Shown: positions 1 through 64,000 of the stretch, piece by piece
Numbering within the stretch: position 1 is the first letter of the stretch
Layout of the letters: each line of letters opens with the position of its first letter
Assembly (NCBI RefSeq): GCF_037042905.1
Contig: NC_087250.1
Span: 12,526,001-12,590,000 of the forward strand
DNA length: 64,000 bases
Source of the DNA: Lytechinus pictus
Lineage: Eukaryota
Direction of reading: 5' to 3'
Translations under genes and position numbers: made by a program
Notes under the pieces: generated by a model
The model's input: only the letters and a program-made list of their open reading frames with translations
What the model was told of the DNA's origin: nothing
Database searches by the model: none

Positions 1-192
1 TGGACATGATCGACTCTCTCATTTGCATATCACTGAGTTGTGCATTTAACTGTTTTGTTAAAAATAAGCGAAACTTAAAAATGTCATAACTTTCCTATTT
101 TACATCCGATTTCGATGAAATTTGCAGCGTTAAGTTTGTTTGATTTTTCTCAATCGATTCAAATCAGCAATTTTCTGGGGTGGACTTGACCT
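1..192. mobile_element. Right end of a Kolobok-like non-autonomous DNA element (truncated by the window edge)
   Basis: Ends ...GGGGTGGACTTGACCT|TTAA. Internal wording (gatgaaattt.cagc.tt) resembles the TTAA-flanked elements at 3934-4534 and 36227-36823. Confidence 0.55.
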
Positions 193-673
193 TTAATGGA
201 AAGTTTGTGTGCCTAGTAACCGACCTAATACGTTGTAAAACATTCCCGGGGGTTCATTTGCATTTTATTAGGAGCAGGTTCAATTAAAGGTATGTTTTTT
301 TTTTCCAGGAAAAGAAAAATTATTTGCCCATTTACCTGCACAATTGCCAAAGAAAGTCACGAATACGCTGCAACTTAATGGGCAATAATCTCCGTAAAAG
401 CGTTCTAAAGCAAAAGGACTTGCGCGATCTCCAGGATACCACACGAACCTGGGGCCTGTAGCATGAAATAAAAACTCTCAGACTGGCATTTTTTTGGCCA
501 GTTTTCACTGTGTTATTGTCAATGGCATAATTTTGTTCGCCAGAGTTGTTAATTAATTGCCAGAATTTTTTTATGGCAAAATGCATCAGACCCCCTGGTG
601 ACTTCGTGCTCGTGTGCAGCCACGGAGCATGACCCTGAGAAGCGCGGGGTGCTGGGGATGCTTACGCGCCCCC

Positions 674-1183
674 AAGATTTTCCTGGCGGTGCAGCTGCAT
701 GTATTATTCTCCATAGGCAGCACCCCTGGAATTATGGTAGGTGTGAAAAAATTGATAAATGTAACAAAAATTACCTTCTTTTTTAGTGAACCCCCTTGTC
801 CTCCCCCCCCCCCCCCTATGCATTATCTGTATAAATCATTCAAGTGACATAAACTCCTTTTATTGAATTGTTTTGGATGTGGAATGGAAAGCAAACAGGC
901 GAATCACATTTTGGTTTCTGCAAATGAGGCAAAGATTTTCCTGGCGGTGCAGCTGCATGTATTATTCTCCATAGGCAGCACCCCTGGAATTATGGCAGGT
1001 GTGAAAAAATTGATAAATGTAACAAAAATTACCTTCTTTTTTTAGTGAACCCCCTTGTCCCCCCCCCCCCATGCATTATCTGTATAAATCATTCAAGTGA
1101 CATAAGCTCCTATTATTGAATTGTTTTGGATGTGGAATGGAAAGCAAACAGGCGAATCACATTTTGGTTTCTGCAAATGAGGC
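674..1183. repeat. Tandem duplication of a ~258-bp unit (2 near-identical copies)
   Basis: aagattttcctggcggtgcagctgc starts at 674 and again at 932. The copies differ mainly in C-run length and a few substitutions. Confidence 0.95.
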
Positions 1184-1835
1184 ACACAATGAATTTTGAT
1201 ATACACCTTTGATCAGCTTCAAGTAGAAAATGTAGCTACATCATTTTAGGGTCTAGTCACTTTCTAAACTTACTATTTGTACACTGTCAAAAATATTGGG
1301 TAAAATTTTAACCGGCACGAGGGTGATTATGTGTCCAACAACGAATTTTTGGCAGTATTTTACCCAATGCGGGAAGCAGATTGTCCAGTAAGGTAAAAAA
1401 AATAATTAGCAGCAATTACTTTAGAATGGGCAAAGTTTTCATCACTCTGGACAAATAAAAGTGCCCAAAAGAAATGCCCAATGTTGGTTGGACACATAAT
1501 TCATGGAGCATTTTTACTCAATATTTTTTAGAATGTACATGGTACATATGGGCCCATATGGCTCATATAAAAACCAAAAAGGGCCCTATACTTTGCTATC
1601 TCGGTATGTATCTATGTATGTTCCTGGATATTTTGGTAACATATTCGTCTGCATTCGTAGCAAACAAATAATACAAGATTAATGAAATTTCAGCATTAAT
1701 AAATTAAACTTATAAATATGGAGCTCCAACTTTGGAGAGTAGTGAGCAGTACTTCTTCCTGAAATTTTTTCCTACATGTATTACCAATTTTTTGTTGCCG
1801 ATGGTGCACGTTTGAATTTGTCTCTATCTATATAG

Positions 1836-2123
1836 TGTGCCCTGAAGGTTGGGTGTACGGGAACACAAAATGTTTCCTGTTCGAGAACAGCCTCCAGGAC
1901 ATTCCCTGGACAACTGCTCGTGACACCTGCAACGCCCTGGAAGCAGTCACATTGTGCAACGGGAAGGCAGTGGAGCCATCCCTGCTCGTCATAGAAAGCA
2001 TTGAGGAGTACCATCTTCTGAAGCGCAACGTGACCACTGACTTTGCGTGGGTGAACTGCATCCTCATTGATAAAACTTTTGAATGTTACACGGACAGGGC
2101 AGGGACAACTAGCGACTATCGAA
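1836..2123 (+). CDS. C-type lectin domain gene A, CTLD exon 1 (upstream exons not found in the window)
   Basis: Acceptor tatag|, donor |gtaag, 288 nt, phase 1-1. Encodes CPEGWVYGNTKCFLF...WTTARDTC...SLLVIESIEEY...AWVNC...YR, the long-form CTLD N-half. Confidence 0.9.
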
Positions 2124-3933
2124 GTAAGACGAATTTTGCTACTTATTTTGTACCCCCCCCCCCCTGTAAGATAGAGCCTCTAACCTTATTTTTCACTTCG
2201 CCTAATCAAACTGGTATGTGGTCATCCTTCCCAATTTGGTTTTCCCCTTTTCTTATCTGTTTTTGGTGTTCCTCTTATCATGTCTGTTGTTTTGCCTCGT
2301 CTTCCATTGCTTGTCCTTCATTCTCCTTTCTTCTTTTCTTCTATCTGTGGTAATATGTCGAATGTGCAACGTAAGTCTTGGCGGAGGCCTCTTAGTGACT
2401 GAACCTCCATTCCTTTCCCTTTTCTGTCCTATAAGTAGCATGTACCAAATTAATTATATACTTTCAAGGGCGATCCACATTTACAAGCATTGCCTTTAGT
2501 GGACCCCCCCCCCTTTTCGTTTTCCATATGCGTTATATCATACTGCTTATTTCATATCAATCCTTAAAATTATATCTGATTTATATAACTTTGTAGTATG
2601 TTTGAATGAAAATGAAATAAAAAATTGAATGTAATTGGAACGAAGCTCCATATTTATTCAATGCTTCGTATCAAGCAAATATTTGCGGTAGCAGTCGCTC
2701 TACCACACAACACTTCGGGTAAGTCTGTTGAACTATTGACTAAACAACTCTGGACAAGAGACGAGAAAGTAAGAGAAGAGAGAAGATTTAGTATAATATT
2801 GATTATGAATATGGCCTTATTATATATCAGGGGAAAGGTAATGATGTGGGGATTATCAATTGGTCATTGAAAAATAACGAAAATAATACATTAGATGGAA
2901 ATCGCCAATTAAAATGCGCTAAAATGCCTCTCCGAAATATGCCTCGCATCGGTCTCTGAATTGACTCGAATTTGATGACGTGCATGAGTGTACGATAGAC
3001 GTGATTGGCTCTCCCACGTCAAGCTCCACTTGCATGCAAAACCTGTTGCGAGGGTACGTTTTCTCCACACTGTCACTGAATACTTCGATCACGAAATGAA
3101 AGAAAACCCACAAGTTTATCTAGATTTGGATTTTTAAATAGATGATTTTGAAGATGAAGAGAATGATGATGGATTTTATAGCTCTAGAACAACAAAGTGA
3201 CGTGGATGGAGGTAAATTAAGGGAATTACGCCGGTGATGACGAGTCGGACAATTCAACTTGCATGCCGATTTGCTACCAACTCATTCAGCTGCTAGCTGC
3301 ACCGCGGGCCAAACCCATGAAAATGAATTCCAGCATGACCACATCCAGACAGAGTCTCTTCCCTCTATAAACAAGATAATGAGAAGGAAAATAATTATAT
3401 AACTGTACTTACAAACAAGTGAATATATCCGAACCTGAAGGCAAATCAACTCAACGAATAGCAGCAGACGATATGCACCGCGCGAAGATGATCGTTCGTG
3501 TGGCTGGGATAGATTGTCACTCGTTCTGTTAGATAAAATTTCTATCTCATTATTTTGACAAAATTACGAAACTCGGGGAATTATTTTTCTATATAAAAAT
3601 ATAGTAACACCTGGTACTATTTTTTAAATTACGATAAAACCTTTTTTGAAGCAAAAAAATGAGGTAAATTAAAATTAGATATAAAAGATCATCCGCCTAG
3701 CTCGCACGCGATCGATTGTAAACAAACCATCACCAACACAGGGCTAAAGCTCGCCTTGCTGATTGTTTACAATTGCATGCGAGCGAGGCGGATGATCAGA
3801 ATTTTGCTCTTTAAACTTTACTATATTTATTTAGATATAAATAGTCCGGAGCATACCTTTTCAGCATTTTGCTTTGTGAATTTTACACTTTCTATTGAGA
3901 TAGAAATATCTCCAGCCTGGACCATATATTTAA

Positions 3934-4534
3934 AGGGATGGTCCAGGCTGGAAATATTTATAACTCAATAAATAGAGCAAATTCACAAAGAAAAAATGCT
4001 GAAAATTTGATCAAAATCGGATCACAAATAACGAAGTTATTGGATTTTAAAGATTGGCAATATTCCGGTGAAACAGTTGTAGGCATGTCTTTATGAATAT
4101 TCATCAAGTGGGCTGATAATGTCATATTCCCAATTGTTCTTTTGTACTTTAGCATATGAAATTAGGTTTATTCAAATTTTTTCTAAGAACTAAAACAATT
4201 GGATTGACAACTGATAAAGTGCATTAGTTATTTATTGCCGCAACTAATTTCATCATAATGGAAACACATCATTTAAACATGTATGAAACAATGAAACATT
4301 TATTATTTCATGTAATAATATAATAAAAAGGAAAGTGGGGATATGACATCATCAGCCCACCTACTGAATAATCATGACGATGTGCATATACCTGTTTTCA
4401 CAAAATATTGATAACCTTTAAAATTCAATAACTTCGTTATTTGTTATCCGGTTTTGATGAAATTTTCAGCATTTTGCTTTGTGAATTTTACTCTATTTAT
4501 TACGATACAAATATTTTCAGCCCGGTCCATCCCT
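3934..4534. mobile_element. Kolobok-like MITE in the lectin A intron
   Basis: TTAA|AGGGATGGTCCAGGCTG ... CAGCCCGGTCCATCCCT|TTTA imperfect TIRs and long subterminal inverted repeats. A related copy lies at about 13447-14048. Confidence 0.7.
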
Positions 4535-4646
4535 TTTAGGTTGGAATTTTTTCATGAAAACTTTCTACAATTGGCGAGTTTGTAATACTGGTAAGAAACT
4601 GAAATGAAGAATGATTAATAATGTTTTAATACATGTTCCATTACAG

Positions 4647-4780
4647 ATTGGGATGATAACCAACCTAATTTACACCCAGGAAAGAGATACGCGATGGTGT
4701 ATATGGCCAATGGTAAAATGCACGACCATTTTAACAACATGGAATCAACGGCCACAGTCTGTCAGGTCAACGTACATTGA
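4647..4780 (+). CDS. C-type lectin domain gene A, terminal exon
   Basis: Acceptor ttacag|, phase 1. Reads (N)WDDNQPNLHPGKRYAMVYMANGKMHDHFNNMESTATVCQVNVH*, in frame with exon 1836-2123 and collinear with the paralog exon 28685-28821. Confidence 0.9.
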
Positions 4781-4790
4781 TAGCTTTATT

Positions 4791-5220
4791 TTCAATTGGT
4801 CTAATACCAATTCGTCTAATTATCAACTCGTCTACTATCATTTGGTCTACCATCAGTTCGTCCACTACCTACGTGGTCTACGTGTCATTTCGTCCACTCA
4901 CCATTTCGTGTAATAACCATGTGGTCCAATAGCCATTTAGTCCACATGCCATTTGGTCGAATTGTATACAGTGTTAATTGGGAGAAATGAATGTAAAGAA
5001 AATGGGTACTAGACCAACTGGTTATGAGACGAAATTGTCCTGAAAGAACTGGTAATGATACAGAGTAATTATTGGACGACATTTTTATTGGATTAAATGG
5101 TTGCCAGACGAAATGTCGATGGACTGAATGGCATTAGATGAAATGAAGGTAGACCATGTGATGAGTGGACGAGTTGGCATTAGACGACTTAGCAATTTAC
5201 TCTTTGAAACACCGGCCATG
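4791..5220. mobile_element. Foldback-type dispersed repeat (other copies at ~21356-21738 and ~53453-53867)
   Basis: Arms built of ttcgtcta/tggtcta motifs facing tagacgaa/tagacca motifs. The same family occurs three times in the window. Confidence 0.75.
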
Positions 5221-6232
5221 AGAAATATTTAACATAAAGAAATATCATCTTAGAGAGAATGGAACCACGTGTATCTTTCTTGAACCATTAATGAGGGCAT
5301 TATGGGGGTAGGATTGGCTTTTAGGAAATGGGTTTGTGTTGTTACTCTTTTCAGGCGTTTTTTCTAAAAACTTAGAGACTTTGAACGTAAAAAGGTATAG
5401 AACATGGCTAGAGATTGGGTTTTAATGCCAATGACACCCCTTAAAAATATTACGAGGGATTGTGTTGACCAGAGAGAAAATGATTGAAGTGAAACCTTGC
5501 AGATGAAGCACTAATCAAACTTATCAAATAAAACTACCATTACAGATATAAAATTGTAAATTTTGGGGTTTGCATCACGTGCAAAATTCTGCATTATAAT
5601 TTTGCGCGCAAAGCGCGCCGAAAATTTGTCTTTACCTCCTCTCGCCACCCAAAATATGGAGAGACATTCCTGACTCTAAATTATATGTTTTATCAGTTTA
5701 GCCTCAATCAGGAAGTATATAGCGACAGAACCATTTCCCCAAAAAATATGTATCCTAAAGAAAGACAAAAATTCGGAGCGCTTTTTACAAAACACGGATA
5801 TTAAGCTTAGAGTTAAAACTTTAATTTTATGGCATTAGTATTGGTATATTGGTGGCTAAAGTATATAGGGCGGTTAATCTGAAAAAAAAATACAAGGCAG
5901 TCAACTATATTGCAGGAGATCATGGACTTCTTATACTCGCACTTTAAGAGAGCATTAATGTATTGTGCATTTAGATGCTACTTTGCGAGGGAGCATTTAG
6001 CGACCGAGCGAGAAAACTTTCGAATTTGAGTAGTAAAAACTTTGATTTCAGAGCACTTGACAACGTGAATGGAATACTACATTAATCAATACATATATAC
6101 GCATATAGGACCTACATACAGTGTATATATCAATTTTTTCTGGTAGTCAAAAATTTGGGGCGGGGGCTTGAGCAATTTTTTTTTTTTTTTTTTTTTGGGG
6201 GGGGGCTTCAGTCCCCAAAGCCCCCCTGTTGC

Positions 6233-6435
6233 ACCCACAAATGTAATAACGCCCACAAATGTAATAACACTTTACCCACAAATGTATTAACGCCCACAAA
6301 TGTAATAACCCTTTACCCACAAATGTAATAATTTCACCCACAAATGTTATAATGCACTTTACCCACAAATGTAATCATTTTTGATCGCCCACAAAATTTA
6401 ATGTAATAATGACTTTACCTACAAATGTAATAAAT
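6233..6435. repeat. Minisatellite of CCCACAAATGTAAT-cored units (17-22 bp)
   Basis: About 9 visible copies of cccacaaatgtaat(aac) with short variable linkers. Confidence 0.85.
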
Positions 6436-6566
6436 TTGAAGGGATTTTTGGCGACTCCGTTCTAAACTAAAATCCTATAGTAATGTGTTCATATAGCATA
6501 AAAGTGCAAAGTCTTTTTTCCAGACCCGGTTGATTAAAAAAATATAAGATAAGTCCATATATATAA

Positions 6567-7259
6567 GATTATTCCTCATTCACGCATGAGTGAGCAAAAA
6601 CAATTTGAAGAAAGGATACCAAAAACTCATTTGGCGGGGGGTATCTGAATTTTGAAAAGAAAATCAGATGCCTAAAAAGTTCAATATCTGCTCTTTAATT
6701 TGATACCTTAATCACAAAAAATGGTCAAGAAGTAAAAAAGTTACGTTCCCTCGAAACAATGCTTGTATTTCCATAATTTCATTAAATAAACGTGTTTTCG
6801 CCGGGTTCCCACAGAAGCTATCGCATGGTTAACAAAAGACTTCATGCATGGCTGATCGTCAACAAAACGGAGTGTCGAGTGAGTTTGAATGCTAGCCTGT
6901 AAAACCTCTTCATTTTATGAAATTATTGAAATTCAAGCCTTATTTCAAATAACCAGAACTTTGTTATTTCTTGACCATTTTCTGTAATTGAGGTATCAAA
7001 TTAAAGAGCAGATATTGAACTTTTTAGAAATGTGATTTCCTTTTTGAAACCCAGATACAGCCCGCCAAATGACTTTTTGGTATCCCCTCTTCAAATTGTT
7101 TTTGCTCACTCATGCGTGAATGAGAAATAATTTAAGTAATTTCAGATGAAAGAGGAGATTCTAAGCTTTACAATGGTAGGATATTTGTCTATTGTATTTG
7201 TGATTAAGTTATGATAAATCATCGATAAATCTCGGTTTCGTTTTTTGTTGGACGCACTG
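6567..7259. mobile_element. Tc1/mariner-like MITE, left end truncated
   Basis: About 170-bp inverted arms (6570-6740 vs 6958-7130). The right end reads GGACGCACTG|TA. Confidence 0.65.
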
Positions 7260-7989
7260 TATATATATACAAAAACGTTTCATTATTTTCTTTATTTATA
7301 TCATCATTATGAAGAAATAAGTGAGAAGCAAAAACAAATATGGCAATCGCTTTTTTCAGATAGGCAAAATATTAGTATGTTATTGACATCGTAATTACGA
7401 TCATTGCTTCTGTTTTAATGTTATTGGTCTATTTTTTATTCCTTAATTTTACTGCTCTGTAATATGACACAAGAAAAAAACACATGGAATGAGTAAGAAA
7501 TTTTTAAAATTTCAATGTGTAGTTCATGTTGAGCAGGAAAATAAATTATTTTGGATCCGACGATAATTTGTGGAGGCGGTTGCCCATTGTTAATTTCTTT
7601 TTTAAACTTCACCTTCCGTATGGCAAGCCGTTTTAACATTTAAGCCTAATTTAAGCCTAAGAATTACCATTGCTTAACTACACAAAACCATTTTTTTTAT
7701 ATCAAGAATTCGATTTCTTGATATCAAGAAATGAATTCTTGATATCGAGAATTCGATTACTTGATATCAAGAATTCATTTCTTGATATCTAAAAATAGAA
7801 TTATTGATATCATGAAATGAATTCTTGATATCTCTTGATTTTGAACGCAAGACTATTGCAAGAATTGTTTGGATATCGAGCACAAAGTATTGCACAAATG
7901 TTAAATTTATGTCAAGCTCAAAAGTTGTGCAGAATTGAAATTGATACTTGATTTCCAGCGCACAAGTAATGCAGAAATTTATTCTGATT

Positions 7990-10897
7990 TCTAACTCAAA
8001 ACCAGTGCACGATTATACTGTGATTCGATTTCGAACTCAAAACTTGTGCACGATTACATTGTGATTCGATTTCGAACTCAAAACTTGTGCACGATTACAT
8101 TGTGATTCGATTTCGAACTCAAAACCTGTGCACGATTACATTGTGATTCGATTTCGAACTCAAAACCTGTGCACGATTACATTGTGATTTGATTTCGAAC
8201 TCAAAACTTGTGCACGATTACATTGTGATTCGATTTCGAACTCAAAACCTGTGCACGATTACACTGTTATTCGATTTCGAACTCAAAATTTGTGCACGAT
8301 TACATTGTGTTTCGATTTCGAACTCAAAACTTGTGCACGATTACATTGTGATTTGATTTCGAACTCAAAACTTGTGCACGATTACATTGTGATTCGATTT
8401 CGAACTCAAAACTTGCGCACGATTACATTGTGATTCGATTTCGAACTCAAAACTTGTGCACGATTACATTGTGATTTGATTTCGAACTCAAAACTTGTGC
8501 ACGATTACACTGTGATTCGATTTCGAACTCAAAACTTGTGCACAATTACATTGTGATTCGATTTCGAACTCAAAACTTGTGCACGATTACATTGTGATTT
8601 GATTTCGAACTCAAAACTTGTGCACGATTACAATGTGATTCGATTTCGAACTCAAAACTTGTGCACGATTACATTGTGATTTGATTTCGAACTCAAAACT
8701 TGTGCACGATTACACTGTGATTCGATTTCGAACTCAAAACTTGTGCACGATTACATTGTGATTTGATTTCGAACTCAAAACTTGTGCACGATTACATTGT
8801 GATTCGATTTCGAACTCAAAACTTGTGCACGATTACATTGTGATTCGATTTCGAACTCAAAACCTGTGCACGATTACATTGTGATTCAATTTCGAACTCA
8901 AAACTTGTGCACGATTACATTGTGATTTGATTTCGAACTCAAAACTTGTGCACGATTACACTGTGATTCGATTTCGAACTCATAACTTGTGCACGATTAC
9001 ATTTTGATTCGATTTCGAACGATTACATTGTGATTTGATTTCGAACTCAAAACTTGTGCACGATTACATTTTGATTCGATTTCGAACTCAAAACTTGTGC
9101 ACGATTACATTGTGATTCGATTTCGAACGATTACATTGTGATTTGATTTCGAACTCAAAACTTGTGCACGATTACACTGTGATTCGATTTCGAACTCAAA
9201 ACTTGTGCACGATTACATTGTGATTCGATTTCGAACTCAAAACTTGTGCACGATTACATTGTGATTCAATTTCGAACTCAAAACTTGTGCACGATTACAT
9301 TGTGATTTGATTTCGAACTCAAAACTTGTGCACGATTACACTGTGATTCGATTTCGAACTCAAAACTTGTGCACGATTACATTGTGATTCGATTTCGAAC
9401 TCAAAACTTGTGCACGATTACATTGTGATTCGATTTCGAACTCAAAACTTGTGCACGATTACACTGTGATTCGATTTCGAACTCAAAACTTGTGCACGAT
9501 TACATTGTGATTCGATTTCGAACTCAAAACTTGTGCACGATTACATTGTGATTCAATTTCGAACTCAAAACTTGTGCACGATTACATTGTGATTTGATTT
9601 CGAACTCAAAACTTGTGCACGATTACACTGTGATTCGATTTCGAACTCAAAACTTGTGCACGATTACATTGTGATTCGATTTCGAACTCAAAACTTGTGC
9701 ACGATTACATTGTGATTCGATTTCGAACTCAAAACCTGTGCACGATTACATTGTGATTCGATTTCGAACGATTACATTGTGATTTGATTTCGAACTCAAA
9801 ACTTGTGCACGATTACACTGTGATTCGATTTCGAACTCAAAACTTGTGCACGATTACATTGTGATTCGATTTCGAACTCAAAACTTGTGCACGATTACAT
9901 TGTGATTCAATTTCGAACTCAAAACTTGTGCACGATTACATTGTGATTTGATTTCGAACTCAAAACTTGTGCACGATTACACTGTGATTCGATTTCGAAC
10001 TCATAACTTGTGCACGATTACATTTTGATTCGATTTCGAACTCAAAACTTGTGCACGATTACATTGTGATTCGATTTCGAACTCAAAACCTGTGCACGAT
10101 TACATTGTGATTCGATTTCGAACTCAAAACTTGTGCACGATTACATTGTGATTTGATTTCGAACTCAAAACCTGTGCACGATTACATTGTGATTCGATTT
10201 CGAACTCAAAACTTGTGCACGATTACATTGTGATTTGATTTCGAACTCAAAACTTGTGCACGATTGCATTGTGATTCGATTTCGAACTCAAAACTTGTGC
10301 ACGATTACATTGTGATTCGATTTCGAACTCAAAACCTGTGCACGATTACAATGTGATTCGATTTCGAACTCAAAACTTGTGCACGATTACATTGTGATTT
10401 GATTTCGAACTCAAAACTTGTGCACGATTACACTGTGATTCGATTTCGAACTCAAAACTTGTGCACGATTACATTGTGATTCGATTTCGAACTCAAAACT
10501 TGTGCACGATTACATTGTGATTTGATTTCGAACTCAAAACCTGTGCACGATTACACTGTTATTCGATTTCGAACTCAAAACTTGTGCACGATTACATTGT
10601 GATTCGATTTCGAACTCAAAACTTGTGCACGATTACATTGTGATTCGATTTCGAACTCAAAACTTGTGCACGATTACATTGTGATTCGATTTCGAACTCA
10701 AAACCTGTGCACGATTACATTGTGATTCGATTTCGAACTCAAAACTTGTGCACGATTACACTGTGATTCGATTTCGAACTCAAAACTTGTGCACGATTAC
10801 ATTGTGATTTGATTTCGAACTCAAAACCTGTGCACGATTACATTGTGATTCGATTTCGAACTCAAAACTTGTGCACGATTACATTGTGATTCGATTT
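7990..10897. repeat. Homogeneous 41-bp satellite, ~70 copies
   Basis: Unit AACTTGTGCACGATTACATTGTGATTCGATTTCGAACTCAA (8041 to 8082 period), head-to-tail with no spacers. Degenerate units at ~7840-7990, and a separate TTCTTGATATCAAGAA repeat at 7695-7835. Confidence 0.98.
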
Positions 10898-11239
10898 AAA
10901 AAGTTACCAGCCACCCCAAAAAACAACAATCAGTCGCGCAAGATTAATTCTGAGATTTTTCTTGGGTTTACTCATACACTAATTCCTAAGTTTTTAGAAA
11001 ATATTTAACTTGTAAAACTTGATCTCTAATAATTTGTGGAGGCGGTTTACCTTCCCGTACCTTCCCATGATTGCAATCAAGTACTTGTGTGGGTACACAA
11101 GTACTTGATTGCAATCATGGACTAGGCGAAAGCTTAAAATATATGGACAAAACAAGGTTTGAAGTCCTGGGTACACTCAAGCATGAGATCTGCACATCAT
11201 GCAATCTTAGTGAAACTTCCAAGCAGTCCCCCCCCCCCC

Positions 11240-11270
<31 letters not shown>

Positions 11271-12623
11271 TCAAAGAAATTCTTATATCTGGATTTCTAT
11301 TCAAAATTGCAACTCGAAATTTTGACAGTAAAAAAAAAGAGAAGAATTACTCTTTCGGACATGCTATTTTCATTGTTTTTGCTTTCCAAATTGATATTTT
11401 TGGCGTTTTAAAAGAGAAACCTTCCTGGCGACTTATTGTTGTTTTTTGGGTGGCTGTTCATAAACTGAATTATGTTATAATTATCAAAACATGTACGAAA
11501 ATCTAAAGTGGATATAAACGGGATATAAACTTTTGAAATTAAAGCACAGAGTGGAGTTCTGTGGATGTGCGTGCATATGCAGGTGGGTGAGATTGCCAGT
11601 GTGTGAGGATGAGTATTTTTAATTTTTTTGTATAACTACGAGGGGTTTCATTCATTCATTCTTTTTTCTCTTTGCTTCAGTTAATGTCCTATCTAAGCCC
11701 CCTCACACCTAACCGAATTGCCTGAAATATGCCTTGCGATGGCTGGCGAAAGGCATTTTTTACAAAATCGTTTTCAATGGTAACTAATGGTAAATCATAT
11801 TTACCCTTCGTGTTTGGGTTCGTACATCCTTTGAACTAACAGCTGCAATTATTCAAATTCGCGCAGAAATTTTGAACATGTAAAAAATTTCCCGACGAAT
11901 TGAAAAATCGTTGGTCATCTGTTTGAATTCGCATCTCTTATTTAGTCTGCAGTAATCGTTCGTTTATCGTTCGTGTGTTTTTGTCGCGCATAGTCCCTCT
12001 TCGCGCTTTTGCCTAAGTGGACCGATATCGAAAGAACCCGTAACGAAGCAACACGATGACACAACGAACAAGATTGCTTGATCTATTCCCTCGTCTTCGT
12101 TTCTAATCGCACGCCATATCAATCCATTAGTCACTGTTCCTTCGTCTTATTGTGTTATATCAACCCTTCGCTCGCCTTCGGCAGCAATTTTATCAAAGAG
12201 GTGAACCGAAAAATCGATATCCTTTGAAGGTAATATTTATATTTCGCTTACCGTTTGTTGATAAAATTTGACAATAGTTACTGATCGCATGATAAAAATC
12301 TCTCAGTCTGATAAGGAATTAACTAATCATGGACAAAGATAGGCAGGAACGCATGAAGAGAGTATAATTTAGGTGTTTTTTTGTTAAAGCAATGACAGGA
12401 GAAATCGAATAACTATTTATAACACAGTGGGCTTATACCAATGATTGGCAAGGATTTAGTATGCACAGTATACGATTTACTCAAGTTATTTTATATATCT
12501 TATACACGTATGAACATTTCTAGTATTCAACTCAATCAAATATATTATTTCCATCATCACCCGGCATGCCCGGTAAAATAATCCAGCAAAAGCGAGAAAA
12601 AAAAATAAAGCAATATTACTCCT

Positions 12624-12842
12624 GGGCAATTCCATAAAAAAATCAACTCTTTTGTACATCCGACCCCCATTTTTCTCATGTTTTACTCCACCTCATAAAC
12701 TGACCAAGTCATGGTCATTTGACAGCATTAGTGCATTACAGACTGTCAATTCCCCCCCCCCCCCTCCAGAAATCAGAGACAGAAAATTTCATGAAGGTCC
12801 CACAAAAATGAGGTCGGACGTACATAATTTATAGAATTGCCC
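12624..12842. mobile_element. Harbinger-like MITE
   Basis: TIRs GGGCAATTCCATAA ... TTATAGAATTGCCC. Confidence 0.65.
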
Positions 12843-14384
12843 TCATTTTCTTCCCTCCACAATATTATACCTATTGACGGCATCACACATTAATCTAGTA
12901 ATTAGTTGGAATAGTGAAATGTACTCTTGGAAGAATAACCAAAACTCAAAGAAAATTATCACGATGATGACATGATAATTTGATAATACCCAATATTTAT
13001 AACGCGCTTTATCCAAATGGCCCAAAGCGCTTACAATTTCAAATTCATACAAACGAACAAAACATAGTTTATAATCTAATTTTGCACAATGCTCTACCAT
13101 AAAAAAAATATATATAAGAGCAGGATATACTAATAAGAAGTCTGTGTATTTCATTAACAGTAGGCCTATTGTTCATTGCTTAACGAACTACAAAATTTAA
13201 ATAAGTTTATACGTCGTGTCCAAAATTTTGAAAATAAAAAGGTATACAATACTAAAAAGTAATCATACTATCTATAACTAGGGAAATTGAAAAAAATAAT
13301 CGGCTATGAATAAATATGATGGATCAGTACAATTCGTTTGAAGAAAATAATGTTAGGATGCAGATCGAATCTGAAAAAAAAAATCAGAAACAAATTTCTT
13401 GATTTAATTATTTGCTACAATGTTTAGGTATGAAACATTGTAGTTGAAGGGATACTCCGGGCTTAAATTATTTATATCTAAATCGAAAGAGTAATATTCA
13501 TGGTGCACAACGTTGAAAATTTCATCAAAATCTGATAACAAATAATGAAGTAATTGAAATTTGAAGTTTATCAATATAATTATTGTGAAAACAGTTATAT
13601 GCACGTCGTCATGAATATTCATTAGGTTGGCTGATGATGTCACAATGACATCCCACTTTCTCTTTTCTTCTGTTATTACATGAAATCAAAATAATTTCAT
13701 TCCTCATACAGTAAGGTGTGAATGATGTGTCTCCATTTTGATAAAATAAGATGCAGCGATTAATTTCTAATGCATTAAATCAGTTAATCCAATTTTTTCT
13801 TATAGTTCTTAAGGGAAAAAATAATAACCCTAATTTCATAATAAAGTACAAAAGAACAAGTGGGGATATGACATTATCAGTTTGCTCATTGAATGTTCAT
13901 GAAGACATGCCTAGAACTGTTTCACCGGAATAATTCAAATCTGTAAAATGCCATTACTTTGTTATTCTTTGTCCAATTTTGATCAAATTTCCACGGTTTT
14001 TTTTGTCCGACTTTGTCACTATTTATATTCATCATCAGTCTCACCTCTGAAACAGACCAACGACCGATCAAAGGTATTACCTTATATAAATCGAATCACA
14101 TACAATCGGTCGGTTTGCATTTGGTTCCATTTTGTGTGACTGATTCGTATCCAGGATGCTAGCTAGTCTGCACGCACAGACCCTGATTTAAACTTTGATC
14201 AACAAGTGTGTCTCCACGCAAAGACTAGCACATACAAAACTTGCTGTTTCAATTCAGGGCCGAGGGCCTTCCGTACACAAGACATGAGTAGGCTACAATT
14301 CAGACCCTTTACTCGAGTAAGGGTTTGCACAGCAGACTAGACGCTAGCGATGGTGTGTTCGTACGGTTAAGAGATTCCGGACTT

Positions 14385-17300
14385 TTCGCATGTACTACGG
14401 GGACACTCTCTACAACGCACCAATTCCTTTGAAAATGCAAGTCAAATCACAATGGAAAGCTGAGATGGCTTTTGTCGAAAGTTGGTGGACCGACCGGGAC
14501 GCGAAATTATTTTTCCCACCAAGTTCTGGACCGACATATGAATATTCATGACTTGCGTCTTCGGATTGAGAGTACGCATGCGCGTGGACTTGGCCTCGAC
14601 CAGTGCCGATCGTAAGCATTCACGTTGCTCAGAATGAATTAGCATCGTCAAATTACCGGTACCCTTACATAGTTACATAGGCCTTATAGGCTTAGATCTA
14701 TATATACATCCAATTCATAAACACTTATCAAACTAGCTGCCATTAATGGCAAGACATGTGCTAGGGTAGGGCTAGCTTAGGCTATAGCGCATTAACTTTA
14801 CCTCAAATCTGGACCTGGCTAATGCCTAATACTAATATGAATAGCCGACTAACGCCATGGTTAACTTCGAACTTGTTAATTCCGAACTTAACGTTTGATT
14901 AGGTTTGGACCAATATTAGCTTATTTACCATGGTTTAATATGTCTAGTCCGTATACAGAACCAGTCCTAGATCTAAAAAAATATCTTAGTTCTAGTCTAG
15001 TCTCTAGATCTAGACTCTGATCTACGCGCTATCAGCATGGAACCACTAGTGTACCAAAGGGGGGGGGGGGGGCAGACTACCCCCCTGACGAGTCACAACT
15101 GACTCCCAGTGGACGTGCCCCCCCCCCCTTGAGAAGCCAAATTAATAATTTGTAATGTCAAAATGCAACGAAAAAAGACGTATGTCCCCTCTTTTGAACG
15201 TGAAGATCTTTGTTTTTTTCTTGTTAAATTTTTTTTCAGCTACGAAATCCTTAATTTTGGGTGAAGACGGGGATCAAGATCACTGACGTTAATTTGTGCC
15301 TGACGTTAGAATACGTTCCATGCACGCACTGGTGTACCTACGATTTTCAAAAAGGGGGGCAAATTTTTTAGAGGATATTTCGTCCGCGAAAAAATGTGAC
15401 AAGCCCCCCCACCCCCCCCCCAAAAAAAAAAAGGGTCTTCACCCCAAATTATGGATTTCTTAGCTGAAAAAAAAATTGACAAGCAAAAAAAAAAAAAAGA
15501 TCTTCACGTTAAAAAAAGGGGACATACGTCTTTTTCATTGCATTTTTACATTACAAATTATTAATTTGGCTTCTCAAAGGGGGCACGTCCCCTGAATCAG
15601 TTGTGACTCGTCAGAGGGACAGTCTTCCCCCCCCCCCCCCCCCCTTGGTACACTAGTGGTTCCATGCTAATACAGGCATACAGCGTAGATCAGAGTCTAG
15701 ATATAGAGACTAGACTAGAACTAAGATAATTTTTTTTTAGATCTAGGACTGGTTTTGTATACGGACTAGACATATTAAACCATGGCAAATAAGCTAATAT
15801 TTGTCTAAACCTAATTAAACGTGAAGTTCGGAATTAACCAGTTCGAAGTTAACCATGGCATTAGTCGGCTATTCAGTGTTGTAGTCAAGACTCAAACCTC
15901 CAAGGCCAAGGCTTTAATACCCAAGGCCAAGGCTTCAATACCAAAGGCCAAGGCCAAGGCATGGAAACCCAAGGCCATGGCCTGAAAACCTCAAGGCCAA
16001 GGCATTTCAAACTTACGATATACAGAACAATGAACTAACAATACTTAGGCGGCAGACATCACACATGGTAAAATGTAAGTGAGCGAGGGGACTGAGCGAG
16101 AAAAAAATTAACCTTTGTACATTTAAAACAAAAATAATTTCATGATAGAGACATATTAAAATAATGATATAGTTACCTGTGTACACATAATCCATAATTT
16201 TTCTATAGGCGATTTACATTGCAATAATTATTATTACCACGGTCATCATGATCCTGGCATTCTCAACGTATGTTTTTCTCCACTCCCTGGGACAGGGGCA
16301 GCAGAAAATTATTATGGGGGGGGGGGTCAACACCAAAAAGGCACCCATTTATCAAAATGAGTTTTTTTGTGCAAACAGATACATGTATTTTCAAAATGAG
16401 ATTATGAACTGCGTTAAGTAACTTGTGTGTTTTATAGAAATTAAGTTGAGCAAAGGCTTTCTAAAGTGATTTTTAATTATAAGATAGATATTTTGCTTTA
16501 GGTTTTACTTCTCAGCGAGAAAGCATAGCGAGCAAGCGGTTTTGAAAAAAAAATCAATTCTGATGTTGTAAAACTTGATTTATGGTCAATTATGGGGCTA
16601 ATCATTGTTGAAATTTCCTTGCGCGATGTTGCCAGCGCGAATCACCAGCTCAAACTTCTTGACATGTTGTGTAATAAGACATGGAAATTATTTTATTCTG
16701 AGCTGGTTTTGTAATCATGAAAAAGATGTGTATCTAACTAAAAAATAACTTTGCGCTCGCTAATTCTTTTTATATACTGACCAGTAAAGGAAGCAGTTAA
16801 TTAAGCAGTTAATTACTGCATTTTAAATAAGATACATAACTCACCAATAAAAAATAATGCGAGCGCAAAGCGCGAGCTCAAAAATTTATGATATTCCAAC
16901 CTGAAAACTTGACATTCTAAGCATTTTTTTGTGAACGGGAAGAGAACGAGTACAATAATTGATGCGAGTGCAGGAAGCGAGCCAAATATTTGTGATATTT
17001 CAACCATAAAGCAACATTCTATACATTTTTGTAACCATTAGCAGTACTGTACTAAACAATAATTGATGCAAGCACGATTCAAAATCTGTGATTTTCGAAC
17101 CTAAAATGTATTATGTTTTATTATAAAAGAAGGTATTTCTTTTTTAAAAGGGCATATTTCATTTGGAAAAACAAATCCTACAGGGATTTTTTTTTTTTTT
17201 TTTTGGGGGGGGGGGCAAGAGAGCACATAGCGCAAGCTAAATTTTTAAATGCTTAACCTGAAAATGAGTCATTTTTAGGACTCTTGTCAGTTTTCATATT

Positions 17301-19024
17301 TTTTTCTGCTTACAACCACTTTTATTAAACAGTTAATTAATCATTAATTATTAATACTTATTGATAATAATAATTATTAATTATTAAATTATTTTTTGTT
17401 AATTATTATTTCTTGAAACCATATTGACACAAAAACAAATACGTTGTTTATTTCCTTGAAACTGTAGAGAAATGAGATTCAATGTTGAACGATATATGAT
17501 TAAAAAGAAGTAAACATTTTTTCCCCTTTGTTTTGTCAATCTGACCCAAAACAAATATAAAATTTAGAAGAGAGATAGAGAGAAGAAGAAGTCCCACCAC
17601 CAAGAATAAACTTAGACAAGGGGGGAAAGGGAAAGGAAAAGATGGAGTAAATGTGATATTATTTTTTAAACAATCTATTGCAAAATTAGCTTTTCTTATA
17701 GAAAGAGGGGGGCAAATTTTGTTCACTCGCTCGCTTCAATCGCTTTCTTCTTTTTTTTTGACAGAAATTTTGCTCTATATATGCCATGCTTGGCCCCTCA
17801 AAGTTTCTGGCTCATCATGCCATTGACATAACCCATTTGGATATGACAAAATTGGAGACTGTGTTCAAGTTTACCAAATCTTTTCAGAATATCATTAAGA
17901 CCTAAAACATTCTTGTTGGCCAAAGAAAATAATACAAAGAAAATCCTAATGGAATAGAAATCAACCTTGTTATCGTTCTTTAGAGTTAGCTATGTTTAAA
18001 GTATGAAAATTGTTGTCAAAATTGCAGTCAGATGTAAAAAAATATTTTTGTCATCAAAGCACTATTATCTTTATCATGACCATTATTATTTACTGTCATT
18101 ATCATCATATGATTACAACACATTACCAATACATAATGCTATTTTTCATAACTGATGTATTCTTTGTTTGAATTTATTGATAATGGTGACAATTACAATT
18201 GATGACACTGCTAGTACACTTACTACTGCTGCTGCTACTGTTACTGGTGATTGGTTGTATTGACCATTAGTGTTATTAAATATATATATAAAAAAACAAT
18301 TGAAACATTTATAATTACTTATTTAAAACAAATGAAAGTACAAAATACAAAATGCCTTGAAAATGCCTTAAAATTTCAAGGCTCAAAATCCTCAAGGCCA
18401 AGGCCCTCTCAAGGCCAAGGCTTTGAAAAAGTAGCTAGGCATTAAGGCGCCTTAAGGCCAAGGCCGAGCATCAAGGCACTACAACACTGATTAGTACTAG
18501 GCATTAATTAGACAGGTCCAGATTTGAGGTAAAGTTAATGCGCTAGCCCTACCCTAGCACATGTCTTGCCATTAATGGCAGCTAGTTTATTAAGTGTTTA
18601 AGAATTGGATATACCATATATAGATCTAAGCCTATAAGACCTATGTAACTATGTAAGGGTACCGGTAATTTGACGATGCTAATTCATTCTGAGCAACGTG
18701 AATGCGTACGATCGGCACTGGTCGAGGCCAAGTCCACGCGCATGCGTACTCTCAATCCGAAGACGCAAGTCATGAATATTCATATGTTGGTCCAGAACTC
18801 GGTGGGAAAAATAATTTCGCGACCGGCGGGACAGCATCGGAACCTCTTGACCCTGGACAAGGACATATTTGAAATTGTTCGTCCGGTGCAAATCTTCGGA
18901 TGATCTGCCGGCCCAAGCAGTTCACCAACTTTCGACAAAAGCCTCTCAGCTTTCCATTGTGATTTTAATTGGATTTTCAAAGAAATCGATGCGTTGTAGA
19001 GTTTTCCAGTAGTAAATGCGAAAG
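14385..19024. repeat. Large inverted duplication (arm 14385-~15230 vs 15495-15873 plus 18490-19024)
   Basis: For example 14560-14720 is the reverse complement of 18600-18770, and 14840-15060 of 15645-15873. The ORF-track peptides MTMLIHSEQRE... appear on opposite strands. Confidence 0.92.
15874..18489. mobile_element. 2.6-kb non-autonomous TIR element inserted in the right arm of the inverted duplication
   Basis: TIR CAGTGTTGTAGT ... ACTACAACACTG with CAAGGC(CAAGGC) subterminal repeats at both ends. The flanks rejoin into the sequence of the other arm. No transposase ORF. Confidence 0.85.
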
Positions 19025-19079
19025 CCCCCCTTTTTCAAATTCGATATTTTTTTCTTTATCTTTTCTATATGAACAGCTC

Positions 19080-19690
19080 ACTTGCAAAAGGGGTTAGGTC
19101 CATTTTTCATCAAATTTGATTTTTTTTTTGTCTCAATGTATAGATTTTTAGTAGCTCTTTAAGATGATACCAAAGAAAAGTTGAAATTCCTATTTAAAGT
19201 GATCAAAAATGGCAAAGAAAAATCACTTTTTTTTTCAAAAGGGGTTAGGTCCATTTCAGTTTAGTTTCAAAAGGGATTAGGTCCACACCGATTTTTTTTT
19301 TGGAAAAAAATATTTTAAAAAATATGAATAAGGGTAGATTTCTTTTATTCCCAATTTTATGTTGTCATGGTAGGGAATCTTGAAAATTTAGTTTCGCATA
19401 AGAATATGCAATATAGGAGAATAAAAAAAAATGATTTTCTTGGAGTGGACCTAACACCTTTTGCAAACAAACTCTTCTGAAGAGCTCATTTGTCAAAAGG
19501 GGTTAGGTCCATTGTTCATAAATTTTATTGTTTTCTGTTTCAAAACCTCTACATTTTTAGTCGCTTTGATGAAAACAAAGAAAATTTGAAATTTACATGA
19601 AAACGTGAAAAAAAGTGGCAAAGAAAAATCACTTATTTAATAAAAATAGATTGGATTCGTTTCAGTCTACTTGCAAAAGGGCTCAGGTCC
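19080..19690. repeat. Dispersed subterminal-type motif CAAAAGGGGTTAGGTCCA in both orientations (transposon remnant)
   Basis: Motif at ~19085, 19236, 19268, 19494 and 19674, and inverted at ~19446. Confidence 0.6.
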
Positions 19691-19901
19691 ACAATGATAA
19701 TTCTTAAAAGAATTTATAGAAAAAAATTGAAGACAGGTAGATTTCTTTTATACCCAATTTTACACGTAGCTTCACATTTCGGAAAATTATACGTTTCATA
19801 AGCAACTTACTGTATGTAGTTCCACATAGAACAACAATGACCCATTTTGCTAATTTACTATTAAAAAGAAATCAGCCAGAGTAGCTTTCTTTTTTCACTG
19901 G

Positions 19902-20741
19902 AGGACAATAGTATGGAAGATTAAAAGTGCCACCCAGATGTTCATATAATCATCTCGTCATGTCTACATCTTACAAAAGGGAAAAGGATCAGATGACGAG
20001 ATCTCGGATCTCGCCATGTCTACATCCCGTGGGAGAGATGATCAGATGACAAGATTTTGGATCTCGTCATGTCTACATCTTGTGGGAGAGATGATCAGGT
20101 GGCAAGATCTTGTATCTCGTCATGTCTACATCTTGTGGGAGAGATGATCAGGTGGCAAGATCTTGTATCTCGTCATGTCTACATCTTGTGGGAGAGATGA
20201 TCAGGTGGCAAGATCTTGTATCTCGTCATGTCTACATCTTGTGGGAGAGATGATCAGGTGGCAAGATCTTGTATCTCGTCATGTCTACATCTTGTGGGAG
20301 AGATGATCAGGTGGCAAGATCTTGTATCTCGTCATGTCTACATCTTGTGGGAGAGATGATCAGGTGGCAAGATCTTGTATCTCGTCATGTCTACATCTTG
20401 TGGGAGAGATGATCAGGTGGCAAGATCTTGTATCTCGTCATGTCTACATCTTGTGGGAGAGATGATCAGGTGGCAAGATCTTGTATCTCGTCATGTCTAC
20501 ATCTTGTGGGAGAGATGATCAGGTGGCAAGATCTTGTATCTCGTCATGTCTACATCTTGTGGGAGAGATGATCAGGTGGCAAGATCTTGTATCTCGTCAT
20601 GTCTACATCTTGTGGGAGAGATGATCAGATGACAAGATCTTGGATCTGAAATCTTACCATCTGATCATCTCTCTCACAGACAAGACAATATGGTTATCTG
20701 AACACCTGGGTGGAACTTTCAAACTTCCATACACTAGTCCT
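19902..20741. mobile_element. TIR-bounded element filled by a 53-bp tandem array (~13 units, 19954-20645)
   Basis: About 50-bp imperfect TIRs at 19902-19953 and 20690-20741, right end CC|TTAA. Unit GATCTTGTATCTCGTCATGTCTACATCTTGTGGGAGAGATGATCAGGTGGCAA. Confidence 0.85.
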
Positions 20742-22933
20742 TAACTACTTCAATATGTCGAGGTCCCTTACCCACAATGCAACATTCCAAGTAGTCAAGT
20801 ATTTTCAAATAGGCCAACATGAATAAAAACAAACTAATTCACTGCTCAATTTTTCATACAGCAATAATTATGTTACCAGGCATTCTTGCAAGTACTTTTC
20901 TCTTCAAGACAATGTAGTTTCCGAATACATGAACATTATAAAGTGTTGGCTGATTCATTCTTAGTTATTAATAGCTGTTTCAAAAGCTATATATCATGAC
21001 TAGCTATTTATAAGTGATCAGTTTTCTCTCCTTTTAAATTGTGGAACCTGAACTTTTAAAGAAGGGGGGGAGCTTAAATTACTTAAATAAGTTTTGTTGA
21101 TCCGATGAACCAATTACGGGTCGATAGGATATTTGATGTTATCTTTTTTGGCCCACTTTAACATTTCCATGGTGTTTAAATTTTAAACAATACTAGTGCA
21201 TGTTATCAGATTGACTAGGCCTAGACGGATCACGGCCCAATGCAGGATTTTTGTCCAGGGACGATATGAAAATAAATAAATGAATTTTTCAAAAAGGCAA
21301 AACATGACAATCAAGCCGAAATAGGCCTACAAGCAGGGGTGGCTCAGCGCCCGTATATTTCCAATTCGTCTAATGCCAATTCGTCCAATTGTCAACTCGT
21401 CTACTCTCATTTGGTCTACCATAAGTTCGTCCACTCACCATTTCGTCTAATAACCAGTTGGTCCTATAGCCATTTAGTACATATACCATTTGGTCTAATT
21501 GGACTATTTGTTAATTGTGCAAAGTGAAATAAAATGAAATGGATATTAGACCAACTGGTTATGAGACGAAATGGTCATAGAGGAAATGGTTGTTAGACGA
21601 AGTGATGATTGGACCAAACAGTTATTGGACGTAATGGTTGTCAGACGAAATGTTAACGGACAGAATGGCATTAGACTAAATGAAGGGAGACCATGTGGTG
21701 AGTGGACGAGTTGGCAGGAGAAGAACTGGCAATTTACCCATAGGCCTACAAGCAGGGTGAGGGGGGGGGGCAGCTAAGCGACCAAGCTGAATCACTGGTA
21801 GTGTGTTTCTTTTGTAAAAATTAAATGATCTCAGTCACATTTTGTGTCAATTCTGCAAAAATGAGCAAAATGTTTGGTAGGAAAACTCCCCCTCTCCTGC
21901 CATGCTCTAACCAATGAAATGGAGGAGGGCGGATTCTTATCAACAACAAAAACAAAAACGAAGAAAAGAAACGAAAACCTCCAAATATGGTTTTGTTTGC
22001 AGGAGTCAATAGAAAATGTATTATATCTAATTATATGCATTATACCACCAGTAATTATGATTATTTGACATTATCATTTCGATAGAAGCAGAGGATGAGA
22101 AAAAGTGGCTCTTTGTCTCATTTGACATTGAGAGCCATTTGCAGGACATTCAAGAAAGTAAAAAAGGGGAATTTGGAGAGCTGCTAAAAAGGCAGTTAAG
22201 TCAGCCATGGAGGCAGCTATACCTGCTATTATTACAGCAGTGTAGGATGTGTGCCTCTCTGCTGTAAATGAGGTGGTGAACCCACACCTCCTTCGTCTAC
22301 AATACAGGGACGATGACCTGGAGCAGCAACTGAGGAGGGACAATCTTCGTTTCTGCGGTATTAAGGAATGTGAAGAGGGAGAGGAGGGAGGGTGAAGAAG
22401 AAGAGAGTGAGGAGATGCTCCACAACAAAGTGTTAGCAGTGGCAGAGAAAGCTGGAGTAAAGCTGAAAGCAGAGGACCTGTCTTCATGTCACCGCATCGG
22501 CAAGAAGTCTAGAGGAAAGGAGCGACAGATTTTGGCGCGCTTTACTCTAAGAGGAAGAGAGATGCGTTGTATACTGGTCGATTCAAGTTGAAAGGCATTG
22601 AGAGCATGAAGGGCGTCTACATCAATGAAGACATCGCTCCAATGAGACTTGCTGTCATCCATGCGGCAAAGTTAAGTCCCCATGTGAAGAGAGAATCAAC
22701 TAGCAACGGCAACATTGTATGCAAGCTCACTAATGATGAATACAAAACGATTAAATCCCCTGATGACCTCTTTGATGTTGGTCTTGACAGCATTAACTAC
22801 AAGAACTTCAAGCTCCATTTCATGGAACTATAATCCTAATTGGCTTGTGTTTTTTACAAATAGGTCTGTATCACTAATATAAATTGAAAACAAAGTCTAT
22901 TATGAATTATTACCAAATGATTTTGACAACGCT

Positions 22934-25900
22934 TTGAATTTTGATCTGTCTACATCTCTTAAACTGTCCTATATCAACATACGATCATTGGGACAAAATA
23001 TTGAAAATCTCAAGCTGTTATATGAAGATTGCATTAATACCAGATTTAATATAATTGGTTTGTCAGAAGTTTGGAGTGTCCCTGATACTTCACTTCTAAA
23101 TTTGGAAGGTTATACCCTTGAAGTAGATTGTCGACAAAGTGAGTTTAGAGGAGGAGGAGCTGGAGCTTATATCAAGTCCAATCTGAAGTATACTCGTTTG
23201 AATTATGATATTGTCCATTCCAAATCTCTTTGGTTTCAAGTTAGTTTTACTAATGAACTTAAAATACTTATTGGTGTGATATACAGAAAACCTGGTACAA
23301 ATGTAAAGGAAATTCAAAAATAGCCTGCTTTCTATTTTAGAGCAGAATAAGATTGATAAACGTAAATGTGTAATATTAGGATATTTCAACCTGAATACGT
23401 TAAGTTTAGAAGATGCAGTGGAGGACTTCGTTTCATCTCTACAGTGTGTGGGATTAGAACAATTAATAAATTCACCAACAAGGGTAACCAAAGATTCTTT
23501 TACCATATTAGATCATATTCATTCAAATTTTGGTATGCTTGAAACACACTAAGGTATCATACAATCTGACATTTCGGATCATTTTGCAGTTTTTGTAGTT
23601 TTCAGGAATATTAAAAACAAAATATGTGAAAATAAGAGGAAAATTACTTTAGATGCTACAAAAATTATAATGCCGATCAGCTTAAAAATGATCTTTCCCT
23701 TTGTGACTGGGAAGATGTATTTAATAGCAGTGACGTAAATGTTGCATATTCTACTTATAAGAGATCTTTTTCTTGTATTTGCAATAAGCATGCTCCGTTT
23801 GTGACTAAACAGATTGGAAAAAAGAAAGATATCTAAAAGAAACCATGGTTGACAAAAGGAATTTTGAAATCTATACGTACCAAGCAAAAATTATATGCAA
23901 AACTTCTTAAGTCAAATTACCGTGACGACATTTTGAAAGAGTTCAAGAAATATAGAAATAAGCTAACTAAAATATTAAAGAATGCAAAAAGAAAATATTA
24001 CAGTAAGTTGTTATATGACAACCGATGTTACACAGGCAAAACATGGGATATAATTAATGAATTATTGGTTGGTAAGAAAAAAGCATCAAGGAGTACTGAG
24101 GTGGAAAAGCTTATCAAAAAGGTAAACGAAAATAATACTATTCTTACATCTGCACATGATATTGCTGATGAATTCAATAACTTCTTCGTAAATATTGGAC
24201 CTAACTTGGCAGATTCATTGCCCATTGAGAATATGTCACATTCACATTACCTTGGTGCACAAGCTAGCAATTGTTTATTTTGGAAACCTGTGAAGTAGGT
24301 GCCATGAGCCTAATTACATCAGGAGGGCTAAAGATATTCGTTCGACCCAACCCATTCGAATTTTTTTCAATTTGATATTGCTGATTGACAAAAGTGTATG
24401 AATATGATTCAAAATCTAACACTGATTCTAGAAATGGTAACTACTGAACTTCCTTTGCCCAAATTGGGACGATATATCAATGATTTGGAACTATTTTTTG
24501 ACTGGCGGAAGAATTGGGGCTATTTTACTGTTTCAGGTGATGAATTTGATCCCATCATAGTTATCTTCATAAATGGCGATTTATTTTTAAAATGAGCTGG
24601 CTACGATACCCTTCTCTGGTCAGACATGGAATGTCAGATATATATCCTATCCAAAGGTAGTAAACATTCGACCCTCTAATTTCACATTTATTTTTTATGA
24701 ATTTTTCTTAAGTGCCATTTTAACACACAAGTCTATGGGGAATGTTTTACGCGCGTGACACCTGTAAGTAATACAGGCAAATTCCCTATAGTGGATGGAA
24801 TACCTGCCCAAACTCCTCAGTAGTATACAATTTCTAACTGATATCAATATGTTTAGTCATCAAGGGTGCAAAAAAATGGATTTAATGGCTTAGCAAGGCT
24901 ATATATCAGGTAAAGTTAGTAGGTATGTGCATGTAAGCCTAGGAATGCATATAGACTGGTCAATGAGAGTCTAGGCCTCTTTATGTTCTGATTCATCATT
25001 GGTTTGTGCTAGTGTATGATTACCTACTTAATGTTAGAAAGGCCTTTACAAATTGCTCATGTTAAAATTGTTCTTTTGGATTGGGGTAGAGAGGAGATAG
25101 AACTTTGTGAACTTTACTGAAGAGAACTAGAGTGGTACCTTCAAGAAGGTATTTAGAAAAAGGCAAAGAGTATAAGGTAAGGTATCTAATAGTGCTCAAC
25201 TAAGGGGGGAGGGGGGGGGGTAGCTGTGTGATCCAATCTTAGTCTAACCCCCCCCCCCTCTTTATAAGCCATGTCATCTATAAAACTATCTTTCTTTTTT
25301 GTCTCTCTCTCTTTCTATCTATTTATGTATCTCTTCCTTCTTACATCTGATAGGCAATAGCCCTAGGAAGATTTTGATATAATAGGTCAAATGCAAATGT
25401 ACTAAAGTAATATGTTCTCATTCTTTTATTGTTCCTCAATCAATCTCATGTATATCTGGTAATTATGTTTGGGGCAGTTCTGGTATCCTGATATCTACAG
25501 ACAATTTACATACACCTTTATATATTGTCATTGCATTCACTGTTGGGCTACATGCAGGTAGGATATGTAGACGTCCATATAGTGAATATAACATATATGA
25601 GTAACACATAAAAATTGGTCATTGCACAGAAAATAGGCATTTTCAATGCATTTCTTTGTGCTAGTGTGAGTGTACAGATATAAAAGAATAGCAAAGTAGC
25701 TATTTAAAAAAATAAAATTCATAGGTCATATAATATAGGTGCCATGAGCCTAATTACATCAGGAGGGCTAAAGATATTCGTTCGACCCAACCCATTCGAA
25801 TTTTTTCAATTTGATATTGCTGATTGACAAAAGTGTATGAATATGATTCAAAATCTAACACTGATTCTAGAAATGGTAACTACTGAACTTCCTTTGCCCA

Positions 25901-27721
25901 AATTGGGAAGATATATCAATGATTTGGAACTATTTTTTGACTGGCGGAAGAATTGGGGCTATTTTACTGTTTCAGGTGATGAATTTGATCCCATCATAGT
26001 TATCTTCATAAATGGCGATTTATTTTTAAAATGAGCTGGCTACGATACCCTTCTCTGGTCAGACATGGAATGTCAGATATATATCCTATCCAAAGGTAGT
26101 AAACATTCGACCCTCTAATTTCACATTTATTTTTTATGAATTTTTCTTAAGTGCCATTTTAACACACAAGTCTATGGGGAATGTTTTACGCGCGTGACAC
26201 CAGTATTCAATCATCTTATATCTCTTGATGTAAAGAAAGCATGTGGTCATGATTATTTACCTGCAAGGTTGTTAAGAGAGGGAGCAGTTTATATATCAGG
26301 TGTTCTTACTTATATCTTCAATCTGTCTTTTGGGTGTGGGAGAGTACCTGATGACATGAAAATAGCTAAGATTACACCTATCTATAAAAAAGGACCAGAA
26401 GATGATCCAGGAAACTACCGACCAATCTCTGTTTTGCCAATTCTGGGTAAGGTTTTAGAGAAAGTAACCAATAAACGATTAATAGAATTTTTAGAATCCA
26501 ATGATGCATTATTCAATCATCAGTATGGTTTTCGTAAAAGATACAGTACAAAATTGTCGCTTATCAATTTGTCGAACACTATTCTTAAATCCTTAGACCA
26601 GGGTAAAACTACCCTTGGAATATTCATTTATTTTAAAAAAGCTTTTGACACAATCGATCACAATATTTTGATACAGAAGCTTTTTCACTATGGTGTGAGA
26701 GGGCTTCCTTTAAACTGGTTTAAAGACTATCTTGCTTGCAGATATCAGTTTGTTCAACATGGTGAAATATTCAAAGAAAATGAAAATAAGATGCGGTGTC
26801 CCTCAAGGCTCAGTATTAGGGCCTACATTATTTTTATTATACATAAATGATCTTCCATCCGTTTCAATTTTTTTCTATTTTAGATTATTTGCTGACGGCT
26901 CTAATCTTTTTCACACCTTTCCAATTGGAAAGGATGAGATCGATAACAATGAGATAAATACTAATATAAATAAAGTGCAAAAGTGGTGTGTTGCAAATAA
27001 GCTTACTATCAATTCTCTGAAAACAAAATTTATGTTAATTAGCAGTAGAAAAGGGAATGTAAAGTTGCGTAGTAATATTACACTAGATGGAGAGGAATTG
27101 GAAGAAGTTGACGAAGCAACTTTTGTAGGTATATCAATTGATAAGCATCTGTCTGTCTGTCATGGAAAGGTCATATACGGACGATTAACTCAAATATACG
27201 TAAGAAAATAGGAATTTTGTTTCGGTTACGATATTTTGTACCCAAATTTACTTTGATATTGTTATACAAAGCTTTTACAGAGCCACATCTCACTTATGGC
27301 ATTGAGGTGTGGGGGAGTACATACAAGAGCAGCCTGAATTGTATATCTTTCCCAAAAAATGGCAGTGCGAGCAATTACCTTTAGTCACTGGCAAGCTCAT
27401 TCTCGCCCTTTTTTCAATGATTTAAAGATTCTTAATGTTTATGATTTGCATAATCTATCAGTATGTACCTTCATGTATGATCTGCGTAATAATAACCTAC
27501 CTCACTCCTTAGCAGATTATTGTAACCTAATTGAGCACAATTATCCTACTAGACAGAAGAAAGGCCAACAAGTAAATCTTCCAAAACTAAAAACAACTCA
27601 AGGCCAATTTTCACTTTCTTTTCTAGGTAGCAATTTTTGGAATATAGTACCAGTCGAAATCAAATTGAAGAAATCAAGAAAAAGTTTTAGGAATTCTCTA
27701 AAAAGTTATTTGTCTTCATAA
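22934..27721 (+). pseudogene. LINE ORF2 (endonuclease-reverse transcriptase), disrupted
   Basis: In-frame stops (e.g. at ~23321), several frameshifts, the catalytic FADD motif reads FADG, and a 1.9-kb insertion at 24298-26201. Confidence 0.92.
24298..26201. mobile_element. Composite or LTR-like non-autonomous element: direct repeats 24298-24762 and 25738-26201 around a 975-bp core
   Basis: The repeats differ at only 2 positions that I could see. Each is bounded by imperfect TIRs GGTGCCATGAGCCTAA / TTACGCGCGTGACACC. AGTA is duplicated at 24294-24297 and 26202-26205. Confidence 0.9.
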
Positions 27722-28684
27722 ATTCACACCATCAACGTGTAAGTCTACAGTAGATAATTAAGACAATTAAGATACTTAAAAAATGTTGATGATAGCCCTT
27801 TACAAGGAATATATTGTAATTTAAATTTTTGTTTTGTTTTGTTTTTCCTTCTTAAATGTGCATTTTTAATATTTGTGGGGCCAGGCTCGATTAGCACTTG
27901 TGCTATTTTCTGGTCATATTTACCATCGTATTTTTATACAAGTGTAACTGTTATGCAATTTGTTTTATAACCTGTAAACATATGAATATTGTTGTTAAAT
28001 AAATAAATCAAATCAAAACACGTGGTCGGGTGTGTAATTTCAATATTAAACATTTATATTATCCAACATTCAAAATCCAATTTTATTTTATTCTTGCATT
28101 TCTACATTACTACTACTACTACTACTACTACCATTGCATGGCAAAGTTACCATGATGATAGATTTTATGCAACGGGGCCCTGGTTTAATGCTAAAATGGC
28201 GTATTTGTTTGTATGTGTTGTATATGTTCTTTCATGTACGCAGATCCAGGTGCTATATCCACGTACAGGGGGCAGCCTTTAGAATATTTCATAAGATGGG
28301 CGGGAGGGGGGGGGGGTCGGCATGATATGGCCTTATGGTGAAGTCAAATGTTGTTTTTTCGATTGAATTATAAGGGTAATGTATATATTGGTGGTGATTT
28401 CTTTTTTACCTGACTGCTAAGAAAGCATGAATGCTTGCAAGCAAGTAACCAGAGGGACCGACGGCTTAAGGTCCTCTCCGATGGACCTGGTAATGAGAAT
28501 TAATGCCTTACCAAAGGGCATAGCGCACCAAGGTTGCATACACGTACCTTTCTTACCCTTACTCCCTCTTGTCTCTTTTCTTATTTGCACTACTTGCATG
28601 AAAATGCATAGAAGCTGTTGGCCCCTTGCGCCCTCCCTCACCTTGTGCCTCCCTATTGTAGACCCCCACGTGATTCGGACTATG

Positions 28685-28821
28685 TTACATTAGGATGACC
28701 TGACAGACTATGGCGACAGGGTTTTGAAGTGTGACTGTGCAGTCATGCATTTTGCCATTGGACATGAAGATCAAGCCATACTCTTCGTCTGTTCCTCCAT
28801 TAGGTTGTGCGGTATCCCAGG
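28685..28821 (-). CDS. EGF/C-type lectin gene B, terminal CTLD exon
   Basis: Acceptor atcatag|, phase 1. (A)WDTAQPNGGTDEEYGLIFMSNGKMHDCTVTLQNPVAIVCQVILM*. Confidence 0.9.
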
Positions 28822-29188
28822 CTATGATAGGGTGAGAGAGAGAGTTAAAGAAATTAATGCAATCATATGAATATATATATATATATATTAATTTATTCAT
28901 TGATTTTTAAAGGAATACCGTTCCCCTGCCTTTCTATCTTCACCTTCAATTCGGGCCACTGACACCCCCTATGGCCCGATGTATTATTTGCGGATCCAGA
29001 TTTGTAGGCAATTACGTTTGGTTCGAAGGAACTTTCAAGAAATATATTTGTATATGTCCCTTCTAATTGAAAAAAACAAACATTTATATTTTTTTCTCCC
29101 TGGTTTGTAAAATGTTTTGGCCTCAGCACCTTCTTATCCAGCGTAGAGGGCGCGCGTGCCTCTCGTCTGATTACTTTCAACAACTTAC

Positions 29189-29482
29189 CTCGATAGGGAC
29201 TGGTCGTCTCAGAGGCATCGGTGTAGCAGTACCAGTATCCGTTGACAGAGTGGCAGTTAATCCAGGCATAATCGAGAGTTACGTGGGGCTTCAAAAGATT
29301 GTATTCTTCCACACTTTCGATGAAAAGCAAAGAGGGTTCAACCGCTTGTCCAGTCACCAAGGTGACGGGAGACAAAATGTTGCAGGCATCGCGAGCACAT
29401 AACCAATCATAGTCTTCACAGTGATTGTTGTACAGAATTAGGAAACACTTGGTCTGCCCGTATACCCAACCCTCTGGACATA
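29189..29482 (-). CDS. Gene B, CTLD exon 1
   Basis: 294 nt, phase 1-1, donor GTAAG. (V)CPEGWVYGQTKCFLILYNNHCEDYDWLCARDACNILSPVTLVTGQAVEPSLLFIESVEEY...AWINC...YR, paralogous to 1836-2123. Confidence 0.92.
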
Positions 29483-30194
29483 CTTGATGATAAATAAAAG
29501 AAAATAGATTGTTAAATTTAACAGGCTTGTAATATTATCCGTATACACAGTAAAAAAATACAACGCTGTTTACTATATGAACCTTACAGTAATTGTTTAA
29601 ACAGTTTAAACAAGTATTTAAATCTTAAGCAACAAAGTTTAATTTTCAATATCTAATCTTCAATGAATTAAACATGATTGTTTAAACGGTTAAACAAATA
29701 GTAAACAGCGTTGTATAAAACCTTAAACAGCGTTTTTACTGTGTACTGTTTTATCTTACCCCCCCCCCACATTCCCTTGGAGATAACATAACAAATGCCA
29801 ATATACCACAGCTATATATTGTTCCTATATAGATACTGCCACTTTTAATTCGCAAACCTCGGGGACGCGGCATTAGGGTCCCGTAACAAAAAAGTTAACG
29901 ATCAATCGTTCACTCGATTTTCACGATTGATTGTACATTATATTCAATGGAATCAATCGTAGAAAACCGTTCTACAATCATTGCTAAGTTTTGTCGACGA
30001 GCATACGTGCTCTTATTCCGACGACGCAAGTCATGAATATTCATATAGGCTTCCAGAACTGCGGTGGGAAAAATATTTTCGCCCCCGGCGCACTCCAATG
30101 CGCATGCAATTTTAATAGCAATAAGCCCATTCTGTGTTTGGAACAGTGATTATTTTTTTATTTAAACTAGTGCACACCTAGTTACCAATAATGC

Positions 30195-30341
30195 ACATAG
30201 CATTTCCATGTCTTTGAAAGCAGGATAAAAGAGCAATGTAGATTAAATACCTTGCTCACGGGCATAGGTGCCGCAACCGGGGATCGAACCCCGGACTTTA
30301 CATGTATGGCCAGGTGCCTTAGACCACTCGGCCACGGCACC
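30195..30341 (-). mobile_element. tRNA-derived SINE fragment
   Basis: Minus strand GGTGCCGTGGCCGAGTGGTCTAAGG (A box) ... GGTTCGATCCCC (B box), followed by a ccgtgagcaaggtatttaatc body. Confidence 0.7.
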
Positions 30342-30888
30342 TTTTGATGAATGCAATGTGACGATCGATTTTTTTTTTCTCAAGAAGCCGCAATAAATCC
30401 CTAAATGCAGAGAAAACCCACAACTGTTTGGAAGTTTAAAGTTACATTCACTTTGATTTCATATTTTCCTATAATAATATTAACATACTTTAGAAATTGA
30501 GGCACAGGAAATACTGCTTCTATGCTTGATAAATCGAATGCGTAGCGTCAAGACCCCTTCTTACATCGGGCGGCGAAAACACGACGGGATGTTCGGATGA
30601 GTTTTCCTCTAATAATATTAAAATATTTACCACCAGTTAGATCAAGACAATCTGTTCAAATATTACAAATGCCATAGTTGTTATCGTTTGTAAACAAAGT
30701 GCGTAGCTTTTGATTCCTCCATCATACATGTATATTCAGATATTTTTGTACTTGCCGCTCCAAACTGGTATCGAATCATGCATCAAACATTTTGCTGGGA
30801 TTAAGTCTTTGCTTAGGCAGTTTGGTGGTGCCAATTATTTACATTCTTATATGAAAATGGATTTGATTTTAGGTTTTAAATAACTCAC

Positions 30889-30996
30889 CATGCTGCTCGC
30901 ATTGCACCCCGAAATATCCTTCAAGACAGGAGCAGCTAAACCCATCGAATTCTTCCACACATAAACCTCCGTTGTAACAGGGGTCGGGGAAACAGG
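30889..30996 (-). CDS. Gene B, EGF exon 4
   Basis: 108 nt, phase 1-1, cag/[41 protein letters not shown]. Confidence 0.88.
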
Positions 30997-31806
30997 CTGA
31001 CAAAGCTAAATAAAGATCTAAAAGAAAACAAATATTGAAGGTCATGTGAACTGAATGAAAACGAATTTATCATATGTTTATCTCTTGAAAAGGCCGAACT
31101 GCTTTCTCCACATGGAATCATCATTGTAGCTAAGTAGGATATAGGAAATAGCATTAAACTCAGACGTCAACTCGTCAGAAGGGATGCTCATAAATAGAGC
31201 TTCTTCCCCAAAACCACTAACGATAGATAGGAATGAATTAAACATGGATACAACTATATATAACAAAGTCACTGGACCTCTATAAAGACAACAATCACCA
31301 AGAAGCGTAGTTAGTAAAGTAACCTGCTTGATCGGTGATATGACGTTTTCAATAAATTTAGCGGAGTAAAACAAGCCTGCATATGCCTACTTACGACAAG
31401 ACAAGACGAAGAGGGGGGAATATTAGTACAGGTCACGTCCACTCAGGGTACGGATCAATCGAAGACCTTCAACTATTATTACATTCTTAAGTGTGACTGG
31501 ATTCGATTTCAAGATTTAAATAAGTCATCATGCTGCTCGCATTGCTCCCCAACATATCCTCCAAGACAGATACAGCTTAACCCATCGAGTTCTTCCAAAC
31601 TAAGTGCGTAGCTTTGGATCCCCCATCATACATGTATGTTCAGATTATTATTTTTTATTTGCCACTCCAAACCGGTATTTCCCAGTTCGAGTCATGCATC
31701 AAACATTTTGCTGGGATTAAGCCTTTGCTTAGGCAGTTTGGTGGTGCCAATTATTTACATTCTTATTATGTTAATGGATTTGATTTAAGGTTTAAAAATA
31801 ACTCAC

Positions 31807-31914
31807 CATGCTGCTCGCATTGAAACCCAACATATCCTCCAAGACAGATGCAGCTAAACCCATCGAATTCTTCCACACACGTACCTCCGTTGTAGCAGGG
31901 TTTGGAATAACAAG
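31807..31914 (-). CDS. Gene B, EGF exon 3
   Basis: 108 nt, phase 1-1. [36 protein letters not shown]. Confidence 0.88.
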
Positions 31915-32172
31915 CTGAAAAGGCTGAATAAAGATCCAAAGAAAACGAATATTGAAGGTCATGTGAACAGAATGAAGAAGAATTTATTATGTTTATCTCT
32001 TGAAAAGGCCAAATTGCCTTCGATACATGGAATCGTCACTAGAGCCTAGCAGGATATTAGAACAAGTCGGGTCCATTTGTGGACTGATCCATTGAAGACA
32101 CTCTATTATCATCATATTCTTAACTTACATGTAAGTGTCACTGGATTCGATTTCAAGATTTAAATAACTCAC

Positions 32173-32280
32173 CATGCTGCTCGCATTGCACCCCGAAATA
32201 TTCTTCAAGACAGATACAGCTAAACCCATCGAGTTCTTCCACACACGTACCTCCATTGAGACAGGGGCTGGAGTAACAAA
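32173..32280 (-). CDS. Gene B, EGF exon 2
   Basis: 108 nt, phase 1-1. [36 protein letters not shown]. Confidence 0.88.
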
Positions 32281-32923
32281 CTAAATATAGATGATCAAAA
32301 AAAGGAGTGAAATACACATTCCCGAGTTCAAATTTCACGCGAATGAATAGAGCCATTTTTGTAACAGGGTTTGGAATAACAAGCTGAATAAAAATGAACA
32401 AGTTTTAGAATAAAAAAAAGAAAACATCTCGAAAGTCATGCCAACAGAATGAATACAAATGTATTATATTCATCTTATAAAAAGGACCAGCTGCTTTCTA
32501 AACATGGAATTACCATTAAAGCTAAATAGGATATAGGAAATAGCATTAAACCCAGACATCAACCAGTCAGAAGGGATGCTCATAAATAGAGCTTCTTCCC
32601 CAAAACCACTAACGATAGATAGGAATGAATTAAACATGGATACAACTATATATAAAAAAGTTACTGGACCTCTTCAAAGACAACAATCACCAAGAAGCCT
32701 CGTAAGTAAACTGCTTGCTCGGTGATATGACGTTTTCAATAAATTTAGCGGAGTACAGGAAGCCTGCTGCATATGCCGACTTAAGACAAGACAAGGCTAT
32801 ACAGGGGGGGATATTAGTACAGGTCACGTCCACTTAGGGTACGGATCAATCGAAGACCTTCAACTATTACTACATTCTTAAGTGTCACTGCATGGGTTCG
32901 ATTTCAAGATCTAAATAACTCAC

Positions 32924-33031
32924 CATGCTGCTCGCATTGCACCCCGAAATATTCTTCAAGACAGATACAGCTAAACCCATCGAGTTCTTCCACACACGTA
33001 CCTCCGTTGTGACAGGGGCTGGAGTAACAAT
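32924..33031 (-). CDS. Gene B, EGF exon 1
   Basis: 108 nt, phase 1-1. [36 protein letters not shown]. Confidence 0.88.
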
Positions 33032-33848
33032 CTAAATATAGATGTAAAAAAGAGTGAAATAAATATTCCCAAATTCAAAATTCACGTGAATAAATATAGC
33101 CCGTTTAGCTCGATCAAGTTTTCATTTTCTAATCCCTATCCCGCCCCTACTTCTCCCCTCCGAAAAAAGAAAAGGATTCAGAGTTCCTTTTTTTTTCTTT
33201 AATATAGACGAATGGAAAAAGCCTCATGATTTTCCTTCTCCCTTTCATTTCAAAAAATGACTTCATTTCGCAAAATAACCCAACGTATATTCGATCGTCC
33301 TATGCGACGATGTCAGACCTTGACCCAAAATGATCCCCTTTATAAAAATTAACAAAGTAATAATATGACTAGTGAGAATAGTAAACAATAACGATCATTC
33401 CATTAATTATTTTTTACCATTATCATTACCATCCTGTGTTATTGTTATTACTTTGAGATTAATTGTAGTACCAATGACAACGATAACAATTTTAGGAAAT
33501 CGTAATATGATACTGTTACTACCATCATTATGTCAACAATAGAAAATCTGTTAATTACAATCTAACACCTCTAGGTGACATTGATGAAAAAATACCACAT
33601 TGTTAAACTTAAAAAATAGCCTGTTTCACCGCCAAACAACAGTAAAAAAAAAAATTGTAGAAAAAAAAAACGCATGATAAAACTTGTCAGACGTTCTATT
33701 CGACAAGCCACGTTTTAATGTCCGACCGTTACCATAGTAACAATGTTTCACAGACAATCAAAATCAAGGAAAATTGTTAGATTTGAGAGTTTGTCAGAGG
33801 GGAAAATGAGGAAACGCTCCTCCGAAGTCCACACCTAACGTGTCTTAC

Positions 33849-34031
33849 CAGGATGTGCGCAGTACAGGTTCATCTTATCCCTTGCTTCTTTTGGAGTCCT
33901 TACGTCATACTCAGGGTGGTCACGTGTTAAAAGTTTGGGTACAAACTTGACCGGTTCGCCTGTATGTTCTGATATTTCATGAGGGCAGATATCTCTGGGT
34001 ATTTCGGCACATGTTCCATCACAATTTACAC
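33849..34031 (-). CDS. Gene B, N-terminal Cys-module exon
   Basis: 183 nt, phase 1-1, aaag|...|gtaag, open frame SVNCDGTCAEIPRDICPHEISEHTGEPVKFVPKLLTRDHPEYDVRTPKEARDKMNLYCAHP. Confidence 0.78.
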
Positions 34032-34788
34032 CTTTTGGAAGAGTAGAAGGGTAATAAGAAAACAAAAAAGAAATTAGGATTCACGATGGGTAATGAAATT
34101 TCAAGAAAAAAAATAGTATTTTTTAATAAATTATGTAAATAATAAAATAGTAGTAGCAGTTGACAGCTGGGGTGTGGTAGATTCGTATATTAAAGATATG
34201 GCGACAAGTAAAATGGGAGATTAAAATCCCTTTTTTCACTTTCTACAATATCAATTACAAGTGAAATGCATGCTAAACCTGTTATTAAAAAAATGTAAAC
34301 CCATTAGGCAATAATTCCATTATGTAAAGGGCTGTCTTTTTTATTAATAGGAGAATGATTCGACATTTTATCAAGGCTGTCAACTAGAGCAGGTAATTAC
34401 ATGAATTGTATATGCTATTTTGATTGGTAGTATGAAAACAAAAGATGTATGAACGTGTGGGTGGCTATTGAACAAGTAAATAATAAAATGAGGCCGGTCA
34501 AAGGGACCGGGATTTGAATTATCGTTGATGCTCTCTAACATACAGAAGAAGGTTAAATTATAAATGAGTTAGCGAGGTAATTAGCGTAAAACCGAAGTGA
34601 CAGGCTTAAATTATGTACGTACAATATACATGCATGAAATCTGTTTTGCAAGGAGATTTGTTTCCGACCAATAGTTAGTCACGATATCACATTAAGGCAA
34701 CGTTGATCAGGAGGATTGCCGACAAATGTTATCGTTCACCTACAAATTAAAGTCCTTGGTTATGTTTGATCTAGTTTACCGTTGCTAT

Positions 34789-34902
34789 CAGTGGCGGACC
34801 GTAACCCGAAGGAGACAAATGATTAAAGGGGCACTGTATTATTTGTGAACAATGCTGTGCCCCTCCAATGCTTTGTCTTCTCCGGGTCACGGTCCGCCAC
34901 TG
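34789..34902. mobile_element. 114-bp hAT-type MITE
   Basis: TIR CAGTGGCGGACCGT(A/G)ACCCG. Perfect 8-bp TSD GTTGCTAT (34781-34788 and 34903-34910). Confidence 0.9.
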
Positions 34903-35541
34903 GTTGCTATGGTAACTCTTTTTAGACATCTCACATCTGTCAGAGTCCATGACTTTTGTTACATTAAAAAATTCATAAATGTGGATACAATATTTTGTAG
35001 TCCAAGTTGAGCTCATTTTATTGTTTAATTTGGCAACCTTGATACTTTTTATTAAGTTCTACACTTCTCATTTTATAATCTTTATGTATTCAAAGTTGTC
35101 AGGTGAGAGATGGAATAGTATAGTATAGTATTTATTTTCCGCATAAAAATACAAAACTGATGGATAGCCCATATTCAGTTTTGTCAACATGACGATACTG
35201 TTCTTCCATGTGGTCCATATACAAAAAAGTAAACACATATGAAAGAAGCATAACATATACAGTAAATCAAACAAAATAACAAAAGTGCTATATAATATAA
35301 TCGGTTACTAATAGGAAATGATTATAAATTCATTAGCTTGGCAAGAATTTACACGAAAGAACCAAATAATCAGACCAAAAAAAAAGATACGATTTGGTCA
35401 AGCCTTACTGAAGTATATAAGTTAAAATTTGCATGTGATAACAGCGGTCATGGAAAATCGATCACAATGATATTGAACTACTATTTAAATCGAGTTCTTG
35501 ATGAAACAGGCCCTATATTACACCTCTACGTAAATACTTAC

Positions 35542-35590
35542 TGTGCCGGAGCTGTAGGATATACGCGATGATGGTTACCACCTTTATATG
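35542..35590 (-). CDS. Gene B, signal-peptide exon
   Basis: tgcag| 49 nt |gtaagt, phase 0-1. HIKVVTIIAYILQLRH is hydrophobic and joins in frame to SVNC. Confidence 0.68.
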
Positions 35591-36226
35591 CTGCATTAAT
35601 AAGAGAGAGGCAGAGAGAGGGGGAACAAATATAAGTGGAGCATTCATACCCCAAAAAGAAAAGAAAAAGTGGCCAAGTTCACATGCCTAGCCAAGATTAC
35701 GACTTTCAAGGCAATACGGATGTTTTCATTAAAATTGTGAAATAAAATAAATATCTATCTGTTCTTTTATATTTTTTTACATTCCCCTTTTATTGTGCGC
35801 ATTGAGCATCTCTCTGGAAATAGCGCCTTATAAAATGCATTTGTTATGATGATGATGATGATGACAATTATCATTATCATCATCAGCAGCGGCATTTTTA
35901 TTATCAAGCAGGGCCTTGGAACGAAGTGGAGGGCGTGGGCTGAGCCAAAAGTGGGGGGTTGACCACGCAAAAAAAGTCACAATCAGATGGTCAGTTTTAC
36001 GTTTTGTACACGTTTTGGACAAAAGTGGGGACTGAAGCCCCCCCCCCCCCCGGTTCCGCGGCCCCTGCCAAATACATTTTCACAAAACTTTTAATGAATA
36101 GTGCATATCGCATTCACTTAAGCAGGGGCGTCAACCCTGTGGTTTTATAAGTAGTCAAAAATGAATGGAGAAAAAAAAGAGAAGAAAAGAGAATGAAGAA
36201 TAACACAAAATACAGTTTTGGTCATT

Positions 36227-36823
36227 AAAGGAAAAATGAAACCTTGGGAACAAGATAGTTTGTGCAAAAACAGAAAAATCAAAGAAACATAATAAACGAA
36301 AGTTTGAGAAAAGTTGAATGAATAATAAAAAAGTTATAAGCATTAGAAATTTAGATAAATATTGTATAAATCTAGATCCTCCAATCGGCAATGTGACAAA
36401 GATGTGCGATGTCACATCTGAACAACTTTCCCATTTCTTTTTTTATATATTTTACTTTAACTGCCTCTTTTATATCACAAATATCATTAGATCAGGTATT
36501 CTTTCTATAGGAGGGCATGTAATACAGATTTTCAAAAAAATACATTATGAATAAGGAGTTTGTATTGCCCCAAGAAAGTTAGAGCAAATATAAACATTTT
36601 CGGGGTATTTTATAGTCCATCAATGGGAAAGATGTTCCCTTTTGACATCACAAATATTTGTCGCATTGCTAATGGGAAGATCTCCATAGCATTAGTGATC
36701 GCAATATTCAAATGCTCATAACTTTCTCATTATTTGTCCGATTTTCCTCAAATTTGATTTGTTCTTATTCTTTGATTTTTCTGTTTCCACAAAAGCCAAC
36801 TTGTTCCAAAGGGTATCATTTCC
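36227..36823. mobile_element. Kolobok-like MITE
   Basis: TTAA|AGGAAAAATGAAACCTTGGGAACAAG ... CTTGTTCCAAAGGGTATCATTTCCC|TTAA. Confidence 0.75.
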
Positions 36824-37330
36824 CTTAAACTCCACAACGCACATATTGGCGAGTATTGAATCCCGGAACACAGTAAATGTATTAAAAATGCCGGTCAAAT
36901 GACAAAGAAGAGCTGTGAGGTCTTTATCGAAAATCGGCTAACCGGAACAGCACTTCGTCCCAAATTCCGGAGCTGACGAATAATTGCAAATTTGTCGTTG
37001 TCCCGAGTTCAAGACGAAACTGAAGTTTTGATTCTTCAGTTTTTGACAAAGACTTTTTGGTTGCTCATTGTCATGGAGGACATTTGACAATACATTTTCT
37101 ATGTCCTAGAAAACGTTCTGCGTAGCGGTGCAAAAACTCACAATTATTAAAATGATAAAAAGTAGCGTTGACAACTTGCATGCCCACCCTCTATTGAAAA
37201 AAAAATGTGCCGCCCCACCCCCCCCCCCCCCGGGGGGACCAATACCGTGTTTTCATCATTATCCCATGTTTAAATCACGTTTGGCGTTTAATGGTCAATG
37301 TCAAAAAAATAAAACTGAAATTGAACTTAC

Positions 37331-37333
37331 CAT
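37331..37333 (-). CDS. Gene B, start codon at the end of exon 1 (ATG|gtaagt)
   Basis: Minus strand reads ...cgcatcATG|gtaagttc. Phase 0 matches the signal-peptide exon. Confidence 0.6.
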
Positions 37334-37839
37334 GATGCGATTAGCTTAATCGCGACGTTGTCTTTCAGCTGAAATGTCCACGATGACAGATTTGCTTCGT
37401 ACACCCCAAAGTAAAAAAGCCTGTTTAATATGCCTCGAAAATATGTAATGCCCTGAATATGTGTTTTCTTTCAGCTCTACCCGCTCCGATGACGTCGTCA
37501 ATATTTTAACGTTTGCATTTTTTTTATACCAACAAAAAGACTGTTCAAGGAGAAAGACATATACGAAGGGGGATATTTTTGCTCTGTTATAATAACATTA
37601 GAATGGGTGCAAGATATTATGCAGACCCAAAAAGTCAATGTTGGATCAATGTTGGAAACTAAATAACTTTCCCCTTCGCCTACATTTTTTTTTCATATGA
37701 ATTCATGATACATAAGCAGTTCATCTAATAGAACCGAGGCCATATCAATTGGATAATAGATGACATGGGTGATGCCTAAATTACAATTAGACAAAATGGT
37801 ATTAATGGGGCCAATGACAATAAGACCTAATGATTAGTA

Positions 37840-38228
37840 GGGCGATTCCATACGAGACATGTTGACAACAATTTTTAGTCTCTTAGCTGAATGTTTGAGC
37901 AATGCAATTTTCTCTTTTGTCAATGATGAAGTTATAGTGGGTATATAGTCATATGAAAAATTGATAACCAACGTCAAATGTTTTATTATGGGTGAATTAA
38001 AGATGAAAATGTTGCGTGTCGTACGAGAATCAGAAATGTCCCGTACGACACGCAACATCTTCGCCTCTAATTCACGCATGGACGACATTTTTATGTTGGT
38101 TGACATTTTATGTTTCTACCCAGTAGTAAGTTATTATCACCGCTATACAAATACTGAAGTTTCTCATTTGTTTGGAGAGCAGGTTGAAAAATGTGAAAAT
38201 GACTGATTTTTCTAGCATGGAATCGCCC
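37840..38228. mobile_element. Harbinger-like MITE with a central hairpin
   Basis: TIR GGGCGATTCCAT ... ATGGAATCGCCC. Internal TTGCGTGTCGTACG / CGTACGACACGCAA. Confidence 0.7.
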
Positions 38229-38450
38229 AGTAGACGAATTGGTTGAAGATGAAGTACTAAAAAACTTTTTTTTTTTTGGGGGGGGGGGGTGACCAGGGAA
38301 ATGGGAGTTAGCCACATCCCTGGTGAGACCAAATGGAAAGTATAGAAAGTGGACGTATACCAATCACAAATTTCCCCTTTGTGACAGACCATTCTCTCTA
38401 CCTGTTACTGCACTTATTGTTTAAGGGGGAGTTCACTATGACAAACAAGT

Positions 38451-40261
38451 CAGTGGCTTAGCTACGGGGGGGGGGGGGGCCTGGGGGGCACGTGCCCTCC
38501 ACCCCCCCCCCCCCCCAAGGTGCCCCCTGAAAAAAAATTGGCGGAGCAAAATAAGGAGAAAGAAGAAAAGAAAAAAAGGAGAAAGACGGATGGAAAAAAG
38601 AAGAAAATAAGAGGAGGAAGACAAGTGAATAAAATAATGTAAGGGGAAGACTTGCAAAAAAAACAAAATCTTTCATGTTACTATAAGAATTTTCGCTTGC
38701 GCTTCGCGCCTGAATTGCCTGTTCGATGAGATTCATATCTTGTTTTGAAGTCAATATACAAAACATATTTCAGCTCGGACATCGAGCTTTTATTACTTTT
38801 TTTTTTTCATTTACAAATTTAAGTGCTCTATAAAATGTCCGTTTTATAGTCTACATATTAACATTTTAAGCTCACGCTGCGTGGTCGCATTATTTGATTT
38901 GCCAAGTCCCTATTGTCTTCGTGTATTCCATAAAGTTCTCAAAATATCAATTTTCAGATGTGATAGACAAACATAGGCCTATAAGTTAGCGCTGCGCGCT
39001 CGCATTTTGATTGGTGAGTACTCTAGATATCAATTCTATAACCAAACAAGCTCCCCTTTTCATTTTAGTTAATAGGAATTCAAAAAAAAATTATTTTATT
39101 ATTTGTTAATCTAATATGCGAAATGACAGCGTGAAAGTTTTTGTTTTTTAAGGCTTGAAAGCTGGAAATTTTAAGCATTTTGTAATTATGAATTCGCATT
39201 ACACAATGGTTAGTACATTTTTAACAATTAATGCGAGCGCAAATCGCGGGCTGAATTTTTTTAATGAAATGTAATGAAAAGGGGAGCTTGTTTGGTTATA
39301 GAATTGATATCTAGAGTACTCACCAATCAAAATGCGAGCGCGCAGCGCTAACTTATAGGCCTATGTTTGTCTATCACATCTGAAAATTGATATTTTGAGA
39401 ACTTTATGGAATACACGAAGACAATAGGGACTTGGCAAATCAAATAATGCGACCACGCAGCGTGAGCTTAAAATGTTAATATGTAGACTATAAAACGGAC
39501 ATTTTATAGAGCACTTAAATTTTATTTTGAATTCCTATTAACTAAATTGGGTCTTTTCGAATGGAATATCGACAAGCTTAGGCATTTTAGGAATAATAGG
39601 AAGATAATCATCATTTTTATGACAATATGTCCTTAGAATATACCGGTCCTCATTTTTCAGTTGTTTAGTTACATACGTATCTCATTTATGATTACAAAAA
39701 GTGCTTAGAATGACCATTTTTTTCAGGTCGGAATGTCAACAACTTTCAGCTCGCGCTTCGCGTTTACATTATTGAAATATGTACCGTCTTCGTGGGTAAC
39801 TGTAAACAGTCCTTAACAGGTCCCTTTTCGATCATGCTAGAACACTTATTTAAAAATTCTGCTCGTGCTTGGCATTCTCAGTAATTACATAGTTACATAC
39901 GCATCTTGTTCAGGATCACAAACAGTGGCCAGAATGTTAAATTTTCAGGACAAAATACATATATGAAAGTTCAACAACAACAAAATTCGCTCGCGCTTCG
40001 CGCTCGCACTTTTTATATAGGGCCTATGAAATTATTTCATATTTATGTTATAAAGCTAAGAAGTGACTGATCGGGGATAATAAAGGTGAAGATAATTTCG
40101 GGCCCCATCCCCTATTGGCGAAAGTCGGATCCACCTTTGATATTATAAGGTCTTTGCTTGTGACACACACACACACACACAGAAAAAATGGTGCCCCCCC
40201 CCCCTGAAAAAGCAAGGACCCCCAGGTGCCCCCCAGGAAAAGCAGTCTAGCTACGCCACTG
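38451..40261. mobile_element. 1.8-kb hAT-type non-autonomous element nested in a Kolobok-like remnant (~38424-40710)
   Basis: CAGTGGCTTAGCTA ... TAGCTACGCCACTG. TSD AAACAAGT/AAAAAAGT (7/8). Internal GCTCGCGCTTCGCG repeats. Confidence 0.85.
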
Positions 40262-41099
40262 AAAAAAGTTAATTCTAAACATATAGCAACAAAAATAAAA
40301 AAATGATAAGAAATATTAGTGAAGTTTTAAGTAAAATCCTTCAAAAATTTTAAGTTATGAGAATTTTATATTTTTGTATTAATGACGTCATAAGCAAGCA
40401 GCTTCACACGGGTCATGCATTTGAAGAAATAATGAAATGTTATTTTCTAAAAAAAAAAATATATATATATATCATTGTACCTTCAGTACATCAACAGAAA
40501 TATTTTCTCTCACCCGCACCTGAAAGAAGAAATTTAGTCATTACGAACTATTTAAAAAAAAAATTATGCATATTATATTACATAACATAAGGGGCAGCTG
40601 CTCGTCACAAATCAAACTTTAATTCTAATAACTTTATTAATATTTGATGGATTTTCCTCTACCTTTTACCAATACATGTACAATAAACTTTTCGTCACGG
40701 TGAAATGTTTCCCAAATCACTCGATTCATAGAAGAGGCAATCACTCTTTCCCCCATGTTAGCGCCTAGTTTTCAGGCACAGACCCGTGTGTAATGCAGAG
40801 TCTAAAGTAATGAAGACTAGCTTCACTGTGTACTGTGGTTGGCTCTCTTATTTGACAGAGAGCCTTTGGCGTCTAGTCTTCATTCTAGACATGGTTTTGA
40901 TTCAAGTGTCAAATTCTAGCCAAAGAAAAGCCAAAAAAAAATCAACAAAAAAATTAGGGGGGACCATCCTCCCCACCTCAAATTTAGGGGGGGGGACAGG
41001 TCCCCCCATCCCCCCCCCCCCCCCGCTTCCGCCGCCTATGCTTGCAGACAGCGCCACAGCATCCCACACCAAAAATCACACCCCAACAAAGACCAACAC

Positions 41100-41350
41100 G
41101 GGTCGTGTGGTCCAGTGGTTAGAGCATTGGACTCATAATCGCAAGGTCATGAGTTCGAATCCCTACTCTGCCATTCTCTCCACTTTGATAACAAGAAAAA
41201 TAATACCTGTCGTCTGTAAGGTCAGCCACTATGACTGATTAACCTAGACCTAAAAAAAAAAAAGTTTCCCAGGTAATTGGTCAGATACCAGCTTGGCATT
41301 TACCAGCAAAAAGTTGTCCTGCCAAGCTCCTACGGGAGTTACCATAAAAC
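41100..41350 (+). mobile_element. tRNA-derived SINE (tRNA-like head 41100-41173)
   Basis: A box TGGTCCAGTGG, B box AGTTCGAATCC, CAT in the anticodon-like loop, poor acceptor pairing and a non-tRNA body downstream. Confidence 0.7.
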
Positions 41351-42589
41351 AGAAAACATAAAAGACTACAGTATTAATTTTTGTATGAAGATGATTATTC
41401 TCTTAGATCCTTTTCATATAATGTGAGACACATCAAAATCTCATTTATGAAATTGTAACAAATCATCAGTAAAACAAATTATTCACAACGGGAATGCATA
41501 TAATAAATGGACGTCAAGAGTATAATATTAAATCAACTTTTTTATTCTGCTGGACAGATTAAAATCTATTTTTTACAGATATTCGATTTTAAAATTAAAC
41601 TGCCTGTCTATAACATAAATATATTTCTTTAAATCAAGACTAATAATAAATGGAGTTTTCACAACTATGGGAGCTGAGTGGTCCCTTTACAAATTCTTTG
41701 GCTATTAGATTAACCCTTGTTTAACATACACTGTTTAAAAAAAAACTGATTTTACAGAAAAAAGAAAGATTTTGCAAAAAGCAATAACAGAATCATTCTG
41801 TAAATTCATCAAACAGAAATTTTTCTGCAATTTAACAGAACAGGTCTGTTTAGAAAGGGGAAAAGGGTGTTTTATTAAAGGAAATTTGTAAGGTTCCATA
41901 CACCAAATACCAATTTCCTGTAAGATTACGCAATCTGGTAAGATTACAAGGTTCTCGGGACTCTGCTGCAGGAACTTCTTTTATTTTAAGGATAAATTTT
42001 CTAACAGTGTATATCAAAAAACACTTCTGTTGAGTTCCAATCGACAAATAATTGACAAAGTAAGTAAAGTAAGTATACCTTTAATTTTGCGGTGAAATAT
42101 TTTTCATTCAAATCACTTTTTTTCATTAAACGATTTTAAACAATGAATGTATAATTAATTCATGTCTACACAATCATTTTTTCAACATTTCTGTTTTATT
42201 AAAGATGAAAAGTAGTCACTATTCTATACAAGTGAGGACTATCACTCGTTGATTGGAAGAATAGTTTGAAATACATTTTATAGCAGTTTTTTCTGGAATA
42301 TCTATAGGTAAATTACACTATTATTCTGTCACATATTACAACTTTAACTTATATAAAATCCAACTTATTTCTTTCATAAATGACCTTCATGTACATTTTC
42401 AGAAGCAAATATTTACACAACTATAAAGTTTCTCATGACTTATATTCTATTTCAGTAGATGTTACATAGCAAGCCAATATAATACATGCATAACCACAAA
42501 CTGCAAGATAAAAACAAAAAATCAAGAAGACAGTGAACATTTGTGAGGCCTTTGTGGTGCTCCACAAAGCAGTCGGTAAGCACAAAACT

Positions 42590-43034
42590 GGGCCCTGTCT
42601 TACAATGAGTTACGATTGATCCAATCAATCGTAAATCTGGAAATCCATCAGTGTCATCATTTTTTCTATAGGGAATGTGCAAAATTGAGAACACACCAAA
42701 CTGTCAAGAAATCAATGAACTTAGAAAAAAAATTGAGCAAACATGCATTGTATATGTTGACTTTCCATAGACCATAGTTGTGATTGATTGGATCAATCGC
42801 AACTCATTGTAAGACGAGCCCCAGGTGTTCAAGTTCTCATGCCAAATTAGATTTTCTCATTCACTTTCATTCCAATCGAGGGCCCATTCATAAAGAGTTA
42901 CAACTTTGTAACTTTGCCATTATGGCAGCTACCATGGTAACCTTGATTATGATTGGCTGCTGAGCCCTGTTGCTATGGTAGTTGCCATAATGGCAAAGTC
43001 ACAACAATTGTAAGTCCTTTATGCAATGGGCCCC
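42590..43034. mobile_element. Two adjacent Harbinger-like MITEs (42590-42822 and 42880-43034); related elements at 46056-46473
   Basis: TIRs GGGCCCTGTCTTACAATGAGTT / AACTCATTGTAAGACGAGCCC and GGGCCCATT.CATAAAG / CTTTATGCAATGGGCCC. Confidence 0.7.
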
Positions 43035-44196
43035 AGGTCGGAATTCAAAACTGAGGAGATGAGTAGATAATAGAAATATATAGGAACTAAAAGAAGCTGA
43101 CCATGTAGTTGCATATATCTACCCCAGCTCTAGCTCCAGGTGAGGATCAAAATTTCTTGTTATTAACAAGCATCTAGATTCAAGGTTATTTAAAAAGGCC
43201 TCAAAATCAAATGTAAAATAAAAACAGTTTTGGCATAGCAAAGTCTTACTCAGGTCACAAAACTATTACATACAATACAGATGGAATGCAAATGAGGGCA
43301 CCAATGACGTCACCTACTCACTATTTCTTACTTTATTATTTGGAAATTGATATTATACTTTGTCGTCTGTATAATAAAGAAAAGGACAATTTAATTCCTT
43401 AGCGATATTTTTTTATGAAATATTTTGAGTCAATGAAGAGTAAATTTTTATATCTACAAAGCTGAAATGTTCTATAATATGAAAAAAAAAATACTGCGGT
43501 TTTGACTTTACTGATTCTCTCCTTAGCATATTGCCCAGGATGTGCAAAAAATTGTCTGTGAAAATAAGCAGAACTTCAGAATACCATAGATTTCTTATCT
43601 TAATTTCTGAAGTGCGGATGATCACACAAATACACACAACTTCAGTCGTGGAGATCACAATTTTTTGTTGCAAACTTTGTGAAATCGGTTGCAAGGTTTG
43701 CAAAAAAAATCACGAACTTCACAATTCAAATTACAAAGTTTGCAAAGAATATTGCAAACTTTACGTCTGATGTCATGTGTCGTGTGGGATCGACGGTACT
43801 TCAGAGCCACCAAATGATGTAAATTATTTTCCAATCAAATCTTGTTGTTCAGGTGGACTTCATTTTCAAAGCAATGTTAAAGAGGAGTATCCATAAATTT
43901 GTGGCAGTATTAAATCTCAATCAATCTGCATAGTTTGTATTACAGTCAGAAAAATTGCACAGAAGAAAAACAGAACACACACATTCTACAAAAATCACAC
44001 ACTTTGAAAGACTTACATGTATAGCGATACATGCTTTTTAACCACACTCATTAAAACAATTCAAGTAATTCATAAGAATGTTGTATAGAATTTGTATTAT
44101 TCAAAATATTGCAAGTCTAGACAAATAAAAACATCACAATTTCAAAAGGAGGAATAGCAATATATATAGGAAAAACAAAAGGGTTTGATACTTTTG

Positions 44197-44765
44197 AAGG
44201 AAACCAAAACCCAAGAAGCGAATCAATCTTATTGGAAAGAGTAAAGTGGGAGGAACAATTTAAAACAAGTTAAATCAAAATTGGTTATGAAATAAGCAAG
44301 TTATAGACATTTAAAAAGTCTTCTTGTACTCTATGGGAATCCTCAAATTGGCTAACGTGCTTCAAAATGGCTGATTTTGTGGACAACTCTCCATTTGTTT
44401 TGTACACAAATTTTCAGATTTTTCCATTTATTTTAAATATTTCACATTATCTCCTCCTGACCTTGACATATGTGGTGTGAATTATATTTTCCCATTACAT
44501 ATGTTGTGCTCAGAAGGAGGCAAGATGCAATTTAAAAGATAATAAGGAAAATTTGTGTACAAAACAAATGGAGAGTTGTCCACAAAATCAGCCATTTTGA
44601 AGCATGTTTGCCAATTTGAGGATCCCCATAGAAAGTACAAGAGTTTTCAAACTTCCACAACTCGCTTATTCTATAACCGATTTTGATAAAACAAGTTTTA
44701 GATTGCTCCTCTCATTTTATTCTTTCTGATAAGAAAGATTTTCTCCTTGTATTTTGGTTTCCTTT
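44197..44765. mobile_element. Long-TIR (foldback) Kolobok-like MITE
   Basis: AAGGAAACCAAAA ... TTTTGGTTTCCTT ends. About 200-bp inverted arms, e.g. 44360-44415 vs 44549-44605. Confidence 0.75.
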
Positions 44766-46948
44766 ATTAAAGGGCCATCATCATGTCACACATGGCATGA
44801 AACAGTTCTTTCTTTCTCTTTTTTTGAAAGGCTTGATGAACAGAAAATATGTATTGTACATGAACATAGTAGTTGCTTCTATGACTTTCCCCACACTGAG
44901 AGGTGAATGGGGTAATTATCCAAAAAGCCTCCACTGACCTTATGACTTTTCAATGTCATCAATGATCACATGTTGAATCGAATCACATTTTGCTTATTTT
45001 CCAAAAAATGTGAATGAAAAGTATCTTTTAAATTGACGTTCAAATTAACTTTAAGAAGGCTAATATGACAATTTTGGATGATTGCAAACCTTTATTTTGA
45101 AGTAAAGTCAAAACTGGTTTTAAATCGTAGCCAATCTCATGATTGCTATGACGTCATGATAAGATAATCAATTCACTTTTATTCTATCACGGATGGTAGC
45201 GTAATCACAGATTTGAATATAAGTATTTGTACAATGATTTAAAAGTTTAAGCAGTAAGATATTCTTAGTAATTATCTGAAGAAACTATTAATACCTTTTA
45301 TTCCAAAATCAGGTCGCAAACCAATGGTAAGGTGTGTGGTGGTGTCCGACCAGAAATTTCTGCTGTCCATGGATTGCATCAATCCTTTATAAATCACACA
45401 TCTTTGATTAACTGAATACTTAAAAGTGAAAGACATAAATCACATTTCAGAATACATATCACAAAAGTGATGAAAATGGCACTGCATAAAAACAAATACT
45501 AGTACAGAGTTCTATTCACTTAAAAAAAAAATCTTTCTTTGTAGTCTAATTTCTCTTTCACTCAAAATTAAGACCATAGCATGAAGCCAGCAAAACATGT
45601 TAATGAAACAAACATTATCGAACTAATTATTCACGATTGTTGCGATGACAACATGTGAATCGATGTATTCAACATATACTCTCCTCTTCTTTGTACATTA
45701 AAATAAAACCTATAATTTCCAAGGCGCCTCCTTCGTTGTACCAATGGCACTATTGATTCAGTTATTAATTTAGATTTTAAAGTTTAAATCAGACTTTATT
45801 CTGCATAAGCAGAACACAGAGCAATACAATCAATTTATGTATACTTGCAAGACTTAAAATTGATTTTGAACCCCAAGGGACTTCAAATCGATTGCATTTA
45901 TCTTGCAATAATACCAACATGCTTATATAGCGCATATCACTGCCAAATGCGTCCCTATCCGCTTAATTGGATATTATTGCAATACCCCTGAAGGCATCAA
46001 GTAATCAAATTTAATTTCAAGTATTGTGATTTATTTTCCTATCATGTAGCAGACCAGGGTCCCGTTTCATAAAACTTGTTATAATAACAAATTTGCAATA
46101 ACAGTTAAAAGCTACTGAAATCCTTTAATCTGATTGGCGAATAGTAAATTTGTTATAGAAATTGTGCATTTGTTATAACAAGAATTTATGAAACGGGACC
46201 CTGATCCCTCTCTTACAAAGACTTGTGATTGATCTGATCAACTTCAACTATGGAAAGCCAGCAACGTCGACATCTAAAATGCAGTGTTCATATTGTATTC
46301 TAGAAAGGATGTAGACTCACACATTTATTGTCTTAACAATGTGGTGTGCTCCTCTTTATTTACAAAGGACATTTTGTAGAATATGTCCCTGTATGAAAAA
46401 AAAAATGACAATGATGAATTTCCATGTAATTGTGGTTGATCGGATCAATCTCAATTCTTCGCAAGACAGGGCCAAAAAATCAATTTTCAATTGGTTGCTG
46501 GACCTATGATTTATTTTTAAAACCTACATTTGACTTGAAATCGATTGCAATTAAAGGTATTATTTAACTTTGTGAGCAGCCGATTTAAAAAATTCTCAAA
46601 CCAAGATGAAACAGGTGTACAAGTACACGTATTAGAACTAAAAAACCCTGAAAACAACCATTATTGAGAATGAAAAGCTAAAAATACAAGGCAAACCCCA
46701 ATTTTGTAGTTAGGTGTCTTGAAGATGCTTAAATAGAACACATAAGTGTATGGGATGAAATTAAGATGGTGTTTCCGGTCACTTTATATTTCACTTTTTG
46801 AAGCACTAAATAATGGTTTTCGGACGCAATTTTTTCTGGGCTTAATTTTTGTAACGTGTCACAGACACAGGTGACAAGTGTGATATTCTAGCTCAGATTT
46901 TTTAAAGTCAAATCAATGTTAGCCAATCACTTTAACCTGCAGCGCCCC

Positions 46949-47054
46949 CTAAGGCGGTCGGACTTTCTCCAGGTACTCTATGCAAGGATACTGTACCTTC
47001 AAGATACCGAGGTTTCTCAGACCTTTCACTCCGTACAGATGAAGAGTCTTCAGC
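46949..47054 (-). CDS. FBXL-type LRR gene, terminal exon
   Basis: ttcacag|, phase 2. (K)LKTLHLYGVKGLRNLGILKVQYPCIEYLEKVRPP*. Confidence 0.85.
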
Positions 47055-47237
47055 CTGTGAACAGAAAGGTAATAAAATAAAAAAAAGGCTTAAATATGTT
47101 TTCTTTTAAGGATCATTGAGAGATATACACATGCAAGCATGAAAGGCCAAAAAAAAAAGAGACAGTTTGCATAACAAGTTAATGTAATATTATTATAATA
47201 GTATAATATAAATCATAACAATTTATAAAATAAAAAT

Positions 47238-47538
47238 AATGACACTAATAAAAATGATAATAATGATGATAGTAATGATAGTTACATGTAAGTTGAGGGA
47301 TAGCAATGATAATGATGGTGATGATGGTGATGATGATGATGGTGATGATGATGGTGATGATGATGATGATGATGGTGATGATGATGGTGATGATGATGGT
47401 AATGATGATGGTGATGATAATGATGATGATGGTGATGATGGTGATGATGATGGCAGGGGCGTCGATCCATTTTTCAGATTGGGGGGGCGAAATCATTAAC
47501 GTTCCAAAGGCGCTCGATCGTACAAAACACCCACCCAC

Positions 47539-47572
<34 letters not shown>

Positions 47573-47579
47573 TATATAT

Positions 47580-47641
<62 letters not shown>

Positions 47642-48442
47642 CTATATATATGTATGACTCATGAGACACAGACACGTATCTCACTACACAGATAGTACGA
47701 GTGCCGAGAGTGAGCTCAAATTTCTTTATATTCTGAGCTGAAAACTTGATATTGTAAGCATTTTTGGTACCAATGATTAAGATTTGTATCTAAAAGATAA
47801 TAGATGCGAGCGCGAAGCGCGAGCTGAAAATTTTGATCTGAAAAAATGACAGTTTACTGGACGTTTTTGATAAAGAACAAGCTATATATCCAAGAAAAGA
47901 TGATTGCAAATTGAAGCAGTTCTTTTGAGGCTTAGAACTGAAAATGGGACATTTACATTCACCAATTTAATCATGAAAAGTATGGGTTTTTGCTACAGAA
48001 ATGATGCGAGCGCGAAGCGCGAGCTGAAAATTTTTATATTCCAATCTGAAAAGCGGACATTTTGAGCACGATTTTAAATAAAGAACGAGTTGTGTATCTC
48101 AATCTCGCTTGCTGAACATTACAATCTTGTTTTTTTTTAATGCATATCCGGAATTATTGGGGGGGCAAAATGATATGTTTGCCCCCCCAATATTTTCATT
48201 GGTGGGGCGATCGCCCCCCCTGCCCCCCCAGGATCGACGCCTCTGGATGATGGTGATGATGATAATGATGGTGATGATGATAATGATGGTGATGATGATA
48301 ATGATGGTGACGATGATGGTGATGATGATGATGGTGATGATGATGGTGATGATGGTGATGATAATGACGATGATGGTGATGATGATGGTGATGATGGTGA
48401 TGATGATGGTGATGATGGTGATGATGGTGATGATGATGGTGG

Positions 48443-48488
<46 letters not shown>

Positions 48489-49028
48489 GATGATGATGAT
48501 GCTAACGATGATGGTGGTGATGACGATGGTGGTAATGATGATGCTAACGATGATAGTAAAGTTTATGGGGATGGTGATGATGATGGTGATGATGGTGATG
48601 CTGATGGTGATGATGATGATGGTGGTGATGATGATGGTGGTAATGATAATGCTAACGATGATAGTAATGTTTATGGGGATGGTAATGATGATGATGATGT
48701 TAACAATGGTGATGATGAGGATGATAATGACAGTAACATATTTAAAGATAGTCATTGCCTTTGATAATGATTAACGACAAACACGATTATGATGATAAAT
48801 TATCATGATCGTGAGGATGAAAAAACCAATTGTAAAAATGACCATGAAGATTATGATGATGAGGATAATTTCAACTATGAAGGGGAGATGATAAAGATGA
48901 TGATAATGATCACAAAGATGATAATGATGTTGATGATGATCACAGTGATGATGGTGATGATGGTGATGATGATGATGAGAACGATGAAGATGATGATGAT
49001 GAGAACGATGATGATGATGATAGTAATA
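47238..49028. repeat. (GAT/GGT)n microsatellite split by a hAT insertion
   Basis: Trinucleotide runs at 47238-47453 and 48246-49028. They generate the spurious poly-M/I/H/D ORFs. Confidence 0.95.
47454..48245. mobile_element. hAT-type non-autonomous element
   Basis: TIR CAGGGGCGTCGATCC ... GGATCGACGCCTCTG. 8-bp TSD GATGATGG. Internal GCGAGCGCGAAGCGCGAGCTG repeats. Confidence 0.88.
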
Positions 49029-49612
49029 TGAGGGGGTGGTAAGAATGATGACTATTTTTTTTTTTTTTTAATATCACCTTTATTCAAAACAAAACAAAGG
49101 GAAGTTACAAACAATGAAAATAAGTCCAGGTTACTCGTTTTCTTAGGTTGAAGTACAGGACTAATAAAATAATTACAGATAAATGATATATAACAATCAC
49201 AATCAAATTTACATAAACCGATTATACATTGGTGATTGCAGAAAAGAAAATTGAAATAGATCAAGCACACACCCTTACAACTCAAATGAAGACAGGATAA
49301 AGGGGAGATAGAAAGAGTGAACTTGACGACAAGAGATATGAGGAAGAAAAAGTGTGACAAGCGAAAAGAAGGAGGAAAACAGGATAAAAGGAGAAGGCAG
49401 AGAAGGAGGAAAATGAAGAAAAAGAGGAATAAGAAGAAGTAAGGGAGTGCAATACAAAGTTTTGTGAATGAGATATTGCATTATTGGCATATAATTACTT
49501 CTTTACAAAAATCATCTACCTACTAATGATGATGATGAGAAAAATAAGGTTGACAATGATGATCAAATATTAGTTCTGATTGATATCTTAAAAAAAGGAT
49601 CTGAACACTAAC

Positions 49613-49723
49613 TTCTTGCAATGCTTGAGTAACCTGATGACACTAGCTTCAGTGATCTCTCTACAGCAATTCAGCTTGAGTTCAGTGAGGGTTTGACTTG
49701 CATAGCTGGCTAAGGACGACACA
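49613..49723 (-). CDS. FBXL-type LRR gene exon
   Basis: 111 nt, phase 2-2. (S)VSSLASYASQTLTELKLNCCREITEASVIRLLKHCK. Confidence 0.88.
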
Positions 49724-51022
49724 CTGAAAAAGAAAATGTACAAAGAACTTTGATATACAGAAAACCAGATTTAGCTCAGTGAGGATTTGTTCAGATGCTT
49801 AAAGCCCAGCTAAAGGGTCAATAATTGGAATTATGTTTATTAAGCATCTGAACGTCTCATAATACATAATAACCCCTTCTCCTCATGAAATTGAGTGTAA
49901 TTATTATTAATGTAAGATTTAATATTTTTCTAATTTACTTGTTTATTATGATTAATTTTTATTGTCAGGCGCCTTGAGCATTCATTGGAATGGATATGTG
50001 TGCATCAGAAAAAATGGCTATTATTATTATTATCATGCTAACATTCCAGTCTTGCAAAAAGTGTAATAGCTTTTGAATATTTTAGCTCTTAAAATTCAAA
50101 TTTGGAATTGTTGCTTGTCTAGCCCCTTCTCTCAGTGGTGTTTTAGTTTTCATTTAAAAAAACCCTTGGAGAAATTACCATATTATATTCGTAATTAAAT
50201 ATCAGAAAACAACTGACAAAGATTATATCCCGATAGTTTCAGCTCATACCATACTTGAGAACGCTTGCGCGTTACCTCCGCCAGCGCCCGATTTAAACGA
50301 GTTGTTTAGTGTTTAATCCCTTAGAAGTTAAGTCTTATTATAAGTATTATTGTACCATTTTGGGTGTGTTCACAATTCCTTTGCCTGTGTCTCTTTTTCT
50401 TTTCCTTTCCCATCCCTCTCTCTCTCTCTCTCTCATTTCCTTTCTCTTTTTTACCTTCAGCTTAATTTCTTCTCTTTCCCCCATCATTTCCACTCATTTT
50501 CAGTTAGAAGTAACTAAATTTGTTTATATATTTTATTAATCGCATGCTACACCCCTTTACAATTACTAGTATTTTATTGTTTAGTTATTGATATATATTG
50601 TAAATCAACCACTGGAATTGGGACAGGAGGCTTCATGCCACAGTAATTAAGTTAACTTTTTCTGCTCCTGGCGTTCCAATGGTTGATATTTCTTATTTTG
50701 TTTTATTTACGCTGAAATGTATTTTGTATATTATTTGCCGAATAAATACTAATAATAATAATAAAGAACATACATGTAGATACTTTATTTAATACGGCAC
50801 CTGATCAAAATAAAATTTCATGTCATATCAATAAATTTATCTATTTCAGATACTGCACATGACCGTTTTATGATATATACATTTCATGTAATCTCCTAAT
50901 GAATTGGAATAATGGCATGTTCATTGGGGATCCCCCCAGATAAAATACATTTTTCCTGTACTTAACAAAGGGCCATACATTTAACATCCTATCTGAGGAA
51001 CGGATAGCATTGACCAGTTTAC

Positions 51023-51139
51023 CTCTTGTGTGTGGCTGATGTAGAACTTAGTCCAACCTTTTCCAAATACGGACAGCAGGTTGCTAAGCAACGCATCCCC
51101 TCGTTCCCTATCTTCCGACAACCAGAAACATCAAGGCTC
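51023..51139 (-). CDS. FBXL-type LRR gene exon
   Basis: 117 nt, phase 2-2. (R)SLDVSGCRKIGNEGMRCLATCCPYLEKVGLSSTSATHK. Confidence 0.9.
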
Positions 51140-52100
51140 CTGTTAGACGCAAAAGAATATAATAATAGGGAAAATCAATTCTAGCCATCACTAAAATCAA
51201 TTCCTTTTACACTTTTTTGTGGTTGTAATAATGCTGTCAATAAATGTGACAAAAAAGAAAATCATAAATTCATTTTGAAACAGATATTTTTCAAGGAATA
51301 ATGCAGAGTATTATTTGATAAAAATGAATTACACGATTTAACTAATTATTTAAGGAATCAATTGACCAAAAAAAAGTCTGAGTTTGTGGAGCAACCCAAG
51401 AAACAACCCAAGTTACCATGGTAGTTGCTATAATGGCAAAACAGTTGTAACTCTTTATAAAACAGCCCAAACGGGACCCTAGTTTCCAAAACCTGGGGAG
51501 GAGGGGCATCATTTGTTCTCTTGTCCTCTGAGTTATAGGACAGCCTTCCTAAAGACACTAAAACATGGTAAACTTCTGAAACTTTGAAGAAAAAAAAATA
51601 ATAAAAGCATTCATGAAAAGTGCCTTCAGCATACTAAAGAGTGGATTTGGCGCGGAAAAAAGTAGCCTTTCAAAGTAAAGAAATAGCCCCACAAATTCAG
51701 CCATCGCCCCAATCTGTCTAAAAAAATACTTCCTAATCAGCTGAATTATGTTGGACTATCACTGGACATCTTACAAAGATGTGTTGACCAGTAAATAGGA
51801 AACAAGCAAGAAAAACGTGATTCCCTGAATAGTGAAGGAATTATTTCTACACTGTACATAACACCACCGTAAAAGGAGATGTTTGAACTATGCTGGCTGG
51901 AACTAAAATTTGTCTTTAGTTTTGGTTCTAGTTGTGAGGAACATCAATAATCCATTAACTTCAATTGGGCTAATTATGTAAATGAGGTCATATCTAAGGG
52001 CGCCATGGACAAATCACAGCACAGAAAACATATGTCCAATTTATTATTAGTAGTATTATTATCGAAACATTCCAGCATTTTTAAAGGCTATTATCCGTAC

Positions 52101-52306
52101 CTTATACTGTTGAGGTAAGTAGCAATCTCAATCAGGGCTACGTCTGTAACATGAGGACAGGAAGCGATGGACAATGTCCTCAGTTGCTTGCAGTGTCGGG
52201 CAATCTTCTTGACAGCGGAGTCCCTCAGATCCTTGCATCCTTTGAGGTGCCAGTGCTGCAGAGAGCGGAACTTGGGAGCGACCGAAGCGACACATTCATC
52301 GGTGAT
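52101..52306 (-). CDS. FBXL-type LRR gene exon
   Basis: 206 nt, phase 0-2. ITDECVASVAPKFRSLQHWHLKGCKDLRDSAVKKIARHCKQLRTLSIASCPHVTDVALIEIATYLNSI, LRR_CC pattern. Confidence 0.92.
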
Positions 52307-52343
52307 CTGGCAGTTGGAAAAATTCACAGGTATGAACTAAGTT

Positions 52344-52730
52344 CCACTGGTTCCAATTTTTTCTGACTTATGATTTTCATTACAGATCGAGCATGCGATC
52401 TTAAACACATAGGAGTGTTGCCGAAAATTTGTTTACAAATTATTATTACCTCCTATCAAAGCCTCTTTATTTACTATATATTGTCCACGGCGGACTGCGT
52501 TTGCACGTTAATGAGTCAGAAAGAAGAGGATTGAAGGTATTTGAATTCCAGTTCATTGTGATTTAGCCGTGAACCAGAATAGCCTGGTGGTTAAGTCGCT
52601 GCCCGGAAAGCAGTAGATGGCAGGTTCGAATCCCACTGGTTCAAATTTTTTCTGACTTATGATTTTCATTACAGATCGGGCATGCGATCTTAAACACATA
52701 GGAGTAATGCCGAAAATTTGTTTACAAATT
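52344..52730 (+). mobile_element. tRNA-like Pol III unit (52571-52643) within a partial tandem repeat
   Basis: A box TAGCCTGGTGG, B box GGTTCGAATCC, GAACCAG/CTGGTTC ends and a T6 run after. 52344-52441 is repeated at 52633-52730. Confidence 0.65.
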
Positions 52731-52980
52731 AGGTACAGGTATGTACTAGTTCTTAAAATGATCTTATGAATATTTTGTTGTTTCCTACACCAAGAAAAGC
52801 ATGTGGTAATATAATTTCAAGCAGCCTGAATTATTTAAATCAAACCTTGTTGTTCTAAATAAACATTCTGGCATGTGATAAACACTTTAGGACTGCTTCC
52901 AACCATTTCCTAACAAAATTAAATTTCTACACCAAAACTGGAAGTTAGCCTTAAACTCAATCATGAGTCGATGGCCATAC

Positions 52981-53092
52981 CTTATAACACTGTGCAATGT
53001 TGAGTGTAATGAGATTGTTGCTGGTCTCTGCAAGCAGCATCAGGGTTTGAGGGGAGAGGTTGAAACAGCCACATAGCTCTAAAACCCCCAAA
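52981..53092 (-). CDS. FBXL-type LRR gene exon
   Basis: 112 nt, phase 2-0. (N)LGVLELCGCFNLSPQTLMLLAETSNNLITLNIAQCYK. Confidence 0.88.
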
Positions 53093-54311
53093 CTGAAAAG
53101 CAAAAAAGACATGCACAATTTCCTAATAATACTACTACCACGACTACTGGCACTACTACTACTACCAATAATAATTATTTGGTTACTTATAAGTCAGAGA
53201 GTACGGAATATGGAGAGTACCTCAGATGAAATTGTCAAGAAGATCAAAAAAATAAATATTGTTCCACAAATCTTTATTGCAATGGCATAAAGCAATAAGT
53301 TTGAGAGGAGAGGTTAAAACAGCCACATAGCTCTAAAACCTCCAAACAATTCAATTCAATTTCAAAAAGACACTGCAGAGCTTACTACAAAAAATAATCT
53401 GGGTTTTTTTAAGGTGCAGAGTACAAAATAAGGAGAGTAACTCAGAGTAGAGGTAAATTGCCAATTCATCCACTGCCAACTCGTCCACTCACCACATGGT
53501 CTACCTTCATTTAGTCTAATGCCATTCCGTCCATCAACATTTCGTCTAACAACCATTTAGTCCAATAACCATTTAGTCCAATCATCACTTCATCTAATCA
53601 CCAGTTCATCTATTACCATTTCATTTAATAACCAGTTGGTTTAATACCCATTTTCTTTTCATTCATTTTGCACAATAAACACTTTAGTTTAATTAGACCA
53701 AATGGTATGTGGACTAAATGGCTATTGGACCAACTGGTTATTAGACAGAATGGCATTAGACCAAATGAAAGTAGACCATGTGGTGAGTGGACGAACTGAT
53801 GGTAGACCACATGATAGTTGACGAGTTGGCACTTGCACAAGTTGGCATTGGACAAATTGGAAATATACCCAGAGTAAATTGTCAAGAAGATCAAAAAATA
53901 TATATATTGTTCAAAAATCTTAAATGTAATGGTCCAAAGCATCGAGGTTCGAGGGGGAGATTGTTAAACAGCCACACAGCACTAAAACCTCCAAACTAAA
54001 AAGAAAAAAGAAAGAATAAGTATGCAGAATTTACTTATAGTAAACAGTAGATAATAAACTGGTTATTTTTTAGCCACAGAGTGTGAAATTGAGACAGTAA
54101 CCCAGATGAAATTGTCATGTTCAAACAAACAGGAATATTAAAGAGAATATTGGAATTTTGCCCTGAAAACTTTATTTATTGGATGTAAGATCATAACGGA
54201 ACAGAAAAAATATGTTCACTTGGAAAATAAGAAAAATAATTTTGACTCACTCTGAATACAGTTTAATAAAACAAATAATAAAACCCAACAATTGCATGCA
54301 AATTTTCTTAC

Positions 54312-54392
54312 TTAGCTCCATATTTGTTGACAATTTGACGAAGGCACTGATCTGAGACAGACTGGCATCCATTCAAGCAGATAGTCTCCAAT
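54312..54392 (-). CDS. FBXL-type LRR gene exon
   Basis: 81 nt, phase 2-2. (R)LETICLNGCQSVSDQCLRQIVNKYGA. Confidence 0.88.
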   Translation of the reverse strand: MGDYLLEWMPVCLRSVPSSNCQQIWS

Positions 54393-54798
54393 CTGGCAAA
54401 AAAAAAAGAGACAAAAATGACGTTAATAGGGTTGTTACTGGCAGTAAACTTTCAGTGGGGGGGGGGGGGGAATAACACTGCCTGAAACTTGGTTGCCCCC
54501 AAAAACTTGAGATTTTTATTGAGCTGGAAAATGCACATCCTAATCTTTTAAATGGTATCTAACTTTACAAAACTAATTAACAATAACCCACTAAATCGCT
54601 TGAATGAATGTACGAAGAAAGAAATTCTGTATGAGCTTCAAAAACTAAAGAGAATATCAAGCTTTGAAGTTTGAGGTACAAGCGGATGTAAAACTTCTTG
54701 GTTTAAGGACTTCAACATGAAAGTATTTTGTTACATCATTTTCTTTGGCAATGGGTAAATTACATAGGAGTTTTCAACTTAGTTTTTGATCCCCTTAA

Positions 54799-55559
54799 CC
54801 CTAAAAAGACTGGGGGGGGGGGGGGGGCTGATTCAGCCCCCCCTCAATATTTTTCGCGATAAATCTGTAACGCAAAAAGCTGGCGCCGCGCCATTCCATG
54901 ACTTCTTTTTTTCAAGTCTTGCGCAACTTTTGAGAACAAATTTGCGACGCCCGGGTACGTGGTTCCTAAATCACGCAACATTTTGTAAGTGCATGTCGAC
55001 CCGAAATTGCTCAAAAACGTGAATTTGTGTACAAATCCAATGCAAATTGTGTTTTTAGCCAAAATTCATAAATGTATCATTATTTTCAATTTTACTAATC
55101 AAACTCAATTAATTTCATCTTGTTTATGGACAGAATAAAGTAGCGGACGATTTCCATTGAAAAAACAATAAAAAACAAAAAGTAAAAAAACAATGAAATA
55201 CATAAGAAATTTTAAAAACAATAAAATACGTAAGAAAAGAATTGTGATATTGAATTTTTTTTAAGGTACATTTGATCAGAATTCTACAAAGAGTCTGTGA
55301 ATAAAAAATTAGCAGTTTAGAGGCCTCATTTAGTTAATTAGAGCAAATCTTTTATTTTATGCATAAATTAGCATAATTAATGAATTATTAGATTTTTCGG
55401 AAAATTTGATCCTACAGTCTTGGAGATTATGCCATGGGTAACGCACGTGCCAATTTTCGTCGCGATCGCGCGGTCGACGGCCGAGATCATAGGGGGGGGC
55501 TGAATCAGCCCCCCCCCCCCAGTCTTCATAGGCATCAAAATAGCCCAGTCTATTTAGGG
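54799..55559. mobile_element. piggyBac-like MITE
   Basis: TTAA|CCCTAAAAAGACTGGG ... CCCAGTCTATTTAGGG|TTAA. Confidence 0.85.
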
Positions 55560-55985
55560 TTAACCCTATGATCTCTTACATGTACCTGGGATACCCGTCA
55601 AGTACCGCAGAGAGACCACTTTCGGTGCACCAGCTAGTGTCCAGGAGGGGAACTTTTAGGGTATCCAATTTAGCACAAGAAAGGGTGTACAGTCATAGGT
55701 AGCTTCCTGCATTATGTGACATGACAACCTTACACACCGGTACACGTACACGCTAAAACCTTTGACCCCACTTATCTTTAACACCCGTTAAGTAATGCTG
55801 AAATTGAGGCCGCTGTTGGTGCCAGCGTACCAGCTAGTGCCCAAACTGACGGGAAATTTTGGCTATCCAACGTAATTTAGCACAAGAATGGGTGACCAGT
55901 CATGGCTAACCTTACTAGATCGATAACTAGATAACTTGATAACCTAAGAAACACAAGCACCCCTACGACCTTTGAACCAGCTTAC

Positions 55986-56137
55986 CTGGGGCAACCGTCA
56001 AGTACCGCAGAGAGACCATTGTCGGTGACGGCGCACCAGCTGGTGTCCAAGGATGTCAGGTTATAGCATCTAGACACATGGAGTAGGATGGAATCTCCCT
56101 GGAGCTCGCCCTTGGAACATCCTGTCACGTTAAGCTC
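55986..56137 (-). CDS. FBXL-type LRR gene exon
   Basis: 152 nt, phase 0-2. ELNVTGCSKGELQGDSILLHVSRCYNLTSLDTSWCAVTDNGLSAVLDGCP. Confidence 0.9.
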
Positions 56138-56649
56138 CTGGAAAGAAATATTAAGAGGATATGAGAGCAGTGGTAATGGCGAATAAATCCGGCTGAAAGG
56201 AGTATATCATCACCCTCATCATTATCATCCGCTTCCTTATCATCATCATCATCACCATTATCACCATCCTCATCATCATCACCATCCTCATCCTCATCAC
56301 CATCCTCATCATCATCCTCATCTTCATCATTATCATCTTATTCAGAGCGGAGCAAATTATCGCCGGAGCAAATGTTATGGAACCATATAATAAAGCAATG
56401 AAATGGAAAAGTGTTCGCTTTTTTATCAGAACAGAAAATAGGCTGTAAATATGGTTCCATGACATTTTCTCTGGCGACAATTGCTCCTCTGTAATTCCAC
56501 GCAATATGGGAATGACTAACTTCAACCTTGCATTTAACACCATACCCTATCCTAAATATAACAGAAAACTCCAACTCTAAACCTACATGTAACCCTGTAT
56601 CTTAGACAAAATAAAGCCGAGAGCAATTGTAATGTCGCCTTTAATATAC

Positions 56650-56810
56650 CTGTAAGGAGTCAGCACATGACCTGAAAAGGTTGCGCAATCCATTCTCCGT
56701 GACCAGATTTCCACGACATTTATGAAGGGTCAAACTGACGGGGTGTTTCTCTCCGATGTGGGTCAGATAGAAGTCTGTCAAATCCCTACTCTCCAGTCGA
56801 ATGCAACGCC
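56650..56810 (-). CDS. FBXL-type LRR gene exon
   Basis: 161 nt, phase 1-0. (x)RCIRLESRDLTDFYLTHIGEKHPVSLTLHKCRGNLVTENGLRNLFRSCADSLQ. Confidence 0.85.
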
Positions 56811-59429
56811 CTGAGGTTTGTATGGAAGGAAATTAAATTAATTAAAACAGTTGACTTTGCTCAAGTCGACCTTAACTCTTTGTACGCTGAGCTATGAAGC
56901 CCTCTGTGCTGAATTATTTTCAGGGAGGGAAACAAATTTACAGGAGATTGCTTGTTTGAGCGTGAAATGCAAAATTCGAGCTGCCCCAAGTGTGCATTGA
57001 TGCGAAGTACGCGTGGAAAGGGTTAAAGTGTAGAAGCATTTTTTTGGGGAGGGTGGGGGTGTTTTATAGAGAGTTTAGTGTGACTTATAGTCCTGCTTAA
57101 ATGCAATCACGCACATCTAATTTATACCGGACATAACTGCAATGTGCATGTAAGTGCGACTCTAGGTCACAATTAAATCTTTGTGAATTACCCACCAGAA
57201 TATGCAAATTAGTTATTAACTTCTTTTTAGTCGAATTGTACAAGACTCGATGTTACTGGTAGGTTCACTCTTATTCCATTTTTATATACTGCTTAAATAC
57301 ATTTCTATTAGAGTGCTCACACATAAATTATTACCCATTACCACCACTCATCTGATTCATGCACGTCTTCACACAATGCACATGAATGCAGTTTTCCCAC
57401 TCCTTGGGGAGCACTTCAACGAGAGCTTTTTAACCAAATAGCTAGTACCACTACATGTACGTTGTCAATTGTTTTTACTTCTCCCAAATTTCAGGGAATT
57501 TCAGGAAATTTTGCTTTGTTCCTGGAAAGGTTCGGAAAATGAGAAAATTCCAGGAAATTCTAAAATTACAATTAAAAAACAATTAAATGTATAAACATTT
57601 AATATTTGTGTTACCGTCTAGCACACAAAAATTAAAACTAGCTAATATCCATTCAAAATCCATTCTGTCTTATAGAGCTTTGTGAGAGCTTTATTTTGAT
57701 ACCAACTTCATGTAAATTGACCAATGTTTGGTAAAGTTATGGTCGATTTAAGTTATCGGAAAAAGGGTAAAAACCTGCCGGAAATCATCAAAATCGCCCT
57801 AAAAAGGCAAAAAATGCGTTTTTGGGCAAATTCAAGTATCTGTCACATGAAAAATATGATTATATAGTGTCTAAAAACAATTAAACATAGCTATAGCACT
57901 TGTGTTCTACACAGTCTGCAAAAACGGGATCACATGAGTAAGTTACTGCTGAATTATAGTCGTCAGAGTGGGACCTATTAATTCAAAATCACCCATCCGC
58001 AACCACAGAAAAACCTTCAAAATATGCAAATGAGAGCTAATTAATATGCGTAAATGCAATATCTCCAGTTATATTAGGTTTCACGCAATGAAACTTGGCA
58101 AGATGTTTTCTTGCACTAAGACCTTTAATTTTCACCACTTTTGTACAATCTTATTTGACAAATATGCAAATTAGCTCATTTATTATGCAAATTAGCTAAT
58201 TTATGCATAATTATTAATACATAATTCATCAAAGATTCATCGGCAACAATCAAACCATCCTACAAATTGTCTCTTTCATATGGGTTATACAAGGTTGATA
58301 AACTTTATGATTTCACAACACTTATCTTTTACCTATACAGTGCTGAAAATGAGTTTAAGAACAGCACTGGACAGATAACCTTAATGAAAGAGGATATTAT
58401 TATTAACATGCCAAAGACAGCACATATCTGTTCTTGGCAGTTCTGAAATTGAATGATCAGTTGCTGCACAAGTCAATCCAGGCTGGTATTTGAGTTTTCT
58501 TTCAAGTATCACAATAATATTACAGATGCTGTTTCATTAGATATTTTAATATATTCCCAATTTTAGCATAATAAATTGAATTTTTAATAACATTGATGTT
58601 TAATACATTTCTATGAATTCTGACTTCAAACAATTTAACAAAAAATAACTGTAATCTTCATCCCATTTCAAGTAGGTCATGACAAGGACAATGAGCAACA
58701 GCCAAGGGAATCAAATCGAGAAAGGGGAAACTGCAGCCAGACACAAATGAGCGGACAACCTGATGAGAAGGGATAAGAGGGCATTCAAGGCATAGTAAAA
58801 GCCATTGGACAGTCTGCATAAGATATTCTACCTCATTCATTGAACTTGAGTTTTTTTTTTAGCACAACAATAATATAACAGATGCTGTTTCATTAGAATT
58901 TTCCAAAATCTGCCTGGTAGATTTTTGATTGCAGGTTTGTATAAAGTGTAAGAGTAAAAAATTAATTGGTGGACTGGTACAAAATTTTGAAAGACATTCA
59001 TATTATATGTACCACAAACTAGTGTCTCAATATGGCAGGAAATATTACAATTCAATGTTTTTATGTATTGCAAAAGATGAAGTAATCTTGATTTACTACA
59101 AAAAGAGCAGCTTATAATAATTTTTAAAGCCCATTTGAAAGTATAATTTGTTTCTTTTGTAATTATGTCTCTTTGAGGCCCCCACCCCCTCCCCCTCCCC
59201 CCTAAAAAAAAAATAATTAATAAAGGAAAAGAATTGGTTATGGGCACAATTGAGACAAAATAATTCAGTAAATATGACCAAACAATTAATTAAAAGTGAC
59301 AAATTTGACTTTCAAGTCTAATTTCTTGAATTGCCTGACATCACACAACTATTGATTTGAAAAACGTACGAGGAAAATGAAAACAGTCGTTCCAGAGGGA
59401 GGGAGAGAGGCAATGGAATATCCATACCT

Positions 59430-60320
59430 TAAACTGCGCATGCGCAGAAAAGAAAAATTCGGTCGGCGAATGTGGCCGGTCGACTGGAGAAATGGCTGTG
59501 CAATTTTGCGCGCACTCCCTCTGCACAATCACGGCAAAATTGTTCATTAGATATTTGAAAAAGATCGACATTTTTCACATTTCATGTCACAATCACAACC
59601 ATTTCACATCATTTCATAATAAAAATCCAATCAATCGGGTATTAAGAATACGTAATCGGCACAAATCTACTCACCAGGACATTTCCGTTCGTGTACAAGA
59701 GAGTGAATTTCATCGGCAGTCCATCCGGTGAGTTGGAGTATTCGTGTATGTTCTGCGCTGAAGTCAGCGGATGCGCCATGATTGAAGTCAAGCGCGTAGT
59801 ACCTCGAAATCGTGAACCAAAATTTGGTTTGCTCAATTCAAAGCCATTTCCTTGCTAGTTACACTCATTTTCAGGACAAAATAATATCATCCCTAAAAAA
59901 TGTAACTCCTAACCTTTACAACAAGTACTTCACTCTTCGGAAATACACTTGAATACCGGAGATATGAAGAATCCAAGCCACACGGTAAAATCGCCTGCGG
60001 TGTGACCCACGTACGTGCATAGCGCCAACTTAATGTGTTCCGCCATCTTGCTTGTTGGTTGCCGATAAAATGCGCATTTTCAGATTTTTTAACGCTCAGT
60101 TATTATCCATGACTGAAACATTGACCAATCAAAAACTAGGATTCTACAAGAAATATGAATATTCATATACGAAAGTATAAACATAGATAATTCAGTTTTA
60201 TGTGAAATTTAAACCCAATACTTCAAAATATGGTTAGTTTTATGTCTCTAAAATGACCCTTAAAACCAGAATTTTATTAGTAAAAAATAAAGGTTTTCCC
60301 AAGTTGCTATGGTAACGCGG
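59430..60320 (-). promoter_or_regulatory. CpG-enriched promoter/first-exon region of the LRR gene
   Basis: YY1-type AAGATGGCGG (60040-60049, minus strand), CCAAT box at ~60125, NRF1-type TGCGCATGCGCA at 59435-59446, X-box-like GTTGCTATGGTAAC at 60303-60316. Confidence 0.55.
59675..59779 (-). CDS. Candidate first coding exon of the LRR gene
   Basis: atcATGGcg start context, MAHPLTSAQNIHEYSNSPDGLPMKFTLLYTNGNVL|gtgagt. It ends in phase 0, so it does not join directly to the phase-1 exon at 56810. Confidence 0.4.
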
Positions 60321-62710
60321 TCTGAGATATAAAAGCTTAGCAAACACTTCATTTCAGTGATCGAGGATGTATTTGTTTACGGTATACGTCTACATAAATT
60401 ATAACATTTTTTTCCAGACCATGGATGAACTTTCAAAAAGAGACATTTTAGGCAAGTTTTTACGATTTCCGGCAATTTTCTGACACAGGCATTTTGAAGA
60501 GGTAATTTTTACAGAATTAGAAGAAGACATCATGGATTTTCCTAATTATCACGACGGATATGCAACTTACTTGTAAACAAATCAAACAAAGTCTATGATA
60601 CATTTTCGATAATGCAAAAAGAGACATTCAAGTCTCTGATTGAGAGCCGCAGATTGAACATTCGCACGGCGCAATGGTAGCGTTTTCGCCGAATTCGTCG
60701 GGGCGAAAACTCCAAGAGAGCCGTACCACTCACCAGTCCCGAACGCTGCGCTGTATGTTAGATGATTTATCTGGTGCCATTTCGTGCTTATAAATTTGTT
60801 TTTTCTACAATGCCACTATCTCATTAAAATTGTTTGTCATGATAACATTGGAAATATTATCGTTTAATGGCCCAAAGGATCGACTGTAATAAAAGATACT
60901 TTGAAATATTGTCAGAGAGTGATTAGTTAGGTGATGTTTATGGTCAGAATTTAGTCATGGCTTCGGGTGAACTTACGCGAACGCGGTCACTTGCTCACGG
61001 GGCGAGTCGGCCTGGCCCTTTGGTGGAAGGCCGTTAGGCAACGTGCAGTGCAGCTAGAGCAGAGTTGGGGAGTTATAGGTATAAAAATACTTTGAAATAA
61101 GTAATCTGCAAATATTTTTGTCTTATCCCTTTGGATTACTTAGATAAGAAATTCAAATTCTCAAAGTTTAAATCAAATTTTAGACAGTGACAACAAAGAG
61201 TGGTGCTGTATGGGGGGGGGGGGGGGGGCCGGGGGGGGGGGATGGGTCCCCAATTCACGAACAAGAAAAAAAAGGAAAAGGTAAGAGAATCTTGCGAAAT
61301 TGTTCAATTGGATTTTTGTAACCAAAAGTCAAAATTATGCTTATGTCGCTTGCTTGCAACTATATATTTTATAAATTTTGCCTGATACGCCATATCGTAG
61401 TACCCTCAATTATTTTCACTTGTTACGCCACTGACATGACTGATATAACATCTACTAGTTTATGATAACATTATTTGGTTGCGGGATCAAAGCATCAGCT
61501 ATATAGCTAAACATTTATACTTTATGCCTGTTCAACTTCCAATACAGGTTTAGGCCTGTATTTATGAGATGTTAAGATCTATGGGTGCCTTTATTATTTT
61601 CATTTTCAATTAAAACAATTATTAATTATGTATTAATTTAGTATTAACCTCGATGATACATTTTGTTGTATTAAATCGTACAATTTCTGTTGTATTAAGC
61701 CCCTTATTAAGCCCTTTTAAAAACATGCTCAGTAGCAGACCCCCCCCCCATATATAAAGACAATAGAAGTGTAGAATTAATTGAACCCCCCCCCCTTATT
61801 GAGGACAAAATGAAAAAAAAAATACTCAAAATAATCGACCGCCCCCCCCCCCCTTTGACGAGGCAGCTGTCGGTGGCCTGATGTCTTCATTGACTTCTTT
61901 TTGCTTGTAAAAATAATATTAAAGAAATAGGGGCTACTCTAAGTGTCCCCTGTGAAAATTTATTTGGATCTGCAAGTGCATGAGGCTGCGCCCCCTCCAA
62001 CGTCATAGCTACCCCATATCTTTAGGTTCTAGCTCTCATATTTTTCAGCTCCCTGGTTTTTTGGAAGAAAAAAAAACGAGGCGAAAGAAAAGAGTGAAAT
62101 AAATTAAATACGATTAATCAAAATTTGAGTTGTTTGAAAGAATTATACTTATCAGAGAAACTAAATTAAATTCTACAACCATGAAGAATAACAGCAATCT
62201 TGATAAATTCTATTTTTTTTCAAAATCAGAACCAATCAACCTTTTTCTGATTATTCTGTCACTTTCCATATTTTGGAGAAAAAAATAAAAGTGTTCATCG
62301 ACGCCCTGTACTGCATGATGAAACTGTATCCCCACTCGGCCCTCGTAACCAGGGCCGTAGCCAGAAGCATTTTGTTGGGGGGGTGTACCAGCTAAATTTG
62401 CCAACTAAATTTGGCGTGACAGCGCCAACGTGAGCACAGGGGGAGTCTGATGGGGGATGTGCCCCCCCCCCTACAATAATCACATGCTAAAAGATTTTGA
62501 ATTTTTAGAATTGAATTGGTGGCATTTGGTGAATACTTTAAGGTAAATTATACAAAGATATACAAAGATATTTGCACTTTAAAAATAAAGGCTAGTGTGC
62601 CGTAGTTGCTAACTTGCAGTATAATGATATACCCTATGCATTACTAATATCAAAATCAAAGATTTGTTGATTTTTAATTGACCTTCTGTGCAAGATGTCT
62701 CAACTAAAAT

Positions 62711-63400
62711 TTCAAGAGTGCTACTGCAAACAGTGACGTACCGTGGGTCACGGCATGGGGGGGGGCACCAGCAAAAATTTAGAGTCATTAAGTGGGCGCG
62801 CGAAGCGCGCTCAATTGCCAGGTATACTGACCTGATAGACGGAGACGTTTTAAGGACTGTGGCATTAAACGGATATGTATCTTAGTGATCAAATAATGCG
62901 AGCGCGAAGCGCGAGCTGAAAATGTTTGATATTCAGTCCTAAAAAGGGACATTATAAGCAAAGTTTTGTAATCATGATACGTACCTGTCTTACAAAACAA
63001 ACAATGCGAGCGCGAGCTGAAATTTTTTGTATAACTTAACCCTAAAAAGGGACATTTTCAGGACTATCTTTTGGAATTTATGAAGTGCGTACGTATCTCA
63101 TCATAGTCATCTAATGCGAGCGCCAAGCGCTTGCTGATTTTGTAAGAATTACACTGGCACATGAAGCACTTTTTGTGGTCATTGTAATCATGAACATGAT
63201 ACGTATTTCACTAATGAAATATTGCGGGCGAGAAGCGCGAGCTGACAATTTTTGAAATTCAGACCTGAAGAGGTGGCATTCTATGGCTTGTTTGTAGGAA
63301 TTTACTATTTCACTAATTAAGTGATGCGAGCGCGAAGCGCGAGCTGAAAATTTGTTATAATTAGATCAGAAAAAGGGACATTTTAAGGACTGTCTTTAGG
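62711..63400. mobile_element. Partial hAT-type element with ~110-bp degenerate units carrying GCGAGCGCGAAGCGCGAGCTG
   Basis: Starts CAGTGACGTACC plus a G-run. The same internal motif occurs in 47454-48245, 38451-40261 and 15874-18489. No right TIR found. Confidence 0.55.
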
Positions 63401-64000
63401 AATTCGTGCACTGCAAAAACGCCGGTGTTGATTTAACACCAGCCCGGTATCTATATCGGTCCACAGTCCACACCAATGCGAACGTAAGCACTGACTGGAA
63501 ATGTTTTATTAAGGCCTTAAAAGGGGGCAATCACTTTAAGTATATAGTCATGAAAAAAGCATATGTCACTACATAAAACAATGATAACTTGAAGTGCGAG
63601 GAGATAGTTTTTTGCATAATCTTTATGGACTTAAAATACAACAGGACTATATGTCTCATTAGTCAGACAATGCGAGCACCAGGAATGATGCAACCCAACC
63701 TGCCCCCATCCCCATCCTAAGCACCTTCTGACACCATAAATAAAAAAAAAAAAGTTTAGTAAAAATAACTTAGAACATTTTTGTGTTTTTTGCCAACTGC
63801 AAACTTGTAGACAAGTCTACAAGTTGTAGACTTGTCTTCATGAATTTGCCAACTGCAGAGTTACCAGTTTTTTAAGTCTTGTCTTCTGTTCTTTTCAGAT
63901 CTGAAACGGGGCAGTACTTGTACATCACTTTGCTGACTGGTAGAGCGTATAGTGTTCTGCCACTTTAATAGGCCCACTTTATAATTTGCCAACTATACTT

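What the first reader, a model, noticed from the sequence alone, without database searches (positions are those of the whole stretch)
24298..26201. Young composite-transposon-like element: two direct TIR modules moving a 975-bp core as one unit
Seen: the 465/464-bp direct repeats differ by only one T in a run and one C/A substitution. Each repeat carries its own imperfect 16-bp TIR (GGTGCCATGAGCCTAA vs GGTGTCACGCGCGTAA, 12/16). AGTA is duplicated only at the outer ends, while the inner junctions are TGTA and TATA, so all four junction tetramers end in TA. There is no TG...CA terminus, no TGG primer-binding site and no polypurine tract in either orientation. A hairpin CCTGTA-AGTAA-TACAGG sits at the first inner junction, and the core has no convincing ORF. 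The insertion splits a LINE ORF2 at FWKPV/VFNHL, so the empty site can be reconstructed. Inference: either a bacterial-style composite DNA transposon (MITE-cargo-MITE) or a TRIM/LARD-like retroelement with non-canonical termini. GGTG...CACC ends with a 4-bp TSD do not match a superfamily I can name with confidence.
Basis: partly seen in the sequence, partly recalled or inferred. Interest (0 to 1): 0.75.

Follow-up and report, generated by a model that had tools for sequence, protein, structure and literature searches.

The report
Gene-less KolobokP transposon copy
This is one recent, gene-less copy of KolobokP, a jumping-DNA family with paired end repeats described in 2022 from a sea urchin, so the odd two-module structure is real but already known.

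Summary
The structure is real: 465- and 464-bp direct repeats with two differences, each with a 12/16 terminal inverted repeat and GG..CC ends, around a 975-bp non-coding core, 1904 bp in all, with AGTA at both outer ends. It is a non-autonomous KolobokP element (Kojima & Bao 2022, PMC9587614). Their Table S1 lists KolobokP-N2_LyPi (Lytechinus pictus) as 1904 bp, repeats 465/464, 4-bp target duplication, 16-bp TIR. By eye, the minus-strand repeat differs from the KolobokP-N1_LyPi repeat at 3 of 464 positions, and the core matches the N1/N2 internal regions end to end. It is neither a TRIM nor a chance MITE-cargo-MITE pair. One correction: removing the element and one AGTA leaves the LINE out of frame. 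Contigs in 2 of 4 runs carry 10 more bases there, so this copy has a 10-bp deletion beside the duplication. Both repeats also share a variant rare in those runs, a hint that they are homogenised. Known family; low interest.

The parts
24298..26201 (-). Whole non-autonomous KolobokP monomer (LTDR-INT-LTDR), 1904 bp; minus strand relative to the published orientation
   Evidence: same four dimensions as KolobokP-N2_LyPi in Table S1; sequence match by eye
25738..26201 (-). Long terminal direct repeat (LTDR), 464 bp, 5' one in the published orientation
   Evidence: 3 differences in 464 against KolobokP-N1_LyPi-LTDR, by eye
24298..24762 (-). LTDR, 465 bp, 3' one in the published orientation
   Evidence: 99.57% identical to the other repeat; 5 differences against the N1 consensus, by eye
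24763..25737 (-). Internal region (INT), 975 bp, non-coding; begins TATA and ends TACA on the minus strand
   Evidence: Collinear with KolobokP-N2_LyPi-I (975 nt by line count) and closer to the second INT unit inside N1_LyPi-I, by eye; longest stop-free frame 72 codons
24298..24313 (.). Outer left terminal inverted repeat (16 bp, GG end)
   Evidence: 12 of 16 match to 24747-24762
24747..24762 (.). Inner terminal inverted repeat of the left LTDR
25738..25753 (.). Inner terminal inverted repeat of the right LTDR
26186..26201 (.). Outer right terminal inverted repeat (CC end)
24294..24297 (+). Left copy of the 4-bp target-site duplication AGTA
   Evidence: uninterrupted contigs hold one AGTA
26202..26205 (+). 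Right copy of the target-site duplication AGTA
24293..24294 (+). Site of a 10-bp deletion in the host LINE, abutting the left duplication, with 3-nt TGA microhomology
   Evidence: Joint 24293-26202 with 10 letters between in runs X1 and X5, 2 of 4 runs laid (tables 5 and 5c); frame test
22883..24293 (+). Host LINE ORF2, upstream part (endonuclease-like region and linker), broken by frameshifts and stops
   Evidence: Frame map. No Pfam hit for two pieces of it; the endonuclease label is recalled from motifs, not from a call
26206..27718 (+). Host LINE ORF2, reverse-transcriptase part, broken by frameshifts
   Evidence: Pfam RVT_1; frame map

Best explanation
A young, non-autonomous KolobokP DNA transposon of the Lytechinus KolobokP-N1/N2_LyPi group, inserted as a whole LTDR-INT-LTDR unit into a decayed LINE. 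Shown here: the anatomy, the sequence match to the published consensus, the 4-bp duplication at the outer ends only, and an uninterrupted version of the site in other samples. [quoted passage not shown] Inferred: a transposase supplied in trans, most likely by a KolobokP-1_LyPi-like copy whose repeat is about 92% identical by eye, bound the two outermost TIRs, moved the 1904-bp unit and left a 4-bp staggered-cut duplication. The inner TIRs belong to the family's standing design; they are not relics of two separate insertions at this place. Inferred more weakly: the two repeats are kept alike by recombination or conversion.
For: Table S1: KolobokP-N2_LyPi 1904 bp, LTDR 465/464, TSD 4, TIR 16, 313 LTDR and 156 INT copies; N1_LyPi LTDR 464/465, 400 copies; autonomous 1_LyPi 4984 bp, LTDR 466/467. 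By-eye comparison of the 464-bp repeat: 3 differences to N1, about 28 to N2, about 35 to 1_LyPi. Core against the second INT unit of N1-I: about 35 small differences plus one deletion of about 25 nt. Definition of the lineage. Contig depth is far higher over both repeats and core than over the flanks in 4 of 4 runs, e.g. X1 31,000-165,000 against 45-650; the tool warns this is no copy number. Uninterrupted site in 2 of 4 runs.
Against: All identities to the published consensus are by-eye counts, not computed. This copy has no transposase, and no genome was available to find its partner. The equal length with N2 is partly coincidence: the sequence is N1-like and reaches 975 bp through a deletion of about 25 nt. 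The published N1 consensus is a 3486-bp form with two INT units, so no listed consensus matches this monomer exactly. No listed contig piece shows the LINE-element junctions of this copy (32 pieces shown, 12,592 not shown). The target site also carries a 10-bp deletion that plain cut-and-paste does not explain.
Confidence: 0.97

Rival explanations
1. Opportunistic composite: two copies of one MITE landed about 1 kb apart in ordinary genomic DNA, and the pair then moved with that DNA as cargo.
For: Each module has its own TIRs, and the inner junction 4-mers look like old target sites. The paper itself argues that solo repeats can move alone.
Against: The core is a high-copy family sequence with the same ends as the published internal regions. 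It has high depth in 4 of 4 runs and resembles the autonomous internal region at its start (by eye). The same design is reported in 228 families from 7 phyla.
Confidence: 0.01
2. TRIM/LARD-type non-autonomous LTR retroelement with unusual ends, copied through RNA.
For: Near-identical direct repeats, a 4-bp duplication, a short non-coding interior, and a variant shared by both repeats, which reverse transcription would also produce.
Against: No TG..CA ends; no primer-binding site or purine tract at the core ends. The autonomous family with the same repeat is placed among Kolobok DDD/E transposases in the paper's tree, and the paper reports no reverse transcriptase in the sections read. No ribozyme among 8 Rfam matches, all below gathering score.
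Confidence: 0.01
3. Assembly artefact: one module duplicated by the assembler.
For: No long reads for this locus were examined, and no listed contig piece spans the element.
Against: The repeats differ at two sites, the duplication lies only at the outer ends, and the structure matches a published multi-copy consensus in all four dimensions.
Confidence: 0.01

Closest known systems
KolobokP-N1_LyPi (non-autonomous, Lytechinus pictus; PMC9587614 Table S1 and Data S1)
   Same: Repeat 3 differences in 464; core about 96% alike to one INT unit outside a deletion of about 25 nt (by eye); 4-bp TSD.
   Different: The published consensus is 3486 bp, with two abutting INT units and an extra insert, and only 3 INT copies counted. 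The window copy is a plain 1904-bp monomer.
KolobokP-N2_LyPi (same source)
   Same: Same listed dimensions: 1904 bp, LTDR 465/464, TSD 4, TIR 16; INT starts TATA and ends TACA; collinear throughout.
   Different: About 28 differences in the 465-bp repeat and visibly more in the INT than against N1 (by eye), so it is a sister subfamily.
KolobokP-1_LyPi (autonomous, 4984 bp)
   Same: Repeat about 92% alike; one 16-bp TIR identical, the other 15 of 16; start of the INT similar (by eye).
   Different: Encodes the transposase (in the paper's tree); the window copy encodes nothing.
Canonical Kolobok (Kol0 group, Kolobok-1_XT)
   Same: RR..YY ends and a 4-bp duplication.
   Different: TTAA-specific target and no long direct repeats; here the target is AGTA.
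Bacterial composite transposons (IS-cargo-IS; IS26 pseudo-composites as discussed in PMC9587614)
   Same: Two TIR-bearing modules in direct orientation around an interior; outer ends used for the whole unit.
   Different: In KolobokP the transposase lies in the interior and the modules are non-coding; the design is a stable lineage, not a chance pairing.
TRIM / LARD retroelements
   Same: Short direct repeats, non-coding interior, solo repeats and tandem arrays.
   Different: They need TG..CA ends, a primer-binding site and a purine tract (PBS/PPT criteria recalled); none found.

Membership tests
Non-autonomous KolobokP | LTDR-INT-LTDR architecture | tested here: met
   465 + 975 + 464 bp
Non-autonomous KolobokP | LTDR length near 450 or 660 bp | tested here: met
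   465/464 bp; criterion
Non-autonomous KolobokP | Each LTDR has its own short perfect or imperfect TIR (11-18 bp) | tested here: met
   12 of 16; chance 66 of 100,000; criterion
Non-autonomous KolobokP | 5'-RR..YY-3' termini | tested here: met
   GG..CC on both repeats
Non-autonomous KolobokP | 3-5-bp target-site duplication at the outer ends, without strict sequence | tested here: met
   AGTA twice; uninterrupted contigs hold it once. A 10-bp deletion abuts the left copy
Non-autonomous KolobokP | Sequence similarity to a described KolobokP family | tested here: met
   By-eye comparison with Data S1: 3 of 464 differences to N1_LyPi-LTDR; INT collinear with N1/N2_LyPi-I. Not computed
Non-autonomous KolobokP | Solo LTDRs and multimers elsewhere in the genome | tested here: inconclusive
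   None in this window; no genome held. Depth is mostly higher over the repeats than over the core, and one listed contig runs 318 nt beyond a repeat end, which fits but does not show it
Non-autonomous KolobokP | An autonomous partner with the same ends in the same genome | not testable with these tools
   No genome. Published partner KolobokP-1_LyPi; unchecked scan notes report coding KolobokP copies in this genome
Autonomous KolobokP | DDD/E transposase on the direct strand and His-Me finger nuclease on the opposite strand of INT | tested here: not met
   Longest stop-free stretch 72 codons in six frames; not filed as autonomous
Canonical Kolobok (Kol0) | TTAA target-site duplication | tested here: not met
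   AGTA
TRIM / LARD | TG..CA repeat ends | tested here: not met
   GG..CC
TRIM / LARD | Primer-binding site and polypurine tract at the ends of the interior (criterion recalled) | tested here: not met
   30 bases at each core end on both strands show neither
LTR retrozyme (recalled family) | Hammerhead ribozyme in each repeat | tested here: not met
   0 of 8 Rfam matches at E up to 1 are ribozymes; all 8 are sub-threshold miRNA models on one G/C-run hairpin in the core

The most novel reading that the evidence does not exclude
This copy keeps two footprints of the still untested KolobokP mechanism. (1) Both repeats carry the same variant (24625 and 26064), absent from 4 of 4 published LyPi repeat consensus sequences and from at least 99.6% of summed contig depth at 24625 in 4 of 4 runs. 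One repeat would then have been copied from the other in this lineage, as the multimer or unequal-crossover model predicts. (2) A 10-bp microhomology-bounded deletion abuts an intact target duplication, as expected if the element's own transposase or His-Me nuclease cuts at an integrated end and the break is repaired by end joining. If both hold across many copies, KolobokP ends are recurrent break sites that scar flanking DNA without excision.
Probability: 0.15. Interest if true: 0.45.

Novelty: already known. Interest (0 to 1): 0.14.

Why it matters
As an element it adds little: the lineage, the architecture and two near-identical Lytechinus families were published in 2022. Its use is as a test case. 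The proposed role of the His-Me nuclease in keeping the paired repeats still awaited experimental confirmation in a 2026 review passage. Young monomers that sit inside another repeat, like this one, let the pre-insertion site be read, so flank deletions and repeat-to-repeat homogenisation can be counted.

Tried and rejected
No whole genome is held, so copies, solo repeats and the autonomous partner could not be counted. BLASTN of module and core against the 64-kb window found no further copy; the best outside hits were 15-25-nt chance matches, E at least 0.015. Rfam: 8 matches, all far below gathering score, no ribozyme. Six short plus-strand motifs found nothing in the 4 supplementary files; the consensus sequences are printed on the opposite strand. 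Look-up of earlier scan findings by sequence found 0 windows, and by words 0 findings. Run search: no RNA holder listed, and none of 24 listed runs held half of the sampled words (best 0.31), so the laid runs are other individuals or relatives. The junction hairpin is not kept in the family: the published N2 INT end cannot form it, the N1 end pairs 5 of 6 (by eye), and 3 of 4 runs show the N2-type end at 24773 (table 7), so I rejected it as a functional part. 'All four tetramers end in TA' is true, but published KolobokP targets vary widely, TACT and TGTA among them. Pfam found nothing for 6 of 8 proteins scanned. No homologue, fold or complex search was run, as the element encodes nothing.

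Full report
Observation. The finding is in the sequence as described. Two direct repeats, 24298-24762 (465 bp) and 25738-26201 (464 bp), differ by one T in a run and one C/A change. Each has GG..CC ends and a 16-bp inverted repeat that pairs at 12 positions. AGTA lies at both outer ends; the inner junctions are TGTA and TATA. The element is 1904 bp with a 975-bp core. Its longest stop-free frame is 72 codons, and the core ends show no primer site or purine tract. Chance rates from the window itself were 66 of 100,000 for the TIR match and 648 of 100,000 for the 4-bp duplication. No other copy of module or core lies in the window, and no whole genome is held.

Identification. The architecture recalled KolobokP, and two paper searches returned its description. 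Of PMC9587614 (Kojima & Bao 2022) I read main-text parts 1-5 of 6. Of its supplements I read part 2 of 2 of Table S1 (search hits), parts 74-75 of 106 and passages of file 3, and part 1 of 7 and passages of file 2; file 4 was only searched. [quoted passage not shown] Table S1 lists four families for the sea urchin Lytechinus pictus. KolobokP-N2_LyPi has full length 1904, LTDR 465/464, TSD 4 and TIR 16, with 313 LTDR and 156 INT copies: the window's four numbers.

Sequence match. I compared the minus strand of the window with the printed consensus sequences by eye, in 70-letter lines; these counts are not computed. The 464-bp repeat differs from N1_LyPi-LTDR at 3 positions, from N2_LyPi-LTDR at about 28, and from the autonomous 1_LyPi-LTDR at about 35. 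The core is collinear with both non-autonomous internal regions. It is closest to the second INT unit inside N1_LyPi-I (about 35 small differences and one deletion of about 25 nt) and visibly further from N2_LyPi-I. So the copy is N1-like in sequence and N2-like in layout, and the equal length with N2 is partly coincidence. The published N1 consensus is a 3486-bp two-unit form, so no listed consensus is exactly this monomer. The host is probably a Lytechinus sea urchin; that is inference from this match, and I did not determine the species.

Other samples. Of 24 runs listed, none held half of the sampled words, so they are other individuals or relatives. I laid 4 of them, all as contigs. Depth over both repeats and the core is far above the flanks in all four: for X1 about 31,000-165,000 against 45-650, for X9 86-2,700 against 0-30. 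The tool states that this is no copy number, so I take it only to mean that both parts are repeated. Loose ends at 24773 in 3 of 4 runs match the N2-type INT end by eye, so both subfamilies occur in those samples. No listed piece shows this copy's own junctions, but only 32 pieces were shown and 12,592 were not.

Target site. The element lies in a decayed LINE-type ORF2 (Pfam RVT_1 in 2 of 8 proteins scanned). About five other frame shifts and at least one stop break it. Removing the element and one AGTA leaves 2 nt between the Val of FWKPV and the Val of VFNHL, out of frame. Runs X1 and X5 hold a contig that joins 24293 to 26202 with 10 letters between, which reads in frame and contains AGTA once; X6 and X9 show no such joint among the listed rows (15 joints shown, 146 not). 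The X5 contig differs from the window at 24 of 724 aligned flank letters, so it may be an allele or a close paralogue. AGTA is thus a true duplication, and this copy also lacks 10 bp directly left of it, bounded by a 3-nt TGA microhomology. Whether the deletion came before, with or after the insertion is not shown. A rough, after-the-fact estimate that one of five or six independent frame shifts in about 2.9 kb falls within 3 nt of either duplication is 1-2%, so a link is plausible but rests on one case.

Mechanism. Shown: whole-unit insertion, with the duplication at the outer ends only. Inferred: a transposase from an autonomous KolobokP-1_LyPi-like copy acted in trans on the outer TIRs; by eye, one TIR is identical to that family's and the other differs at 1 of 16. 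Two earlier scan notes report coding KolobokP copies in this genome; they are unchecked and serve only as leads. The insertion is young in the sense that the repeats differ by one substitution and one slip. If the repeats are homogenised, that understates its age. A hint of homogenisation: both repeats carry the same base at 24625 and 26064, where 4 of 4 published LyPi repeats and at least 99.6% of summed depth at 24625 in 4 of 4 runs have another. The runs are not the source individual, so the variant may simply mark a local subfamily. The paper proposes unequal crossover, possibly induced by the nuclease, and circular intermediates, and reports 1-5-bp flank losses after repeat excision. In the parts I read I saw no account of a deletion beside an intact monomer, but I did not read all of Figures S2-S5. 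A passage of a 2026 review (PMC13565253, passage only) says the nuclease model awaits experimental confirmation. A search for Kolobok with Lytechinus listed 3 papers, of which I saw only the listing for the two others.

Rivals. A chance MITE-cargo-MITE pair fails because the core is the family's own high-copy interior. A TRIM/LARD or retrozyme fails on ends, primer site, purine tract and ribozyme. An assembly artefact is unlikely given the two differences, the outer duplication and the published multi-copy form, though long reads were not examined.

Verdict. Already known: a non-autonomous KolobokP copy of the N1/N2_LyPi group, confidence 0.97, interest 0.14. What is left of interest is the flank deletion and the shared repeat variant, which can be counted genome-wide as a test of the untested KolobokP model (probability 0.15 that they reflect the element's own machinery, interest 0.45 if so).

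Noticed in passing
window 24762 joined to 25734 (runs X1, X5; table 5): Contigs in 2 of 4 runs join a repeat end, through what appears to be the 4-nt TATA, straight to a repeat start: abutted TIRs with a TSD-length spacer, as in the circle junction or a repeat-repeat tandem discussed in the paper. The shorter sides are only 19 and 24 letters and the tool marks the letters between as not known, so this is weak.
   Followed up: no
PMC9587614 Data S1, KolobokP-N1_LyPi-I: The published N1 internal consensus is two INT units joined at a single TATA, the first carrying an unrelated insert. It looks like an LTDR-(INT)2-LTDR form rather than the common monomer, which would explain 400 LTDR against 3 INT copies in Table S1.
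   Followed up: partly
window 25076-25151 (+): A 25-codon stretch in the core with one stop reads like a decayed exon and is followed by GT. I saw no counterpart in the part of the autonomous INT that I read. Probably chance.
   Followed up: no
window 25204-25262: G-run / C-run hairpin inside the core, the source of all 8 weak Rfam matches; similar runs stand in the published N1 and N2 internal regions.
   Followed up: partly
window 22400-27718: The host LINE looks near full length, with ORF1-like remnants at 22400-22830 and a broken ORF2. The stop at 23834-23836 appears to be read through in contigs of 3 of 4 runs, which have other letters at 23833-23834 (table 3). Clade not tested.
   Followed up: partly
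window 38815-39522: Perfect 250-bp inverted repeat around a 208-bp middle, a very young foldback or MITE-like element; no clear target duplication at the aligned ends.
   Followed up: partly
window 14384-19023: Inverted arms (14384-14836 against 18490-19023, 87-91% identical) and a nested inverted pair (14838-15268 against 15435-15875): a possible 4.6-kb TIR element with an insertion.
   Followed up: no
window 4787-5200, 21353-21738, 53452-53868: Three copies of a roughly 400-bp internally palindromic repeat, 76-82% identical, MITE-like.
   Followed up: no
window 7692-10897 and 19987-20647: Tandem arrays: 41-bp unit in about 70 copies, and 53-bp unit in 12.5 copies at 97% match.
   Followed up: no
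window 1763-2353 (+) and 28893-29534 (-): Two related exon-like frames that look like the start of a C-type lectin domain (label recalled from memory); Pfam gave no hit at E 0.01 for either.
   Followed up: partly
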